Shown: positions 1-64,000 of the stretch, piece after piece
How the letters are laid out: the number at the start of each line of letters is the position of its first letter
Position numbering within the stretch: the stretch's first letter is position 1
Virus record (IMG/VR): IMGVR_UViG_3300045988_136686
Location: 1 to 64,000 of that record
Source: a virus
DNA length: 64,000 bases
Reading direction: 5' to 3' (one strand)
Position numbers and translations under genes: made by a program
The notes under the pieces: generated by a model
What the model saw: the letters and a program-made list of their open reading frames with translations, nothing else
What the model was told of the DNA's origin: nothing
The model's database searches: none

Positions 1-370
1 CGTCTTTATTATCCATCGCTTCTACAAATTCAGCATAGTTCATTCCGGCGACTACGATAAGTACATAGTTATTAGAATATCTTTTAGCAAGTTCTTTCGC
101 TAAGTCTTTACCTGTTTTTACACCTTCTGAACCTTGCTTCACTTGGTTGAAAGTTGAGTATTGAATGATGTTCTTATTATGAGCAATCACATATCCAACC
201 GAACTACGCAAGTTGCCTGTTTGGTCGTACCAACTTTTATCACCTGCTCTATCACGAATTTTTGTAACGCATTGTTCGCCAAGTTTGGATAAAGCACGAA
301 TAGTAAGACGCTCGACACGCTCTGCTTCTCTCATGAGCATGTCATGCACTTCGCTTAGCTTGGTGGTCAT
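1..370 (-). CDS. HK97 gp10-like neck/tail-completion protein (C-terminus runs off the left edge)
   Basis: Own translation from ATG 370..368: MTTKLSEVHDMLMREAERVERLTIRALSKLGEQCVTKIRDRAGDKSWYDQTGNLRSSVGYVIAH... It stays open to position 1, so it is absent from the ORF track. The TGNLRSS block and the position after connector genes fit the HK97 gp10 family. Confidence 0.5.
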   Translation of the reverse strand, partial: MTTKLSEVHDMLMREAERVERLTIRALSKLGEQCVTKIRDRAGDKSWYDQTGNLRSSVGYVIAHNKNIIQYSTFNQVKQGSEGVKTGKDLAKELAKRYSNNYVLIVVAGMNYAEFVEAMDNKD

Positions 371-372
371 TC

Positions 373-717
373 TTATACCCATAGTTTACATTGTTTCTGG
401 TAGCGATGGAAACCTTTCACACTAAACTCCCTTTCAATTCCTTCAAGCAGATGTATCTTAATCCTGTCACCTATCATGAATGTTCGACAATTTGCACGTA
501 GATAAACTGTATATGAATAGCTTCTTACAATACCATCGTCAAACTCTTTTTCAGAGGCTTTACCAGCAGGAACTGCGTCGCATTCAATACAGCCTTCCCA
601 GTTAGTTTCTCCTTCATGATAATCACCATTGCTATCCTCGTAACCATCTTTTGATACGAGGTACTGCAATCTGTGTGGATATAGTCTTATTACTGACATA
701 TTACAAAAGGCAGTCAC
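373..717 (-). CDS. head-closure / head-tail joining protein candidate
   Basis: 114-aa ORF directly after the connector-like gene. Start is probably MSVIRL at 699. Assigned by size and synteny only. Confidence 0.35.
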   Translation of the reverse strand: MTAFCNMSVIRLYPHRLQYLVSKDGYEDSNGDYHEGETNWEGCIECDAVPAGKASEKEFDDGIVRSYSYTVYLRANCRTFMIGDRIKIHLLEGIEREFSVKGFHRYQKQCKLWV

Positions 718-1039
718 CTATATATACCATTGGCTTTGCCTCCAACTCTACCGAAGGTTCACCAATGGCATTATAGATTGAGTTAACACGTAACAGAATA
801 CGTTCTTTGTCTTTATCTGATAAAGAACCGAAAGACTTGTCTGCTTCAGAAAAATTGATAGACTGAACTAAAGACCAAAGACAGTCAGCCAAAGCTCCCA
901 TATACTCCTTTGAGCTCATTGTATCTGAATCGCAATCACCAACTGGATTGAGTTTGCGTTTTATCATCACATTCTCTACAAAACCTTCTGAAATAGGGTA
1001 ATGTATTTCGTCTATAAGAGCTTGCTGAATTGTCTTCAT
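701..1039 (-). CDS. head-tail connector (adaptor) protein candidate
   Basis: 112-aa ORF 4 nt downstream of the capsid gene. Synteny only. Confidence 0.35.
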   Translation of the reverse strand: MKTIQQALIDEIHYPISEGFVENVMIKRKLNPVGDCDSDTMSSKEYMGALADCLWSLVQSINFSEADKSFGSLSDKDKERILLRVNSIYNAIGEPSVELEAKPMVYIGDCLL

Positions 1040-1042
1040 GGC

Positions 1043-2353
1043 TTAACTATCTCCATTTGTTGTTTTATATGATTCAACAGCTTTTTTGAGCTTAGCTTCA
1101 TCGGCATCATTCAATTTGTTTACAGCAGCAATTAACTTATCGTCTGAAATAGTCGTCGATAAGTTTTTACCGGTTATTTTATTGAACTCTGCGACGAAGT
1201 TTGCTTTTATGTAAGCTTGTCCCCAAATGGTGATGTTCTTATCGGTAGAATCTTTTCCCTCTTCGGTAGTGTCAATCGTTTGAGCTTCTGAGATGTCAAG
1301 GGAGTAGATTTGGTCTACGTTTTCAATAACAGGGAGAACTAATGCTTGACCACTTGTAAATTCCTGCAAAGGATCATTTTTAGAATACTTGCTGATAAGT
1401 TTGTATTCATCTACCGTGGAATAAATTACTCCTGCTACGGGATTAGTAACTTCTGCAAGTGTGCCCCAAACCAATGCGCCAACTTCTTGTGTAGTAAGGA
1501 ATATTAGTTTGTTCGCATTCCACGGTTTGTACGGAATGCGTTTACCATTTTTCTCAGAAATGACTGTACGGTCAATCTTTAAGAATGTAATTCCGTTGTT
1601 GTCATCGGCAAATGCTTCGTCAAACAATGTAGCAGTAGGAACAGGTAACTTAGTGTTGCTGTCGAATGTCTGACCTCGATAGTTGGCAACCAATTCTTTT
1701 GCCCATTGTTCTTGTCTCATTTTATTGTAAGTCGATAACGAGATTGCTATCGTTGTAATTGAGTTACCATCTGCGTCAGCTTTTGCAATAACACGCTTTA
1801 TGTCATCAGAAGAAATAGTTCCAGCTGTTTCTACACCAAAGCTATTTTGCGGTAAATAGTTGAAATTTATGCGCAATCCAGTTCCTGTATTGTTTTCATC
1901 TTCAACGATTACAACTCCATCAGATAAAGCAGTTAAAAAGTTTGCTTCGTTCTTTTCATCGATACCAACAGAGCAAGCTACCGCATCGTTGGTTAGCTTG
2001 TTAGCTATATTAGTGAACGCAGCTCCTTGAGCTTTCATGATGTTGATTGTGTTGATCTGAGTCTCACGAAGAATTTTTTTCATTCCGACCTTTGGCAATG
2101 TACCATTTGCGTGAGCAATGGAGTCTCTCATCTTGGGAGGGAGAGGTGAGTCCATTGCTACCATGTCGGCCGCAACATAAGTTGTGTTAACTGATGCACT
2201 TTCCCACTTTTGGTCTGCGGAATATTCTTTGCGAAGCATTGTCTTGTGAAGATATGTAAGCTGATTGCCTCGCTTACCATTGATTCTCTCGATGATGGTT
2301 TGAAGTTTCGGGAAAATCTTTCTGATGTATTCAATAAATAGTGATTCTTTCAT
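1043..2353 (-). CDS. major capsid protein candidate
   Basis: 436-aa ORF preceded by scaffold-like and decoration-like genes and followed by connector genes (lambda-like Nu3-D-E order). No motif verified. Confidence 0.6.
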   Translation of the reverse strand: MKESLFIEYIRKIFPKLQTIIERINGKRGNQLTYLHKTMLRKEYSADQKWESASVNTTYVAADMVAMDSPLPPKMRDSIAHANGTLPKVGMKKILRETQINTINIMKAQGAAFTNIANKLTNDAVACSVGIDEKNEANFLTALSDGVVIVEDENNTGTGLRINFNYLPQNSFGVETAGTISSDDIKRVIAKADADGNSITTIAISLSTYNKMRQEQWAKELVANYRGQTFDSNTKLPVPTATLFDEAFADDNNGITFLKIDRTVISEKNGKRIPYKPWNANKLIFLTTQEVGALVWGTLAEVTNPVAGVIYSTVDEYKLISKYSKNDPLQEFTSGQALVLPVIENVDQIYSLDISEAQTIDTTEEGKDSTDKNITIWGQAYIKANFVAEFNKITGKNLSTTISDDKLIAAVNKLNDADEAKLKKAVESYKTTNGDS

Positions 2354-2372
2354 TTTTTACCTCCTTTCTACA

Positions 2373-2774
2373 TTAATCGTGTAAGAATACAAGAGTTGGC
2401 AATGCCGTTTTCATAGCCGCTTTTATGTCGTCTATGGGGTATGGACTCGCCAAATCATTGACTTCGCCACTATACATAATACCAACCAATGGTTCACTAG
2501 TTGGTTTTGTACATACAACTACTCCTACATATTCATGAGAACCGGGAAGTGAGTCGTATCCATCGCCAGATGATTTTACGGGCATAGGTTTGTACGTGTC
2601 TGTTGACGGATCACGAATAACAACGTGCCCGGCTTTAATAACCGGAAGGTTATAATTTGATACGTCAAGAGTACGACCTCCGATAATGCCAGCTACATAA
2701 TGCCGGATTACGACAGAATCCATTCCGGCATTGAGAACTTCCATTTCGCTTGATAAATTTGCTGTTGCACCCAT
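2373..2774 (-). CDS. head decoration / auxiliary capsid protein candidate
   Basis: 133-aa ORF between the scaffold-like and capsid genes. Synteny only. Confidence 0.35.
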   Translation of the reverse strand: MGATANLSSEMEVLNAGMDSVVIRHYVAGIIGGRTLDVSNYNLPVIKAGHVVIRDPSTDTYKPMPVKSSGDGYDSLPGSHEYVGVVVCTKPTSEPLVGIMYSGEVNDLASPYPIDDIKAAMKTALPTLVFLHD

Positions 2775-2795
2775 TGTTACAATTTCTTTTTTGAC

Positions 2796-3545
2796 TTAGA
2801 AAGTGTTGACTAAATCTTCAACTTCTTTGTCGGTTAATACTTCGTCTTGTTTACCCGAACCTTTACTTCCGGCAGCAGGAGGGGTTGCCAATGTTGCCAA
2901 ACCTGCATCTGCACGCTCTTGATTGTAATTCTTCAGGTCTTCCTCAACATCTGAATAGAACTCCTCGAAATCGTCGTCACTCTCAAAGCTCATCTTAGAG
3001 AAGCTTTTCAAGGTACGTGAACCGAATGTTCCAGTGTCTTTCAGCAGGGCTTCAAGTTTGGCCTTACGCAAGTTAGAAACTTTTTCACCTTCCAATGCGG
3101 CAAAACGGGCTTCCTGTTGTTCTCTGAAAGACTTAAACCATGCGGGTTCTTCGTCTTGTTCATTTCCTTTGTTGTTGGGATTTTTCTTGTTTGAACCAGC
3201 TGGACGAGAGCCGCCTTTTGACGTGTCATCGTCAACTTCGTCATCATCATCTTCTTCTGATTCGGGGTGTTTTTTCTTCCATTCGTCAAGCAAACGGTTG
3301 GCTTGCGACTGGCCGAAAGTGAGGTAAGGGAGAACCGCTTCTATCTGCTCGTCGATTTCTGCGTTTACATCCTCTTCTGAGGCATCTTCTGCGGATTTCA
3401 GGTTATCGGCAATCTTGGCGGCGATACCCTTCAATTCCTTCGCGTTGAACCCTAACGCCTTCGCTTTAAGTTTCAACCTTACGAAAACTTGCTGTTGTCT
3501 GTTCATTTCATTTAGGTTTAAACAAAAAAATAGTCTGCGTAGCAA
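2796..3545 (-). CDS. capsid scaffolding protein candidate
   Basis: Highly charged protein with an acidic run (ESEEDDDDEVDDD), immediately upstream of the capsid genes. Likely true start is MNRQQQ at 3506. Confidence 0.5.
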   Translation of the reverse strand: MLRRLFFCLNLNEMNRQQQVFVRLKLKAKALGFNAKELKGIAAKIADNLKSAEDASEEDVNAEIDEQIEAVLPYLTFGQSQANRLLDEWKKKHPESEEDDDDEVDDDTSKGGSRPAGSNKKNPNNKGNEQDEEPAWFKSFREQQEARFAALEGEKVSNLRKAKLEALLKDTGTFGSRTLKSFSKMSFESDDDFEEFYSDVEEDLKNYNQERADAGLATLATPPAAGSKGSGKQDEVLTDKEVEDLVNTF

Positions 3546-3651
3546 TGTAGCCAGCAGACTATTCGCATCTTCTTTCAGATGTGCCTCCGCCTAAACGGAC
3601 AAACAGGTGTTTACGACAAGTCGGGTGGCGTACATCTTCATACGCTTTTTG

Positions 3652-3689
3652 CAAATATACAGTAAAGTATATGAATTTCATACACTTTT
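3652..3689 (-). promoter_or_regulatory. promoter module: 27-bp palindrome (3663..3689) plus -7 box TATATTTG (3652..3659)
   Basis: Minus-strand reading: AAAAGTGTATGAAATTCATATACTTTA-ctg-TATATTTGCA, upstream of the scaffold/capsid operon. One of six related sites. Confidence 0.5.
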
Positions 3690-3912
3690 CAATAAAATAT
3701 TGATCGAGTTTTATTTTTTTTAAGAAAAGAGGATAATAAAAATAAGACAAAGTAATACAAAAACAAGATGGCTGGGAATGAGTGATTTATCATCAAGTAA
3801 CCAAAGGCGAGTGGAAGTGAATTTGCGTTATTATCCAGTTATTCTATTGAGAATGGCAAAGATTGCTTCGTCAGTGAATCTGAAAATTGCGTGTGAGGTT
3901 GCAGATTAGATA

Positions 3913-4350
3913 CTATATAAGGCATTCATCACTCATTGAAAGATAATCATTTTCAGTTAAAATAATACTGTCTAATAATTTTATATCGAACAATTTCAAT
4001 ATATTTTTAAGGGAGTTAGTCATTTTTATATCCTCATTACTAGGGTTTTTGTTACCGCTTGGGTGATTATGAACGAATATGACACCAGCAGAGAGAGTCT
4101 CAATAGCATATTTGGCAATCAATCTTTTGTCAACTGGTGTTCCGCATATTCCTCCTTGAGAGATTTTAGCATACCCGGTTATATTGTAGGCTTTGTTCAT
4201 CAATATAATGAATGCACTTTCGTAAATAAGAATATCTTCATGATAGAACTTTCTTGCGAAATTAGCAGAGTCTATAGAAGAATAAACTTTGACAACCTCA
4301 AAATCTTGTTTTTTTGCTGTTATGCTGTATTCTACTGCTTTCTTTTTCAT
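3913..4350 (-). CDS. radC: RadC-like JAB/MPN domain protein
   Basis: JAB metal motif VHNHPSGNKNPSNEDI near the C-terminus. Size 145 aa. Confidence 0.85.
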   Translation of the reverse strand: MKKKAVEYSITAKKQDFEVVKVYSSIDSANFARKFYHEDILIYESAFIILMNKAYNITGYAKISQGGICGTPVDKRLIAKYAIETLSAGVIFVHNHPSGNKNPSNEDIKMTNSLKNILKLFDIKLLDSIILTENDYLSMSDECLI

Positions 4351-4422
4351 TGTTCTTATATATAAATAGTTATGCTATTTCGAATTTGTAGTTAGGATTG
4401 TTTGCTTTCATCGATTTTATGT

Positions 4423-4779
4423 TTAAAGATGAGTATATAAGCCTGTCACTTGTGTAAACACTTCTTGCAACTGTTCAGCATAAATATCACTCGAAAAGAA
4501 GACCTCTTTGGCCTCGGAAAAAGAAAAAGTCTTTTTGTTTAATTTCGGGGATTTGATGAATCTCATAGAATAAGTATCCTTACCTTCTTCATAAGTAATA
4601 ATTAATTTATCTGCGCCAGATTTATTTTTGCTCAATTTAATAACCTGCTGCAGGTCACCAGATTCATTCTCCATGTAACCGGTAAATTTTGATCCTGTCA
4701 TAACTACAAATCTATGTCTGCCAAGTTGTTCGTATAAGGCTAACATTATTTCTTTTATTTGTTCTTCTGAATGTTTCAT
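4423..4779 (-). CDS. hypothetical protein
   Basis: Co-directional, tightly packed 118-aa ORF. No motif recognised. Confidence 0.5.
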   Translation of the reverse strand: MKHSEEQIKEIMLALYEQLGRHRFVVMTGSKFTGYMENESGDLQQVIKLSKNKSGADKLIITYEEGKDTYSMRFIKSPKLNKKTFSFSEAKEVFFSSDIYAEQLQEVFTQVTGLYTHL

Positions 4780-4796
4780 TACTCTTATTTTACTTG

Positions 4797-5072
4797 TTAA
4801 TCAGGATAATAAGATTCAAATTGTTTAGTAAGTAAAGCGAATTGCATACCCTCTGAATAATCTTTAAGATCATTAAAATCATCTTTATTATAGGCTCTTG
4901 GCTCCATATCGAAAGATATGTTATCATAGAGCTTACCATTCTTTACGGTGTAAATACACCAGCTTTGAAGTTCCATATTATCATCTACTAAAATGTAATC
5001 GCCATTTACCGTAAGCATTTTTTCGATGTCAGAGAAAAATGCTTTAATTTTTGATTTGTCTACAGTACTCAT
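4797..5072 (-). CDS. hypothetical protein
   Basis: 91-aa ORF starting 37 nt downstream of repeat copy 1. No motif recognised. Confidence 0.5.
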   Translation of the reverse strand: MSTVDKSKIKAFFSDIEKMLTVNGDYILVDDNMELQSWCIYTVKNGKLYDNISFDMEPRAYNKDDFNDLKDYSEGMQFALLTKQFESYYPD

Positions 5073-5109
5073 TGCTCTTTGTCTTTTAATTGTTAGTAAT
5101 ATTGATTTG

Positions 5110-5203
5110 TTTTAGTATTGTAAAGACACTCATTATCAGTGAGTTAACAAAATATTTACAACCTTATTTTGCTCATAATCAATAGTTTAACTTTTGGTAA
5201 CTT
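5110..5203. repeat. 94-bp long-range direct repeat, copy 1 (partner at 24875..24968)
   Basis: By-eye alignment gives 92/94 identical (C/T at aaagaCact, A/C at ttaacAaaat). A looser match extends about 20 nt further toward lower coordinates. Confidence 0.85.
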
Positions 5204-5218
5204 GGATATTGTAATATC

Positions 5219-5246
5219 AAAAACGCCGACTTTCACAAGCCGGCGT
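5219..5246 (-). terminator. intrinsic terminator after terL
   Basis: Minus strand: ACGCCGGCttgtgaaaGTCGGCGT followed by TTTTT, about 80 nt after the terL stop. Confidence 0.6.
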
Positions 5247-5323
5247 ACATAAGAGCAATGAAAACTGCAATTATTAATAAATAATAAGACAGTCTTCGAT
5301 GCAAAGATAGAGGTTTATAGCGA

Positions 5324-6835
5324 TCATAAAAAGTCTTTTAGTAATTCTTCGTCACTAATAAAATCATAGTCAAATGGATAAAATGTATTAGCAAGTGCAT
5401 CCATATAGTCTGGCGAACGTTTGATACGTTTCTTGATTTCTTCTTTCGGTTCAATTATAATCCGTCCATCGCTTTGGAACTTCCAGTGTGTTTCGGTTGC
5501 TTCCTCCATGAGTTTGTCACAAGGGGGAATAGCCGCCCCAAAACCGTTCTTAGGGTTAAGCCAATCACGTAAAGACCAATAGCAGTAAGCTCGCATATTG
5601 GCAAATTCATATTGTCCGGTAAGGTCATGCAAGCCTTTTGCACTCTCGGAATACTTACAAGAATAAACATTCCTATATCCGAGTTCTTCCAATCGGGAAT
5701 ATACTCCAGCTCCTTCACCTATTGTATCGATGTACGCTTTGGATTTTTTGTCAGAAAGATATATGATGTGCATTCCTGCGACATGCATGTGGTCCGCTTT
5801 TCCAGCAGATTGGTGAACTTCAAATTTAGGGACATAGTTTCCGTATCGAGGGCAAAGTACACTTTCATCTCGACCCATACCAGCAACATCAGAACCAATC
5901 TTACATGATTTAGACGGTGTAAAACCTTCTTCTTGTAAACGATTCCAATTATCATTTGCAATCTCTATCCATTCATACGGAATAAGTACATCTTCGGAGA
6001 CTTTTGGAAACATACCAAGTACCTTGACACGAAAAAGGTCATTAGGTCGGTATAGACCATCTTCCCACTTAAAATCACCTTCTCCTTCATTAAAATCTGC
6101 CTTCTGAATGGGAGAACACCAATTTATCACTTTATCTTTTACCCATTCATAATCTACTTGACCGGGAATGACTAATTTCCTTTTGACTACATTCTCTGCA
6201 TTGAGTGAGTTTAACCGGAATTTCGCAAATCGATTGGATTTCATGGCTCGTGCGGCATAACCCGTAGTTATGTTAGGATTAAACACGATGAGTAAACGGG
6301 AATTTCCCTGTAAGTTACCTTCAATAGCATTATATGTTGCTTCTGAAATACCCGATGCTTCAGTAACGACGAACATTGTATTCACAGCGTGGAACCCAGA
6401 CCATGCTTCAGTATTGTCATCACCAGCCTTAAACCCCGTCAGGAACCATTCTTCATAATTAGTCCTTATTCCGGCAGATAGAAGTCGACCGGGTAAAAAT
6501 TCTGCATTTCTAAATAGTCGTGAGATTTCAGGCATCATGATGTTATATACCTGCCTTGCTGTTGGTGCAGTCATGGCAATTTTTGTATTCTTGGATAATT
6601 TGCCATCTTTCCAACGTGGAGTGAGGTACATAAAACACATAGCAGCACATGCTGCAACGAAGTCCTTACCACGAGCTGTACCTGATGCAACAGCTGTCAT
6701 AGGATTGTGCTGGACAGAGGATATGATAGATTGCTGCTCGCTGTCTAAACGAACCTTCAAAACATCACGGCAAAACCTATTCCAGTCTTCTATCCATGAC
6801 TTTAAGTAGCGTATGTCCTTGCGTACATGGCTCAT
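5324..6835 (-). CDS. terL: terminase large subunit
   Basis: 503 aa with a Walker-A-like ASGTARGKDF near the N-terminus. ATGA overlap with the upstream small-terminase-like gene. Typical size. Confidence 0.8.
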   Translation of the reverse strand: MSHVRKDIRYLKSWIEDWNRFCRDVLKVRLDSEQQSIISSVQHNPMTAVASGTARGKDFVAACAAMCFMYLTPRWKDGKLSKNTKIAMTAPTARQVYNIMMPEISRLFRNAEFLPGRLLSAGIRTNYEEWFLTGFKAGDDNTEAWSGFHAVNTMFVVTEASGISEATYNAIEGNLQGNSRLLIVFNPNITTGYAARAMKSNRFAKFRLNSLNAENVVKRKLVIPGQVDYEWVKDKVINWCSPIQKADFNEGEGDFKWEDGLYRPNDLFRVKVLGMFPKVSEDVLIPYEWIEIANDNWNRLQEEGFTPSKSCKIGSDVAGMGRDESVLCPRYGNYVPKFEVHQSAGKADHMHVAGMHIIYLSDKKSKAYIDTIGEGAGVYSRLEELGYRNVYSCKYSESAKGLHDLTGQYEFANMRAYCYWSLRDWLNPKNGFGAAIPPCDKLMEEATETHWKFQSDGRIIIEPKEEIKKRIKRSPDYMDALANTFYPFDYDFISDEELLKDFL

Positions 6836-7182
6836 TCCTCATCATCAGGCAATTCTTGCATCAGTTTCTCAAATGGATTGACATTCACGTTTTGCTCAAC
6901 GCTTTCCACATAGCCACGTTTTTTGCCTTTTGTCTTGAGATGGAATATGATGGCTGTAAGGTTGCCTGCGTTAATCTGTTCAAGCAATTTGCTTTCAGAA
7001 AAATCGATTAAACTCTCATCAACATCTGACAGTAGTTGATTCAATTTAGGGTACTTTTTACGCCATGCGGTAAATGTATTTCGGTCTATGCCGAGAGAAG
7101 TACACGTAGATGATATATTACCAGCTTTCTTAGTATAAACCTCAGCGACCTTTTCATACGGGATTTTCTTGTATCGTGCCAT
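6832..7182 (-). CDS. terS: terminase small subunit candidate (HTH)
   Basis: 116 aa with an N-terminal HTH-like ISSTCTSLGIDRNTFTAWRKKY. Overlaps the terL start. Confidence 0.55.
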   Translation of the reverse strand: MARYKKIPYEKVAEVYTKKAGNISSTCTSLGIDRNTFTAWRKKYPKLNQLLSDVDESLIDFSESKLLEQINAGNLTAIIFHLKTKGKKRGYVESVEQNVNVNPFEKLMQELPDDEE

Positions 7183-7236
7183 ATCACAGTTTTTAAATGT
7201 TGAATTTGCTTATTTCTATTTGTTTTTAATTATCAG

Positions 7237-8091
7237 TTAGAACGCACTGTTTACGACCATTCGTATAAAATCATTGTACTCTATGCCATGCTCTTTCATG
7301 CACTTAGCCATATATCCATTGGGAGAAAGTCCGGGAATCATATTAATATCTATCACATATGGTACTTGGTTGGACATTCTGAAATCTATCCTAAGGTAAT
7401 GTTTAGCACCTACCGCTTCAAACACTTTCTTCGCAATTCTGTCAAGTAATTCATCTTTGCAGGCAGATGCACTGAAGCTGTAATTTCGCTTTGTTTCATC
7501 CGTTTGTATGCCATCCGTGTTATTGGCATTCGTAAAAGCAGAGTATGTCTTTAAAGAGCTATCTTTCTTTGAGTATATTACAGAAGTGGTTATATCACTC
7601 CCGTCAATGTAACGTTCTATCATCGGTTCTATGCCTTGTTTGTGAAGAAATAGACATTTATTTATGACCTGCGACTTAGTAAAGCATATACTGTTTGAAT
7701 CTATTCCGACGCTATTCTCGCCAAACTTTGGTTTAACGAAATATGCGAAACCTCTTTCCACATCATTGGGACCAACTGTCAGAGGAAACGGAATGCCACA
7801 TTTGTACAATTCGGATTTAACAGCTTCCTTATCATGAGTAAGATAGTTAGTCTGCGAAGATTCAAGCGTGGACGCAAATCCGATTCTTTCCTGAGCTTTT
7901 CTAACATGTTGATTGATGTTCTCGTCTCTTGCCCGAATAAAAGCAATATCCTCTTTCGTGAGAAAAGAGAAATCATCATCCTTATCCGCACAAAATATGT
8001 CTATTTTACCATCGGCAAAGGCTTTCTTATAATACTTATACGTGGGAAAGCTGCCGTCTTCCTCTTTACGATTCGCTATTACCCAAATCAT
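7237..8091 (-). CDS. ATP-grasp ligase, D-Ala-D-Ala-ligase-like
   Basis: Blocks FAYFVKPKFGENSVGID, ERYIDGSDITTSV and HYLRIDFRMSNQVPYVIDINMIPGL match the Ddl-type ATP-grasp pattern. Overlaps the upstream ParB-like gene by 26 nt. Confidence 0.65.
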   Translation of the reverse strand: MIWVIANRKEEDGSFPTYKYYKKAFADGKIDIFCADKDDDFSFLTKEDIAFIRARDENINQHVRKAQERIGFASTLESSQTNYLTHDKEAVKSELYKCGIPFPLTVGPNDVERGFAYFVKPKFGENSVGIDSNSICFTKSQVINKCLFLHKQGIEPMIERYIDGSDITTSVIYSKKDSSLKTYSAFTNANNTDGIQTDETKRNYSFSASACKDELLDRIAKKVFEAVGAKHYLRIDFRMSNQVPYVIDINMIPGLSPNGYMAKCMKEHGIEYNDFIRMVVNSAF

Positions 8092-8788
8092 TGTCTTTCT
8101 GTATTTCGGTTAAACGTTCCTTTGCTAGATCAAGCAGCTTAGAAAAGCATATTGCAGGAGACTTGATGTTGAATTGGTCTCCTATTTCTTTCTGCAACTT
8201 AAGCAGCATCTCCTCATTAGGTTCATGGTCTGCAATCAATACGATGTCGCTTTTCTTCGCCTGCTCCCTTATGTCCCCAAACAGACTGTCTAGTGCATCA
8301 AACGAGTTTGGGTAAAGGATAATGGAGAAAGTGAAAGTCTCCTTCATCACGGATATATCTATACCGTTCGTATCAACCGGTGTAATTTCGTCAATGTTGA
8401 TGTGGGCGAACTTCTTGAACTCGATGGTCTGAATTTGTTCAAATAATTTCTTCAAGATATTCCTGTTATCTTCTCCATGTAAGGAGTTATGGGAAAGCTG
8501 GATTGCTATAATCTCATCTTTCGTAAGCTCATCTTCATCGCAATAAAGAATGCCTATCTTGGAGTAACGCAGTTTCTTACAAGCCCTCAATCTGTGATGC
8601 CCGCTTATCATCACAAATCTTCCGTCTTGTTTTTTGTAACAACACGGGACGCTACTCAATCCGGATTTGCCAATATTATCGCATAGGGCGGCAAAATCCT
8701 CTCCAGTCATTTCGTTGGCGTTCATTTCCGCCTCATCTATAAGGCTGATGGCCACCTGATCGTATTTCCATCTATTTTCGTTGCCCAT
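8066..8788 (-). CDS. ParB/sulfiredoxin-fold protein
   Basis: RFVMISGHHRLRACKKL (GxxR/HHR box of the ParB N-terminal domain). Overlaps both neighbours. Confidence 0.6.
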   Translation of the reverse strand: MGNENRWKYDQVAISLIDEAEMNANEMTGEDFAALCDNIGKSGLSSVPCCYKKQDGRFVMISGHHRLRACKKLRYSKIGILYCDEDELTKDEIIAIQLSHNSLHGEDNRNILKKLFEQIQTIEFKKFAHINIDEITPVDTNGIDISVMKETFTFSIILYPNSFDALDSLFGDIREQAKKSDIVLIADHEPNEEMLLKLQKEIGDQFNIKSPAICFSKLLDLAKERLTEIQKDNDLGNSES

Positions 8789-10850
8789 TTTCTAATAGCT
8801 TATGGTATTTTTCTATTACTTCCTTATAGCTTGAATACACACCAAGTTGCCCGCTATAAGCAAGATATGATGATGTGCAATGCTCTTTCACTTTTGTATA
8901 AACACCCCGATATTTCATACTTACCGGTTTGTGGGTATAAGCACAGCTGATAACCTTCTCCACTAACTTGTGCATAGAGCGGCTCAATATTCTTTGTACT
9001 TCTTTTGTTTGTATGCAGTACAAAATAAACTTACTAAGTTTAGGAATTGCATTATTCGTGCAAAAATCAGTAAGTTGAAACAGATCATACCCATTGTGTT
9101 GTGGTAACGTGAATCCAAAACCACCCAGCGTGTACTTGCCGTACATGACTACAAAAGGATATGTGGATGAACTTACAGAATCCACTTTCTTGACATACTT
9201 CTTCTGCAATCCTTTCAAGTAACCCGGTTTTACCTTCAATATCCTTAGAGCATCCGGGTTATCTATACCCAAATCATCAGGCGGAACTATCTCATCAACG
9301 GTATCAATACTGGATGAGTATGAAGTGTTTGACTGACTGTTTATGCAAGGTTTGTTGCAATAAAGATAACGACCAGCCGACCACCTTTCGCCTCCTGAAG
9401 AATTGAAGATAGCAACTTTGTGCATATTACTAAGGTATGGACTATTGCTGATGAAGTAAAACCAAGTGTCTTTTGGCAACCTTTCCACCAATTCGTAATA
9501 GTCATTCCTTATAACGGGAATGTCCGATTCCATATCACTGTTTTCCCGTATCAGCTTGAACGCCCTCTTTAAGAACTTATCCTTACCATAGTTAAAATAG
9601 ATGACTTTCTTTCCATCAATTGCTTCTTGAAGAGAGCCTCGATGGTATTCACAGGTAGTAAGCAGCGACATAAGCCTCTCACTTGACTTCTCCGTGTATT
9701 CAATGGACTCTTTTGCCTTATACTTTATCGCATCGAGAATAGCATCGTTCCTTGCAGACTGGCTCATACAGAACTTCTGCAAGCCATTTGCATACAGAGC
9801 CAACGCAAGCTGCCTTGATGGTGTCTTGTTGTTGAACTGCTCCAGCCATTCCAGACTGTTGTTATACGTCAGCGACATTTTTCCATTGGATAGCAAATAC
9901 AGCAAATGGCAATATGGGTCTTGACTAAAAATAGACACATCCATTTTATCCATGAAAAACAACTCATAGTTATATAAAAAGCTGTTTACTATGCATACCT
10001 CTTTGTGCCCATGTTCTTTCATTGCCTCATATAGAGCCGAAGCCTGTTTGGAATTGAATGCTATCGGTCTTGTTTGAAACGTTTCTATAGCATTGTATGG
10101 GTTGCCTTGATAGAGTAGCGGAATAAGCTCCTTAGGTGTTTCGTATTTCAGTCCGGTAACTTTTTTGAACTCCTCATAGGTATGTAGTAATTGAAAGTCA
10201 TTCAACGTATGATTTATGGCATAATAAAACATTCTATACGTAGAGTAAACGCAATTCATCGCCATATAAAAATCTGTTGTAGCATGATAGGTGCGAAACT
10301 CTATAGTCTTAGTCTTAAAATATGATGATATGTTAATTGCGTGACGGATAAAACCTTTCTTTGAATTGTTAGTAAATAATTCTCTTATGTCGTCAAATGT
10401 TTTGGATTGCAAAACACCATTATAATATTTTTCAGTAGGAATCGGCATGAGATTGAAAACCATTTCGTCCCATTCTGAGATATTCGCATACTTTTTGATG
10501 AACGGATAGCATACATAAAAGAAAAGAAAGATATTTTTTAATTGCTCCACCGACAAATCCCCAGCATAGATATGGACATGTGTATAGACGCTCCATTTGA
10601 TTACACCTCCTGCATTTACCATAGATTCATATACACTTTTCAATTCGTGCAAATCTTTCAAGCAAAGTCTTAGCGGTGGAGTATTAATTTCGCCACCAAA
10701 TCTCTTATTACACGTCCCGTCTGTGTTAACAATATCCTCATCCTTACTCCATGAATATCCTGTTGGCAATGACACTTTACTACGGTCAAGATTACACATC
10801 TCAATCTCGACACCAAATGTACGTGTTTTTATGTCTGTGCTAATATCCAT
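8772..10850 (-). CDS. carboxylate-amine ligase (Amidoligase_2 / glutamine-synthetase-like) fused to a ~440-aa unassigned C-terminal region
   Basis: N-terminal blocks RTFGVEIEMC, FGGEINTPPL, SVYTHVHIYAG and KTIEFRTYHATTD. Residues ~250-692 have no motif I can name. Confidence 0.55.
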   Translation of the reverse strand: MDISTDIKTRTFGVEIEMCNLDRSKVSLPTGYSWSKDEDIVNTDGTCNKRFGGEINTPPLRLCLKDLHELKSVYESMVNAGGVIKWSVYTHVHIYAGDLSVEQLKNIFLFFYVCYPFIKKYANISEWDEMVFNLMPIPTEKYYNGVLQSKTFDDIRELFTNNSKKGFIRHAINISSYFKTKTIEFRTYHATTDFYMAMNCVYSTYRMFYYAINHTLNDFQLLHTYEEFKKVTGLKYETPKELIPLLYQGNPYNAIETFQTRPIAFNSKQASALYEAMKEHGHKEVCIVNSFLYNYELFFMDKMDVSIFSQDPYCHLLYLLSNGKMSLTYNNSLEWLEQFNNKTPSRQLALALYANGLQKFCMSQSARNDAILDAIKYKAKESIEYTEKSSERLMSLLTTCEYHRGSLQEAIDGKKVIYFNYGKDKFLKRAFKLIRENSDMESDIPVIRNDYYELVERLPKDTWFYFISNSPYLSNMHKVAIFNSSGGERWSAGRYLYCNKPCINSQSNTSYSSSIDTVDEIVPPDDLGIDNPDALRILKVKPGYLKGLQKKYVKKVDSVSSSTYPFVVMYGKYTLGGFGFTLPQHNGYDLFQLTDFCTNNAIPKLSKFILYCIQTKEVQRILSRSMHKLVEKVISCAYTHKPVSMKYRGVYTKVKEHCTSSYLAYSGQLGVYSSYKEVIEKYHKLLENGQRK

Positions 10851-11979
10851 ATCTTGTTTCGCAAAGTTCTTCTATATACTTTTCGCAACCTAATCTCTGG
10901 ATAGTTCTTCCGTTTTCTCTAAAATCTTCTCCTAAAGCTACACTTGAAATATTGATGAGAGATGTTGTAATGGGAACGTCTACGCCTATTCTTTTGGCAA
11001 TGCTTTCCAACAGGATAAGACCTTGTGAAACATCTTCCGTGATGTATCTTGAACGCACTGAAGTAGGACTTATCGCCCTATCTTTGGATTCAGAGTATTC
11101 GTAAAAACTCTTTATAGGGTCACCGAGAAAACCTCCTGCGACAAAAATATCGATAGGATTACAACCTAATCGTTCTAAAACCTTGCGTTTCTCTTTATCC
11201 AAATCCAGCATAACCTTAAAGGTCGCATCATTACCACGGGCGTATGCTTCCCTATACATACAGAAGTTTCCCTTGCTGTATTCTATTCTTGGAATGCTCA
11301 TTATGGATCCAACGGTATGCAAAACCATATTAGGGTTGAGTAATGCGGATTCCAATACTGAGTATTCGTTGCTGAAACCTTTATATAGTTGACGGATTCT
11401 ATCCATACACTCCCCTGCTATTTCTTTTTGGAAGATAGACAATGGGCTTCTTGTAAGCCTGCACCCAACCCGGAATACGACTTCTCCGGGGACATCATCT
11501 TCTTCTATTCGTCCTTCAAGATATGGGCCAGCAGTTTCCACTATGACTGGCATTGAAGAACAGTGCTTTTTGAAGTAGAAAGATGACATATAACTGCAAA
11601 TGCAAATTACAATCTGGCTCCCGTTGAGAAACTTGCTTATTCTCTCGATAAGATTTTCGTGATAGGTACTTTGAATTGTCACAATGACGACATCAGCTTT
11701 TGTTACTTTGCTAATGTCATGAGATACTTCATTGATTACAGCAGTTCTATAACTACAGTTCTCTTTCAGCAATACACGGTTATTGTTCTGACGGATTTTG
11801 TAAAAAACTGATTCTTTCGAGTGGGAGGTTTTAATCAAAGAAACGTCGTGTCCGCCAATAGATAAATCTGCTGCTATGGCTACACCTACATTACCACACC
11901 CTAACACTGTAATTTTGATAGGATCATTAGAGTTCTCTTGTCCTTGATTTAAAGGATTTGTTATCGTTTTTTCGTCCAT
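10840..11979 (-). CDS. NAD(P)-dependent opine (octopine/nopaline) dehydrogenase-like protein
   Basis: Rossmann KITVLGCGNVGVAIAADLS, then ALLNPNMVLHTVGSIMSIPRIE and RYITEDVSQGLILLESIAKRIGVDVPIT, typical of the opine dehydrogenase C-terminal domain. Confidence 0.6.
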   Translation of the reverse strand: MDEKTITNPLNQGQENSNDPIKITVLGCGNVGVAIAADLSIGGHDVSLIKTSHSKESVFYKIRQNNNRVLLKENCSYRTAVINEVSHDISKVTKADVVIVTIQSTYHENLIERISKFLNGSQIVICICSYMSSFYFKKHCSSMPVIVETAGPYLEGRIEEDDVPGEVVFRVGCRLTRSPLSIFQKEIAGECMDRIRQLYKGFSNEYSVLESALLNPNMVLHTVGSIMSIPRIEYSKGNFCMYREAYARGNDATFKVMLDLDKEKRKVLERLGCNPIDIFVAGGFLGDPIKSFYEYSESKDRAISPTSVRSRYITEDVSQGLILLESIAKRIGVDVPITTSLINISSVALGEDFRENGRTIQRLGCEKYIEELCETRYGY

Positions 11980-12200
11980 ATATTTAAGTTGTATATAACT
12001 TCATATACATTTTGTGCTAAGTCTGCCAAGCGTATTCCCGACAGGACTAAACACAAATCCATCATTTTTCAAGCTACTTGCAAGAACACTTATGCAATTC
12101 TTCGGCTTCTTTCAGTCGTGTCAGATAGCAATTACTATCACCCCGTAAACTGCACAAGCTTTAATGTTCTTGCTTTTGCTTATCGCTACTATAAGGGTTG

Positions 12201-12270
12201 AGCGGAAACAGGGAATCGAACCCCACTCTTTGGCTGGAATGCCAACGCTCTGCCGATGAGCTATTTCCGC
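12201..12270 (-). tRNA. tRNA-Gly(UCC)-like, with an apparent 6-nt anticodon loop
   Basis: Hand fold: GCGGAAA-TA-GCTC-ATCGGCA-GAGC-G-TTGGC-ATTCCA-GCCAA-AGAG-TGGGG-TTCGATT-CCCTG-TTTCCGC-T. U73 discriminator and the GCGG acceptor fit Gly. The loop is one nt short of canonical. Confidence 0.6.
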
Positions 12271-12348
12271 AATATGGGCAGCCTGCAAACCGTTTATCAG
12301 AATTTTCACTGCCCTTCTTTGTACTTTGGTCGTTATTTCTTATCTCTG

Positions 12349-12421
12349 AGGTTGAAGTGGGATTCAAACCCACGAATAACGGTTTTGCAGACCGTTGCGT
12401 TAATCACTTCGCCATTCAACC
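12349..12421 (-). tRNA. tRNA-Cys(GCA)
   Basis: Hand fold, 73 nt: GGTTGAA-TG-GCGAAGTGATTAACGC-A-ACGGT-CTGCAAA-ACCGT-TATTC-GTGGG-TTTGAAT-CCCAC-TTCAACC-T. U73 as expected for Cys. Confidence 0.85.
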
Positions 12422-12501
12422 AAACCAATGCTGTCAAACCACCGCTTGCTTGGCAAATCTGACAGCATCCCATCAAACGCTATTGATGGTTGGCATTATT
12501 T

Positions 12502-12906
12502 TCAAAACAAACTCGCTTGTTCATAATTGGGCTCTTTCTTCTCAACAACTCCAAATTCTGTGATTTCAATACCAGTATTTTCTGTGATCCATTTTGCCAA
12601 AATATGGCGATGGCAGAAATCACCCGGTTTTTCGTAGCAACAAAGAGCAACGTCTTTTCCTCCGCTTAACATTTCAATTTGTTTCACGACTTGGTTCGCA
12701 TCTTGGCTTGCCAATATTCTGTCGTAAAGCTTAAGATACTCTTCTCGAGAACAAGGTCCACTTACCATATAGCGGGTGGGACAAACATTCAACATTTGCG
12801 GAATACCAGCTATAAATCTGGGTTTTCCGATTGCTACGCAAATCATATTAACTCCCGCCTCTTTCAGTTTTCGACTATTACCGAAATACGATGTAAAAAT
12901 CTTCAT
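12502..12906 (-). CDS. DUF488-like protein
   Basis: MKIFTSYFGN start and CCYEKPGDFCHRHILAKW block resemble the DUF488 family. Confidence 0.45.
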   Translation of the reverse strand: MKIFTSYFGNSRKLKEAGVNMICVAIGKPRFIAGIPQMLNVCPTRYMVSGPCSREEYLKLYDRILASQDANQVVKQIEMLSGGKDVALCCYEKPGDFCHRHILAKWITENTGIEITEFGVVEKKEPNYEQASLF

Positions 12907-12926
12907 TTTTTGTTCTTTTTACGATG

Positions 12927-12964
12927 TAAATATATAAAAAAGTATATAAAATTCATGCACTTTT
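12927..12964 (-). promoter_or_regulatory. promoter module: 27-bp palindrome (12938..12964) plus -7-like box TATATTTA
   Basis: Minus strand: AAAAGTGCATGAATTTTATATACTTTT-t-TATATATTTA, 21 nt upstream of the DUF488 ATG. Confidence 0.45.
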
Positions 12965-12983
12965 AGTGCTAAAATTGTCTAAA

Positions 12984-13235
12984 CTACCACGTTTTTATTA
13001 TTTCTATGACTTTTTCATATTCTCCAGCGTGTAACAATGACGCTTCGGTGTGGAAATTTATATCAGTTAATCGATATTCTATAAGTAAACAGGTATATTC
13101 ATCACCAATTTTGCGATGGTTTTGATGTTTCTTGGCAAGTGATTCCAATTCTGTACAAGATAGACAGTAGTGATTCTTGCGATTAAGATTCCGCATCTTA
13201 TTAACATCTTCTTCTTTCAAATCTTCGTATGTCAT
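12984..13235 (-). CDS. hypothetical protein
   Basis: 83-aa co-directional ORF. No motif. Confidence 0.45.
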   Translation of the reverse strand: MTYEDLKEEDVNKMRNLNRKNHYCLSCTELESLAKKHQNHRKIGDEYTCLLIEYRLTDINFHTEASLLHAGEYEKVIEIIKTW

Positions 13236-13238
13236 GGC

Positions 13239-13484
13239 TTAATCCTCCTCAAATTCGTCTTCATATACAAAAACATGTTTACCACTTCCACAAATCTCGA
13301 CTTCCCATTTATGCATGTTCGGCCAATATTCGATTAGAATTATGTTTCTATAGCCTTTATATGGCTCTTTCAATGTTGCTGTTCTCATTGCTCTTAATTT
13401 TAAAATGTCGGATCTATATAGTGATTTTGATAATGCAACATAAGCAGAACTCCATCTTTGTAATGATGCCCTTCTGCTACCCAA
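13239..13484 (-). CDS. hypothetical small protein (likely start at 13388)
   Basis: The ORF overlaps the upstream gene unless it starts at the internal MRTATLKEPYKG. Confidence 0.35.
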   Translation of the reverse strand: MGSRRASLQRWSSAYVALSKSLYRSDILKLRAMRTATLKEPYKGYRNIILIEYWPNMHKWEVEICGSGKHVFVYEDEFEED

Positions 13485-13828
13485 TATCCATTCCTTCTTT
13501 TGGTGAACACTTTGGGTGCTCCTTCCAATTCTGGTAGGACTTCATATTCGCTGGCATAATAGTCTATACATTTGGTTTGATTGAAAGTAACCTCAATCTT
13601 GCATGGAGAAATAATTTTAGTAACTGTTGCCGCTCGTTTATCCGAGTAATAGCAGACCGTACAGCCAAGTCCAACTTCGGGTACGAGATTTTTGATTGCG
13701 TCCAACTTCGCTTTTTCCTTTTGCTCTTGCCAATCTGAGAATTTTATACCGCCGGGATATTTGCGACTTTCTATTTCGTGTAGAATAGCAAAACTCTCCT
13801 TGCTTGTTAATTTCTTTGATATTTCCAT
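13400..13828 (-). CDS. hypothetical protein
   Basis: 142-aa co-directional ORF. No motif. Confidence 0.5.
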   Translation of the reverse strand: MEISKKLTSKESFAILHEIESRKYPGGIKFSDWQEQKEKAKLDAIKNLVPEVGLGCTVCYYSDKRAATVTKIISPCKIEVTFNQTKCIDYYASEYEVLPELEGAPKVFTKRRNGYWVAEGHHYKDGVLLMLHYQNHYIDPTF

Positions 13829-13839
13829 TGCTATGTATT

Positions 13840-14124
13840 TTATCCGTTATACGTTGATGTTATTTCTTCTGCACGGAGTTCTTTTCTTAACTCACCGTTC
13901 CTATATATTCTCACGGCTACTATTCTAACTGTATCGGATAGGAAACGCCCGCAGTCATTAGCTAGCTTAACTTGTAATTGAATAGCTTTTGCTAAATTTT
14001 TAGTACGCTTTCTTATGGTTTTCTTGAATCCGAAAACATAATCTTCGGTATCGATTTCGAACTGGTAGGTGTCAGAGTGTAATATCTGGTTAAGTTCGGA
14101 TGTCATTTGTTCTATCTTTTCCAT
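13840..14124 (-). CDS. hypothetical protein
   Basis: 94-aa co-directional ORF. No motif. Confidence 0.45.
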   Translation of the reverse strand: MEKIEQMTSELNQILHSDTYQFEIDTEDYVFGFKKTIRKRTKNLAKAIQLQVKLANDCGRFLSDTVRIVAVRIYRNGELRKELRAEEITSTYNG

Positions 14125-14140
14125 TGCTATTTTGTTATTA

Positions 14141-14383
14141 TTAGAAAAACAAATTAATTATCTCTTCTTTTGTATGGTAATTAAGCCAGTTATTTGCATT
14201 CTCTGTTGCTTTCTCAACACTTCTATACTTTAATCCAGATGATGCAATATATAAGCAAATCGTACGTTTGTGCATTTTCAACACTTGTTCCTTTTTAGGC
14301 TTAGTTATAGTTACTTGATTAGTACGTTTATTAAACTTACAAAACCGATTATTTAAAGTTTCTTCTTTTGTAATAGCCTTCAT
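14141..14383 (-). CDS. hypothetical protein
   Basis: 80-aa co-directional ORF. No motif. Confidence 0.4.
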   Translation of the reverse strand: MKAITKEETLNNRFCKFNKRTNQVTITKPKKEQVLKMHKRTICLYIASSGLKYRSVEKATENANNWLNYHTKEEIINLFF

Positions 14384-14473
14384 TGCTCTTATTGTTTAAG
14401 TGGTTATTTTGGATATATAAAGATACAAATAATATATTGAATACCAATGAGTTATGTCTTTTATTTCATGCGC

Positions 14474-14707
14474 TTAAACTTTGTTTAACTTTTTGTCTCT
14501 CAGCGACTTTCGGTCAAGTATCTGTGCAAACAAACCAGTTGCAAACACTATTTCACGTCCATACTTATCCTTGCATCGAATGTATATATCTGCATCTTCA
14601 CCAGACATATAAAGCTCATACAGATTATTGTATGGACGAATGCAATCACGGAACATTTCCGATGCCGTCTTTGACTTACGATAACCACTTCTGCCCATAC
14701 TTTTCAA
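14474..14707 (-). CDS. hypothetical protein
   Basis: 77-aa co-directional ORF. No motif. Confidence 0.4.
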   Translation of the reverse strand: MKSMGRSGYRKSKTASEMFRDCIRPYNNLYELYMSGEDADIYIRCKDKYGREIVFATGLFAQILDRKSLRDKKLNKV

Positions 14708-14951
14708 ATAATAATGATTTACTTTTCTCTATCTCCTTGTCTGTGTCGATTCCGAGTTGTCGATAGAAAACAGAATTACCGGATAGGCATTCATGTGCTA
14801 TCTTCAATGTTCTACGTTCTTCTTTGGAGAAACCAACTCGAAAAGTAGAGAATATAGCTAATGCTTCTTTCAAATAGCCGGAGTGGAGTAGGGATATAGC
14901 TTTACTTGTTTTGGTTTCCATAAGGGTAAATTTCGATGTCTTCAAAATCAT
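14676..14951 (-). CDS. hypothetical protein (start possibly METK at 14921)
   Basis: 91-aa co-directional ORF. No motif. Confidence 0.4.
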   Translation of the reverse strand: MILKTSKFTLMETKTSKAISLLHSGYLKEALAIFSTFRVGFSKEERRTLKIAHECLSGNSVFYRQLGIDTDKEIEKSKSLLFEKYGQKWLS

Positions 14952-15078
14952 CGTCAGTAAGGGCGATTTCTTCTGTGTTTATCATTTCTTCTACTTTCTC
15001 ATGAGCGGAATCCATGTTTTCTGCTTCTACCTCCACTACCTTCGAGTAGGTTTCGATTATTCTGAATTTGCATTTCAT
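14902..15078 (-). CDS. hypothetical acidic 58-aa protein (below ORF-track cutoff)
   Basis: Own translation: MKCKFRIIETYSKVVEVEAENMDSAHEKVEEMINTEEIALTDDDFEDIEIYPYGNQNK. ATGA overlap with the stop of 15075..15335. Confidence 0.4.
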   Translation of the reverse strand: MKCKFRIIETYSKVVEVEAENMDSAHEKVEEMINTEEIALTDDDFEDIEIYPYGNQNK

Positions 15079-15335
15079 TCTATATTCCCTTTATTTAGTT
15101 TTGAATTTTGCAATCCTGCATGATACCCATCAATCCATATCAACAATTCTGTGGGTTTCAGATACCCGCTTATCCTGTGACATGGAATGCCCCCTTCTAT
15201 TACTCTATCCCCGGCAAATGATTCGTCGTGTATTACGAACGCATAATACCCATAAGAGAATGACGAAGCGGTTAGATGCATTCGATTAGCATGACAGTAC
15301 TTTTCTAATTGTTTTAATGCTTCTTTTTGTGTCAT
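15075..15335 (-). CDS. hypothetical protein
   Basis: 86-aa co-directional ORF. No motif. Confidence 0.45.
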   Translation of the reverse strand: MTQKEALKQLEKYCHANRMHLTASSFSYGYYAFVIHDESFAGDRVIEGGIPCHRISGYLKPTELLIWIDGYHAGLQNSKLNKGNIE

Positions 15336-15523
15336 AACTGATGATTTATAGATTTTCGTTGATTTTCTTTTCTGTCCGTTTAATGAATCGTTTAATCATA
15401 TCTTCTAACTCATTCCTTAAATCGTCCTTGTCAAGATATGAGCGGAAAGTTTTCGATTGTAAAATATCGATGATAGCATACGATTTTTATCCGTTAGATT
15501 TAACAATGATTATTCGTCACTTA

Positions 15524-16165
15524 TTACCCCCATAATTTTACTGCAAGATCATAATTCTTTTGAGCTTCATTTACTGCTTTTTTGGCATAAGTAAGAGTGT
15601 AGGAGTGTTCACGTGGATATTTGCCTGACTTTACACCTTCATGATATTCTTTGGCTTCTTCCAGCTTGTGCGCATAAAAGTCAATACTTTCCGGCATAGA
15701 TAGGTTGATGGTTGTAGCACGCTTGTCCCAGTATTCGGCTTCTCTTTCATGTTCTGTTGCTTTGTCGCTAAATTCAACGCTTTTACCCATGTTTCTCCAA
15801 GCATCCGCTATTGCTTTTCTGTGTCGTCTTTCGCTATGATGTCCTATTTTAATAGGTTCTCCAAGTGAAAGAAAATCTCTGTCCTTATTTGACTTTTCGA
15901 AATATACATGACTTTTTTTATTTGCTGATACAGACCATTCACGTCTACGTTCGGCTCTACGTTTTGCCCATTCTTGTACGTTGAATCCGTCAGCTCTTAC
16001 GATGGAGTAATAATAGAATCCGTCACGCTCAAATATCAGATTAAAAACGATACTTTCATTCTCTTTTCCATACTTGGTTGTAACTAGAATTTCCTCACCT
16101 CTTTCGTGCTTTTCTTCGCACTTTGCCAAAAATACGTTTGGCGCAAACTTGTAATATGTGTTCAT
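15524..16165 (-). CDS. DUF3560-like protein
   Basis: GEPIKIGHHSERRHRKA block plus flanking charged helices resemble DUF3560. Confidence 0.6.
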   Translation of the reverse strand: MNTYYKFAPNVFLAKCEEKHERGEEILVTTKYGKENESIVFNLIFERDGFYYYSIVRADGFNVQEWAKRRAERRREWSVSANKKSHVYFEKSNKDRDFLSLGEPIKIGHHSERRHRKAIADAWRNMGKSVEFSDKATEHEREAEYWDKRATTINLSMPESIDFYAHKLEEAKEYHEGVKSGKYPREHSYTLTYAKKAVNEAQKNYDLAVKLWG

Positions 16166-16201
16166 TGCTCTTATGTATTTGCAGGGAAAAAGTCCTGCTG
16201 G

Positions 16202-16954
16202 TTATAAATTAAATATGCCAATAGCTTTCGCTATAGTTAATACTTCTTTTTTAGTCTTTACTGTATTTGGGATAATTGTCCCATTAGAAGACTTAGAATA
16301 AAGATTGCCACAAACTAATTCGTAATCGTACCCTATCACTTGCTTTTTACGAGCAAATCCTACACAGCCATATCTTATAGTCCATTCAGAACCACCACCA
16401 AATGGCATATAATTACCCTTTTCGTCTTGCCATGAACTTTGATGCCGTCTGGCAGATAAGAATCGAGTACCTTCTTGATTATACAATAAAACTTCATACG
16501 CATTATTAATTATCTTCACACTCAATTTTGCACGTTCTTCTCTTTTGGCAAGAGTGGCTTGTGCAATGGTTAGCGCACGTGCCATGATTTCTTCTGGTGT
16601 GTCTTCTTGCTTGGTGGAGATGTAGCCGCCTGTGGTACGTACTTCGTGAAGGATTTGTTTGACCCCTTTCTTGAATTGTTTGGCTATTGGCTTGCGGCTT
16701 TGCATAAGGACTTCGTATAAACCACCTTCGGTTAGGAACCAAACTTGTTGGTTTCCACCGGGGGTCGGAATAATGTTCCGACCCTTTTCATCATCATCTA
16801 CAGATGCAACCAATTTGTTAAGGCTTGTTTTGTCGTAATCGATGCATTCTGCAATCTCTCTTGCAAGGAACATGGGATTTTCTGCTGTTCCGTAAACTGT
16901 GAATTGGTGTCCAAGCAATTCTGTTTGTTTTAGGACTTGAATTTGGGCTGCCAT
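16202..16954 (-). CDS. Bro-N domain protein (antirepressor-like)
   Basis: N-terminal HQFTVYGTAENPMFLAREIAECIDY...WFLTEGGLYEVLMQSRKPIAKQFKK pattern of Bro-N. Confidence 0.6.
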   Translation of the reverse strand: MAAQIQVLKQTELLGHQFTVYGTAENPMFLAREIAECIDYDKTSLNKLVASVDDDEKGRNIIPTPGGNQQVWFLTEGGLYEVLMQSRKPIAKQFKKGVKQILHEVRTTGGYISTKQEDTPEEIMARALTIAQATLAKREERAKLSVKIINNAYEVLLYNQEGTRFLSARRHQSSWQDEKGNYMPFGGGSEWTIRYGCVGFARKKQVIGYDYELVCGNLYSKSSNGTIIPNTVKTKKEVLTIAKAIGIFNL

Positions 16955-17212
16955 AAACTTGTAGCATTAAGTTGTATGATAGGTAGCAAAAAGCGGCCGC
17001 CATATACGCTGCTACAAGTTAATGGACTTCACCTCGAAAGGCTAATCTTTACTTACGTATAGGAGGCCGCCAATATATAAAAGTATAGGCATAAAAAAAG
17101 CCCAACTTTCTATTGAGCAAATTAACCGCTTGCCCTGCGAGATGATTAAGTTCATCAACTTGTAGCATTACAAAAGTATTGAATTTTACGAGGTAATGCT
17201 AATTATTGGGCA

Positions 17213-17261
17213 CAAAATTAGAGCATGGAATCTTGAAAGTGTATGAATTTCATACATAATT
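17213..17261 (-). promoter_or_regulatory. promoter module: degenerate palindrome (17235..17261) plus -7 box TAATTTTG (17213..17220)
   Basis: Minus strand: AATTATGTATGAAATTCATACACTTTC-14 nt-TAATTTTG. One arm is degenerate and the spacing is longer than at the other five sites. Confidence 0.35.
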
Positions 17262-17382
17262 CAATATTATTAACCTTTGAGGGCTATTATACGATTTCCT
17301 AAATCAGTGAATCCTAAGGCGAAATTCCGTTTAATGCAAAATTACAATATTCACAAATAATGAAGTGCACCACCAGAAAACG

Positions 17383-17420
17383 TAAAAAGAAAGCGATGAA
17401 AAATTAATCTCACCGCTTTT
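17383..17420 (-). terminator. weak terminator-like hairpin
   Basis: Minus strand: AAAGCG-18 nt-CGCTTT followed by CTTTTTA, about 80 nt after the stop of 17499..17837. Confidence 0.3.
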
Positions 17421-17498
17421 TATATGCCTCAAAATAGACGTGTGTAAACAAATGCCAAATTAGAGTTGTACAAACATCAATTCTTTAAATCAAAGGAA

Positions 17499-17837
17499 TT
17501 ATCCGTATTTTATCGAGCAAGCCACAAACAAGGCCATAGCGCCGAATATGGCACTTGCTACTGCGATTATGGTAGTTATAATCCATTTCCAGTCTATGGG
17601 ATTGCGTAAGTTAGGATTGGTGGCAAAATAAATTTTTCCATATTTCGTTATGCGGACATCTTCAAGTTCATGCCCCTCGTTCCATAGACCTTTGACAAGA
17701 CCTAATCTTTCCAGCGAGTCTACGCACGAAATGAATATATGGTGCGGATAAGTGTTTGGGCAGACAATCCCGCTGCTGATTAAACGCAACACTTGCTTCT
17801 CCTGTTTTGATAGCTTGATTTGCTTCATGGTTGCCAC
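17499..17837 (-). CDS. hypothetical protein with C-terminal transmembrane helix
   Basis: C-terminal WKWIITTIIAVASAIFGAMALFVACSI. The N-terminal part looks wHTH-like. Confidence 0.5.
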   Translation of the reverse strand: MATMKQIKLSKQEKQVLRLISSGIVCPNTYPHHIFISCVDSLERLGLVKGLWNEGHELEDVRITKYGKIYFATNPNLRNPIDWKWIITTIIAVASAIFGAMALFVACSIKYG

Positions 17838-18172
17838 TATTTATCGTCTTTCCTGAATGGATTGAAATCCGGGTCTTCATCTTCATAAATAATGCCGTCA
17901 AGGTACATATTGGTATTGGCTTCATCTTGCCAACGCTCAAACACGGCACGGTCGGCCTCGTCCCAGCCGGTGCGTTCTTCGAGTGTCATAGTAGCACGCT
18001 GGGCTTCGATATGCTTGATTACTTCTTTTTCTTGTTTCCTTTCCTCATCAATCTCTTTAATTACTTCCTCGATAGAAGAATAACAGGATTTGGCATAGCA
18101 GCATTCTGTACCGCCATAGATAAAAGTAACGGTTTTTTCCGTTTCGCCGATTATTTTATATTTCTTCTTCAT
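17837..18172 (-). CDS. hypothetical acidic protein, candidate immunity partner of the MuF-ART domain
   Basis: 111 aa, start overlaps the MuF stop (ATGA). The immunity role is a positional inference only. Confidence 0.4.
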   Translation of the reverse strand: MKKKYKIIGETEKTVTFIYGGTECCYAKSCYSSIEEVIKEIDEERKQEKEVIKHIEAQRATMTLEERTGWDEADRAVFERWQDEANTNMYLDGIIYEDEDPDFNPFRKDDK

Positions 18173-20850
18173 TGCTCTACAAGTATTATTCTATAAGTGC
18201 CATCTCCTTCTATCCTACGTTTCTTAACCAAGAACTTAGTTCCTTTGTCAAACAGAATTTCATGTTGATTTTCAAGTGTAAATATACCATTAAATTCTGA
18301 TATTTTGCTGATATTGCGTCCGTTTTTGCTTTGTATCTCAAAGATTACACGCTTGTGACTCTTGGGTATTCCGGCATGTGATATGAACTTCATAGGTGTA
18401 TCCATGTAAAGGCTGGACGAAATGAAACCCTTATCGGACACTACATCGCCGATATGGTCAAGGAACCGTTCTTGAAGTTTCTTTATGCTCATGGTCTCTC
18501 CACGATAAACAACACCTTCATATTTGGGGAGCCTTGATAAGGCTTGACTTATCAGACGGCTTGCCACGTCCACATATTCATCTTCCGTTCCATTGCGTAA
18601 ACGGCGGTTAATTTCACGACTAGTAGCCCTCTTGTTGCCAGAGGAGATGGCTTGGGTATAGGCATTGACCGCAGCTTGCTGCACTTCGGGAATATGCGGA
18701 TAGATCTTGTTGTAATACTCTACACGGCTCATAGCAAGATTTGTCCTGCGCTTTCGAACAAAGGTTTTCTCTGTCTTGTTATAAACATTTACCTTAAAGT
18801 CCTCACGAATATATTTATCATTATCACGAATAAAATAAGGTGCGCTGTCCCAACTCTTTGCTCGCTGTATATTTTCGGTTATCCACTTTTTGAAAGCGTC
18901 CGGTACGTCTTTAACTTCGTTCACGCTTGCTGTCGTGGCTTCACTCCGACCGTCCCATTCCCAAAATTCTTCTTCGGTTTTTAGAATGGGTATCTTGTAA
19001 CATCGACAATTGCTACCCCAAAAGCATTTTCCGTTCCTGCGGATATACATGATATGGTTGCGTTCCAGTGTCAAATCATAAACAAGACCATCATAATGCT
19101 GTATCTCTTTATTGAATACCGAAGACGTGACAGAATAGCATTCACGTATAGAGTAACAATCATAGTTTGACTTTATAATTGGACCATTCGCTTTGTGTGA
19201 TACTCCTGCTTTATTTATAGAAAAAGAAGGCCTATGTCCTGATTTCAGTATTAGTTCGGATAAGTCTCCTGCCATGCGTTCAGATGTGGTGAAGTATATG
19301 ATTTCATCTTTATCTGACTTGAATTCATTACCGTGATTCCCTATGAATGATCTGCAAGGACGCTTATAACCGTCGCAAAGGACAAAGGCATCAAGAAAAA
19401 TCCTTATCTGCCTCTTTGAAGCATTCTTTATAACATACGGGACAAATTTGTTTATACACCGTCCAAAAATCTTCAAATAGTTGCGTATGGTAGTGTTATA
19501 AAATACGACCTTTTGTTTTTCAAGATGTGGTTCAAATCCCATACGCTTGATACAATCAACTATTTTATCTCTTGCCGTTTCTCCCTCTTGCTGGGATATT
19601 ACGACGCCCGAATTGCTCATTGTACTACCGTCAGAAAGCCAATACCCCATAAATTCGCAGAACAAATCAAATTGGATTATCAAATCATCAATTTGGTAAA
19701 ATTCGACATCGCCTGATTCATACTCGCAACCTCTATAAAATCTGCCTTTACCTTTCGTGTATTCTTTCGCTTGGCAATTCTTAATTTTTCCGTCATTCTT
19801 ATTCAAATACACCATATTGTGTTCTGGGGTTACGAGACAATCAAGAGAGCGATTGTAGAAATGTATCATTTCTCCATAATATGAGAAACATTGTCTATCG
19901 ATAAATTCAACCCATTCTATATTACGTGTATTTGGATTTAACGATAATATCAAATCATCATCTAAAACGTCTTTGAATAACTTCCAACCTCTATTCGTCA
20001 GAACTTCGCTATCATCTGAATAACAAAGGGGATGCCAACCGGTCCATTGGAAGTCTTTCGGGTACTTCCCAGCTAGTATATCGCAAATGTCTTGGAAAGG
20101 CTTTCCGTTGCAAGTATGGTTGTTGCTCAACTTGATTTCATATCCCACCACGAAGTCCATCTGCTGCCAGCGTAGGTTTTCAGCTTGACGGTATGCCATA
20201 TTGATTTCGGAAGCAGCCAAACGGATAGAACGATACTCGCAATCCATTGCCCGTGATGCTTTTCCGAACCTTTCCTTGTAATCTTTTTGTAGTTGCGGGA
20301 AATCGAGCAGATATTTGGAGATTTGCTTGCTTAATGTAATTGCACTCGTACCTTTTTGAATGGCACATGATATGGCTTCTTCAAGTTCCTGTTTATACAG
20401 AGTCGATTGATTCCACAACTTATCTGATATGGTAAATCCTTTATCCTTACGTCGCTGAAACGCTTTCAATGCATCATTATTGGGCTGGTATAGGATTTCG
20501 TATTTCTCCTTTCCTATGGTTGCGCCATAAGTTTGCAATACTTTGTTGGCAAGAAGATCTTGAACTTCGTTGCTGTTTTTCCATTCTTCAGAAGTTCCAC
20601 TATATATTACAGATCCGATGTCCTCAACGAACCGTTCTTGTAAGTCTCTTATCCGTTTCCTTGTTTGGGGATAATCCGACCACATAAACGTCCTATCACT
20701 ATCAATGGTAAAATCGGTAATTCCGACTATTTTAGCCGCCTCTAAATTCAAATCCTCGTATATGGATTCCACAAGCATGACGTACTTGGCGAGCCGTTTA
20801 TTCAGCTCGCCGTACTTGCGTTTCTGATTTGGAGTTTTTGGCTTTGCCAT
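18169..20850 (-). CDS. MuF/SPP1 gp7-like head morphogenesis protein, interrupted by an intein and ending in an ADP-ribosyltransferase domain
   Basis: The GWHPL...CRCYKIP extein junction rebuilds the MuF HPxCRC motif. The C-terminus carries an R-S-E type ART triad: VVYRGE (R783), FISSSLY (S811-813), ENQHEILF (Q862-x-E864). Confidence 0.8.
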   Translation of the reverse strand: MAKPKTPNQKRKYGELNKRLAKYVMLVESIYEDLNLEAAKIVGITDFTIDSDRTFMWSDYPQTRKRIRDLQERFVEDIGSVIYSGTSEEWKNSNEVQDLLANKVLQTYGATIGKEKYEILYQPNNDALKAFQRRKDKGFTISDKLWNQSTLYKQELEEAISCAIQKGTSAITLSKQISKYLLDFPQLQKDYKERFGKASRAMDCEYRSIRLAASEINMAYRQAENLRWQQMDFVVGYEIKLSNNHTCNGKPFQDICDILAGKYPKDFQWTGWHPLCYSDDSEVLTNRGWKLFKDVLDDDLILSLNPNTRNIEWVEFIDRQCFSYYGEMIHFYNRSLDCLVTPEHNMVYLNKNDGKIKNCQAKEYTKGKGRFYRGCEYESGDVEFYQIDDLIIQFDLFCEFMGYWLSDGSTMSNSGVVISQQEGETARDKIVDCIKRMGFEPHLEKQKVVFYNTTIRNYLKIFGRCINKFVPYVIKNASKRQIRIFLDAFVLCDGYKRPCRSFIGNHGNEFKSDKDEIIYFTTSERMAGDLSELILKSGHRPSFSINKAGVSHKANGPIIKSNYDCYSIRECYSVTSSVFNKEIQHYDGLVYDLTLERNHIMYIRRNGKCFWGSNCRCYKIPILKTEEEFWEWDGRSEATTASVNEVKDVPDAFKKWITENIQRAKSWDSAPYFIRDNDKYIREDFKVNVYNKTEKTFVRKRRTNLAMSRVEYYNKIYPHIPEVQQAAVNAYTQAISSGNKRATSREINRRLRNGTEDEYVDVASRLISQALSRLPKYEGVVYRGETMSIKKLQERFLDHIGDVVSDKGFISSSLYMDTPMKFISHAGIPKSHKRVIFEIQSKNGRNISKISEFNGIFTLENQHEILFDKGTKFLVKKRRIEGDGTYRIILVEQ
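19009..20025 (-). mobile_element. intein (339 aa) with LAGLIDADG homing-endonuclease domain
   Basis: Starts at Cys276 (CYSDDSEVLT). Block B is LVTPEHNM. LAGLIDADG motifs are FCEFMGYWLSDGS and IFLDAFVLCDGY. Ends at ...CFWGSN614 followed by Cys615. Length is a multiple of 3 (1017 nt). Confidence 0.8.
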
Positions 20851-20856
20851 TGCGTA

Positions 20857-21219
20857 TTATTTATTTTCAACCCTGTCAGGTGCTGGCATTTCCAATAAAC
20901 GAATAGCTTTAATTGTTTCTTTACCCTCTAGTATTGCTTTACATAAGCGGTGGTATCCATCGGCGATTTGTCCTACATCATCAAGAATAATAGGATATTC
21001 AAGAGAACATTGATTCACTCGTTTGCACTGAAATATAAAACTATGAAGTTGATTACACTCAAACGGCTCTGCTGTCAAGTCAATATTCCATAAGGGCATA
21101 TCAAGTATAGGGTATTCTTTTACTTTTGCAAAGTCATAGAGTGTTTGAGCTTTCCAGATCTTGTCTCCACGATGATATTCACTTTCGCTAAAAGTTATGT
21201 TATCTATAGGAACCTGCAT
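20857..21219 (-). CDS. ParB-like nuclease-domain protein
   Basis: ILDDVGQIADGYHRLCKAILEG (DGxHR box). 120 aa, directly upstream of MuF. Confidence 0.55.
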   Translation of the reverse strand: MQVPIDNITFSESEYHRGDKIWKAQTLYDFAKVKEYPILDMPLWNIDLTAEPFECNQLHSFIFQCKRVNQCSLEYPIILDDVGQIADGYHRLCKAILEGKETIKAIRLLEMPAPDRVENK

Positions 21220-21220
21220 A

Positions 21221-21505
21221 TTATTCTTTTTTTATATATACTTTGATTTCACCGGTAACATGGAGTTCATCACCAACTTTTTCAACGGAGTATTCTATTA
21301 GCCCCCTCTGGTTGATTGAGCTTACAATTGATTGGAGAACTTCATCCTTTACTTCTTTGATGAACATTTCATCTGATTTTCGATTAGACCAACCTTCATC
21401 AAGTTTCTTCTTTTTTCGGTAATCCTTGATTTCTTTTTTAGTTCGGGCAAGGCAGATACCAAGCTTCTTTGCTTCGTAGTTATCAACTCGTTCAATACTA
21501 CTCAA
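21221..21505 (-). CDS. hypothetical protein (TTG start in track)
   Basis: 94-aa lysine-rich ORF with no ATG at the start. See rejected note on the upstream in-frame TAA. Confidence 0.4.
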   Translation of the reverse strand: MSSIERVDNYEAKKLGICLARTKKEIKDYRKKKKLDEGWSNRKSDEMFIKEVKDEVLQSIVSSINQRGLIEYSVEKVGDELHVTGEIKVYIKKE

Positions 21506-21586
21506 TCTTTCTTATGGATTGATTTTTTCTGCTAATCTAATAAGCCAGTTTGATATTTTTGTCTTCATGATTTTAAGTTTTAAGCC

Positions 21587-21628
21587 AGCAGCGTAAACAT
21601 CTGCTTACGCTGCTTTAACCTTTTTTAC
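21587..21628. terminator. strong hairpin, T-tract on plus strand only
   Basis: AGCAGCGTAA-acatctgc-TTACGCTGCT (10-bp perfect stem), then ttaaccTTTTTT. Lies 30 nt after the stop of the minus-strand gene 21644..22144. Confidence 0.45.
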
Positions 21629-21643
21629 AGCTTGGCAGATAGG

Positions 21644-22144
21644 CTATTGTACAATTTCCCAGTCTTCTGCAAACACATCACTGATGGATGGTACCCACGA
21701 ATCAGCACGTCCCGTATTTTCGTTATAGATAAGGCATTGGCTTGTATAGTCAATAAAACCTTTTCCTTTCAGAATAAGGTCTTTTGCTGATTGAGGAAGC
21801 GATTGCATCTTGGGAATGGTATCGCTTTCAATATGTGCAGGCACTTGCTTGAATACCGTCAGGCCTTTGCCGTTCCAGCCGTTTCTACGGATAGCCCCAC
21901 CTTGCTTCAAAACTTCGATAGCATCACCGAAACACATAGGAGTTTCTTTCTTGACTTCTCGATATGATTCTTCAAACAATTCTTTGGGGGACCAACTTTC
22001 ATAGCCATATTCAGCACGAGTGTGATATCCAAGCTTGCAAGATTCATGCTCTCCTATTTCACTTTTTACCAAACCTTTACGGCAAGCTTCGCCTAATGTC
22101 ATAGGTTCTGCTTCAATCTGTTTTGTGCTAATGTACTTTTTCAT
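21644..22144 (-). CDS. DUF2829 (Tad2-like) domain protein with extra N-terminal domain
   Basis: Residues ~70-166: MCFGDAIEVLKQGGAIRRNGWNGKGLTVFKQVP...SWVPSISDVFAEDWEIV, the typical DUF2829 pattern. Confidence 0.7.
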   Translation of the reverse strand: MKKYISTKQIEAEPMTLGEACRKGLVKSEIGEHESCKLGYHTRAEYGYESWSPKELFEESYREVKKETPMCFGDAIEVLKQGGAIRRNGWNGKGLTVFKQVPAHIESDTIPKMQSLPQSAKDLILKGKGFIDYTSQCLIYNENTGRADSWVPSISDVFAEDWEIVQ

Positions 22145-22165
22145 GATAGTATATTTATTTACAAA

Positions 22166-22456
22166 TTAAACATCTTCCTCTTCATAAGCCATCTTTGCAC
22201 TCATGACACCAACCGAACTTAGCATCCTGATAGAAAGCCCCTTTTGTACGTCAAGCTCAAAAATCATATTGTCATTGAATTGAGCGGCAGGGTATTGATA
22301 CAATAGCGCATAATCCATTCCTTCCAGCTTTGCGTATATACTAAGTGTGCCACTCTTCTCTCTGTCTATCTGCATTACACATTTTCCAACAGAAGTAAAC
22401 TCACAGGAATAGCCCTGTTTTTCTTTACTAAATTCTAGTACATCAGTTTTTGCCAT
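22166..22456 (-). CDS. hypothetical protein
   Basis: 96-aa ORF directly after the portal gene. No motif. Confidence 0.5.
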   Translation of the reverse strand: MAKTDVLEFSKEKQGYSCEFTSVGKCVMQIDREKSGTLSIYAKLEGMDYALLYQYPAAQFNDNMIFELDVQKGLSIRMLSSVGVMSAKMAYEEEDV

Positions 22457-22476
22457 AATATTTATATTTTAGATTA

Positions 22477-23877
22477 TTATTCCGGTTCTTCGAATATATT
22501 GCTTATCCTGCTTCTGGAAGCATCTGCATCTTCTTTTTGGATTTGGGCAAGAGTTTCTTGTGGATCAGTAGAGATACCTAAGTTCTTGATGGCCTCTAAT
22601 TGGCTGACAACTGCTTTTCCACCACTTGCTGTAACCCATTTTTCTATTTCTGACTTTTCATCATTTTGGATAAACGGAGTTATGATGTGCTCAACCTCAA
22701 CATTATCTACTTCATTTTTCCAAGAAACATTCATCATTTTTAGAAAGGCTTTGATTACGCTACATTCACGTTCAAATGCTTCTATCCATGCACCACTTTC
22801 ATCTCCAACCTTTAAATGAGCGTCAGTAAGTAAAGTCTGCCTTGCATCAAATCCGATATTGCCAAGAGACTTCATGTTTTCGAAGGAAATATCCGGCATT
22901 TGTGATTGTGACCAGAACAACTCAACAAGGGTATCGACATGATATTTTAATGCCTCGATAGATTGTGCCCATGAAACATAGGACACGTCCCCGTTTTGTT
23001 CTACTCGGTAAACTCTACGGCTTTCTCCTTTATCTTCTCCTCCTTTTATGCCACCTGCTATTTTTAGGATAGGAGCGGAGTTATATGCTATGACATCGCT
23101 ATTGCGTGAGAGGGTATATTCGATTTCTTTTCTGATATAGGAAAGACCGTGATAAATGGGAACAGGACGATAAACGTATACTCCAGGTATTTTCAGAATA
23201 ACGACCGGTTCTGATTTTACTAATTCCCAGCCGTTTCCCTGTTGTTTCCATTTATAATGAATGTTTGCCGTGTATGTCTCGAAATAGGTAACTTCTTCAT
23301 TTTTGGCCTTTTTTGTGTATTCAAAAGACATTGCGATCATATCGCCAAGCTCATCAAGTAGAGGGTATAAGCTAACACCGTCCATTGGTGAGTAGGTTTT
23401 GCATTTTAGCTTATATTTACTTTTAAAGCCGTATAGAGTGTTGGGATTCTCAACTGTGTACCAAATGGTGAACACTTCGCATGAAGCAAAGTAAGCATTG
23501 CCTCGCTTAATATTCTCACTGTAAATACGGGCATACTTATATATCGCTTCAATCGCTTTCGCAATACTTTGGCGGGTTTCATTGTCTTCTATATTGTGAT
23601 ATACACGTTTAACCGGGATAGCGAACATGAATTCAGTCATTCGCTTGGTGAGGAGTTTTTCAAGTCCGATGTAGATACGGGAAGCTTTTTCTGTATCTCC
23701 ATTAGAGCGGATCTTATCTTTACGGGTAACTGTGTCAGATACTATATCATGTTCTGTTGGTTCGTAGTCTTTGAGAAGTTTATCCCATGAGGGGACTGTT
23801 ACAGACTTTTCTTTCAAATCGTTGATTATGTTATCAACGGGCCGCGTACTGTCTAAGATAGAGGTGATTTCGTCCAT
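22477..23877 (-). CDS. portal protein candidate (SPP1 gp6-like)
   Basis: 466 aa, first gene of an operon that also contains MuF. Assigned by size and synteny. Confidence 0.65.
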   Translation of the reverse strand: MDEITSILDSTRPVDNIINDLKEKSVTVPSWDKLLKDYEPTEHDIVSDTVTRKDKIRSNGDTEKASRIYIGLEKLLTKRMTEFMFAIPVKRVYHNIEDNETRQSIAKAIEAIYKYARIYSENIKRGNAYFASCEVFTIWYTVENPNTLYGFKSKYKLKCKTYSPMDGVSLYPLLDELGDMIAMSFEYTKKAKNEEVTYFETYTANIHYKWKQQGNGWELVKSEPVVILKIPGVYVYRPVPIYHGLSYIRKEIEYTLSRNSDVIAYNSAPILKIAGGIKGGEDKGESRRVYRVEQNGDVSYVSWAQSIEALKYHVDTLVELFWSQSQMPDISFENMKSLGNIGFDARQTLLTDAHLKVGDESGAWIEAFERECSVIKAFLKMMNVSWKNEVDNVEVEHIITPFIQNDEKSEIEKWVTASGGKAVVSQLEAIKNLGISTDPQETLAQIQKEDADASRSRISNIFEEPE

Positions 23878-23916
23878 TTGAGTAGAATATTACTTAATAT
23901 TCGTTTTTACTTGGTG

Positions 23917-23953
23917 CAAATATAATAAAAGTCGCGTAATTTATATCACTTTT
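23917..23953 (-). promoter_or_regulatory. promoter module: 27-bp palindrome-like site (23927..23953) plus -7 box TATATTTG (23917..23924)
   Basis: Minus strand: AAAAGTGATATAAATTACGCGACTTTT-at-TATATTTGCA, 40 nt upstream of the portal ATG. Outer arms are conserved and the centre has diverged. Confidence 0.45.
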
Positions 23954-23955
23954 AT

Positions 23956-24228
23956 TTATAAATATCCAACTAATTTGATAGCTTCATGCATGTAATAAGG
24001 GAAATTAATGACAGCAATCTCACCAGAATATCCACAACGCCATAATTCAGCCTGCCAATCTTGTATATCATCACGTTCATCAATATTGTACTTCTTCATT
24101 AAATCTCTCATGATAGCGCAATCCTCATATCTTTCCGTAACTTTAGCAGAAGAATAAAGATTGAGTAAGACGTATTCTCCATAAAGGAGGAGTACTTTTT
24201 CAAATATATCAAGTCGATCTTGTGTCAT
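23956..24228 (-). CDS. hypothetical protein
   Basis: 90-aa co-directional ORF. No motif. Confidence 0.45.
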   Translation of the reverse strand: MTQDRLDIFEKVLLLYGEYVLLNLYSSAKVTERYEDCAIMRDLMKKYNIDERDDIQDWQAELWRCGYSGEIAVINFPYYMHEAIKLVGYL

Positions 24229-24236
24229 ATCTATTT

Positions 24237-24554
24237 TTAAAAGTCACACATTATAGTATATTTAGTTTGCAAAATCTTTAGAACCTTCTCTGTTACATGA
24301 ATTATATTTTCATTATACCTTCTTACGTTTCTACCATATCCCTGTATGTCTTTGTTTATCTCCTGGCGAAGTGTAGTACTTTTAGGCAAACTGATTTCAT
24401 AGAAATTGCCATCAATTGAAGTTATCAACATATCAGCTTGCTTCTTTTGACAATCAAGTTCTGTTTCTTTGTATTCACCTTTGGGAATGAAATTAGGATT
24501 GGGTACTAAGTAGCCTTCTGCTACTACATTTCCATTTATATCATATACTTTCAT
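24237..24554 (-). CDS. hypothetical protein
   Basis: 105-aa co-directional ORF. No motif. Confidence 0.45.
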   Translation of the reverse strand: MKVYDINGNVVAEGYLVPNPNFIPKGEYKETELDCQKKQADMLITSIDGNFYEISLPKSTTLRQEINKDIQGYGRNVRRYNENIIHVTEKVLKILQTKYTIMCDF

Positions 24555-24841
24555 AATCGTGTTTTCATGACATTATCAGTAATTTTGTTCCCTGTACTAT
24601 CAAATACTTCTATGGTTGGTCTACCTCCGTTATCAATAGGAGAAATAGCCTCTGATGTTTCATATAAAGTTTCTCCGTCTGTAACCATTATCTGCTTGTC
24701 ATCTTCAAAACAAAGTACATCTTCACCTTCCCATGATTTTATTATTTCTAACGCTTCTTTATAACTTTCTGCTTCGATAGAAAACTGAGTACGCTCCCAA
24801 CATGTTACTTTGCGGTCCTGATAAAAATCAAATGTTTTCAT
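24551..24841 (-). CDS. hypothetical protein
   Basis: 96-aa ORF starting 33 nt downstream of repeat copy 2. Confidence 0.45.
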   Translation of the reverse strand: MKTFDFYQDRKVTCWERTQFSIEAESYKEALEIIKSWEGEDVLCFEDDKQIMVTDGETLYETSEAISPIDNGGRPTIEVFDSTGNKITDNVMKTRL

Positions 24842-24874
24842 TGCTATACTATTTTAGTAAATAATATTGGTTTC

Positions 24875-24968
24875 TTTTAGTATTGTAAAGATACTCATTA
24901 TCAGTGAGTTAACCAAATATTTACAACCTTATTTTGCTCATAATCAATAGTTTAACTTTTGGTAACTT
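24875..24968. repeat. 94-bp long-range direct repeat, copy 2 (partner at 5110..5203)
   Basis: See copy 1. Same orientation, 19.8 kb away. Confidence 0.85.
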
Positions 24969-25161
24969 TACAATTTCCGTTTATATCCTGCTTTGTCCCA
25001 TTATAAAATCTCATCATGTTTATTCTTGTATTAATTTTTTGCTTAATATTTTTCTTTTTGAGTTGTTCACCCCACTGATAGGCTTCCTCAATGACACTCT
25101 TGCAATGTTTCTTCTCCCAATTCTCGCAGAAAGGATATGACTTGTATATACTCTCAATCAT
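24952..25161 (-). CDS. hypothetical protein
   Basis: 69-aa ORF whose 3' end runs into repeat copy 2. Confidence 0.35.
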   Translation of the reverse strand: MIESIYKSYPFCENWEKKHCKSVIEEAYQWGEQLKKKNIKQKINTRINMMRFYNGTKQDINGNCKVTKS

Positions 25162-25196
25162 GTTTCAAATAATTTTTTATAACTCATATTTTACTC

Positions 25197-25631
25197 CTAA
25201 TTTTCATCAAATATGCTTTCGATTTTTTTGTTCACCCTGTCACATGTATCTCCAAAGGAAATGGCAAAAGATTCGTCGCCTACACGGTCTATGATGGATC
25301 GCAGGTCACGGGCGATGTGGTTGAACGCCCGCAGTTCTTCCAGCATAGGGAGGGTAACAGTGCCGTCATATTTTTTCAGTAGCGAAAGTAAATCGACAGC
25401 GGAGGATTCTGCAATGTCCGCCAACACTGGGATTTTTCTCAGGAGGCGATTACATTTATCTTTGTCCTCTTTGCTCATGGTGTCGGTGATTGTTTTTGCC
25501 GTGACTTGCTCACGGGTTTGTAGTAGCCGGTCGTATTGCCTTCGTAAGTTGTCAAACAGAGCGAAGTCACCCCTTCTCAGAGCCTTCTCCATCTTCCGGC
25601 TGTACTCCTCTTTCAATATTTCAATGTCCAT
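25197..25631 (-). CDS. hypothetical protein
   Basis: 144-aa helical-looking ORF. The opposite-strand ORF 25213..25653 is judged spurious. Confidence 0.5.
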   Translation of the reverse strand: MDIEILKEEYSRKMEKALRRGDFALFDNLRRQYDRLLQTREQVTAKTITDTMSKEDKDKCNRLLRKIPVLADIAESSAVDLLSLLKKYDGTVTLPMLEELRAFNHIARDLRSIIDRVGDESFAISFGDTCDRVNKKIESIFDEN

Positions 25632-25875
25632 GATTATTCCAAAGTTTAACTAATTGTTTTTCTGTATATGGTTCTTTTACACCCATATTTGCATTCACAT
25701 ACCATATTCCTATGGAATCAACAAGTATGAACTCATTTATCTTTATCTGGTATATCTCACTATCGGGGTGTGCTTCTTTTACAGCAATTAATGTATCTCC
25801 ATTTGTATAGCAGCTTGTTAGTATAAGCGATACTAATAAAAGCAATAAAAATTTCTTCATAGTTACTCCTCCCAC
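25621..25875 (-). CDS. small lipoprotein candidate (start likely MKKFLL at 25860)
   Basis: Signal peptide plus lipobox: MKKFLLLLLVSLILTSC. Confidence 0.5.
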   Translation of the reverse strand: MGGVTMKKFLLLLLVSLILTSCYTNGDTLIAVKEAHPDSEIYQIKINEFILVDSIGIWYVNANMGVKEPYTEKQLVKLWNNHGH

Positions 25876-26594
25876 TCGATTTTAATGGTTGTAATATAGC
25901 CATATTCTATACTTCTATTTTTCAAGGCATCTTCCTTAGTTAAATAAGCACAACAAACTGTATCCTCGAAATCTTTATAGATATTAATCCACCCCTCTTT
26001 CTTTTCGGGGAGCATCATGAGGTCTCTTTCAGTTCCAACATTACATTTTCCATCTTTGTTGTAATAGAATATAGCTTCACATCCTTTATCTTCCAATAAT
26101 GCTATAATTGGATAATTACCTTTGTTAATAGTATCAAAGCAAATAATCCTTGCCTTTCTACCATCACGAGTACATACAGGTTTACCGGCTTTGGCTGCTT
26201 CGAAGTCAAAGGGTTTTAGATTCAATTTCTTTTCTTCCATATTTTCTAATTTTAATTCGGTTTCTACTAAAAATGAGTCTTTATCACAGGAGTCAAAATT
26301 ACATGCTTGCTCTTTAAACAAACAGTGCACACATGAGTATCCATCAATAGACCTCAATCTTTGAAGTACTTTACCCTCATAAACAAAAGGCTCTCCGACC
26401 TTTTCAAGTTTCTTGAAGATTACAGATTTACCATCTTTTCTATTGCTTGATAAACATTCTCCTCTTATCTTAAATGCATCAATACAATGAATATTATTCT
26501 GGACAGTTAAATTACAATTCTCACATCCAAAAGATTTTGTATGAATACACTGATACCATTCTCCGTTGTACTCAAATATTTCTCCTACTTTTCT
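25863..26594 (-). CDS. Cys-rich hypothetical protein. The frame is open 237 nt upstream of the TTG start given in the track.
   Basis: The track ORF 25863..26357 begins at TTG. My translation of 26594..26358 in the same frame has no stop and no ATG/GTG/TTG (RKVGEIFEYNGEWYQCIHTKSFGCENCNLTVQNNIHCIDAFKIRGECL...). It lies in the -1 frame relative to the DUF4406 gene. Confidence 0.4.
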   Translation of the reverse strand, partial: RKVGEIFEYNGEWYQCIHTKSFGCENCNLTVQNNIHCIDAFKIRGECLSSNRKDGKSVIFKKLEKVGEPFVYEGKVLQRLRSIDGYSCVHCLFKEQACNFDSCDKDSFLVETELKLENMEEKKLNLKPFDFEAAKAGKPVCTRDGRKARIICFDTINKGNYPIIALLEDKGCEAIFYYNKDGKCNVGTERDLMMLPEKKEGWINIYKDFEDTVCCAYLTKEDALKNRSIEYGYITTIKIEWEE

Positions 26595-26971
26595 TTACAT
26601 ATCTTACTGTATTTTAATCGTTCAAATTCTATTATCTCCTTATCCCATAGTTGGGCCACGAAATGTTCTAACTGGCATCCCTTGGATTTTTCCCAACCGG
26701 GGCAAAGGCATATCGCATCGCATTCCATTAGTGCCTTTATATCGTTTCCCAGAAGTTCATGATAGGGTTTGTCCAAATCGGGGTTTACATCGAAGTCTAT
26801 CGGTGTGACGACACGGTAACCTTCCCCTTCGAGGACTCCCGAAACGTATAGTATTTCACTTTCCACTTCATCGAAGTCCCTGCCGGTGATGGGTAGGGAG
26901 ATGTAGATTTTCTTTTTATTCATTTTCAATGATTGCTTTATAATATTATCTGTTATCTCCATTTCCGCCAA
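26585..26971 (-). CDS. DUF4406 (nucleoside 2-deoxyribosyltransferase-like) protein
   Basis: KIYISLPITGRDF ... LMECDAICLCPGWEKSKGCQLEHFVA pattern. Confidence 0.55.
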   Translation of the reverse strand: MAEMEITDNIIKQSLKMNKKKIYISLPITGRDFDEVESEILYVSGVLEGEGYRVVTPIDFDVNPDLDKPYHELLGNDIKALMECDAICLCPGWEKSKGCQLEHFVAQLWDKEIIEFERLKYSKICKEK

Positions 26972-27272
26972 TCACACCCCTTTGTTTCCGGGAAGCTAAT
27001 TTGGTATAGTTCATTTCTCCGATTTTTTCAAGCGTATATCCTAAGTCATGTGAGAGGGTAGCGATATACCAAAGCACATCGCCGAGTTCCTTTGCCAATT
27101 CGCATTTTATGCTTTCTGAGAAATCTCCGTTGTGGTCTCGTAGTACCTTTTTTACTTTATCCGATACTTCGCCGGCTTCTCCAGTCAGTCCGAGTGTCGG
27201 GTAAATTATGTTATATTCTCTCCGGTATTGAGCTGTTTCAAGTGCCTTTTTCTGATATTCATTCAGTGTCAT
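26946..27272 (-). CDS. MazG-like nucleotide pyrophosphohydrolase
   Basis: LNEYQKKALETA...LGLTGEAGEVSDKVKK...ELGDVLWYIATLSHDLG (EExxE/D metal-binding helices). Confidence 0.7.
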   Translation of the reverse strand: MTLNEYQKKALETAQYRREYNIIYPTLGLTGEAGEVSDKVKKVLRDHNGDFSESIKCELAKELGDVLWYIATLSHDLGYTLEKIGEMNYTKLASRKQRGVIGGNGDNR

Positions 27273-27572
27273 TTTTATTCTCCTTTTTAGTTATAATATT
27301 GATTATCTCATTATGTTTGGTATTAAATCTTTGATGTATGCCCTGCGAACTATATTTACATCACGTAAAAAGAGGAAAAGACCTTGTTCGTCCGTAATCA
27401 TATTTCATTTTAAATCGAATATCTTGCTTGAATCCCTAATAGAATCAATAGACATCTTGGCACTCATTTGCCCCATAAATTCAGCGAAATCCATCGCCCG
27501 ATCCCAACTAGACCATCTATGAGTAATCTCTACTAGTTCAAAGGCATTTAGTAATACCAATTTTTCATTTTT

Positions 27573-27941
27573 CTATCTCAGGTCATTTACCGCATTTCTT
27601 ACTCTGTGATAAAATTTGTCATTATATCTTTTTGCGTTATATGGTTCCGCACCTTCTCTTGGTTCAATACTACGATATTTAACCGAAAACGAAGGAAGTT
27701 TATCTTCGCACATTGCATTATATACATCACTCTCCACCGGGCCATATGGCACAGCATAGAAATTATCGAATATGTCTAAAAGGTCATCGCCTCCATCTTT
27801 CTTAGGAGCAGCAGCCAAAAACAGCAGCTTCATGGCTGTAAGTTTAGGAAACGGCTTGCCCTTAATCGTTTCATGATTATCCCGCCACTCTTCAAAAAGG
27901 TGGAGCATATAATCAAATGCCTCTATTTTATCTACTTCCAT
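27573..27941 (-). CDS. Panacea (DUF4065)-like domain protein
   Basis: KLTAMKLLFLAAAP...FYAVPYGPVESDVYNAM resembles the KLqKLLY...W.yGPV..vY core. Confidence 0.4.
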   Translation of the reverse strand: MEVDKIEAFDYMLHLFEEWRDNHETIKGKPFPKLTAMKLLFLAAAPKKDGGDDLLDIFDNFYAVPYGPVESDVYNAMCEDKLPSFSVKYRSIEPREGAEPYNAKRYNDKFYHRVRNAVNDLR

Positions 27942-27945
27942 AATT

Positions 27946-28674
27946 TCACTTTACCAATTCAAAATCATACACAAATACATAGGGGTTTCTCTCCCATGTG
28001 CCTTTACCGCTTACTTTATCAATTAGAATTTCGTAGGCATCTTGCGGCGTACAATAAGGTTGTATATCATTTGGAACATAGTATGCGTCCATAAAATGAG
28101 TATCTGCACTACCACATTGCCCCTTTATTATTCCCTCTTTCAAACAATCTTCATCTGAAATATCTTGTAACCGTTCAACACGTACATTGGTTATGCGGAT
28201 TTGGTGTGGCATTAGCTCCGGCTTCACATACATTTTATTTGTCCAGCCTGCACCGTTTGGGAATAAATTAGGATTGCACTCATCATTGTAAAAGGAATTG
28301 TAGCTTTGAGCGACGGCTACGATTTCACCTACTTTATACGGGAGTCGGAATATGCTACCACCTTCCAGCTTTGCTCCATAACCACAGAACTCACAATAAA
28401 CACTACCATCTTCGTTGACAACCAAACTCATGGGTTTGTCCTTCCAATATGCTGATTTATAAAAACGATGTACCGTAGAACAGTCCTCCGGTTGTGGATT
28501 CATTATCCGCCTTGTCTGAGTTTTTATACCTTCAAGTACGGCTTGTGTGAGTCCGTTTGCGAAATCGCAACGTTGGTTGTCGATGACTTCTCTTTTGTAA
28601 TCAGACAGATAATTTTCTGTATAATTCTTTTTCATGTACTCATCGAAACTCTTTTCAATTGTTTTTTCGTTCAT
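27946..28674 (-). CDS. hypothetical protein, possible ASCH-like domain
   Basis: QAVLEGIKTQTRRIM resembles the ASCH-type G-x-K-T-x-T/E-x-R segment. Weak. Confidence 0.3.
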   Translation of the reverse strand: MNEKTIEKSFDEYMKKNYTENYLSDYKREVIDNQRCDFANGLTQAVLEGIKTQTRRIMNPQPEDCSTVHRFYKSAYWKDKPMSLVVNEDGSVYCEFCGYGAKLEGGSIFRLPYKVGEIVAVAQSYNSFYNDECNPNLFPNGAGWTNKMYVKPELMPHQIRITNVRVERLQDISDEDCLKEGIIKGQCGSADTHFMDAYYVPNDIQPYCTPQDAYEILIDKVSGKGTWERNPYVFVYDFELVK

Positions 28675-28729
28675 TGCTCTCCTCCTTTCATAAGTTCGAT
28701 TTCTCTCATATCTGTATGATTTTTATAAT

Positions 28730-29485
28730 TTATTGAAATAAACTGACTTGTATTCTTTTCAAGACCTTTTCATTTGCGTCGTTATAGAACTGTTTGTTGA
28801 CCTCGAAGCCATATGCCTTTCTTCCCAATGAGGCTGCCGCATACAGGGTTGTGCCGCTTCCTGCGCACGGGTCGATGACAACATCGCCCTTGTCCGTGAA
28901 TATCTCTATCAACCGTTTGAGGAGCGGGACAGGTTTCTGGCAAGGGTGGCATTTGGGCGTGGTGTTGTCCCTCACCCAGTCGAAGCAGTTGAAAATCATT
29001 CTCCCGTTGTTGTTGAATTTGGGCAACTTGTCCCGATAAAGGATAAGACCGTATTCGCAGTTGCCGACGACCTTCATGTTTGCTTTCAACACTTGCGCAG
29101 AGAAGTCCTTGCGGAAAACCAGCGGTATGTAGTGATTTAACCCGTATTTGCGGCCTAACTCTATGAATTTGAACTGCTGTTCGTACTCGCAGAACAGTAT
29201 CATGCAGGGGGATTTGCCGGCTTCTTTCGGCTCTTTCACGAGCATTTTTGAACAGAAGTGCATGAACTCGGCCGGACGAAACTCGCTGTCGGACGAGAAG
29301 AATTGTTTGCCTGCCAATGCGCTCTCGCCGTTCTTGTTGTCTCCGTCGATATACCATGCGGGGTTGCTGGCGTAGGCGTTATTCGCCAAATTATACGGCA
29401 CATCTGCTATAATCAGCTGCGCTTTTGGCAGACCATAGACTTTATAATTCTGGAATGAGTCGTTGTAAAGCTCTATGTCTTTCAT
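28730..29485 (-). CDS. DNA N6-adenine / N4-cytosine methyltransferase (beta class)
   Basis: Motif IV IIADVPYNL comes before motif I VVIDPCAGSGTT. The gene is visibly GC-richer than its flanks. Confidence 0.85.
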   Translation of the reverse strand: MKDIELYNDSFQNYKVYGLPKAQLIIADVPYNLANNAYASNPAWYIDGDNKNGESALAGKQFFSSDSEFRPAEFMHFCSKMLVKEPKEAGKSPCMILFCEYEQQFKFIELGRKYGLNHYIPLVFRKDFSAQVLKANMKVVGNCEYGLILYRDKLPKFNNNGRMIFNCFDWVRDNTTPKCHPCQKPVPLLKRLIEIFTDKGDVVIDPCAGSGTTLYAAASLGRKAYGFEVNKQFYNDANEKVLKRIQVSLFQ

Positions 29486-29608
29486 ACTTAACTTTCCTTT
29501 TTGCTGTAATTCTCAATTTGTTTTAATAATTTGGACAGTACACGGCAGTCTCGAATAGTCTTACCCGTAGCCTAATTACTGTATGATCTACATCTAACAA
29601 CCCTATCC

Positions 29609-29911
29609 TCATAAGTCACTGAGATTAAAAGTTTTTATTTCCTCCTCGGTGAACCAATATTTGACTTTGAGAGGCCTTATGCTGTAAAGCATTTCGTCGT
29701 AGCTATTCCTATTGTATATCTCGTCTAATCGGCTATATAGTTGCTTAGCTCTGTCTATGTCTTCATAGATAACTCGCTGAACTTCTTCATTGGAACAGTT
29801 GATAATATGCTTCGAGAAAACATATACTCGGTCATTCCTTATGTCAAGATAAATAAATATTACAAGCGTAATAAAAAGAATGGCTAATCCCGCTATCAAT
29901 GTTATTTCCAT
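29609..29911 (-). CDS. small membrane protein
   Basis: N-terminal TM: MEITLIAGLAILFITLVIFIYL. Confidence 0.5.
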   Translation of the reverse strand: MEITLIAGLAILFITLVIFIYLDIRNDRVYVFSKHIINCSNEEVQRVIYEDIDRAKQLYSRLDEIYNRNSYDEMLYSIRPLKVKYWFTEEEIKTFNLSDL

Positions 29912-29926
29912 GTCATTTCTCCTTTC

Positions 29927-30571
29927 TTAATTTTGCTTCAAATCATTCATTTCATATCCCATGTTAAACAGCCATTTGAGCTCTTCCCATTCCTCGAAGG
30001 TGAGGCTGGTGGTTCTGCTTCGTTCCCATTCCCGTTCCTTTTCCTCCTGCCTTTTTTTGTCCTCATAGAACCGCAATAGTTTCTCTCTGTCGGCTCTGAA
30101 CTCTCGAAGAGACCTTGTTATCACCATAGGGTCGAAAACTCCGTAGAACGTACCGTAAAGCCCCTGTTTGAACCGCTGGAAGAATACCATGAACTCGGTA
30201 AGTTTGAAATCGCCATAGCCGGAGATGATGATACGGGCTATCTCCTCGTATTCCTTTTCCGTCATTCCGTCCTTGCGGACTCCCGAAAATTCGGCGAGGT
30301 CGAGAAGCTGTATTTCCAGCCACGACTCGGCGATGTGACTGCCGAACGTCCTCGATACACGGGCTATGCTCGGAGCTTTGCCGATAAAGCATCGTTCGAG
30401 GCTCTGGCAATAGCGGCCTTGATTGTCGGGGCTAAAAAGGCAGAGCAGATTCTCCCCCGTCTTGTAGGTTGCCAGTATCTCCCGTTGCCAGCTTGGTGGC
30501 GATGGCTTTTGCAAACTCTTCAACTCGCTCCTGTTTAGTCTTTCCGGTAGCAGCTCTTCTATTTTTTTCAT
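29927..30571 (-). CDS. hypothetical replication-module protein
   Basis: 214-aa ORF overlapping the upstream gene by 140 nt. No motif. Confidence 0.45.
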   Translation of the reverse strand: MKKIEELLPERLNRSELKSLQKPSPPSWQREILATYKTGENLLCLFSPDNQGRYCQSLERCFIGKAPSIARVSRTFGSHIAESWLEIQLLDLAEFSGVRKDGMTEKEYEEIARIIISGYGDFKLTEFMVFFQRFKQGLYGTFYGVFDPMVITRSLREFRADREKLLRFYEDKKRQEEKEREWERSRTTSLTFEEWEELKWLFNMGYEMNDLKQN

Positions 30572-31301
30572 ACTTTTTCTCGTTGTTTGCCCATGTGGCG
30601 AGCCGCTTGGAGAGCTCCCATGTGGGCTGTTTCTCGAATCTCATTTTCGTTTGGGAGGCGTTCATCTCCGACCAATAGTCGAAGAATGCCCGAAGCATTT
30701 CTTTCCCGTACTTGTCGGCATAAGGGATAAGGGAATGATAAAAGGCTTCTTTTCTTTCGTGCGTGGCGGCGGACGCCGCTTTTTTCTTTATACTCTCGTT
30801 AGAGAGTATTTCTTTTTTTTCTTTTTCTTTTATTTTCTTTTGTGGTATTTTCTCAGAGTTTATAGGCATTTCTTCGGAAGAAATAGGCATTTCCTCGGAG
30901 GAAATATGTTTTTCCTCGGAAGAAATAAGGGAATATTCGACAAAATCGCATTTCCGATTGATCTGTTTGCAAATGTCCCTGTATCGTTCCTGTATTCCTT
31001 TCGATGACAACACATGTTCCATTTCAAATAATTCTTTGGAAAATAACCCCAGTGCCAGACAGCTCTTAATCACTTCTGATATATATGCCTCTTCAAACCC
31101 GGTCTGTTCCGAAATAATGAAGGGCAACTCTTCGTCCCACATCATGTAGTACCCACCCTTGTAGATAAGACATAGCAGGAGAGCATATACCGTCATAGCT
31201 TTACCGCCTTGATACTTGATTAACTTTCGTATTCTTATATCTTGAAATGTGTCTATGTCAAAAGGAAAATAGTCCAATCCCATTTTTCTATTTCGTCCCA
31301 T
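30432..31301 (-). CDS. DUF4373-type replisome organiser / replication initiator candidate
   Basis: MGLDYFPFDIDTFQDIRIRKLIKYQGGKAMTVYALLLCLIYKGGYY N-terminus. Contains an internal ISSEE heptad repeat. Confidence 0.55.
   Translation of the reverse strand: MGRNRKMGLDYFPFDIDTFQDIRIRKLIKYQGGKAMTVYALLLCLIYKGGYYMMWDEELPFIISEQTGFEEAYISEVIKSCLALGLFSKELFEMEHVLSSKGIQERYRDICKQINRKCDFVEYSLISSEEKHISSEEMPISSEEMPINSEKIPQKKIKEKEKKEILSNESIKKKAASAATHERKEAFYHSLIPYADKYGKEMLRAFFDYWSEMNASQTKMRFEKQPTWELSKRLATWANNEKKYEKNRRAATGKTKQERVEEFAKAIATKLATGDTGNLQDGGESALPF
30864..30926. repeat. three tandem 21-bp iteron-like repeats inside the organiser gene
   Basis: aggcatttcttcggaagaaat / aggcatttcctcggaggaaat / atgtttttcctcggaagaaat. 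Unit 1 contains a perfect 17-bp palindrome ATTTCTTCgGAAGAAAT. A degenerate fourth unit lies at 30843..30863. Confidence 0.7.
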
Positions 31302-31498
31302 GTATATTTAGTTCCTATTTTCTTTTTATAAACTCATGAATTTTACTCATAATATGACAATTTCCACTGACGTGAAACGGTTGGGAAACTGTAAGATTGT
31401 GCTCATAATTGTTCTTATTTATTACATGGTAAATTTAATATATTATTTACTTTTTGACAAATATAAACATCTGTAAATCAAATGATTAAACATTTTTT

Positions 31499-31708
31499 TT
31501 AATTTGTGGTTTCAGTGATTGAAAATGCCCACCCGTTCAGGGTCTTGTGCTTGTCAATCTCACCGGTTTTGCATAGCTCGTTTATCTCAGATTTGAGTGA
31601 CCGTATAACCACCGACTGTATTTCGGTAAAGCTCGCTATGGAGGGCTCCTTGTTATTCTTTTTCTTTTCCTCGATAATGGAGGATATAACTTGCTTGGCT
31701 ATAATCAT
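31499..31708 (-). CDS. hypothetical small protein
   Basis: 69-aa co-directional ORF. Confidence 0.4.
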   Translation of the reverse strand: MIIAKQVISSIIEEKKKNNKEPSIASFTEIQSVVIRSLKSEINELCKTGEIDKHKTLNGWAFSITETTN

Positions 31709-31721
31709 GGCTATTCTTGTT

Positions 31722-32423
31722 TTAACAATTCTGGGTTATGAGAATACAGCCGGCAGGTACTTGTGCCGGTAAACGTTTTTCAGATAGGTTATCATTTGGT
31801 CGTAGCTCTTGATAAAGCCCTCGTATAAGGTCGGCGACTTTTCTTTCCAGCTCGTACAATTCCCGCTGTTTCTTTTCTTCGCCGTATTGGTTGCGGATAT
31901 TCCTTTCATGCTCGTTGAACACAATCCAGTTCAACGCTTCGCCTACTTTCTGCATGGCTTGGGGCATGAAGTCTTTCCGAACGATCTTTGAAACGGCAGA
32001 GCCTAGTTTGTTGTAGGCATCGCCGGCTTCGTTGCGATACTTTATCATCTCGTCATAGACGAATTTCAACACCTTAACCTTAAACGACGGGTTAATCCAC
32101 ATTGCAAAATCGATGAACAGTAAGGGTGACATCCAAACAGCCCCTGCCTCTTTGCTCCCGTCTTTGTTAGTTCTCGATTTATTGATTATAAGTATTTGAT
32201 TTATAGGTTTTTCGGAATTCCGAATTTGATCGTCGTCATTTATAAGAGCTTTTATAAACTCTTTTGTCTTACTGTTTTCGAGATAGTGGTTAACATTTTT
32301 CTTGTGGTTGTTGCCTTCGTTCCACTGTTTCAACAATTCGGATGCACAGAAAAATCCGTCTTTGGTACGTTTGGTCACATCTATGTTACCCATTCGCCTT
32401 TTCATCAGTTGGTTCGTTTTCAT
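31722..32423 (-). CDS. KilA-N domain protein candidate
   Basis: N-terminal IDVTKRTKDGFFCASELLKQWNEGNNHKKNVNHYLENSKTKEFIKAL resembles KilA-N. Confidence 0.45.
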   Translation of the reverse strand: MKTNQLMKRRMGNIDVTKRTKDGFFCASELLKQWNEGNNHKKNVNHYLENSKTKEFIKALINDDDQIRNSEKPINQILIINKSRTNKDGSKEAGAVWMSPLLFIDFAMWINPSFKVKVLKFVYDEMIKYRNEAGDAYNKLGSAVSKIVRKDFMPQAMQKVGEALNWIVFNEHERNIRNQYGEEKKQRELYELERKVADLIRGLYQELRPNDNLSEKRLPAQVPAGCILITQNC

Positions 32424-32932
32424 AGCGTATTTTTATTTATTGATTTTTGATTGGATAAATTGCAAATACGAAATCCGTGTAGATTTTCGTTTTCTATGCA
32501 CCAGCATAACATCTCGTAGGCGGCATCGATAATATCTTCATGTTCGGCAGTGACATAAATGTCTTTATAACAAACCTGTACAAGTAAATCGAATGTGCAT
32601 TTTATCATTAAATGGCTTGCATACTCATCAATCATTTGTCTGGGCAACAAATCCAAAATATCCTGCAAAGTGAATGTGGGTGCGGTTTCTGCCTCCATAT
32701 TGTCAAATTTGTTTGGGACAATACCAAAAGCTAAACTCCAACAATTTTCCACCTCTTTCCCGTCAATTTTGGTAACTTTAACCCAACATGCACTTGCATA
32801 GTTTGTATTTAATCCAAGTTCTTGCAAGTGCTTCATCTGCTCTATTGATAATACTTGTTCGCTCATAATACTAAAATTTACATACCACAAGAAGGTGAAT
32901 TTATGATGTTTTCGTTGTGGCAATATGTGCAC
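32420..32932 (-). CDS. hypothetical protein (likely start MSEQVL at 32863)
   Basis: Co-directional ORF. No motif. Confidence 0.45.
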   Translation of the reverse strand: MHILPQRKHHKFTFLWYVNFSIMSEQVLSIEQMKHLQELGLNTNYASACWVKVTKIDGKEVENCWSLAFGIVPNKFDNMEAETAPTFTLQDILDLLPRQMIDEYASHLMIKCTFDLLVQVCYKDIYVTAEHEDIIDAAYEMLCWCIENENLHGFRICNLSNQKSINKNTL

Positions 32933-33126
32933 ATAGATGTCATTGGCGAATAAACTCTACCGCATTTAGGGCATATCCAGCCCTGCATACCGACAAATGT
33001 CTGAGCTTTTTCGAGTCTTGTCATCTCAATAGCTTTTAAGGCATCATCTTCTGAAACTCTACGGTATATATGCCCGCCTGCGCAATCTTCTACGCTTACC
33101 GATTTTAAAAATTCTTCTGCTGTCAT
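32878..33126 (-). CDS. small zinc-ribbon protein
   Basis: CPKCGRVYSPMTSMCTYCHNE (CxxC...CxxC). Confidence 0.45.
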   Translation of the reverse strand: MTAEEFLKSVSVEDCAGGHIYRRVSEDDALKAIEMTRLEKAQTFVGMQGWICPKCGRVYSPMTSMCTYCHNENIINSPSCGM

Positions 33127-33127
33127 A

Positions 33128-33739
33128 TCATTTGTTTATTTTAGATTCAACGACTTTGTATTTAATGGGCAATCCGGAGCAGGTGATGGCGAGCAGGGCA
33201 GAGTCCCTTTCTTCTTGGTTGCTGCGGGGGCTGTTAAACTCTATCCCGCTCATCTGGCACAACCGCTTCAATTCTTCATGGGTGATCTTGCCGTCTTTCC
33301 CTTGCCAGCACTTGCGCAATGGGGATTGCTCCATGACTTGTATTCCGTAATGCCTCAGCATTTCGACTATCTTGCGACCGGTCTCTTGGTTACGACCTAC
33401 ATGCTCGCCTTTCTTGGCTGCGCTCGCCCGTGTGTCTTTCGGTGACAAATGCCAGTTGGATTTGTTTTTCCAACCTGCCTCGACATATACCGCCACTCGT
33501 TCATCGTTTTTATTGCAGTGCTCATGAAGTTTTTTTATGCCCTCTACCAACAAGGGGAATGGGCAAACACTCATCTCCATTTTCATTTTCCTTGTGTCCA
33601 ATACGGAGTAGCCGCTACGCTCCACGTCGGGGTCTATCCCTATCAATACATCGTATTTGAGTTTTCTGTTGTATGTGGCCTGTTCTTCCATTATATTTTG
33701 TCTTTTTATCAGAAAAGTTTCTTTTGTATAGATTCGCAT
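33128..33739 (-). CDS. RuvC-like Holliday-junction resolvase candidate
   Basis: VLIGIDPDVERSGYSVLD resembles the RuvC/RNase-H-fold first acidic motif. Weak. Confidence 0.35.
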   Translation of the reverse strand: MRIYTKETFLIKRQNIMEEQATYNRKLKYDVLIGIDPDVERSGYSVLDTRKMKMEMSVCPFPLLVEGIKKLHEHCNKNDERVAVYVEAGWKNKSNWHLSPKDTRASAAKKGEHVGRNQETGRKIVEMLRHYGIQVMEQSPLRKCWQGKDGKITHEELKRLCQMSGIEFNSPRSNQEERDSALLAITCSGLPIKYKVVESKINK

Positions 33740-34839
33740 GATTTGTCCGTGAACAGTTTTCGGAATATGTGGAAAAGGACATCTACGACGATACTGTTAC
33801 CTGCCATCACATATTGCCTGCTGTCGCTTATTCCCGCATTTTGAATCTTGTTTATATCCGATTCGCTGACACCCATTAACCGGAAACATTCTCTCGGTGT
33901 CAGCCTTCTTATCTTTTCCAGACACAGAAAGTTATTTTCCTGCCACGAGTTGCTTGTTATCGCAGGGCATATCGTGTATGTCCCTCCTTTGTTGAATCCT
34001 CTGCTGCGTTGTATTATCTCGGGTTCCGAATATTCCCCCACGATTATCGAATTGTCGGTCGGACTTAATGCTCCGTTAGCTCTCAGACAATTGGCTGTGC
34101 CATCACTTGTTTTAGGCAACCATAAAAAGCCTGTTCCTTTTTTTACGTGAGCGATGTTGTGTCTTATGAAACCTTTTATCATTTTCTCGCTCAAAAAATA
34201 CTTTTCGTCCACGTCGCATTCGAGAATGTCCCTCAATCTCTTTTCAATGGGTAAGGGTTCCGGGAAATAATACGATTCCGAGTCTCGTATCGAAATCATG
34301 AATACTCTTTCCCTGTTATGGGGAATGCCGTAGTCTTTCGCATTCAGAACCTTCGTATGGTTCGTGTACCCTAATTGGGAAAGGTATTGTTCCCATGCCG
34401 ATAAAAAACACTTGTATTTCCTTCCGGTAAGGGACTTTACATTTTCCATGAGCAGGTATTTCGGCATCTTGGTCTCTATCGCTTTCTCGCATTCCCATAA
34501 CAGGCTGCTGCGTGTCCCGCTGCCTTTCTCCAATCCCGCCTGCTTTCCGGCCGTTGAAATGTCCGTGCAGGGGAAAGAATATGTGAACAGGTCGAAGTCG
34601 GGAACTTTTGCCCAGTCTATATGGCATATATCCCCGAAGTTCCTGTCTCGGTATTGAGGATATACGGCATTATGGGCTTGTATGGCGTACTTGTCGATTT
34701 CCGACCAGCCGACCAGATCGTAACCGATTCCGAGCCGGTCGAGTGCCATGCACTGGCTGTCATATCCGCTGAATGCTGTAAAGACTTTTAATTGCATATC
34801 TTTCTCTTTTTGTTCGGCAGGCGGGACTCGAACCCGCAA
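33709..34839 (-). CDS. DNA cytosine-5 methyltransferase (true start probably MQLKVF at 34797)
   Basis: Motif I FTAFSGYDS, motif IV FPCTDIS, motif VI LMENVKSL, then RRLTPRECFRLMG and GNSIVV. Confidence 0.9.
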   Translation of the reverse strand: MRVRVPPAEQKEKDMQLKVFTAFSGYDSQCMALDRLGIGYDLVGWSEIDKYAIQAHNAVYPQYRDRNFGDICHIDWAKVPDFDLFTYSFPCTDISTAGKQAGLEKGSGTRSSLLWECEKAIETKMPKYLLMENVKSLTGRKYKCFLSAWEQYLSQLGYTNHTKVLNAKDYGIPHNRERVFMISIRDSESYYFPEPLPIEKRLRDILECDVDEKYFLSEKMIKGFIRHNIAHVKKGTGFLWLPKTSDGTANCLRANGALSPTDNSIIVGEYSEPEIIQRSRGFNKGGTYTICPAITSNSWQENNFLCLEKIRRLTPRECFRLMGVSESDINKIQNAGISDSRQYVMAGNSIVVDVLFHIFRKLFTDKSCESIQKKLF

Positions 34840-34897
34840 CTGTATATTCGCTCCTTATACTCGACTTATACCGCTCTCCCGTTTGAACCACTGCCGA
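34813..34897 (-). tRNA. 85-nt tRNA-like element with intact acceptor and T arms but no canonical anticodon arm
   Basis: TCGGCAG-TG-GTTC-AAACGGGA-GAGC-G-[GTATAAGTCGAGTATAAGGAGCGAATATACAGTT]-GCGGG-TTCGAGT-CCCGC-CTGCCGA-A. I could not fold the central 34 nt into a 5-bp stem with a 7-nt U33 loop. Confidence 0.4.
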
Positions 34898-35004
34898 TAC
34901 CACCTAAAACACTTATGGCTAATTTCTCCCCGCAGTTCCTTTCTCCGTATGGTGCTCGACCACGTACCCGGATCGGCTTGCGGGGAATGTCTCACATTAT
35001 GCTC

Positions 35005-35403
35005 CTATATCAGGTCTATGATTTTGGTTTTCACAATTCCGTCCAACCGCATATCGTTAAGGCCTTGTCTCTTGTGTTCTTGCATGAGGCGGTTGGCTTC
35101 GGTGATATCTTTGGCGCAAACGAGGTTGTAGTACTTCGTTTCCTTTTCATTGCCGTTGTCATCGATGAATATGTCTATCAACGTGGCTTTGTAGAAGGGC
35201 TTGCCTTCTTCCTTCTCGTTGACTATCTCGACGACATTCGAGCGGGTGATAGAGAATACATCGCAATTTCCGTTGTATTGTTCCAGTCCTTTGGCTTCGG
35301 CCTCGGCGAACAGTTCTACATCGGTGATGAAGTGTTCGATGACTTCTTTCATCTCTCCTTTGCTGTTCTCTTTTTCTACTTTCAGTTTGATTTCGTAAAA
35401 CAT
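35005..35403 (-). CDS. DUF4494-like protein
   Basis: MFYEIKLKVEKENSKGEMKEVIEHFITDVELFAEAEAKG resembles the DUF4494 N-terminus common in Bacteroidota. Confidence 0.5.
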   Translation of the reverse strand: MFYEIKLKVEKENSKGEMKEVIEHFITDVELFAEAEAKGLEQYNGNCDVFSITRSNVVEIVNEKEEGKPFYKATLIDIFIDDNGNEKETKYYNLVCAKDITEANRLMQEHKRQGLNDMRLDGIVKTKIIDLI

Positions 35404-35420
35404 AATGATTCGTATTTAAT

Positions 35421-35963
35421 CTATATTGATTTTAGCATAATGATTCCGATACTATCGCTGTCTTTGCTTTTAACGAGCAAAGATTTATTGCCTTCCGAAA
35501 GCTGCATATATGCGTACTCAAAATTGAATAGAGCTTTTTCGATCTTGGAGAAGAACGAAGGATCTATCCGTAACTTTGTGATTCCTTCTGTGCTCTCTTT
35601 TAGATGTTCTGAAATTACATTCTCCATTTCAGGGTATTTATAGACTTCGGAGAATGGGTATATAAATTTTTGATTGTCACACAATATACATTCAAACCCC
35701 ATGTCCGTAACTTGTACCATATCGTAAGAGAGGATAGACTTGTAGGCTTTTGAGCCTATAAACTTACCATCGAGCTTTTCTATTTCTTCATCGGTGAATG
35801 TGGAACATTCGGATAGATTGTTTTTTACCAAGATATGTGTATCGCATGCATAAGCGCAACCATCTTTAAAATGGATATATGAAAATACAGGTCTGAAATA
35901 GTCGTTTCTGCTGCATGCCAAGTCCATTCTTAGGCATCTGTTGAAATTATGTCTAGTCTTCAT
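35421..35963 (-). CDS. hypothetical protein
   Basis: 180-aa co-directional ORF. No motif. Confidence 0.5.
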   Translation of the reverse strand: MKTRHNFNRCLRMDLACSRNDYFRPVFSYIHFKDGCAYACDTHILVKNNLSECSTFTDEEIEKLDGKFIGSKAYKSILSYDMVQVTDMGFECILCDNQKFIYPFSEVYKYPEMENVISEHLKESTEGITKLRIDPSFFSKIEKALFNFEYAYMQLSEGNKSLLVKSKDSDSIGIIMLKSI

Positions 35964-36843
35964 CGCTTTTATTTTTATCGGTTAAAACTTCTTTTAACTT
36001 GGGATTCCCTGCCACATTCCTGCGGACATCACAGTCACTATCCTTTGCCAGCTCTGTGAGCACATCGACGGGAGTGTTGGAATTCCCTGCCACAAGACAG
36101 CGGATATACCAGTCTCTATCCTTTGCCAACTCCATGAGCACATCGACGGGAGTACTGGGGTTTTCTGCCACACTAACGCGGACATCATAGTCGCTATCCT
36201 TTGCCAGCTCTGTGAGCACATCGACGGGAGTGTTGGGATTCCTCGCCACAAGACAGCGGATATACCAGTCACTATCCTTTGCCAGCTCTGTGAGCACATC
36301 GACGGGAGTGTTGGAATTCCCTGCCACAAGACAGCGGATATACCAGTCTCTATCCTTTGCCAACTCCATGAGCACATCGACGGGAGTACTGGGGTTTTCT
36401 GCCACACTAACGCGGACATCATAGTCGCTATCCTTTGCCAGCTCTGTGAGCACATCGACGGGAGTGTTGGGATTCCTCGCCACAAGACAGCGGATATACC
36501 AGTCACTATCCTTTGCCAGCTCTGTGAGCACATCGACGGGAGTGTTGGAATTCCCTGCCACAAGACAGCGGATATACCAGTCTCTATCCTTTGCCAACTC
36601 CATGAGCACATCGACGGGAGTACTGGGGTTTTCTGCCACACTAACGCGGACATCATAGTCGCTATCCTTTGCCAGCTCTGTGAGCACATCGACGGGAGTG
36701 TTGGGATTCCTCGCCACAAGACAGCGGATATACCAGTCACTATCCTTTGCCAGCTCTGTGAGCACATCGACGGGAGTGTTGGAATTCCCTGCCACAAGAC
36801 AGCGGACAATATAGTCGCTATTTAAGATCTCATTTTTGTCCAT
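35953..36843 (-). CDS. LRV/HEAT-like repeat protein
   Basis: About eleven 26-aa repeats of the type RNPNTPVDVLTELAKDSDWYIRCLVA (leucine-rich-repeat-variant pattern). Confidence 0.6.
   Translation of the reverse strand: MDKNEILNSDYIVRCLVAGNSNTPVDVLTELAKDSDWYIRCLVARNPNTPVDVLTELAKDSDYDVRVSVAENPSTPVDVLMELAKDRDWYIRCLVAGNSNTPVDVLTELAKDSDWYIRCLVARNPNTPVDVLTELAKDSDYDVRVSVAENPSTPVDVLMELAKDRDWYIRCLVAGNSNTPVDVLTELAKDSDWYIRCLVARNPNTPVDVLTELAKDSDYDVRVSVAENPSTPVDVLMELAKDRDWYIRCLVAGNSNTPVDVLTELAKDSDCDVRRNVAGNPKLKEVLTDKNKSDED
36035..36805. repeat. perfect tandem repeat, 234-bp unit x ~3.3
   Basis: I compared units starting at 36061, 36295, 36529 and 36763. Units 36061..36294 and 36295..36528 are letter-for-letter identical. 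Each unit holds three diverged 78-bp sub-repeats. Confidence 0.9.
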
Positions 36844-36982
36844 TGTATTTCTTATTTAATTGTTTGACTTTATTTCTCATCAATCTTGCCAGCTCTTTAT
36901 GCCGGTAGTCGTCGGACTTTTCCAACGCTTTTGCCGATCTTTCCAGCAGGCTGACGATTGACTGTATTTCATAGTCTTTCAT
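36830..36982 (-). CDS. hypothetical 50-aa protein (below ORF-track cutoff)
   Basis: Own translation: MKDYEIQSIVSLLERSAKALEKSDDYRHKELARLMRNKVKQLNKKYNGQK. ATGA overlap with the YqaJ stop. Confidence 0.4.
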   Translation of the reverse strand: MKDYEIQSIVSLLERSAKALEKSDDYRHKELARLMRNKVKQLNKKYNGQK

Positions 36983-37701
36983 GAATTGATTATTTCATTG
37001 ACTAATTCATCGGCTTCGCATATCCTTTCGGCTATCTTCTTGAAGATGTTATCATCTGGATATATCCGTCTGATAAACATGGAGGGCTTCTCGAACGGGT
37101 TATATACGATGAAATCGCACCAATCGGCTTCAACGCACATGAGTTCGGACATGATTTGGTAATAGTACTTAGGCTCCGTGGACAGGAGGGTATCGTTATC
37201 CTTTATCTTGTGGAAGTATTTGGCATATGTGGCCGTTCCCACGCTTTTTATCTCGATTATCCCTTTCTCCCGCTTATTCTCATCGTAATAATATCCGTCG
37301 GGGCTGGCTGCGAAATGGGCAATGGTGGGGTGTTTGCATAGTCCTACCTCGACGACACGGCGACCTGTTTTAAGTTCGTATATGCGCCGGGCATCGGGCT
37401 CGTTCTCCGTTCCCCATCGCATTTGCTTGGTCGATATGTCGGTCTGGGTGATATAGTCGGAGAAAAAACCATCGTCGTTTATCATAGCCGGGTTGAGCAT
37501 GCGCTCTCCCGCTACTTGGTAAATATAGTTCATGGCGCATTCTCCGACCCCGTTGCCGCTTCGGTTCGCTTTCATCAGGTCGCCTATGCGGCTGCCCGTG
37601 AAACAACCGAGGCGTTTCCTGTACCATTCAAGAGTCCTTTGTGCTTCCATCGTCGAACAGTGTCTGTTTAGTTCCTTCCTGATTGATTCCCTCTTTGACA
37701 C
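36979..37701 (-). CDS. YqaJ-like (lambda-exonuclease-type) recombination exonuclease
   Basis: EWYRKRLGCFTGSRIGDLM, ASPDGYYYD and GIIEIKSV (PD-(D/E)xK). Confidence 0.75.
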   Translation of the reverse strand: MSKRESIRKELNRHCSTMEAQRTLEWYRKRLGCFTGSRIGDLMKANRSGNGVGECAMNYIYQVAGERMLNPAMINDDGFFSDYITQTDISTKQMRWGTENEPDARRIYELKTGRRVVEVGLCKHPTIAHFAASPDGYYYDENKREKGIIEIKSVGTATYAKYFHKIKDNDTLLSTEPKYYYQIMSELMCVEADWCDFIVYNPFEKPSMFIRRIYPDDNIFKKIAERICEADELVNEIINS

Positions 37702-38497
37702 CGGCTGCTTCTCCGGCTATATCTTTGAATTTGCTGCTTTTCGTGCCTCGGTATGGCTTCATAATCTCATCTACCGTCGTATCTCCATCTTTGAGGGATT
37801 GATGAATACCGGAAAGAAGGGCAATCTCATTGCTTCGTATCTGGGTGATAGTCTGCTTGCCGCACAATTTTATAATCTCCTCCTCGGTGATGTTGTACTC
37901 GTTCTTGAAGAATTCAATCCATTCTGCTTTTGCTTTTTTGAGTTTGTCGTCGTTTGACAGGTCTCCTGTTATAAAATTCTGCGCTGACCGATAGACTTTA
38001 TCCGTTATGCTCTTGGGTATGACCGAAAAAACAGCATTGCGGTAGGCTATTGCGTTGGCCGCATTGCCGGTTACGGTTATCATGTCGTCGGAATACCGTT
38101 TGCCGTACTTGTCGATTATGGACCGTCGAACCTCGAATGCGCTTGCCACATTCGTTTCCAAATCCCACGCCGTACCCCGACTTATAATTTGACGATCGGT
38201 GATTTGTACGACTTTGGCCTCTGTACGAATGTTCCCCCAATTCGATACGATTATCTTGGCTAGATGGACAGAAGGGCCGGTAATGGGTTTATTTCCCCGT
38301 GGAAGGGCATAACCGCAGGATTGAGCCGTCTCCTTGTCCATTGTCGCCATGACGATGGAGTTATCTATACTCCGCCTAATGTCTCTCGGATATTGCTTGG
38401 CCGTGGCTACTTGCGAATCTACATTTGCCCGTTCGAGGGCGTCTATTTGCATGACTTGTGGCTGTGCTTGAACCTGTAATACTTCGTACTCTGACAT
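37628..38497 (-). CDS. single-strand annealing protein (RecT/Red-beta-like) candidate
   Basis: 289 aa directly upstream of, and overlapping, the YqaJ exonuclease gene. The pairing is typical of exo+SSAP modules. No motif verified. Confidence 0.5.
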   Translation of the reverse strand: MSEYEVLQVQAQPQVMQIDALERANVDSQVATAKQYPRDIRRSIDNSIVMATMDKETAQSCGYALPRGNKPITGPSVHLAKIIVSNWGNIRTEAKVVQITDRQIISRGTAWDLETNVASAFEVRRSIIDKYGKRYSDDMITVTGNAANAIAYRNAVFSVIPKSITDKVYRSAQNFITGDLSNDDKLKKAKAEWIEFFKNEYNITEEEIIKLCGKQTITQIRSNEIALLSGIHQSLKDGDTTVDEIMKPYRGTKSSKFKDIAGEAAGVKEGINQEGTKQTLFDDGSTKDS

Positions 38498-38596
38498 ATT
38501 TTTTTGTTTAAAAGGTTATGTTTCTTTTTATACACCGCATATCCTCCCGGACGGGCGGTGAATATGCTTGATTTATATGGAATTATAGCTACTTAT

Positions 38597-38881
38597 TTAA
38601 TTCATGATTTTTAAAAGTTCATCTCTGGTAATACAGTTGCGTGTGCCGACTTTTTCAGGCTTGGCGTTAATTGCATTCAAACGCTTCAACAATTCTTTAT
38701 AAGAACACCCTAATAATTCTGTTGCCTTTCTAACCGGTACATAATCAGGCAAGAACACATCTCCATAGCCTTTCTTTATACCGGATATTGCATGGTTAAT
38801 TACATCTTCCAATTTTCCGAGCAGCATATTGTTTTCATCTCTCACTACCTTGATGATTGTATCTTCTATTCCCATATCCAT
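38597..38881 (-). CDS. small HTH protein (track ORF 38597..39058 trimmed to internal MDMGIED start)
   Basis: The trimmed start abuts the stop of the LuxR-type gene. VPVRKATELLGCSYKELLKRL looks like an HTH. Confidence 0.4.
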   Translation of the reverse strand: MDMGIEDTIIKVVRDENNMLLGKLEDVINHAISGIKKGYGDVFLPDYVPVRKATELLGCSYKELLKRLNAINAKPEKVGTRNCITRDELLKIMN

Positions 38882-39258
38882 TAATCTTTTAATCGTTTTT
38901 CCACTCTCATTGACGCTCTTCCTCTCGCATTCCTCAACCTGCACATATCGCCAGTGTCTCCGAATACCTGCACAACGATGAACAACAGGCTGAATAGGAT
39001 AGAAACCCCGAATTGTCGTATCTTTTTCAAATCGAAAGCCTTTCCCAAGTACCGGCAAATGACATACAGAGTCAATTCACTGCTGGTCGATATACCTAAT
39101 TTGAGGTATATGTTTTTCTTCTGCGTCTTGGTCGTCCATACAGACTTCCCCAGATTTTCGGCTACCTCTTTATCTTGAAGCCCCTTTGCATACTCCTTAG
39201 CGACTGCCCATTCTCCGGCAGTCAATATCAGCTCTTTCTCCATACCAATGTCCTCCAT
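38881..39258 (-). CDS. LuxR/GerE-type HTH protein with hydrophobic C-terminal segment
   Basis: AKGLQDKEVAENLGKSVWTTKTQKKNIYLKLGISTSSEL, then FGVSILFSLLFIVVQVF. Confidence 0.55.
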   Translation of the reverse strand: MEDIGMEKELILTAGEWAVAKEYAKGLQDKEVAENLGKSVWTTKTQKKNIYLKLGISTSSELTLYVICRYLGKAFDLKKIRQFGVSILFSLLFIVVQVFGDTGDMCRLRNARGRASMRVEKRLKD

Positions 39259-39503
39259 TCAGGCATTCCATCGTTCTCCACCGATACTTTACCAACTCCA
39301 TACTCATGAGAGTTTCCTAGCTGTTTCATGTAAGACTTCAACCGGCGATAAGCACTACATGTCTTAATATCATCATAGAAAGCATCTCCAACCTCCATAC
39401 GAATCATGTATTTACACTTTCCACGTACTCCTTTCGGCTTGGGTATTATCCGCTTTACATCGGCTATGCACCTGAATCCTACTTGTATTTTCATCGTTTC
39501 CAT
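39228..39503 (-). CDS. hypothetical protein
   Basis: 91-aa co-directional ORF. Confidence 0.4.
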   Translation of the reverse strand: METMKIQVGFRCIADVKRIIPKPKGVRGKCKYMIRMEVGDAFYDDIKTCSAYRRLKSYMKQLGNSHEYGVGKVSVENDGMPEWRTLVWRKS

Positions 39504-39584
39504 ATTCTTGTTTTTTATATAATAAAAGGAGCCGACCCTATTGTTTTTTTTAGGCTCTGGCTCCCTCCTCGTAACATTCCCGTG

Positions 39585-39752
39585 TTAGTTCGTTTTCTCG
39601 TCCTGTACACCCGACAAGGCAAATGTCGATAATGCAAAGAAAGCCATGCTTATAATGAGCTGTCCGATACTGGCATTGATGAATGCTGCTATTACTCCGA
39701 AAAAAGAGGCGAACATGAGCAGCAGGCAGATGGCTATAAATAATCTGTACAT
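39585..39752 (-). CDS. 55-aa two-TM membrane peptide (below ORF-track cutoff)
   Basis: Own translation: MYRLFIAICLLLMFASFFGVIAAFINASIGQLIISMAFFALSTFALSGVQDEKTN. Confidence 0.45.
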   Translation of the reverse strand: MYRLFIAICLLLMFASFFGVIAAFINASIGQLIISMAFFALSTFALSGVQDEKTN

Positions 39753-39761
39753 ATTCTTGTT

Positions 39762-40103
39762 TTATTCAAATTCAAAGCTGTCATTAAACTTGCACATTTC
39801 TATACCGTCCTCGTCGTACACCTCGACCTCGTATTTCACTTCGATGGATCCGTCTACATAATCGGGTGTGAAATAGTCGCCGTATGTAACCGTCGTACCA
39901 TCGTATGCATCGTATGTTACGTGTACGGGTAATATCTCATCGTCAACCTCTACGTCCAAATCGAGGTCTCCATACATCGATTTGTCCTCTCCTATCCGCT
40001 CGCTCACCACATATTCGAGTTGCTTCTCTACTTCTCGGCGAATCTTGTTGATTGTATAGTCGCTTATCGACAGGCTAACCATTTCATATTGCTCCGTTGT
40101 CAT
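39762..40103 (-). CDS. very acidic early protein (DNA-mimic candidate)
   Basis: My count is 31 D/E versus 8 K/R in 113 aa. It is the first gene of the leftward operon leaving the switch region. Confidence 0.5.
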   Translation of the reverse strand: MTTEQYEMVSLSISDYTINKIRREVEKQLEYVVSERIGEDKSMYGDLDLDVEVDDEILPVHVTYDAYDGTTVTYGDYFTPDYVDGSIEVKYEVEVYDEDGIEMCKFNDSFEFE

Positions 40104-40174
40104 AGCTTATATTAGGTATTGGTTTAATCTCTGTTTTTATTTATCTTTGTTCTGTTGTTGTGATACAAAAGTAA

Positions 40175-40207
40175 TACTATTTAGTATAAAATCAATACCA
40201 AATAGTA
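40175..40207. promoter_or_regulatory. two 12-bp dyad operator-like sites in the divergent switch region
   Basis: TACTATTTAGTA (40175..40186) and TACCAAATAGTA (40196..40207), 21 bp centre to centre, each followed by TAAAA. They lie between the divergent genes 39762..40103 (-) and 40241..40555 (+). Confidence 0.45.
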
Positions 40208-40240
40208 TAAAAATATATAGTGTTTAGAATTATTAACAAT

Positions 40241-40555
40241 ATGACTATTAACGAAAGATTCTCAGAAATTCTCAAAACGAAAAGAATTAGCGTCAAAGAA
40301 GCTGCCTCCATTATTGGGAAATCAGAAGTGTATATTAGGAAACTAATTCGTCCCGGAGAAAGTTTCGGTATAGAACCTGTTCTTTTAATCCTAAATAGTA
40401 TCGATGGAATAAACCCAGATTGGTTATTGAGAGGTAAGGGTGAAATGTTTTTAGATAATAACACCCCAGAGAATGCAGCCCCGATAACACAGGAACGCTT
40501 GTTTTCTGTCATCGAAAGCCAACAAAGGACAATCGAAAACCTTTCAAAAAAATAG
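40241..40555 (+). CDS. HTH regulator (repressor/Cro-like), paralogue 1
   Basis: MTINERFSEILKTKRISVKEAASIIGKSEVYIRKLI...NPDWLLRGKGEMF. The track start 40220 is GTG and ATG at 40241 is preferred. Confidence 0.6.
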   Translation: MTINERFSEILKTKRISVKEAASIIGKSEVYIRKLIRPGESFGIEPVLLILNSIDGINPDWLLRGKGEMFLDNNTPENAAPITQERLFSVIESQQRTIENLSKK

Positions 40556-41014
40556 TTTTCTATATTATATGAGCAATCTTCCAATAGTTCCCCTGCAACA
40601 GATGACTGTTTTCCAACCCGAATCCGACGGGCAGGGGAATATAGTATAATGGAAAGCTGTCTGAACTACTTTTGACAAAATTTGCCAATCCTTTTCTCTC
40701 TCCATTTTTTGTTCGTTTCTATTTTATTGAACTTGGTGAAGCGTGCCCGGTTGCCGAATTGCCGGATATTACTTACACGTCACGACTTCGTTACTTCACC
40801 CCGACCGATCGCAAGTCTCGGCGTTCCCGCTATTGCGACTCTCGGTGTTCGATTCCGTTATTCATTACGCCAATAAGCTAACTTTTATTAGGTATTTGTA
40901 TTTTTAATTTTATTTACTACCTTTGTTGTATTAACACAATACAAAGATACAGAATATTTCTGCAAAATATACAGATAAAACAGAAAATATTTGGATATTA
41001 TATATATTTAACAC

Positions 41015-41545
41015 ATGAACGCCGCACAAAGATTAGAAGCCATTCTGAATTACTATGGTATAAATGCTAAGTCATTATCTGAGAAATGTGGATATGGTAG
41101 GCCGCAAGGAATATACGATGTTCAAAATGGGAAAACAAAAGAAATTTCAACCACAATGGCAAACAAGATTTTATCTGTATTCCCTGAATTAAATAGAGTG
41201 TGGCTTCTCACAGGAGAGGGAAATATGATTAATGAAAGAAATAATTCAAGCATTATTGATAGCAACAATAACAATAGAGGAATTATACAAAATAGTCATG
41301 GAAATATCAATAATGGTAATATTTCCATATCTTTGCCGGAAAGAGGTCAGCAAAAAATTATTGATCCAGACGGAAGGGTCACAATAGAGAATACCAGTTC
41401 AGGCGCTCATGATTACCTGAACGAAATAAATAGACTTAACCAGAGGATACAAGACCTTGAAAGAATTATCAGCGGACATGAAGCTACAATAAAGTCGAAA
41501 GACGATTTAATATGTATATTGAGGAGCGCATTAGATAAGAAATGA
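41015..41545 (+). CDS. HTH regulator, paralogue 2, with Asn-rich linker and C-terminal coiled coil
   Basis: QRLEAILNYYGINAKSLSEKCGYGRPQGIYDVQNGK...LNRVWLLTGEGNMI shares the WLL-x-G-x-G-x-M signature with paralogue 1. Confidence 0.6.
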   Translation: MNAAQRLEAILNYYGINAKSLSEKCGYGRPQGIYDVQNGKTKEISTTMANKILSVFPELNRVWLLTGEGNMINERNNSSIIDSNNNNRGIIQNSHGNINNGNISISLPERGQQKIIDPDGRVTIENTSSGAHDYLNEINRLNQRIQDLERIISGHEATIKSKDDLICILRSALDKK

Positions 41546-41660
41546 TTTTTAAGTTTTATTGCTTCTAAATATAGCGAATATAACAATGATTCTTTATACT
41601 AAAAACTTAGTTTTACAACATAATTTATAAGCAGATTCATACCTTAAAATATCAAATCCT

Positions 41661-42755
41661 ATGGACTTTAAAGATTCAATACAACAACTATCTGAAAGAA
41701 TAGCCAAACAACAAGATGCTATTGTAACGGAAGAGGGAACAAAAAATGCATTCATTATGCCGATGATTGCAGCACTCGGATATGACATATTTAATCCATT
41801 TGAAGTCGTTCCAGAATTAGACTGCGACCTCATCAAGAAAAAAGGAGAAAAGATAGACTATGCCATAATGAAAGAAGAAAATCCTATACTCCTTATAGAA
41901 TGCAAGCATTGTAAACAAGACCTCAACTTACACGATACACAATTACAGAAATATTTCGTGGCTTCAAAAGCCAGATTCGGAGTACTTACAAACGGTATAG
42001 AATATAGATTCTATACAGATCTTGACAAGCCCAATATTATGGACGAGAAACCTTTCTTGGTTGTAAATATGTTGGCGCTTACGGATGCCGATGTGGAACA
42101 ATTAAAGAAATTCAGTAAATCATATTATAATGAGGAGGAAATTTTAAGTACCGCCAACGAATTAAAATATGCTATTTCGATAAAGTCTATATTAAACAAT
42201 GAGTTTAAGCAACCGTCACCCGATTTTGTTCGATTGCTTGCCAAACAGGCATACGACGGGCAAATTACACAGAAAATAATAGAGCAATTCACACCTATTA
42301 TAAAACGATCTGTTCAAAGTATTATAAATGACACAATTTCAGACAGGCTGAATGTCGCCATTAAGACGAATGACGACAAAACAAAACAGGAAGAAGATAG
42401 TACACAAAATGCAAAAGAAGAACTTCCTGATGGTGTTGTGTTCAGTGACAGAGATTCAGGAATTGTTACTACACAAGAGGAGATAGATGCTTATAATATT
42501 ATAAGAAGCATATTGAGAAAAAGTATAGATGCGCAAAGAATAACTTATAAAGACAACAAGACATACTTTGTTGTAAACATAGATAACGGCTATTGGTGGA
42601 TATGCAGATTCTATTTCGGTAGTCGAAAAAAGCAAATATGTTTTCCTACGGACAATTACAAATCAAAAGAAATGTTCGAAATAGAAACGATAGATGACAT
42701 CTTCAACTATGAAGATAAACTAATTGAATCATTGAAAATGGCTTTAAGAGAATAA
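41661..42755 (+). CDS. HsdR-N-terminal-type (PD-(D/E)xK) nuclease-domain protein
   Basis: EEGTKNAFIMPMIAALGY, KIDYAIM, LLIECKH and GVLTNGIEYRFY match the type I restriction HsdR N-terminal domain pattern. The C-terminal ~160 aa are unassigned. Confidence 0.5.
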   Translation: MDFKDSIQQLSERIAKQQDAIVTEEGTKNAFIMPMIAALGYDIFNPFEVVPELDCDLIKKKGEKIDYAIMKEENPILLIECKHCKQDLNLHDTQLQKYFVASKARFGVLTNGIEYRFYTDLDKPNIMDEKPFLVVNMLALTDADVEQLKKFSKSYYNEEEILSTANELKYAISIKSILNNEFKQPSPDFVRLLAKQAYDGQITQKIIEQFTPIIKRSVQSIINDTISDRLNVAIKTNDDKTKQEEDSTQNAKEELPDGVVFSDRDSGIVTTQEEIDAYNIIRSILRKSIDAQRITYKDNKTYFVVNIDNGYWWICRFYFGSRKKQICFPTDNYKSKEMFEIETIDDIFNYEDKLIESLKMALRE

Positions 42756-42779
42756 TTAATTTATTAAAATTATCAAGTT

Positions 42780-43283
42780 ATGAAAAATCTTACATTACTC
42801 TTATTCAACATCTTACTATTAGCTTTTACCTCTTGCACACAGACAAATGAAGACAAAGCTCGCAGTTTAATAGAAGATCAACTTAAAAAAACAATGAATG
42901 ATTGGAGCAGCTACGAATTTGTAGAGATGACACCCCTCGATAGCTCTTTCAGCGTACTATCAGACAACGAAGAATATTATAATCTTGGATTGAAGTTAAA
43001 AGTTTTAGACGCAAAATCAAATTACTTTATTTCAAATGTTAGTTCCGATTACCGAAACATGGACATGTGGACAGATAGTGCGAAACAGGTAATTGCAGAG
43101 ATGGAATCAGTAAACAAAAGAATGGACGAAATTCAATCATCATTTGTCCCAGAACATAATGGCTGGTGGACTAATTTCACTTGTAGAGGAAATAACAAAT
43201 TAGGTCAAAAGGTTATATCAAAGACACGTTATTATTTTAACAAGGAAATTACGGAAATAACAGATACTAAAAAGGTTGAATAG
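42780..43283 (+). CDS. lipoprotein (moron candidate)
   Basis: Signal peptide plus lipobox: MKNLTLLLFNILLLAFTSC. Confidence 0.6.
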   Translation: MKNLTLLLFNILLLAFTSCTQTNEDKARSLIEDQLKKTMNDWSSYEFVEMTPLDSSFSVLSDNEEYYNLGLKLKVLDAKSNYFISNVSSDYRNMDMWTDSAKQVIAEMESVNKRMDEIQSSFVPEHNGWWTNFTCRGNNKLGQKVISKTRYYFNKEITEITDTKKVE

Positions 43284-43407
43284 TTGTGTCCAAATTTAGA
43301 TAAGTCATGAAGAAGATAGTTGAGAAATAGTGACGGAAAAGAAATAGGTATGCTTTTTAGTTGCTATGCTTTTAAATACATAAAATAGTATTTATTCGCT
43401 ATAATAC

Positions 43408-44730
43408 TCACTCTATCTCTTTCAACACATCTAACTTGATTTCATCATCTATGTCACGATAACGGGCAAATGCCTTGCTGCCCTCTACATGACCGCTCAT
43501 AGACCCGATAATATTCGGGTCTTTTACTTTTTTATAAATATTCCCGATAAATGTACGACGTGCGAGGTGCGAGCTGGCAATCTCATATATAGGCTTTTGC
43601 TCCTCTTTCTGCGTTACCGGATTTATTACGGTGACTTTTCTGTCGATGCCCGCCATTCTTAAAATCTTCTTGATGGAATCATTGTATTTTTGCTCAGAGA
43701 TAAAGGGGAAAAGTGTACGTCCTCCATATTCCTTGTACTTTTCCAATATTTCAATCGCTTTTTTAGTCAAAGGCACACGAGCATATTCCTGATTATCCCC
43801 TTTCGTTTTTGTCGGAACATATTCAATAGCCCCGTCATTGATGTTTTCACGAGTTAACCTGTACAAATCACTTACTCTACAACCAATCATACATTGAAAG
43901 ACAAATATATCACGCTGTATGGCAAGAAAAGGATTGTTCGGCATTGGAAAATTGTACACCCTGTCACGCTCTTCTAAGGTAAGGAAATAAGGCCTCCCAT
44001 ATATTTGCTCCTTTATGGAATAATTTGCAAAAGGGTTGGTCGTTGTCTCCCCCATTCTCACTGCCCAAATATAGAACACCCTTAACTTCGTCATCATGTT
44101 AGCAATAGTATTTCTACCTCTCGGCGATAACTTCTTGACTCCCTCATATAACGACGGGTATAATTCTGCTAATCTATACTCGTTTTTTAGATAATCTTCG
44201 AAATTAGACAAGTCAAATGCAGATATTTCGAGGCTCCACCTGAATTTTCCTCCATTAAAAATTTCGTAATTTTCATACCGGATCATTATCCGCTTTAAAA
44301 CATCATAATGTTCCTCTCGCTTCTCATCGTATTGTTTATAGATTAGGAATTTGTCAAATATATCGAAGAAATCATCATTAACAGGTGTTTCACCATTCAC
44401 TCTACGCTGCATGGCATCACGCAACCATTCGCTCGTTGGCTGGTAGTCGTCTCCTCTTTCCTCCCATGTCCGAAGTATAAGAGACTTTAATTCACTCACT
44501 TTTTCGTTGAAAATTCGTCTCTCTTTATCCGGGTACAATGCCCTCGATTTTATTTCTTCTCTCTTGTTGTCGAAAAGATCTACGTTTATCTGTAAATCGC
44601 TTACATAATATAATAATTTTGCCACCGGAGTAGATAGTCGGAAACGTACATTTACTATGTTATTTTTTTTGCTGGAACGAACGTATGCTTTAACGGTTGC
44701 CATAATTCCATTGCATTTTGTTTTGTGCAA
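43408..44730 (-). CDS. int: tyrosine integrase (likely start MATVKAY at 44703)
   Basis: Catalytic-domain blocks IGCRVSDL, SSHLARRTF and GHVEGSKAFARY (R...HxxR...H...Y). Confidence 0.85.
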   Translation of the reverse strand: MHKTKCNGIMATVKAYVRSSKKNNIVNVRFRLSTPVAKLLYYVSDLQINVDLFDNKREEIKSRALYPDKERRIFNEKVSELKSLILRTWEERGDDYQPTSEWLRDAMQRRVNGETPVNDDFFDIFDKFLIYKQYDEKREEHYDVLKRIMIRYENYEIFNGGKFRWSLEISAFDLSNFEDYLKNEYRLAELYPSLYEGVKKLSPRGRNTIANMMTKLRVFYIWAVRMGETTTNPFANYSIKEQIYGRPYFLTLEERDRVYNFPMPNNPFLAIQRDIFVFQCMIGCRVSDLYRLTRENINDGAIEYVPTKTKGDNQEYARVPLTKKAIEILEKYKEYGGRTLFPFISEQKYNDSIKKILRMAGIDRKVTVINPVTQKEEQKPIYEIASSHLARRTFIGNIYKKVKDPNIIGSMSGHVEGSKAFARYRDIDDEIKLDVLKEIE

Positions 44731-44978
44731 AGTAAGTAATTATTTGCACAAATGAAGCACAAATTAAACTCAAAATATGTGTTAAATCACACTATTAAAC
44801 ATACAACGAACCTAAATATAACAGCCAAAAGCCCGTATTTATCGGGATATAAAGCAAAATGAATGTTAAAACGCTTTTTACGTTCAACTCCCCCTCCTTC
44901 CGCAAATGAAAAGCGTAACATTTTGTATAATACAGTGTTACGCTTTTAACATTTTAAATATGCACAATATTTGCACAA
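44723..44978. other. candidate attP region (tRNA 3'-end-like core 44882..44904 flanked by TGCACAA arm-type repeats)
   Basis: The core GTTCAACTCCCCCTCCTTCCGCA fits tRNA positions 53-73 exactly (T-loop 7 nt, T-stem 5 nt, acceptor 7 nt, discriminator G). Repeats: TTGTGCAAA/TTTGCACAA inverted pair at 44722..44751, GCACAA at 44757..44762, and TGCACAA at 44961 and 44972. Confidence 0.45.
44911..44945. terminator. hairpin terminator between the XRE operon and attP/integrase
   Basis: AAGCGTAACA-15 nt-TGTTACGCTT (10-bp perfect stem) with an A-tract before and a T-tract after. Confidence 0.5.
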
Positions 44979-44994
44979 GATATTATAATCCTAT

Positions 44995-45192
44995 TTACTC
45001 TTTCTCTTCCAAAGTTACATCAATTCCTACGATATCACAATATTTAAGGAAGTTGTTCAAGTTGACATTCTTCCCACTTTCAATGGCAATGACTGTTCCA
45101 AAGTTCATACCCTGTTTCCAGATATTATATTGGGACAGCCCCTTTTCTTCGCGAATCTTACGCACTTGTTTCGATAATTCTTCTATTGTCAT
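44995..45192 (-). CDS. XRE-family HTH protein
   Basis: ELSKQVRKIREEKGLSQYNIWKQGMNFGTVIAIESGKN. ATGA overlap with the upstream ORF. Confidence 0.65.
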   Translation of the reverse strand: MTIEELSKQVRKIREEKGLSQYNIWKQGMNFGTVIAIESGKNVNLNNFLKYCDIVGIDVTLEEKE

Positions 45193-45656
45193 ACTCCTAT
45201 TAATTCCTTCTTTATCGCCTCTAAAAATGCGATAGATGTTAATACCGTATTCCTATAATTATAATCACTACCTGCTGCAATTGCATTCTTACGACCGTCT
45301 AAAATCAGCGTATCAATGAACAACACCATTTGCCGAACCGTAATATTGCCGATGTCTGCCGAGAATGTCGATAGCGATGTATAATACTTCATAGCCTGTT
45401 TTAAAAGCCCCCGTATTTTAGTCTTATCAGGATTTTTACCGGTAATACGCTTAATGCTGATCTTCGCGGAGAGATTCGACCCTGACAATCCGGGCTCTAT
45501 GCGGTAATCTTCTCCGACTTCCTAAACAATACCGTCCATATACTCGACTTTGGCGATGAATCCATTGTCTATGTCCGAACAGTATATGAAGTCGACTTCT
45601 CCGAACTTGTGCGCCCGGTTATGGTCTACAATGAATAATGGAAATTCCCTTTTCAT
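45189..45656 (-). CDS. ORF interrupted by a single in-frame TAG (45524..45522). It may be a pseudogene, two small genes, or a readthrough product.
   Basis: ATG at 45656 lies 4 nt after the upstream stop. Translation is MKREFPLFIVDHNRAHKFGEVDFIYCSDIDNGFIAKVEYMDGIV-TAG-EVGEDYRIEPG, then the track ORF 45189..45488, which begins at a TTG in the same frame. Confidence 0.4.
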
Positions 45657-45660
45657 AATT

Positions 45661-46110
45661 TTATAGAATGGTTACAAATTCTTCTCCGATATTGAAATTA
45701 CGGTTATACTTCCATGTGCTATTGTCGTTTTTCCTTTTTGCTAATTGAATTTCAACCGTCATATCGTTGTTTATTAGAAATGTTGCCGACCATTGTGATT
45801 GGGTAGACGGATAATCGTAACCCAATATTCGCTTGTATTCGTCCTCCGTAATTTCGTTTTCAAACCAGACTGTTTTGCCAGATTCAGAAGATATACGATT
45901 TAACGACAATAAAACACCTTTAATCTCAATATTCAGCCCGTCAGGATTTTCTTCTATCACACGCCGTGCTATTTCTGTGCGTTCTTCTTTGTTTGTTCCT
46001 GCAAACCCGTTATGAGAGGTAGATTTATTGGCATTGTCATACTTGGCATTCGTTTCGTCGATTATCACATCTTTACGACCACTGATTAAGTACTTAATTT
46101 GAGTTTTCAT
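45661..46110 (-). CDS. hypothetical protein
   Basis: 149-aa ORF. No motif. Confidence 0.5.
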   Translation of the reverse strand: MKTQIKYLISGRKDVIIDETNAKYDNANKSTSHNGFAGTNKEERTEIARRVIEENPDGLNIEIKGVLLSLNRISSESGKTVWFENEITEDEYKRILGYDYPSTQSQWSATFLINNDMTVEIQLAKRKNDNSTWKYNRNFNIGEEFVTIL

Positions 46111-46282
46111 ATCGTTTTTTTTAATTGGTTACTGTTTGTTTTTGATTACATGGTAAAGATACTACATTTTATTGTATATACAAAATATTATAGTATAAAT
46201 GTTTTATGATTTATCAATATTTAACAAAACGAATGATGTGGAAGATTTTCCGCAAAAATGATTGACATGGAATTAAACACGA

Positions 46283-46307
46283 ATGCCGGAGCTTCTCACC
46301 CCGGCAT
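46283..46307 (-). terminator. terminator-like hairpin
   Basis: ATGCCGG-11 nt-CCGGCAT, about 60 nt after the stop of 46368..46814. Weak T-tract. Confidence 0.35.
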
Positions 46308-46367
46308 TTCCCTGTTCATCATTTGCATTTCCGAATATTCCTTTGAAATTTTCTGCTTATAACGCTT

Positions 46368-46814
46368 TCATTCTGCTATAAATAATTCTTTAAGCTCAAC
46401 TAAGTCTCCCGATGTAATACGAATATACCCCATATTTCCAAATACCAAATTAGTCAGGAGATTATTTGGTATTTCTATTTTCATAGCCCCGGAGCCAAGA
46501 TTACCTTTAAGAATACCCAGATTAAATTCTCTTTCTTCCATAGAATTGAACATTTCAATGAAATCATCGAATAGCATATTAACATCTATGTTCCCATTTT
46601 CGTCGCAAATAAATAAAGATAATCCATCGATAAGTTCGTTAATCTTTTTGTCTTCTTTCAACAAATAATTTTTTGCTCCACGTTTGAGGTATGTGGATAC
46701 AGTTTTTAATTGGGGATTATTTCGTGTAAAATCATCGATCCTATCATCTATCCATGTATGAGCAGCCTTATTAAACTTTGTTTTTACAGCTTCCAGTTTT
46801 TCTTTCAGTTCCAT
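46368..46814 (-). CDS. hypothetical protein
   Basis: 148-aa ORF with stop/start abutting the upstream gene. Confidence 0.5.
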   Translation of the reverse strand: MELKEKLEAVKTKFNKAAHTWIDDRIDDFTRNNPQLKTVSTYLKRGAKNYLLKEDKKINELIDGLSLFICDENGNIDVNMLFDDFIEMFNSMEEREFNLGILKGNLGSGAMKIEIPNNLLTNLVFGNMGYIRITSGDLVELKELFIAE

Positions 46815-47293
46815 TATTTCTTAGATTTAGACGATGTTTTTCTTTGTTTCATATCCATAAATTCATTCCAGCTCATGTCGCTGTACTGAGTAATATATTC
46901 GTTCATCAAGGCGTCCTTTTTATCCGCTTCGTCCTTAACAGTTTTCTTCAATCGTTTGGTGAGGGTAAGGTGTTTGTCCAACGCATCTTTCCCGTCCTTT
47001 GTCCCTTCGACTATCGGTCTCATAATCCGCATATACTCCCGGTTGAGAATACTCTGAATTTCCATGCTGCTTTGCTGAAATTCTTCATTCTCTTGCATAA
47101 ACCTAAACTCCTTTTCGGTCAAGGAGTCCATAATCCTGTCTATTTCGTCCCACACGGGAGAAGAAGTCGTTTGCGCAGATTGCCGATAGTTTCTTTTCAT
47201 TTCAGCAATTTTTTGTTGCATGGCTTCCTGTTCTCTCTCCAATTCGGGGATAGAAAAGTTCCTGTCGTTTAATAAAGGGTCTGTAAAATTCAT
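46814..47293 (-). CDS. hypothetical coiled-coil protein
   Basis: 159-aa charged, helical-looking ORF. Confidence 0.5.
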   Translation of the reverse strand: MNFTDPLLNDRNFSIPELEREQEAMQQKIAEMKRNYRQSAQTTSSPVWDEIDRIMDSLTEKEFRFMQENEEFQQSSMEIQSILNREYMRIMRPIVEGTKDGKDALDKHLTLTKRLKKTVKDEADKKDALMNEYITQYSDMSWNEFMDMKQRKTSSKSKK

Positions 47294-47391
47294 AATTATT
47301 CGTGTTAGTGGTTAGTAATCGGTAATGAAAGTGGTATCGCCCCCGAAGGGGCTCTACCACTAACGCTTTTTCTTGCGTTTCTTTTCGGCCT

Positions 47392-48093
47392 TTATGCCGT
47401 CGGAGTTTCCGACGCTGCTCTTTGGCAGTTGCAACCGAAAGGGTTTGCACCCTCCAAAACAGTTACGGTAGGAGTAGAAGGAAGACCTACAACGCCATAG
47501 ATAGCTCGGCAAGTCTTGCGATCCGTGTAATTGATGGAGGCTGTGAAGGCACGATCGATTTCGCACTGAATCAATCTGTCTTGATACGGGCGGGTGGCTT
47601 CCAAAACAGCTACCTTCTTGTCCAGTTCATTGAATTTGTTGGCGTATCGCTCGTTCAATACATCGTATAAATCTCGGCTTGTCTTGTAAAGCCCGAAATC
47701 TGCATCGATTTGCGACTTATACAACTGGAATTTTTCAGCCACATCGGTTTCACGATGTGCATACATTTGGTCTTGCGTGTTGACTTTTAATCCCCAAATG
47801 GTATTGGTGAGAGCAATTGCATCCTCGCATTCTTTTTCCCATGCTTGAAATGCGGTGGGAGCGACAGCACTTGAACCTCCCCAGCCACCAGTCGTCGTGT
47901 TGATGTTTACGTTCTCAGGCATGGAACCGCCACCGAAAATCCCGTTACGTCTTCCCCAAAGTGCACCTGCGCCAAGAGCTGTACCAACGATTCCCAATGC
48001 TAAACCGGCATTACCTACACCCTTAGAGGCATACTCTTTCTTTCCTTCTTCGTAGACTTTCTTTTCTACGATTTCTCTGTTAATTCCTTCCAT
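47392..48093 (-). CDS. Gly-rich membrane-associated protein
   Basis: GVGNAGLALGIVGTALGAGALWG hydrophobic Gly-zipper segment, then GGWGGSS. Confidence 0.5.
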   Translation of the reverse strand: MEGINREIVEKKVYEEGKKEYASKGVGNAGLALGIVGTALGAGALWGRRNGIFGGGSMPENVNINTTTGGWGGSSAVAPTAFQAWEKECEDAIALTNTIWGLKVNTQDQMYAHRETDVAEKFQLYKSQIDADFGLYKTSRDLYDVLNERYANKFNELDKKVAVLEATRPYQDRLIQCEIDRAFTASINYTDRKTCRAIYGVVGLPSTPTVTVLEGANPFGCNCQRAASETPTA

Positions 48094-48163
48094 ATGTTTT
48101 TATTTTTTTAGTTATACCGAAAGAACATCTTCCGGTGTGTCAAACATACGGTCATAACAGTTG

Positions 48164-48463
48164 CTATCTATGAATTTCAGTTGCTATGCGTTTGCTAATT
48201 AGTTGATTGTTCTTTAATAGAATGTAACTTTGTGAAATCCTGTGTGATAACGTGTTTTTCAACTTATTCACTCCTTGTCGTGTCATAGACAAGTAAGACG
48301 CTATATTTTCTTCCGTAAATCCGAGCGATACCAACGCACAGATGAGCAGGCAACGTGCGTCGACCGCATTTTTGTTCGCACCGTTAATCAATTCGCCGTA
48401 ACACAGCTCACATTCCTCGCAAACGATTTGCAAGACGTGTTCAAAGATTTCATTGGTTTTCAT
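48164..48463 (-). CDS. small HTH protein (DnaA-domain-IV-like), candidate transcription regulator
   Basis: VDARCLLICALVSLGFTEENIASYLSMTRQGVNKLKNTL. Weak similarity judged by eye. Confidence 0.35.
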   Translation of the reverse strand: MKTNEIFEHVLQIVCEECELCYGELINGANKNAVDARCLLICALVSLGFTEENIASYLSMTRQGVNKLKNTLSHRISQSYILLKNNQLISKRIATEIHR

Positions 48464-48656
48464 ATCTCTTGCATTTTTAAATATTTGTTAAATTATAGAT
48501 TGTTGACACAATAAAAAAACATCACGTTCCTGTTTAAAGGCTGTGAAAGCCTCGTAACATTCCCCGTGATGTTGTCTCTTGTTAGTTTTGGAAGAGCAGC
48601 AAGAGATTGAGGCTTTCCTTTATACTCCGAAGCCTCGGAAGGAGTCGTAAATCAAA

Positions 48657-49046
48657 TTATATCAAGAAACCCAGTCCTTTCAATTTTGTTATCCATTTCA
48701 TGATGTAAGGGACAAGCAGCAAGACAATGCCACCGAGAGCCCACCAGCACCATCGGGGAGTCTTGTACTTTACTACCTCGACGGGGTATGGTACTTGTAT
48801 GCTTTCCGTCTTGGATATATACAGCGTATCGGTTCTGTCCTTGAACCTATATATGTACTTGTATTGGAACTCCCGTATCGTGTCTCCCGATTTCTCGATG
48901 AAAACACTGTCCCGCATGTATATGGAATCGAGCTGCACACGATTCAGATACACCGTGTCGCTCTTTGTCGTTTCCACAGGAACATACACATGTCTGGTAC
49001 AACTCGTCGCAGCCAAAAACAACAATAGGAATACGATATGTCTCAT
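48657..49046 (-). CDS. unimolecular spanin candidate (track ORF trimmed to MRHIVF start)
   Basis: N-terminal lipobox MRHIVFLLLFLAATSC and C-terminal TM WCWWALGGIVLLLVPYIM. ATGA overlap with the endolysin stop. Confidence 0.5.
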   Translation of the reverse strand: MRHIVFLLLFLAATSCTRHVYVPVETTKSDTVYLNRVQLDSIYMRDSVFIEKSGDTIREFQYKYIYRFKDRTDTLYISKTESIQVPYPVEVVKYKTPRWCWWALGGIVLLLVPYIMKWITKLKGLGFLI

Positions 49047-49441
49047 AGGCTCAGTATTTGTTTCCGGTTCTTCGATGTCGACACATAAGACACGTGCACC
49101 CAACTGTAATTGCTCTCGTCAATCAACTGGTCGAAGGGAAGGTTATCCCGAATCAACTCGAACAGCTTCTTGTTCTCCGTCTTGCTCCCTGCCGTTATAT
49201 CCGCCGCCTCGCCCCTCATGTGCTGGCTCGTTTTCGCACCACCCACAGCGGCATTGAGTTTGGAACAACGATAGCCCGAATTGACGGTTATCGCCTTCCC
49301 GTACATCTCCCGCAGTGGGTCTAAAACATGGGTGACAAGGTTCGACAACTGGGCCGACACTTCGGTCGTCGGGGTATTGTCTATACCCAGTTTATCGGCC
49401 GTTGAACTCTTTGTGAGTTCTTTCATCGTGAAGTATTTCAT
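49043..49441 (-). CDS. endolysin, peptidase M15 family (zinc D,D- or L,D-peptidase type)
   Basis: VNSGYRCSKLNAAVGGAKTSQHMRGEAADI ... YSWVHVSY (H-x6-D ... H zinc ligands). Confidence 0.75.
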   Translation of the reverse strand: MKYFTMKELTKSSTADKLGIDNTPTTEVSAQLSNLVTHVLDPLREMYGKAITVNSGYRCSKLNAAVGGAKTSQHMRGEAADITAGSKTENKKLFELIRDNLPFDQLIDESNYSWVHVSYVSTSKNRKQILSL

Positions 49442-49761
49442 ATCTCGAAGATTAAGTTTTCCATGTTGTTAATTCTGTCCGGCTCAGATACGAGCAAATC
49501 CTCTTCCGGAAATTTTTCTTGAAATTCTTTCCATAACAGATACTCCATTTCCATGTATTCTTCACTGCCTCTTCTTATGCTTTCAGGAGAGACCTCCACG
49601 ATATGGAAGTTGGTCTGTATGTCGTAGGCATACCTGATACTTATTCCCGGTATTTTCGAGGCAATCGATTGAATCGTCTCGATGACAAAATCCTGTACAT
49701 TCTTATTCATGTCTTTCTTCATTTTTGGCGACAAAAAAAGCGGTGACTTTTTTAGAATCAC
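49438..49761 (-). CDS. hypothetical protein
   Basis: 107-aa ORF overlapping the endolysin start. No TM segment seen. Confidence 0.45.
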   Translation of the reverse strand: MILKKSPLFLSPKMKKDMNKNVQDFVIETIQSIASKIPGISIRYAYDIQTNFHIVEVSPESIRRGSEEYMEMEYLLWKEFQEKFPEEDLLVSEPDRINNMENLIFEI

Positions 49762-49847
49762 CGCTTGTAACGAATGTATGAGAGAGTAGCCTTAGGGTTA
49801 GGCTTATCCGTTATTGAAAATGGGACAAACGTAGGCCGAAGGCATTA

Positions 49848-50036
49848 TCAATCCTCTCTCCTCAATTCATCGAGCCATTGTACTGGGTCGACATCTTTTA
49901 GACGAGGATAAGCCTTTTCGATTAAAGAATTTAAATAACTTTCATCGAATTTTGGAGAATAATCAGCCGGTATCGGAGGTTTAGAATCCGTATCGGACGA
50001 GTTCTGGACATAGGGGAATGAACCTTTTGTATCCAT
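49848..50036 (-). CDS. hypothetical small protein (track ORF 49848..50231 trimmed to MDTKGS start)
   Basis: The trimmed start avoids overlap with the membrane-protein gene. Confidence 0.35.
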   Translation of the reverse strand: MDTKGSFPYVQNSSDTDSKPPIPADYSPKFDESYLNSLIEKAYPRLKDVDPVQWLDELRRED

Positions 50037-50047
50037 GTGAACAATGT

Positions 50048-50395
50048 TTATTTTTTTCGGTTCGGGAAAATACCCTTTAATACGATATTGGCTAAACCTA
50101 ATACATTGATAGTTGTCGTAGCCAGTAGAGATATCAATATTTCCGGTCCCAATGAAAATAATCCGATCCCGCAAAATACAAGAATGGCAATTACTATGAA
50201 TAACCATATGGGGATAATCCACATGACCCATCTGGCCAAATGTTTACGAAATTGTGTATCTTGTGAATATCGCTCCCGTATTTGTTCGGATAAATTCTTG
50301 TCGTCTATATCGCCCAAATTTGAGTCGGGAGAAATATGGACACCATTCTCACTACGTAAATCCAAGCCGCTAAAAGAATCTTTCTGTTTAGTCAT
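50048..50395 (-). CDS. membrane protein, candidate toxin partner of the Panacea-domain protein
   Basis: Hydrophobic stretch WVMWIIPIWLFIVIAILVFCGIGLFSLGPEILISLLATTTINVLGLANIVL (2-3 TM). ATGA-type 4-nt overlap with the upstream gene. Confidence 0.5.
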   Translation of the reverse strand: MTKQKDSFSGLDLRSENGVHISPDSNLGDIDDKNLSEQIRERYSQDTQFRKHLARWVMWIIPIWLFIVIAILVFCGIGLFSLGPEILISLLATTTINVLGLANIVLKGIFPNRKK

Positions 50396-50904
50396 GCTTT
50401 GGGAGAAATTAGTGTCTTAAAATACTCTTGGATATAACTATCCGGGATTCTATCCCCCCAGCTGAATGAAGGCTGCTTAACGGTCCTATCCCACGGAGAA
50501 CCGGGCTTGTGAGACCATTCCGTCAGATAGGCGGCAGTTTTAGAACCATAGCTGCCAAAGACCAGTTTCATCAGAGATTCCATTTCGGAATCACGGGCTA
50601 TTTTTTCAAGGTTTTCATCAGAAAGGGAAATTTCTGAAAAATCCTTTTTTATCAATTTATTTCGAGTGGTCGGGAAAACCGGACCATACGGCCAAGCCTG
50701 AGGGTGCTCGTTTGTCAAGCGTTCGTTCTTTACGTAAAGATATACTCCATAAGCTATATACAACAACTTTTGAAGCTTAGTCATGTTAATGAAAAACTTA
50801 TTCTGGTTAGCAAACGCAATGATATAGTTTGCAACCGTAACGCTATCGTATTTATAGGTATCGCTTATCATCTTGTTGCAAAGTAACAAAAAATATCGTA
50901 ACAT
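50392..50904 (-). CDS. Panacea (DUF4065, SocA-like) domain protein
   Basis: VANYIIAFANQ...MTKLQKLLYIAYGVYLYVKNERLTNEHPQAWPYGPVFPTT. Confidence 0.65.
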   Translation of the reverse strand: MLRYFLLLCNKMISDTYKYDSVTVANYIIAFANQNKFFINMTKLQKLLYIAYGVYLYVKNERLTNEHPQAWPYGPVFPTTRNKLIKKDFSEISLSDENLEKIARDSEMESLMKLVFGSYGSKTAAYLTEWSHKPGSPWDRTVKQPSFSWGDRIPDSYIQEYFKTLISPKA

Positions 50905-51004
50905 GCAACCAATTCTTATACTTTTTTACGATAAATCAAACGGTGATTCCAAGAAGTCAAAGAACGCTTTCCCGTCGCCGGGTTATAAAAATTCATTTTT
51001 TTCG

Positions 51005-51274
51005 TCAGGCAATCCAAACTTCGATTTGAATCACCAGCCCGCCCAGTATGGTCGCCAGCAAGTCGGCATACGACCAAGCCCCCGGCTTCTTCCACTCGTC
51101 GGCAGCCTCCTTGATACAGCCCGCTATGGCAGAGAACAGCACACAATATTCCGCCGTCGCACCTATCACGATGGCGAAGAAAGAGGCGATGACACCTCCT
51201 GCGATAAAATGCAGCAGCTTGTCGTGGGGAATAGACAATAACAACCCTTTGATTCTCTCCAAAATTTTCTTCAT
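51005..51274 (-). CDS. small membrane protein, holin candidate
   Basis: 89 aa with 2-3 hydrophobic segments (LLHFIAGGVIASFFAIVIGA, CVLFSAIAGCI, LLATILGGLVIQI). The function is an inference. Confidence 0.4.
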   Translation of the reverse strand: MKKILERIKGLLLSIPHDKLLHFIAGGVIASFFAIVIGATAEYCVLFSAIAGCIKEAADEWKKPGAWSYADLLATILGGLVIQIEVWIA

Positions 51275-51275
51275 A

Positions 51276-51881
51276 TTATTCGTTATTTAATCGGTGATAA
51301 AAATCGAGCTTGATACGGTCATAGACAGAAAATACATTGGTTTTAGCCCTGTCATCGTTCACCGTATGGACATATATCTCGTTCTCGACAACCTCTGCCA
51401 CCCAGTCTATCCATTCAGGATTGGTATAACATGAAAGACGTTTACCCCGATAGGTAAAGTAGTCGAAACGGCTGTTCCTGTCCTCGTACTGGTTCGTGAG
51501 ATTTCCGATAATTTTTTCATGCGTCCTATTCCTGTCGGATATATGGTTTTCCTTCCTAACTTGTTCGATAATTTCCAAAACCCGTCTGGCGGAAAGGTTG
51601 AAAAATTCACTCGTCATGTTCTTTATTCGAAGCTGCGTTTCCGGTCTAAGACCTTCCGATATGTCGGACAACATGTTATTCTGGTCGTTCGTTTTTTCGA
51701 TAAGCTCTTTCAGGGATTCGCCGTAATCCTCCATACTCTTGGTGATAATCGATTTGAACCACTTGAAGCAGGCCACCATCATCATGGCCGACAACACCAA
51801 GAAGAATGCTGCGGTCATCACCAAGAACCCCTGTTCGCTTATCCCTCTGGCCACCTCCGTAGCCTCGTTTATCCCTCCCAT
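51276..51881 (-). CDS. hypothetical protein with N-terminal TM helix
   Basis: FLVMTAAFFLVLSAMMMVACF. Confidence 0.5.
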   Translation of the reverse strand: MGGINEATEVARGISEQGFLVMTAAFFLVLSAMMMVACFKWFKSIITKSMEDYGESLKELIEKTNDQNNMLSDISEGLRPETQLRIKNMTSEFFNLSARRVLEIIEQVRKENHISDRNRTHEKIIGNLTNQYEDRNSRFDYFTYRGKRLSCYTNPEWIDWVAEVVENEIYVHTVNDDRAKTNVFSVYDRIKLDFYHRLNNE

Positions 51882-51882
51882 A

Positions 51883-52269
51883 TCAATGTTTCTGTTTTTC
51901 GATTAACAATATAGCTTCCTCTTTGCAGGATTCCGCATAGGCGTTATAAGCCTCGAACTCCTCTGCTTTCGTACCTCTTTGCCGAAGTATCGCCAACTCC
52001 TCCGACAAGGTATATTTCCGACGTATTAACTCGTTTACCGTTTCTCCGTAGTCCATTGGTACGTGAGGTGTTTCCGTGCCGTCCTCCGTCGCTTCCGGTG
52101 CGTCCACATATTCATAGACTATCGCCCCGTTCCGGTAATACATCACGGGTATTTTTCCGGGTATCTCTTCGGGAGATGGGATAGAATCTATTCGTATGAA
52201 TCCTTCTATCAGGGTTTCGCCATAATATATGGATTCAACTTTATCGTCATTGAGCTTAATTTGTATCAT
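51883..52269 (-). CDS. hypothetical tail-module protein
   Basis: 128-aa ORF overlapping the fibre gene stop. Confidence 0.45.
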   Translation of the reverse strand: MIQIKLNDDKVESIYYGETLIEGFIRIDSIPSPEEIPGKIPVMYYRNGAIVYEYVDAPEATEDGTETPHVPMDYGETVNELIRRKYTLSEELAILRQRGTKAEEFEAYNAYAESCKEEAILLIEKQKH

Positions 52270-53711
52270 ACTATCTCAATTTTAATATAATCAGTACTCA
52301 AATAACACATGAAATTCCTATTCAAAAAGAACCCTGCTAAACAAACACCGTTGTTCGATATGGCAATGTCATCTTTATAAAGCAAGTTAACTCTTGCATT
52401 CGTTTTCAGATTGTAGGTCAATAACTGCTGGATATTCCAAGCTTCTATATTTACCTTTGTCAAGCAAATGACAGAAGTACCCCTTTCAAATTTGGTGTTC
52501 AAATAGTACTTATCTGAAAAATTAGTTCCGCTATAACTTGCCAGCCAAGTGTGATTGCTATCATGTGGCTGTATAAATGTGCAACTCTTAGAGCATTCAT
52601 GCGAGTATATAAATACATCTTTGTCTTTTAATAATGTTACTTTTTCGGAGTAATCGAAAGAACTTAATTCCTCCAATTCCGTGCTGAATTTCATCAATTT
52701 GTTTTGGGCGCAAATCGTGATGAAATCTGCATTTATATCGCACCCGGAAATCTCACCTGAATATAGTCCCGTATCTACTAATTCGAGGGTGTTTTCGTTC
52801 AATGTGTATAACGACTTTGAGATAGCAGAGAAACAATAGATAGTACCATTTACATTATATATTTTATTTTTTTGTTCGCGGTATGAAACAGAGTCGTTTT
52901 TAGTCGATAGTTCAGTTTCACCTGTATATCTGTTTATCTTATGAATTGTACCGGTATTATTCCCGAACTGGTAGAGGTAATCTCCCTTTACAGTTATACA
53001 TTTACCTATTGTACACCACGACCTATGCTCCCATATCAATTCGCCGCTCCATGAAATACATAAAATTGCCTCTCCCCAAATACATAAGTATAGATAATCC
53101 TTTTCCGCCCATATACCTATTGGCCAAATGTAATGTTGTTGCTTTCTATTATATTTTAAATAAATCCGTCCCGTTCGTTCGCCGGAAAACCTATTCTCTA
53201 TACTTTCTGCCGCTTGGTTCGCTTTCTCGGCTGCCTCATTGGCGAGAGTTGCCGAGTTGTTAGCTTCTGTTGCGGCATTCTCCGCATTTCCTGCCGCTGT
53301 GTTGGCGTTCGATGTGGCTGTGTTTGTATCGGAAATAAGTCCTTCGAGCGTAGTTTGCATTTTGGAAAAACTCGACTCTCTTTGGAATTCCGCTTCGGCT
53401 CTCTCACTCTCCGCCGAGGCACGGCTGCTTTCAGCAGATTCCCGTTTTGCTTCTTCTGCCGTCAACTTGACACCGAGAGCCTTTATATCCGAGGTCGCTT
53501 TATTGGCATTTTCAGCCGCTTGATTGGCGACTGCCGCCGCCTCTGTCGCAGGGCGTTGAAGATCGGCGATTTGCTCCGGCGTAAAATCGTCGTAGGTAAA
53601 AGGGTCTCCTTTATCTCCTTTTTCACCGGGCAGGGCAACCATTTCTTCCACCACGGCGGCATCGGGCACTACCACCTGCTCATGAACAATTATGCAATCA
53701 CTATCTGCCAT
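52266..53711 (-). CDS. tail fibre / receptor-binding protein candidate
   Basis: N-terminal collagen-like GEKGDKGDP, then an Ala/Asn/Glu-rich coiled coil, then a ~300-aa beta-rich C-terminal domain. Confidence 0.55.
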   Translation of the reverse strand: MADSDCIIVHEQVVVPDAAVVEEMVALPGEKGDKGDPFTYDDFTPEQIADLQRPATEAAAVANQAAENANKATSDIKALGVKLTAEEAKRESAESSRASAESERAEAEFQRESSFSKMQTTLEGLISDTNTATSNANTAAGNAENAATEANNSATLANEAAEKANQAAESIENRFSGERTGRIYLKYNRKQQHYIWPIGIWAEKDYLYLCIWGEAILCISWSGELIWEHRSWCTIGKCITVKGDYLYQFGNNTGTIHKINRYTGETELSTKNDSVSYREQKNKIYNVNGTIYCFSAISKSLYTLNENTLELVDTGLYSGEISGCDINADFITICAQNKLMKFSTELEELSSFDYSEKVTLLKDKDVFIYSHECSKSCTFIQPHDSNHTWLASYSGTNFSDKYYLNTKFERGTSVICLTKVNIEAWNIQQLLTYNLKTNARVNLLYKDDIAISNNGVCLAGFFLNRNFMCYLSTDYIKIEIV

Positions 53712-53712
53712 A

Positions 53713-54060
53713 TCACTTGATGATTATATTGGTTTTGTAAACATCTCCATAGTCCCATTTGCCGTCATCGAAATCGGCATCCTCTATCCAGTAATGCCTC
53801 TCGACCGTGAGCAAGCCATAGCGGAAAGTTCCGGAATTGAATATGCCGTACAGCACGCCGTCACGGAACACACAGTTCTTACGTGTCTTCCCGTCGTAGC
53901 TCACTTCGCAACAACAACCGGCCTCGTCCTTGTAGATGAACTTAAACTTCTTCGTCTCGGCATCGATCGGGCTCCCGTTCTTGTCCTCAAATCCAATGGT
54001 AAACTTAATATCCTCCCACGAGTATTTCTCTTCGTACTTTTTGTCACTCATCGCTGCCAT
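53713..54060 (-). CDS. hypothetical tail-module protein
   Basis: 115-aa ORF. Confidence 0.45.
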   Translation of the reverse strand: MAAMSDKKYEEKYSWEDIKFTIGFEDKNGSPIDAETKKFKFIYKDEAGCCCEVSYDGKTRKNCVFRDGVLYGIFNSGTFRYGLLTVERHYWIEDADFDDGKWDYGDVYKTNIIIK

Positions 54061-54283
54061 CGGATAATGCGTTGAACATTTTTTCCACCAGAGCTTTCGT
54101 TTCCTCGACCGTGGAGGTCATGGAATAGACATTCATGTTAAAACTGCCTTGCCCGACAGTGACATGGCCTTTTTCCACACCGTTTTCCACAATTCGGTAA
54201 TTGACCGCTTGCAGGGTTTCCACAGTCTCTTTTCCGTTGAACGAACGGCTGATGTTTTCGCTGATTTTTACTAACTCAATCAT
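54044..54283 (-). CDS. hypothetical tail-module protein
   Basis: 79-aa ORF. Confidence 0.4.
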   Translation of the reverse strand: MIELVKISENISRSFNGKETVETLQAVNYRIVENGVEKGHVTVGQGSFNMNVYSMTSTVEETKALVEKMFNALSDGSDE

Positions 54284-54301
54284 AATGTTTTGTATTTATG
54301 G

Positions 54302-55573
54302 TTAACTGATAATCCCGCTGTCGGGAATGTCGAATGTCACGTTTTTGGATAGTGAGTCGAGTTGGACGCCGGCCTCGCCCGACGAGGAGACCCCATACAC
54401 GGAACAGGTCAGGTAATAGGTATGGGCTCCCGGTGGAAGGTCCGGATGTATCGTCCCCAAAGGGATATTCAAAATGAGAATCCCTGCTCCCTTGTATTCG
54501 TAATCATATATCGCGAGGAATCCGGACCCCGAAATGCGGAAGGTGTATTTCTCACCCACCGGAGGATTTCCGTTCGGAAAACTGATACGCACCTGAAAGT
54601 AACTCGAAAGAAAATTGAAATACATGATTTTAATCGGGGTATATGTGCTGTTTATCTCGGCTGTCATGGCTATCGATGTGGGTATGGGGAAATAATCCGC
54701 CACGGTGATCTGTTTGTCGACCCCTGTCCAGTATTTGAACGACTTCTTATCGATAAGGAACAATGTCACCTTCAAATTCGTCCCTATCGAATCCTCCCCC
54801 GGAAATGTGTCGCTCTGTCCGACAGGAAGTATCGGCGGAGTAGTACCGTCACTGAAAAACTTGACCTTGAAAGCGGAGTACCACACATTGCCCACCCGCA
54901 AGGTGGTTACGGTATTTGTCGAGGTATTTGTCAGCAATCGGGCAAAACTGCTTCCATTTCCATCGGTTGCCAAAATAGCCGGGTAATAATCGCCGATACT
55001 CTTGTCGGAGGCCAGCGACAGCCACGACTCGACGGGTACGCCGGTAGGATTCACCGAAGTGTCGTAATAGTTAATATCGACAAAAAGATACGGCACGTCC
55101 GCACTGATTTCGTCAATTTTACTTCCGGTAAGATTAGGTTCCGCATTGTGGTCGTAGCCGTCGAAATCGCTCAGGCGGCAAAAATCCGTCCCCGAGTGAG
55201 GATAGGCGACATAATCGAAAGAGGTATCATGGATAGCGACGATATTCGTGCCGTGCGGTATCGTAGCTTTCAAGCCATAGCGTATGCCTTGATTCTTATC
55301 CGTTTCGCTTCCTTCCCATTGATTGATGTATGTCGTGACCCCGCCGGATTGCTGAGGATAGTTGTCGGATAGCGGTGCAGCCTGCGGATAGCGCACGGGT
55401 TTATGACGACTCCATTTGTTGATACGTCCCGGACGGCCACCCTGCAACAGGGGACGTTCGAGGGCAACGATGTCGGCCACGTCCCATACCCCGTTTGCCG
55501 GGTATATTCCCAGCAGATTATACGGGTCGGTTATCGCTACCGGGGCTACGATCTTGTTTTTATCGATGGCCAT
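54302..55573 (-). CDS. tail-associated protein
   Basis: 423-aa ORF directly after the large tail protein. No motif. Confidence 0.5.
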   Translation of the reverse strand: MAIDKNKIVAPVAITDPYNLLGIYPANGVWDVADIVALERPLLQGGRPGRINKWSRHKPVRYPQAAPLSDNYPQQSGGVTTYINQWEGSETDKNQGIRYGLKATIPHGTNIVAIHDTSFDYVAYPHSGTDFCRLSDFDGYDHNAEPNLTGSKIDEISADVPYLFVDINYYDTSVNPTGVPVESWLSLASDKSIGDYYPAILATDGNGSSFARLLTNTSTNTVTTLRVGNVWYSAFKVKFFSDGTTPPILPVGQSDTFPGEDSIGTNLKVTLFLIDKKSFKYWTGVDKQITVADYFPIPTSIAMTAEINSTYTPIKIMYFNFLSSYFQVRISFPNGNPPVGEKYTFRISGSGFLAIYDYEYKGAGILILNIPLGTIHPDLPPGAHTYYLTCSVYGVSSSGEAGVQLDSLSKNVTFDIPDSGIIS

Positions 55574-55577
55574 AGGC

Positions 55578-58500
55578 TCACTTTCCTCCTTTCCCTTTTA
55601 ATTCGGACAATTCTTTTTTCAATCGTTCTATATCTTCCATAAGGGCTTTAACCAGACGGGCGGTCTCCTGCGTTGCCCCGGCTATGGTGTTGATATAGTC
55701 GGGCGACAGGTAGTTCAGAGCCCCGTAACCGTCCCCCGTTTCGTAGGCCATCGATGGCAATACCTCTTTCACCTTTTGGTACAACAGCCCCGTATGGGCT
55801 TCCCCGTCCACACCGCCCTTGTTACGCTTCCGTGCTTTTTCGGTGTATCGGAAATCGCATACCCTGCCCATCGCCAAGAGGCGGTCGGTATAACTTCGGG
55901 TATAGTCGAAATCTCGCTTCAAACGCATGTCCGAAGTCGTTAGAGCGGTGACCGAGCCTTGTGCCGAGATATTGCCTTGCGACGATATATCCCCTCCGGC
56001 CGTGATGTTACCGTCCGATGTGACACTCTCCTTTGACCTTATGTTATTCGTCGCCACAATCCTTCCGGAGGAGATGGAGACAGACTTACTCCCGGTCGAA
56101 AGGTTTATACCCTTAGCCCTGATTACATTCGCTCCATCGATGTCTCCCTTCATCGTTATATCCCGGACTCCCGACAGACTTCCGGACACATCGTTCGATC
56201 CGTCAAACGGATTTCCCCAAATCGTCCGGATATTTTTAAGCCTGTCGGCGGCGATGGAATCGTTATCCGTCAAGGCGACAGACGGGGTCACCACGGTCAG
56301 CTTGCTCACGCCGACTGCCGGCATGGGAGACAACGATATACTATCCACACAGTTCTCGCAAGTCCCGTTCAAAGCCCCGTATGTGTTATAGACGAATATG
56401 GAGCAGGTCTGGTAATCGGTCTTGGCCGAAACCCAAAAGCACACGTGTCCCCCGTACAAGAACACCTTCACGTCACCCAAATCGTCACCGAAATGCGTAC
56501 CGGCCGTAGCCGTAAACTCGACATCGTTCGGGGCATAATTATACGCCTGTACGATCGTATTGATAATTCGTCGGCTATAATATCCATTTCCGATCAGATG
56601 CAACGTCAACATAGCCGCCTCGGCCTCTTCGACTTTCGTGCGAATCAACCACCCGTTTCCGGTGGCTGTCTCATACATGCCGCCCCTCTTATACAGGAAA
56701 GCCCCGTTGTCAAGTCCGTTCAACTTTTTCGCATTGTCCGATTCGACCGCACGTCCGACTGTCAGCCCCGTATATGTACCGCTCACGTTGTTTATCTCGG
56801 CCAGCGAATAGGTAGGCTTGTTCGGCTGCTGCACCCAATCGTACAGGGTTATGCCTTTGGTGACAACGATATTACCACCCGTTTTGCTGATCGCCGTCAC
56901 CACATTGCCTGTACCTATCGTAGATGCGCCGGCGTTGGCGAGTTTCCAAATCTCGTTGATGGTGTAGGCGTTGAAGGTATCGGTAAGGGTGGCGTTGTCG
57001 AATGCGCCGCCCAGATCGTCGAACCCATGAACGAGCTTGATGAGCCCTCCTTCACCACCGCCACCCCCTTCCCCACGCCATACACCAAGAGCGGATATTC
57101 CACCCTGTGAATACACATTAAATTTCGAGTATATCGTATTTTCCAACTCTGTGTCGAATTTCCACATATCGTTAATACGGGCAAATCCTTCCTGCATTTG
57201 TTTTACAGTCCGTTGATACGATTGTTGCAGGGAAGCCGTCATATCATTGATGGCAGAAATCAAGTCGATATTCTTATTGGCAGATGCAACCTCTTCTTTC
57301 AGTTCTTGCGTATTCCCTTTTATTAGGTTGTTCCCGATGGTAATAGTCTGTTCGAAAGGATAGTCGAGTTTGGTTGTAAGGCTTATAACACGAGTAACAT
57401 ATGAATATCCTGCGTTTATGTATTCGACTTTTCTTCCTATGGATAAATCAGGATTGTTTTCATCGAACACCACAGGATTAGATGAAAACTGGTAGTTGTT
57501 TTGGTCGGAAGAAAGCCGTTCTATTTCTTCGTTCATAGCTGTTTCCAGCCGTATGTACGCCGAATCTGTATATTCTTCCGGCATTTTGACGTTGAATAGG
57601 ATAATATCGTCATTTTCCGACGGTATAAGTCCCGTAATAGCAGGGATAATATAGTTACCTTCTTCCTCTTTATATTTAATCTCGAAATCTCCTTTTTTGA
57701 CTTCGAAGCTTATGCCATCATCACTCGTTATTGTTTTACTCTCATCATGGTATATAAGCTCAAATTCCATACCTTGCAAAGCCCCCGATTGGAAATGTAC
57801 CGAAGGTTCCTTATTTGGTATACGCATACCATTCGGATTTTTTTCTTCGTCATAAGGGGAATTGTCGAAGTTAAATTCCGGTATTTGAAAATACCATATC
57901 GCATATTGGTCGTATATAGGGTCTCCATTTTCATCTGTGCCTATCTGTATTTTATCATTCGTTTCCGAGTCTATACGCCACATAAGGCGGAATCTGACAT
58001 CTGATATGGAGAGTTCCGATGAAGGGTATATATCATCGAACAGTAGGATTTTGCTAAATATCTCTCCCTGTTGAAGGTTTGGCCTTATATCTTTATATCC
58101 GTTCGGATATTTTTTAGGGTCAAGAGTCAGCCGTTTGTTGACCAAATTGTTGACATTAGCACCTTTGTATTCCTGTACGATGTTTCGAGTTGACCCGAAT
58201 GCGTAAAATCGGGTATAATACCCATCTTTTCCCTCCGTAACCGAAGGTGTATTGATGTTTTCACCAACTTCGAGAGAAACAACAGCTCCATGTTCGGATT
58301 TCGACAGATGAATAATCATGGAATCTTTCTCAACCCACCATTCTGTATCAAACGCAGATGCTATACTGTTCAAGGCAGACAATATGTCGATTGATTGGAA
58401 AGACAAAGAAGTGGAAGCGTTAAGAGAAGAATCGACGGCGTAAGTCCATGTATCCCCGGTTTCGTTCTCGATAGCCTTACAAATAACACTCATGAAATTG

Positions 58501-58871
58501 GCCGGGTTATCGGTAAGAGACCAATCCGGCTCCCGATTCGTTATCTCGTTATTCTCATCGTAAGAATACATGAAAAAAGGCACTTTACCCCATGATATAA
58601 ATTTCGAATGAAATTGTGGTTTGTATTGAAATTCGACCTCGTTCTTTTGTTCTGGATTATATGGATCCAAAAGAGAATATTTCTCACCATCGAGTATGAT
58701 ATAAGCCCCTACCGGAATCTCTTCATTTTGGTCCGAGTTCCACGACAATTCTACATAATCTGATTTCATCAATTCCTCTACATGAACACATTCTTCTGTT
58801 ATAGGAACTGATAAAATAGTCTCTCCTTGTATGTTTTTAATGTCTATCATGATGGTTTCGTATATCTTCAT
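55578..58871 (-). CDS. large tail/baseplate-fibre protein with C-terminal S74 intramolecular chaperone domain
   Basis: 1097 aa. Gly linker WRGEGGGGGEGG. The C-terminus TSDMRLKRDFDY...GLLYQKVKEVLP...ALNYLSPDYINTI plus a terminal coiled coil fits the peptidase S74 auto-cleaving chaperone. Confidence 0.7.
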   Translation of the reverse strand: MKIYETIMIDIKNIQGETILSVPITEECVHVEELMKSDYVELSWNSDQNEEIPVGAYIILDGEKYSLLDPYNPEQKNEVEFQYKPQFHSKFISWGKVPFFMYSYDENNEITNREPDWSLTDNPANFMSVICKAIENETGDTWTYAVDSSLNASTSLSFQSIDILSALNSIASAFDTEWWVEKDSMIIHLSKSEHGAVVSLEVGENINTPSVTEGKDGYYTRFYAFGSTRNIVQEYKGANVNNLVNKRLTLDPKKYPNGYKDIRPNLQQGEIFSKILLFDDIYPSSELSISDVRFRLMWRIDSETNDKIQIGTDENGDPIYDQYAIWYFQIPEFNFDNSPYDEEKNPNGMRIPNKEPSVHFQSGALQGMEFELIYHDESKTITSDDGISFEVKKGDFEIKYKEEEGNYIIPAITGLIPSENDDIILFNVKMPEEYTDSAYIRLETAMNEEIERLSSDQNNYQFSSNPVVFDENNPDLSIGRKVEYINAGYSYVTRVISLTTKLDYPFEQTITIGNNLIKGNTQELKEEVASANKNIDLISAINDMTASLQQSYQRTVKQMQEGFARINDMWKFDTELENTIYSKFNVYSQGGISALGVWRGEGGGGGEGGLIKLVHGFDDLGGAFDNATLTDTFNAYTINEIWKLANAGASTIGTGNVVTAISKTGGNIVVTKGITLYDWVQQPNKPTYSLAEINNVSGTYTGLTVGRAVESDNAKKLNGLDNGAFLYKRGGMYETATGNGWLIRTKVEEAEAAMLTLHLIGNGYYSRRIINTIVQAYNYAPNDVEFTATAGTHFGDDLGDVKVFLYGGHVCFWVSAKTDYQTCSIFVYNTYGALNGTCENCVDSISLSPMPAVGVSKLTVVTPSVALTDNDSIAADRLKNIRTIWGNPFDGSNDVSGSLSGVRDITMKGDIDGANVIRAKGINLSTGSKSVSISSGRIVATNNIRSKESVTSDGNITAGGDISSQGNISAQGSVTALTTSDMRLKRDFDYTRSYTDRLLAMGRVCDFRYTEKARKRNKGGVDGEAHTGLLYQKVKEVLPSMAYETGDGYGALNYLSPDYINTIAGATQETARLVKALMEDIERLKKELSELKGKGGK

Positions 58872-58882
58872 ACGATTTCAGT

Positions 58883-58919
58883 CAAAGATAATAAAAGTGT
58901 ATGAAAAACATGTACTTTT
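58883..58919 (-). promoter_or_regulatory. promoter module: 27-bp palindrome (58893..58919) plus -7 box TATCTTTG (58883..58890)
   Basis: Minus strand: AAAAGTACATGTTTTTCATACACTTTT-at-TATCTTTG, 12 nt upstream of the ATG of the 1097-aa gene. Confidence 0.45.
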
Positions 58920-59339
58920 TTATGAATTTCTATCTGCTGGATTATATTCGACAAGTTTTAGAGAAAATCGTGCTATTCCTCTCATGAATTGCGTAAATTG
59001 ATTGCATGAAATATAGATTGTTTTGTAAGTAATATTTGGTTGATACTTTGTTTTTATATTTATTATGCCTGTTGCCAATTCTTCACAAAAGCTGTTGTAT
59101 CTTGAAAAGAATTCTTCTTCCGTTTTTGCCGTCAGGTTAAAAGTTAAAGTGATATTTCGTTCATCGATTTTAGGATTAGAGGACAGGACTCGTTTGCCAT
59201 GTTCTAATCGAGACTTGTTTTCGATGAACTCTTTTAAAGGTGACGGTGTCATTAAGGAGGAAAGAGATGATGTATCCATACTTATACCCCAAGTTGTATA
59301 GCAGTCTTTCCCATTTATGTAAAACTCTCCCGATGCCAT
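58920..59339 (-). CDS. distal tail protein (Dit)-like candidate
   Basis: 139 aa, second gene after the tape measure. Synteny only. Confidence 0.35.
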   Translation of the reverse strand: MASGEFYINGKDCYTTWGISMDTSSLSSLMTPSPLKEFIENKSRLEHGKRVLSSNPKIDERNITLTFNLTAKTEEEFFSRYNSFCEELATGIINIKTKYQPNITYKTIYISCNQFTQFMRGIARFSLKLVEYNPADRNS

Positions 59340-59340
59340 T

Positions 59341-59766
59341 TTATTTAAGTATAACTGAAGTTTTGTCTTTATTGATTTCTACAGGACAATTTCGTATGTT
59401 TATAAGTCTAATAACTGCGTAATTACGGGCAACTATTATAGCTCTGGCTCCATGCATGAGTATAACTTTGTGAACTCTAGTATTATCGTCAAATACTAGT
59501 TCCGCATTGGTATTGCCTATTAAAGCAATATTGGTATCATTACTTCTTTTTACATTTTTAGTGTCGACAAACACGCAATAATTAGCAATATCATTACTCA
59601 TCTCACGGAACGTTTCAATAGGAGGGAAGTTGTTCTTTTCACAAAACTCTATGCCTTGTGGTGTAAAGAACAACCATACTAGAGTTTTCCAGTCACCAAC
59701 ACCATAAGACTTATTACAAGCTCCTTTTTGTAAAGCAGCCATCATTATTTCTTTTACTGTATTCAT
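59341..59766 (-). CDS. hypothetical tail protein
   Basis: 141-aa ORF 3 nt after the tape measure stop. Confidence 0.45.
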   Translation of the reverse strand: MNTVKEIMMAALQKGACNKSYGVGDWKTLVWLFFTPQGIEFCEKNNFPPIETFREMSNDIANYCVFVDTKNVKRSNDTNIALIGNTNAELVFDDNTRVHKVILMHGARAIIVARNYAVIRLINIRNCPVEINKDKTSVILK

Positions 59767-59768
59767 AT

Positions 59769-62700
59769 CTATAAATCTTTAGTATTCCTATTGACTTGTG
59801 CTATATCGGATTTTATATCAATTAATAATTTCGTATATTTTGCAATGTCTTCTAAGTAGCTATTCGTAATCACATGTTGATTAAGAATGTTATTTAGTAT
59901 AGAATTGCTATTAGTTGATACAGATAAAAGAGAATTTAGAGAGATTACGGCTGAAATCATTTGGTTTTTGATTTCTTCACCAGAAAGCTGCAACGCTGTA
60001 AACCGGCCGTTTAATTCCGTTGCTGTATCTTGTGACATGGTTTCAAAACCTCCGGCTGTCGACTTTTGTTCGGTGGTAGAACTTTCTCCCATGAGACTAT
60101 CAGCCCAACCGAATTGAGCATCTATTTCTTGTTGAAGCTGTTCAGCCATGTTGTTGATGTAATCTTGTTCCCATTGAGAAAGCACGTTGTCGGCATAAAA
60201 TTGTTGCAACTTAGTGCGTATTTCCTCCATTTTATTTGAGGATTTAATTGCTGCCTTAATGCTCTCTGTTACCATTTGTTGCATCATCTGTTTTACAACA
60301 TCTTTTGCAGATTTAGCCCTATTCTCGCCAGAAGCCCATGCATCTGCATAAGCTTCTGCAAAGTTGTCAATAGCACTTTTTAGGTCTTCACCAAATATGA
60401 CATCGATAGCTTTTTCTTTGTTATCAGAAATGAGATTGTTTATTTCGTCAATTTGATTTTCCCATTCTTTTATTCTGTCGCTATCTGTATTCTTTTTATC
60501 TTTTTCTTCTTTAATTTGATTTTGAATAAGTACTTTTTGTTGTTCTAGCAATTTATTTTGGTCTTCAATCAAGCTGGAAGCACTCTTTCCGTAAGCAGTT
60601 TCAATGGACTTGCCTAACTTTTCATACGAACGGTCAAGTGTATCTACCTGATCTTGTAATTTCTGAATCCGTTTTTCATTTTTTGCGTCGTGGATTTTTG
60701 CGATAGAGGAAGCAAGAGAGGAGACAAGACCGATGGCAGCACCAGCAGCAGAACCTATCGGTCCAAATATAGCACCTGCTTCTGCCCCTTGCATAGCTGA
60801 ATTGAGGCCGTCCATAGCCACATTGATACCTTCGGCAATGCCTGACAGTGTATCAGATCCGAAAGCCTCTCCGAGATTTGAAAATGTGTCGGAAAGGAAT
60901 TGGGCTACACTTAATACCTCACTTAATCCACTTCTTATTTCTTCAAGTCCATCTTGCAATTTTTTTGTGTTTGAACCGGCATCGAATACTTTTTTAAGAC
61001 CATTAGCTAGTTTGTTAAACCCCGTTTCAGATTGATCTGCGGAATTACGGACATTATCTATACCTTTTCTAATTCGTTCTAATTCTTCGGGAGATTTACG
61101 CAATGTGTCGAAGGTCTCTTTTGTCATACCAAATTCAAGACCTTTGTTTTCGTCCCATTCGCCTGATTGCAAGAATTGGAATGCTCGTTCAGCTTCATTA
61201 GCAATGAGACGCATATCTGCAACTGTGTGTTGACGCATATCGTCAAACAATTTACTTATGGCAGACGTAGATTTATTCGCCTCTATATCCAAATCAGATA
61301 GTGCCCTTTTTGTTTCTTCGTCAATAGACTTCTGTTCCCATTCGTTTTTGCCTACCTTACGAGATTCGCCTTGCTCAATAATAGCATTACGCTTTTCATA
61401 ATAGTTCCCGTAAGCGGCAAGATAATCGTTCATTGCGTTAATTTCATCATCGAGAATTTCTTTGGTCTGTTTATTCTTATTCTTTTCATTTAACCTATTT
61501 GCGGTATCAATATTTTCCTGTTGTTCAGTTGTTAGTCCATTCTCATTAAGCTTGGAGGGTTCAATCTTAGCTACTTTGTTTAACTCGGCCAGCTCTTTCT
61601 CTTTCTTTTTAATTTCTTTTTTCTGTTCTTCATAATAGTAGTTAATTTGCTTCAATTTCTTATCTTTACCTTCTTCCCAGAGGGAGATTTCTTTCTCTTG
61701 ATTTTTTTTACGAAGCTCAAGAAGTTCATCAACAAGTTTCTGCTCGGCCTCTTTTTGCTCTTTTGCTTGCTTATCTTCAGCCGCTTTATCAGATTTGGTT
61801 TTAGGCAGCTTTGCACGGAGTGCGTCAATTCGTGATTGTAACGCATTGTATTCCTTGCTTCCGCTTACGGTTTCTCCCTGCTCTTTCTCTAATTTTGAGA
61901 TTTGTGTTTTGACTTCATTGATTACTCTCAAATCTTTCTCACGTTCAAGTATAGTGTCTTGAAGCGACTTGATATAAGCTTCTTGTTGATCCACTGCTTC
62001 TTTTGTTCCGCTGCCGTCTGCAAGAGCCTTTTTTAATGATGCAAGTGAGGTTTCAGCCTTCTTGATTTCTTCTTCAAGTTGGGAGATGGATTTACCTTCG
62101 GTGGAAAATGGCTCATTTGCTGTCTGTTGAGAGGTATTTATACTTGTAACGCCAAACTTTTCACGGGCTTTTCCATCTAAATCCTCTGTTATTTTTTGCG
62201 CTTCTCGGATATTGGAGATATATGTATCAATACGTGAATCCGCAAAAATCGTACCTTTGTCTTGTATTTCATTTAGTTTGTCTTGGATCGCAGCATCCAA
62301 ATCTCTTCGTTCCAATATGGCATGGTAGATTTCTGAATAGAGTTTTGCACCTTCTTTATCTCCTAACTCGCTATATAGGCGGTCTTGTATCTTTCCGAGA
62401 TTATCGGACATTATGTTGTCCAACCAATCTTCCTGCTGCGACTTGAATTGCTGGTATTGTCTTGCCCCGTAAGAATCTGTGATTGCTTTTGTGAGTTTTT
62501 TATAAGCTTCTTCCGTGAGTCCAACCTTATTTATTTCTTCTTCGAGTCCATCATAATACTTGCTATATCCTGCAACAATTTTTTCTTTGACGGTATTATA
62601 TTCATCTGTACCTTCTTTTAATGAAGACAATTCTCCATTGAGCTTAGCAAGTTCCCTTTGCTCAGATAAGGCTGCTTTCTCAGATTCCTTTCCCGCAGCA

Positions 62701-63857
62701 TCCAGCCTTTCCAGTGCCTTTTCTGCTTCTGTTTGATAAGTGACTAATTTATAAATGCCCAAACCTAGTGCTGCTACTGCCGCTGCTACTGCGACATATG
62801 GGTTGGCAAGTAAAGTCTTGTTCAGTGCAGCTTGCGCAACTTGCAATAATTTCGTGCGAGTAGCAGCCAAAGCTTCTGCATTTGATAATGTTATTCCTGA
62901 AGCTGTTGCAAGACTTTGATTTAATGCGGACTGAGCTAATACGGCGGAATATACTTTTTGTAAAGCTGTTATAGTAATCAATGCAGCTTTATACGCTCCG
63001 TATGTTACGACGATTTCAAGCAAGGTTTTTCCGACAGTTTCATAGTTTTCTATCAAATAAGAAACGCTGGATAATGCATCATTGATAATACCTTCATTCG
63101 CTTTGCCGATGTCGTTCAACATCATCGAGAAACTATCTCCTATGTTAGAAATCTGTCCGGTAATGGTTTTGCTTTGTTCTTGCATTAAGTTAAAGAACAT
63201 ACCACCCTCGTTGGTAAGGTTCTGTATGACTTTCTGAACCTCTGGAAACCCTATCATACCAGCTTCTACCATTCCTTTGATTTCACTTTCAGCTACTCCA
63301 AATTCTTTGGCAAGTTCTTTTATCATTGGAATACCTCGTCCAGTGAATTGGTTTAGGTCCTGTGTATAAAGTCGACCTTGTGTCATAGTTGTACCATAGA
63401 GATATACTAAGTCTCCCAAAGGTTGTGAAAGTCCGGCTGCAATGTTCCCTAATCGTATAAGAGTCTCGTTAACATCTTCGGCAGAAGTACCGTAAGCCAG
63501 TAATTGACGAGCTCCATTGGCAACACCTTGTAAATCGAATGGAGTTTTGGCGGCTGTTTCTGTGAGCTGAGCCATAAGGACGTTTGCCTTTTCACTACTT
63601 CCAAGCATAGTGGTAAAGGCGACCTCTAATTGTTGAAATTCACCTCTTACTTGTATAATATTTTGGATAAGTTCTTTTGCTGTAAAGCCAGCCCCAAAAG
63701 CTGCAGCTGCTTTCGTCATTTTGTTGAACATATCTTCTATGCCCAATCCATTTTTTTCTATTTCCTTAGAAGTATTGGTTACTCCGGTTTCTACTTCTCG
63801 TAGTTTACGAAGAAAATTAGAATTGTCGCCTGTTATATCAAAATGAAGTCCGGCCAT
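59769..63857 (-). CDS. tail tape measure protein
   Basis: 1362 aa with long Ala/Lys/Glu-rich coiled-coil stretches and Gly/Ala hydrophobic segments. It is the longest gene and sits upstream of the distal tail genes. Confidence 0.85.
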   Translation of the reverse strand: MAGLHFDITGDNSNFLRKLREVETGVTNTSKEIEKNGLGIEDMFNKMTKAAAAFGAGFTAKELIQNIIQVRGEFQQLEVAFTTMLGSSEKANVLMAQLTETAAKTPFDLQGVANGARQLLAYGTSAEDVNETLIRLGNIAAGLSQPLGDLVYLYGTTMTQGRLYTQDLNQFTGRGIPMIKELAKEFGVAESEIKGMVEAGMIGFPEVQKVIQNLTNEGGMFFNLMQEQSKTITGQISNIGDSFSMMLNDIGKANEGIINDALSSVSYLIENYETVGKTLLEIVVTYGAYKAALITITALQKVYSAVLAQSALNQSLATASGITLSNAEALAATRTKLLQVAQAALNKTLLANPYVAVAAAVAALGLGIYKLVTYQTEAEKALERLDAAGKESEKAALSEQRELAKLNGELSSLKEGTDEYNTVKEKIVAGYSKYYDGLEEEINKVGLTEEAYKKLTKAITDSYGARQYQQFKSQQEDWLDNIMSDNLGKIQDRLYSELGDKEGAKLYSEIYHAILERRDLDAAIQDKLNEIQDKGTIFADSRIDTYISNIREAQKITEDLDGKAREKFGVTSINTSQQTANEPFSTEGKSISQLEEEIKKAETSLASLKKALADGSGTKEAVDQQEAYIKSLQDTILEREKDLRVINEVKTQISKLEKEQGETVSGSKEYNALQSRIDALRAKLPKTKSDKAAEDKQAKEQKEAEQKLVDELLELRKKNQEKEISLWEEGKDKKLKQINYYYEEQKKEIKKKEKELAELNKVAKIEPSKLNENGLTTEQQENIDTANRLNEKNKNKQTKEILDDEINAMNDYLAAYGNYYEKRNAIIEQGESRKVGKNEWEQKSIDEETKRALSDLDIEANKSTSAISKLFDDMRQHTVADMRLIANEAERAFQFLQSGEWDENKGLEFGMTKETFDTLRKSPEELERIRKGIDNVRNSADQSETGFNKLANGLKKVFDAGSNTKKLQDGLEEIRSGLSEVLSVAQFLSDTFSNLGEAFGSDTLSGIAEGINVAMDGLNSAMQGAEAGAIFGPIGSAAGAAIGLVSSLASSIAKIHDAKNEKRIQKLQDQVDTLDRSYEKLGKSIETAYGKSASSLIEDQNKLLEQQKVLIQNQIKEEKDKKNTDSDRIKEWENQIDEINNLISDNKEKAIDVIFGEDLKSAIDNFAEAYADAWASGENRAKSAKDVVKQMMQQMVTESIKAAIKSSNKMEEIRTKLQQFYADNVLSQWEQDYINNMAEQLQQEIDAQFGWADSLMGESSTTEQKSTAGGFETMSQDTATELNGRFTALQLSGEEIKNQMISAVISLNSLLSVSTNSNSILNNILNQHVITNSYLEDIAKYTKLLIDIKSDIAQVNRNTKDL

Positions 63858-63902
63858 GAGTCTTTTCGATTAAAGGGGGTAGATGTAACATCACATCATT
63901 TG

Positions 63903-63938
63903 CAAATATACAAAAGTGTATGAAATTCATATACTTTT
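63903..63938 (-). promoter_or_regulatory. promoter module: 27-bp palindrome (63912..63938) plus -7 box TATATTTG (63903..63910)
   Basis: Minus strand: AAAAGTATATGAATTTCATACACTTTT-g-TATATTTGCA, 46 nt upstream of the tape-measure ATG. Confidence 0.5.
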
Positions 63939-64000
63939 GATAAAATAGAATAGAGTTAATAAAGTTTAACTAATGTGTGAGTATAAATATTTTAATAAAT

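Follow-up and report, generated by a model that had tools for sequence, protein, structure and literature searches.

We consider it reasonably probable that a locus in a gut Bacteroidales phage glycylates DNA bases after replication and then tailors the product, as a system of the 'ParB-terminase locus' type, each step of which we infer. The locus would be an uncharacterised and very modular system related to Mom of phage Mu, and if this reading is true, glycine from a dedicated, non-decoding tRNA-Gly is most likely put on phage DNA and then subjected to further amino-acid chemistry. A search of the published literature found nothing on this gene system.

Organisation of the locus

The locus was examined in a 64,000-nucleotide stretch of viral DNA (the window), and its features are as follows.

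12502..12906, minus strand: DUF488 (DUF488-N3a) protein, 134 aa; upstream gene, constant in the locus
12348..12421, minus strand: tRNA-Cys(GCA), found by ARAGORN; Rfam tRNA, 66 bits
12200..12270, minus strand: tRNA-Gly(UCC)-like gene; Rfam tRNA, 50.5 bits; 6-nt anticodon loop
10840..11979, minus strand: opine dehydrogenase family protein (OpDH), 379 aa; variable slot 1
8772..10850, minus strand: fusion protein, 692 aa; Amidoligase_2, DAM-like-phage2, and GNAT-phage-like
10161..10850, minus strand: Amidoligase_2 domain (glutamine-synthetase-like COOH-NH2 ligase), fusion residues 1-230
9291..10136, minus strand: Dam-like module, fusion residues ~239-520; Pfam DAM-like-phage2, 2.1e-87
8799..9251, minus strand: GNAT-fold domain, fusion residues 534-684; Pfam GNAT-phage-like, 1.1e-37
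8066..8788, minus strand: ParB/Srx-fold protein, 240 aa; constant partner of the enzyme
7237..8091, minus strand: ATP-grasp ligase, 284 aa; Ddl-like C-terminal half; variable slot 2
6832..7182, minus strand: terS, by PHROG search (terS/terL: PHROG 309, PHROG 2)
5324..6835, minus strand: terL, by the same PHROG search

The original prediction had described four co-directional minus-strand ORFs with overlapping junctions at 7237-11979, and they were found precisely there, overlapping by 11, 17, and 26 nt. All of the motifs that it quoted (GCGNVG, NPNMVLH, YITEDV, FGVEIEM, GGEINTPPL, THVHIY, TIEFRTY, and GHHR) were present in the translations, and the flanks were, as predicted, two tRNA genes (12200-12270 and 12348-12421) and terS/terL. 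The terminase genes (5324..7182) lie directly downstream of the cassette on the same strand and are constant neighbours in relatives. No terminator-like site separates the cassette from terL, and not until 5246-5223, past the end of terL, was a convincing one found. We regarded terS/terL as context, outside the proposed modification system. Of the two functions offered for the cassette, DNA hypermodification was better supported than synthesis of an opine-like molecule or peptide tag, but the anatomy proposed for it had to be revised in four ways.

A Dam-like module and a GNAT domain are fused to the amidoligase

The whole fusion protein matched PHROG 2443 'amidoligase' (2.4e-181), and the predicted amidoligase assignment was confirmed by Pfam Amidoligase_2 (PF12224) with 63.4 bits versus a gathering score of 22 (E 3.8e-17). 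Residues E15, E17, H93, R169, E184, and R186 of this domain did not vary among 22 sequences with identities as low as 21%. The ~440 aa that had been left unplaced were resolved by Pfam into DAM-like-phage2 and GNAT-phage-like, and this was checked with an AlphaFold2 model (pLDDT 84) and Foldseek. A short form of ~435 aa, consisting of DAM-like-phage1 and GNAT, is homologous end to end with this long form.

In the structure search, the Dam-like module matched E. coli Dam (4rtq, 4rtj, and 2g1p) at 3e-3 to 8e-3 with TM scores of 0.35-0.42, and viral adenine methyltransferases matched as well. A Dam-type enzyme was defined by an FxGxG-like, SAM-binding motif I and a catalytic motif IV, (D/N)PP(Y/F). 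When aligned to the short-form DAM-like-phage1 by hhalign, the long form carried 'VNPxxY' at the motif I position and no counterpart of motif IV; the short form kept G-C-S-G-N-F and N-D-V, and its motif IV read xPP(T/F)(Y/F), without the D/N. The module was therefore rejected as a Dam-type N6-adenine methyltransferase. We propose from the model that it is a DNA-binding or base-presenting scaffold whose methyltransferase motifs were lost; base flipping by it is assumed. The modest Dam likeness, with motifs I and IV missing from the long form, was counted against our main reading.

For the GNAT domain, phage Mu Mom (8bv8_B, 5e-4) ranked first among the Foldseek PDB matches, and ordinary N-acetyltransferases scored nearly as well. 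Matches in BFVD included Mom of Salmonella phage FSL SP-031 and also endonuclease-annotated PA5oct/Campylobacter phage proteins. The family profile of the domain gave no match, Mom included, among PDB sequences at E<=10, and GNAT-phage-like was the sole GNAT-type family matched by the fusion in the Pfam search. Membership of the Mom family was thus rejected, the likeness being at the fold level only, and this, together with the small margin over other GNATs, was likewise counted against the main reading. P-V-S-M-K-Y-R-G and one Asp were invariant in both long and short forms, and the strand ending in that Asp is followed by no glycine-rich loop, which we take to be the GNAT CoA-pyrophosphate motif. 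Judging from its fold, we propose that the domain is an acyl or aminoacyl transferase that, though outside the Mom family, may work like Mom. The ParB fold had been predicted to be the DNA handle; the models point instead to the Dam-like/GNAT module as the likely DNA-acting catalytic core, and, as part of the whole hypermodification reading, it is fairly probable that the C-terminal two-thirds of the 692-aa protein constitute the core enzyme.

A glycine-type tRNA gene accompanies the enzyme

The tRNA-Gly-like gene of the window scored 50.5 bits in Rfam (tRNA gathering score, 29) and folds as a cloverleaf, with one anticodon-loop base missing; its 6-nt loop, AUUCCA, departs from the canonical 7-nt decoding loop, and the same anomaly occurred in loci L089, L090, and L014. 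GlyRS recognises G1-C72, C2-G71, G3-C70, U73, C35, and C36. The gene opens with GCG and closes with CGC-U, and CC stands in its anticodon loop, so that GlyRS identity is retained.

The neighbouring gene, a 'phage tRNA' in the original prediction, is no bystander: it is homologous to tRNA-Gly genes in the equivalent slot of related loci and belongs to a family that travels with the enzyme. In the window's clade, a Gly-type tRNA lay just upstream on the same strand in 21 of 24 dereplicated clusters, and 33 of the 43 tRNAs in the slot were Gly-type, the non-Gly ones (10/43) being sporadic; the tRNA-Cys(GCA) of the window is probably outside the system. All four distant long-form lineages with a tRNA in the slot had tRNA-Gly. 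Furthermore, the sole tRNA in the 61.5-kb genome of Mycobacterium phage Argie is a tRNA-Gly that directly precedes the genes for the short-form enzyme and ParB, 88 nt separating it from the former, a placement conserved in seven related phages. About half of the slot tRNA-Gly genes had 6- or 8-nt loops, A33 or A34, and an ACC anticodon was also present among them; C35-C36 was kept by all, and the G1-C2-G3 acceptor stem and U73 by nearly all. These defective loops and the ACC anticodon disfavour a decoding role, C35-C36 being retained all the same, and we propose that the gene in the window is a dedicated glycyl donor. tRNA-Gly was absent from most short-form loci, from Gordonia phage Clawz, and from ~13 of 17 distant long-form clusters, and these tRNA-Gly-free loci were counted against the main reading. 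Because other tRNAs are at times found in the slot, common descent and a general hotspot for tRNA insertion may account for part of the tRNA-Gly signal.

These data also bear on the donor. The GNAT of a DNA-modifying core could draw on an acyl-CoA or on some other donor that is not a tRNA; the tRNA-Gly genes would then be phage tRNAs of the usual kind, placed in a frequently used insertion slot or contributing to codon supply. Most GNATs do use acyl-CoA, yet the GNAT domain here lacks the glycine-rich CoA-pyrophosphate loop, even if N-acetyltransferases score almost like Mom. Likewise, many loci have no tRNA, and Asn, Met, Ser, Arg, Lys, and Cys tRNAs are also found in the slot, but against ordinary tRNAs stand the over-representation of the Gly type (33/43, and 4/4 in distant lineages), the position of Argie's only tRNA, and the retention of C35-C36 in genes whose loops or ACC anticodon argue against decoding. 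We judge a non-tRNA donor unlikely, though worth keeping in mind.

An HTH-less ParB adjoins the enzyme

The ParB-Srx assignment in the original prediction was sub-threshold in Pfam (ParB_N, 14.3 bits versus 26.3, E 0.044) and was borne out by other searches. The protein matched PHROG ParB families (5e-12; PHROG 7405 at 5e-69), its homologs bear precomputed PF02195, and its AlphaFold2 model (pLDDT 80) matched the ParB-CTPgammaS structure 7bnr at 3.6e-6 in Foldseek, where KorB, Noc, and Srx were matched too. Its NTP-binding N-domain is joined through a linker to a C-terminal alpha/beta domain, and the structural matches to ParB cover the N-terminal ~115-138 columns only. The ParB/Srx fold carries the GxxR (box II) nucleotide-binding motif, and NA..M, SG(H/N)HR, and QxSHN are invariant in this family. 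Pfam detected no HTH family in the protein and the locus contains no ParA gene; because the HTH parS-binding domain and the ParA partner are both absent, a chromosome or plasmid partition ParB was rejected. All loci examined, whatever the phylum, had the ParB gene next to that of the enzyme.

An HTH-less phage ParB is known to activate a DNA dioxygenase on double-stranded DNA (PMC13229309), and a passage in PMC4738411, citing Iyer et al. 2013, has ParB-terminase loci predicted to modify DNA during packaging. The present locus has the same composition, a ParB gene beside the terminase with a linked, predicted nucleic-acid-modifying enzyme. It resembles the 5mYOX176/ParB176 thymine dioxygenase systems in that an HTH-less ParB gene lies beside a base-modifying enzyme and the terminase (PMC13229309). 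It differs from these and from ParB-terminase loci in the enzyme, a Fe/2OG dioxygenase or methyltransferase there and Dam-like/GNAT plus amidoligase here; its ParB family, unlike the ParB176 type, has its own invariant motifs and a C-terminal alpha/beta domain.

Putative tailoring genes vary around a constant core

The same gene order was found in >100 independent metagenomic and genomic loci, an arrangement far beyond chance. The original prediction took the four genes as a unit; neighbourhood analysis showed instead that DUF488, the Dam-like–GNAT enzyme (whether or not the amidoligase is attached), and the cognate HTH-less ParB are constant across phyla, usually adjoined by terS/terL, whereas OpDH is clade-limited and the ATP-grasp gene is swapped. 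The order fusion, ParB, (slot 2), terS, terL held in all Bacteroidota loci, and the enzyme with the same ParB family occurred in Bacteroidota, Desulfovibrionaceae, Planctomycetota, Bacillota, Actinomycetota phages, and an archaeon. In nearly all Bacteroidota loci, a counterpart of the DUF488 protein of the window (Pfam DUF488-N3a, 5.3e-9; PHROG 2450, 1.5e-34) precedes the fusion; Desulfovibrionaceae and other phyla have one close to the short form, and in phages Argie and Clawz it lies 1.1-1.4 kb upstream. The structure search returned no solved relative of it and the literature no functional account.

OpDH was confirmed as an opine dehydrogenase family member by Pfam Octopine_DH (PF02317; 97.7 bits versus a cut-off of 30, E 8.7e-28, residues 207-348). 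Its residues 27-32, G-C-G-N-V-G, form the N-terminal GxGxxG dinucleotide-binding motif, and the ApbA, NAD_Gly3P_dh_N, and F420_oxidored profiles exceeded their cut-offs in this Rossmann domain. It aligned over its full length with CENDH 1bg6 (7.9e-16), H221, R311, and D316 corresponding to H202, R292, and D297, the catalytic His/Arg/Asp of CENDH. Opine dehydrogenases condense an amine reductively with a 2-oxo acid, using NAD(P)H.

The predicted ATP-grasp assignment also held, with scores above the Pfam gathering thresholds for Dala_Dala_lig_C (52.1 bits versus 24, E 7.9e-14) and ATP-grasp_3 (24.4 versus 23.2). The match to Ddl 3r23 (1e-12) covered residues 113-282 only, the N-terminal 110 aa being unmatched, and the best NCBIfam Ddl score was 64.5 bits versus a cut-off of 243, limited to residues ~84-283. 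Since the full-length NCBIfam cut-off was missed, a true D-Ala-D-Ala ligase was rejected; on its profile matches, the 7237..8091 product classifies as an ATP-grasp ligase of Ddl-like kind, not Ddl. That it is no bona fide Ddl was counted against the main reading.

Both proteins scored far below equivalog cut-offs, and both slots were variable. OpDH was confined to the clade in which the fusion is at least 59% identical to that of the window, and three clusters there lacked it. The ATP-grasp protein was only 30-50% identical between relatives in which its neighbours were ~70% identical, and it was replaced, duplicated, or absent in others; in sister lineages its position held an AlaDh_PNT_N-type dehydrogenase or nothing. 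More generally, the slots of sister phages contained other amino-acid-handling enzymes or were empty, and accessory genes swapped and the fusion fell to 24-37% identity while terL remained 66-74% identical. Both OpDH and the ATP-grasp protein are predicted, from sequence comparison, to be lineage-specific tailoring or supply enzymes.

OpDH, ATP-grasp, and amidoligase are classic small-molecule or peptide enzymes, as are alanine/saccharopine-dehydrogenase-like enzymes and small GNATs. The cluster might accordingly make a free opine-like molecule or dipeptide, or tag a protein of host or phage with an amino acid, with the ParB/Srx protein as a kinase-like enzyme and the GNAT acylating a non-DNA substrate. 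The metabolic enzymes, however, are the variable and not the constant parts, and the core is a Dam-derived module fused to a GNAT with ParB beside the terminase, a context predicted (a passage in PMC4738411), and in related cases shown (PMC13229309, PMC12783734), to be DNA-acting. ParB-fold Srx, SerK, and SbnI, with non-DNA substrates, were among the fold matches, and cell-wall receptors have been suggested as targets of phage amidoligases, as a passage in PMC11318856 relates, citing Iyer et al. 2009; counted against this function, searches of defence and toxin libraries gave no match. The fusion to a Dam-like module, the partnership with ParB, and the link to the terminase speak against this function, which we regard as improbable.

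That the GNAT acts on charged tRNA-Gly in the manner of TacT/AtaT, toxins acetylating aminoacyl-tRNA, or on tRNA bases, so that the system manipulates translation rather than DNA with the phage tRNA-Gly as target, decoy, or antidote, is very improbable: TacT is a GNAT acetylating Gly-tRNA(Gly) (PMC13219725) and no contextual signal is stronger than the tRNA-Gly linkage, but the Dam-like module, obligatory ParB, and terminase linkage would be left unexplained, the amidoligase and tailoring enzymes would have no obvious role, and the arrangement is late-operon-like, without antitoxin-like organisation.

Proposed mechanism and related systems

In the DNA glycylation that we favour, the Dam-derived module would hold DNA and present a base, probably adenine at N6, and the Mom-like GNAT would move glycine onto it from Gly-tRNA(Gly), supplied in part by the phage tRNA-Gly-like gene with its retained GlyRS identity and a loop unfit for decoding. 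The cognate HTH-less ParB would serve on double-stranded DNA as an activator or loader that depends on NTP. The N-terminal amidoligase would then make an amide on the newly added glycyl group, either capturing the free amine before a Mom-type rearrangement or extending a carboxylate. OpDH and the ATP-grasp ligase might tailor the DNA-bound adduct, by amino acid addition and perhaps by reductive N-carboxyalkylation, which the original prediction assigned to the dehydrogenase and which we keep as a candidate step, or alternatively make a co-substrate, an opine or dipeptide, for the amidoligase to attach. Which base is targeted, what the donor is, and in which order tailoring proceeds are inferred. 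The position of the cluster, which immediately precedes terS/terL on their strand, would couple modification in time to packaging, and the purpose would be to shield DNA in the virion from nucleases of the host; the rapid, module-by-module replacement of tailoring genes is in keeping with an arms race.

In double-stranded DNA, Mom places glycine taken from Gly-tRNA(Gly) on adenine N6 (PMC13219725), and this demonstrated donor fits the tRNA-Gly context here. The GNAT fold, with Mom as best PDB structural match, and the phage-encoded, late or packaging-proximal setting are further likenesses. Unlike Mom, a single stand-alone enzyme with no detectable sequence relationship to it, the GNAT here is fused to a Dam-like module, and to an amidoligase in the long form, and is accompanied by a ParB partner, DUF488, its own tRNA-Gly-like gene, and extra tailoring enzymes.

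ParB-domain genes also accompany CmoX/CmoY, in whose pathway glycine is joined through an amide to a carboxylate on DNA by an ATP-dependent ligase (PMC12783734). This CmoA/CmoX/CmoY 5-carboxymethylcytosine-glycine amide pathway (PMC12783734), with which we group the thymidine hypermodification clusters (PMC8989533, PMC5889632), shares the logic of a base handle followed by ATP-dependent amino-acid amide ligation, often has ParB-domain genes nearby, and has tailoring genes that vary combinatorially in the manner of biosynthetic gene clusters. The handles there are a Cx-SAM carboxymethyl or a 5-hmdU pyrophosphate, in contrast to our proposal, the ligases are asparagine-synthetase-like or aGPT-Pplase, and tRNA, GNAT, opine dehydrogenase, and ATP-grasp do not take part.

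The combination of a GNAT fold with a specialised tRNA recalls Fem-type transferases and their non-proteinogenic tRNA-Gly. These GNAT-fold enzymes use aminoacyl-tRNA outside translation, via specialised isoacceptors poor in translation. FemX and the idiosyncratic cell-wall tRNAs are cited in PMC13219725. Their acceptor is a peptidoglycan precursor and not DNA, and it is in the T and D arms, not in anticodon-loop length, that their specialised tRNAs are distinctive. As for the tailoring enzymes, OpDH, whose known relatives include CENDH 1bg6 and octopine DH 3c7a, shares the catalytic His, Arg, and Asp of CENDH, and the ATP-grasp ligase aligns with Ddl enzymes over its C-terminal half only; unlike the known enzymes, both are encoded in a putative phage DNA-modification locus.

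Genes of the cassette and identity of the virus

The original prediction placed four co-directional genes in the packaging region and read them as an opine dehydrogenase, an amidoligase fusion, a ParB/sulfiredoxin-fold protein and a D-Ala-D-Ala-ligase-type ATP-grasp enzyme. All four ORFs were recovered at the proposed positions, their junctions overlap by 11, 17 and 26 nt, and every motif quoted for them was found in the translations.

Genes of the cassette and its flanks in the window
12502..12906, minus strand: DUF488 gene, upstream of the cassette
12348-12421: tRNA gene, upstream of the cassette
12200-12270: tRNA gene, upstream of the cassette
10840..11979, minus strand: opine dehydrogenase (OpDH), 379 aa
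8772..10850, minus strand: amidoligase fusion protein, 692 aa
8066..8788, minus strand: ParB-fold protein, 240 aa
7237..8091, minus strand: ATP-grasp enzyme, 284 aa
6832..7182, minus strand: terS, downstream of the cassette on the same strand
5324..6835, minus strand: terL, downstream of the cassette on the same strand

Profile searches supported the enzyme assignments, with matches to Octopine_DH (8.7e-28) and Rossmann domains for OpDH, to Amidoligase_2 (3.8e-17) for the fusion and to Dala_Dala_lig_C (7.9e-14) for the ATP-grasp protein. The ParB fold was identified through PHROG ParB families (5e-12) and a Foldseek match to CTP-bound ParB (3.6e-6), the Pfam match being below threshold. The catalytic residues H221, R311 and D316 of OpDH are conserved relative to the opine-dehydrogenase reference structure CENDH (1bg6), and E15, E17, H93, R169, E184 and R186 are invariant in the amidoligase domain.

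The window belongs to a siphovirus-like temperate phage, or prophage, of Bacteroidales. Its other genes include those for an integrase, a tape-measure protein, a portal, a YqaJ recombinase and two DNA methyltransferases, and the names of close homologs indicate Bacteroidales and Caudoviricetes. When the region was compared by megablast with 50,697 cultured-phage records, no match was returned. A host metabolic operon carried passively was ruled out, because all genomic occurrences have the same prophage context beside terS/terL. PADLOC gave no defence-system match for the enzymes, and a known defence system was rejected on that ground.

The C-terminal part of the fusion combines a Dam-like domain with a GNAT domain of Mom-like fold

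The approximately 440 residues of the fusion left unassigned in the original prediction were found to consist of DAM-like-phage2 (2.1e-87) followed by GNAT-phage-like (1.1e-37), two Pfam-curated but functionally uncharacterised domains. S644, K646, R648 and D595 of the GNAT domain are invariant. Residues 228-692 were then modelled with AlphaFold2 from an alignment of 17 sequences reaching down to 20% identity, giving a mean pLDDT of 84. In Foldseek comparisons, the top PDB match was Mom of phage Mu (8bv8_B, E 5e-4; chain A at rank 8), an enzyme that modifies DNA adenine, and the middle domain matched E. coli Dam (4rtq, 4rtj and 2g1p) at 3e-3 to 8e-3 over about 280 columns. Matches among viral models included a full-length "amidoligase" homolog (7e-26), Mom of Salmonella phage FSL SP-031 and adenine methyltransferases. 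Sequence searches of the PDB with the fusion and with a GNAT-domain profile found nothing meaningful; the kinship with Mom therefore lies at the level of the fold and does not extend to the family, and membership of the Mom family is not claimed. NCBIfam holds no model for the fusion, and tblastn against the 50,697 cultured-phage records matched the GNAT part alone, in Gordonia phage Clawz.

An exhaustive search of 1.84 billion representatives showed that the three-domain architecture is kept down to 25% identity, and the count of protein clusters came to at least 778 for this long form and at least 1,972 for its ParB partner. A larger set of proteins of about 430 aa matched only the C-terminal part of the fusion. 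These short forms consist of DAM-like-phage1 and GNAT-phage-like, and hhalign showed their whole length to be homologous to residues ~280-690 of the window protein (probability 100%, E 3e-44). They retain motif I (G-C-S-G-N-F, of SAM type) and the acidic residue of motif II, an Asp in loci L114, L133, L157, L162, L180 and others, and their motif IV reads xPP(T/F)(Y/F), with the catalytic D/N missing. In the long form, neither motif I nor motif IV survives, and the N-terminal amidoligase has been added. The Dam-like pocket of the short form might still bind an adenosyl ligand; conceivably, and this is speculation, that ligand would be the aminoacyl-adenosine end of a charged tRNA. Some SEA-PHAGES records label the short form "DNA methyltransferase", and the minimal core is carried by cultured Mycobacterium and Gordonia phages, including Argie, Taptic, Jeon and Clawz.

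tRNA-Gly genes accompany the enzyme in many loci

ARAGORN called the gene at 12200-12270 as a tRNA with a two-base anticodon. In Rfam it scored as a genuine tRNA, at 50.5 bits where the gathering score is 29, with an anticodon loop one base short; it folds into a cloverleaf with the 6-nt loop AUUCCA and is homologous to tRNA-Gly genes in the same slot of related loci. After dereplication of the loci at 90% fusion identity, a Gly-type tRNA lay just upstream on the same strand in 21 of the 24 clusters of the window's clade, often as two genes in tandem, and 33 of 43 tRNAs in the slot were Gly-type. Among distant long-form lineages, only four clusters had a slot tRNA, and all four were Gly. In roughly half of the Gly-type genes, the anticodon loop departs from the canonical form, being 6 or 8 nt long or having A33 or the anticodon ACC. 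CC at positions 35-36 is nevertheless kept in all Gly-type genes and the acceptor stem starts with GCG in 32 of 34; these kept features are GlyRS identity elements. This is the pattern that would be expected under selection for glycylation rather than decoding.

The cultured Mycobacterium phage Argie (61.5 kb) provided an independent replicate of the association. Its sole tRNA is a tRNA-Gly(UCC), and 88 nt downstream of it comes the short-form gene, itself overlapping the ParB gene; this tRNA and arrangement are common to seven related phages. A nearby tRNA is absent in Clawz and most short-form prophages; given its absence from most short-form and many distant long-form loci, the tRNA was ruled out as a universal part of the system. 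Phages lacking one would be able to draw on host tRNA-Gly.

The enzyme has a constant ParB partner and variable neighbours

Across about 180 loci from IMG/VR, GTDB genomes and cultured phages, the same ParB-fold family always adjoined the enzyme, long or short. This adjacency was seen in Bacteroidota, Desulfovibrionaceae, Planctomycetota, Chloroflexota, Bacillota, Mesorhizobium, a Methanobacterium, and Gordonia and Mycobacterium phages, and most loci, those of actinophages included, have DUF488 close by. Searches of the literature and the PDB gave no function for DUF488. The window copy (12502-12906, minus strand) aligns with the C-terminal region of PDC-M19A, a candidate defence protein in PADLOC (1.2e-7), so the same domain is also used in candidate host defence systems. 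The window ParB comprises a predicted NTP-binding N-domain with the invariant motifs NA..M, SG(H/N)HR and QxSHN and the invariant R66 in box II, a disordered linker and a C-terminal alpha/beta domain, for which neither a PDB match nor a detectable HTH was found.

In Bacteroidota phages, the gene order is fixed as DUF488, slot 1, fusion, ParB, slot 2, terS and terL. Slot 1 holds OpDH in the window's clade and, in other phages, a protein of about 285 aa, alone or with a small GNAT; a small GNAT-like protein with a 265-aa protein and a Cys-rich protein; or nothing. Slot 2 holds an ATP-grasp enzyme of at least three divergent types, an AlaDh_PNT_N-type (alanine/saccharopine-dehydrogenase-like) enzyme, or nothing. 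Between phages that share about 70% identity in their other cassette genes, ATP-grasp proteins are only 30-50% identical, and terL holds 66-74% identity where the fusion drops to 24-37%. From these identities, the modification genes evolve much faster than the packaging genes. The four-gene set first noticed does recur in the window's clade; in view of the variable slots and these identity contrasts, it is one lineage-specific configuration of a modular system.

The slot 1 protein of about 265-285 aa in sister lineages is conserved, with invariant K30, R-E-G, G-G-S and R-x-G-E-x-x-L-x-G.

Genes for the slot 1 protein of about 265-285 aa in compared loci
L099: 7136-8002
L108: 7136-7993
L110: 7163-8014
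L169: 6823-7620
L174: 7220-8020
L176: 7310-8020

It had no match in Pfam, NCBIfam or the PDB. A non-significant match to the N terminus of alanine racemase, around the invariant Lys, hints that it may be a fold-type III PLP enzyme. Two further accessory proteins, a Cys-rich one of 146 aa and a small one of 126 aa, likewise gained no assignment. A Candidatus Gallipaludibacter prophage (L089:10748-12430) has two divergent tandem ATP-grasp genes between ParB and terS, suggesting two successive ligations. Three close relatives in IMG/VR (L037, L039 and L041; fusion about 70% identical) lack OpDH, have tandem tRNA-Gly genes only about 100-180 nt upstream of the fusion, and carry yet another ATP-grasp type (32-39% identical); they are natural "knock-outs" for comparative chemistry.

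A proposed model of tRNA-dependent DNA aminoacylation

Mom moves glycine from Gly-tRNA(Gly) onto adenine N6 of double-stranded DNA, after which the glycyl group rearranges (PMC13219725). A phage ParB without an HTH activates its cognate DNA dioxygenase, specifically on double-stranded DNA (PMC13229309); ParB-domain genes also occur with CmoX/CmoY, a system in which a carboxylate on DNA is linked to glycine through an amide by an ATP-dependent ligase (PMC12783734). For ParB-terminase loci, modification of phage DNA during packaging has been predicted (PMC4738411, citing Iyer et al. 2013). On the basis of these precedents and the anatomy of the window ParB, we propose that the Dam-derived module would position DNA, the GNAT domain would glycylate a base, most likely adenine at N6, and ParB would load or activate the enzyme. 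The fused amidoligase would then make an amide on the new adduct, and OpDH and the ATP-grasp enzyme would tailor it or else supply a co-substrate.

Opine dehydrogenases join amino groups, that of glycine included (strombine), with pyruvate. In sister phages, the other variable slot is occupied by a saccharopine/alanine-dehydrogenase-like enzyme, and this suggests amine/2-oxo-acid chemistry as a recurrent theme of the locus.

We consider DNA modification the probable function, as favoured by the enzyme's fusion to a Dam-like module, its unvarying ParB partner, its linkage to the terminase genes and the tRNA pattern; the glycine, adenine and tailoring details are less certain and are offered tentatively. 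Ordinary N-acetyltransferases ranked next after Mom among the PDB structural matches, and the GNAT domain could use an acyl-CoA donor with the tRNAs as mere bystanders; set beside the tRNA pattern, this seems unlikely. That the cluster makes a free metabolite or protein tag, the second option of the original prediction, would accommodate OpDH and the ligases, and is quite improbable beside the Dam-like fusion, ParB and terminase linkage. The tRNA-Gly linkage might also mean that the tRNA is substrate rather than donor, as for TacT, which we regard as very improbable.

Returning to DNA modification, the broadest form of the model is possible but doubtful: a multi-phylum system of phage DNA aminoacylation in which a Dam-derived/GNAT enzyme, with a cognate ParB-fold activator and DUF488, would take glycine from a dedicated, translation-incompetent tRNA-Gly encoded in its own operon. 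In Bacteroidales phages, the glycyl group on the DNA would next be elaborated by the fused amidoligase and a swappable set of opine dehydrogenase, ATP-grasp ligases, saccharopine/alanine-dehydrogenase-like enzymes and small GNATs.

The domains are catalogued (Pfam PF22555, PF22556 and PF22559; PHROG 2443, "amidoligase"), and no paper in the searched literature mentions these families or their combination. Nor was a description found there of this system, its dedicated, partly non-decoding tRNA-Gly and DUF488 partner, or its swappable opine-dehydrogenase, ATP-grasp and dehydrogenase slots. Precedents for the general framework are already known in ParB-linked modification of phage DNA, in tRNA-dependent momylation and in tailoring by amide ligases; there is a real chance of new DNA chemistry. 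If the model is true, tRNA-dependent DNA aminoacylation would grow from one enzyme, Mu Mom, to a widespread multi-component family, and this would be the first virus with a non-decoding tRNA as a dedicated cofactor of DNA chemistry. The DNA of Bacteroidales phages abundant in the human gut would then be predicted to contain bases of a new class, bearing amino acids, peptides or opines; the peptide-like or opine-like bases would be unprecedented in nature. The locus would in that case act as a natural-product-style biosynthetic gene cluster for DNA. The modular tailoring slots constitute a natural experiment in the diversification of DNA hypermodification where restriction exerts pressure; they might also serve as a toolbox for functionalising DNA with enzymes.

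Other features of the window

An SPP1-type portal gene (22477-23877, minus strand) is followed downstream by a gene for an 893-aa protein (18169-20850, minus strand) whose C terminus carries an ADP-ribosyltransferase toxin domain (PF03496, 7e-10). It is unusual that these two genes precede terS/terL instead of following them. No Pfam family matched the 436-aa ORF located beyond terL (1043-2353). A C5 cytosine DNA methyltransferase ORF with a TTG start (33709-34839, minus strand; PF00145, 1.8e-60) is overlapped at its 5' end by an 86-nt tRNA-Arg(TCG) called by ARAGORN (34812-34897, minus strand), so that either the tRNA call or the ORF start is in doubt and needs checking. An N6/N4 DNA methyltransferase (PF01555, 1.4e-25) separate from the cassette and a leucine-rich-repeat-variant/HEAT repeat protein (LRV, 1.5e-74) were recorded together under 28730-29485 and 35953-36843, both minus strand; the phage therefore has at least two conventional methyltransferases besides the cassette. 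Finally, in a genome otherwise on the minus strand, a low-GC (0.34) plus-strand island with reversed AT skew (41015-43283) contains an HSDR_N-like protein (type I restriction R N-terminal; 41661-42755), is adjoined by the integrase (43408-44730), and looks like a moron or defence island.
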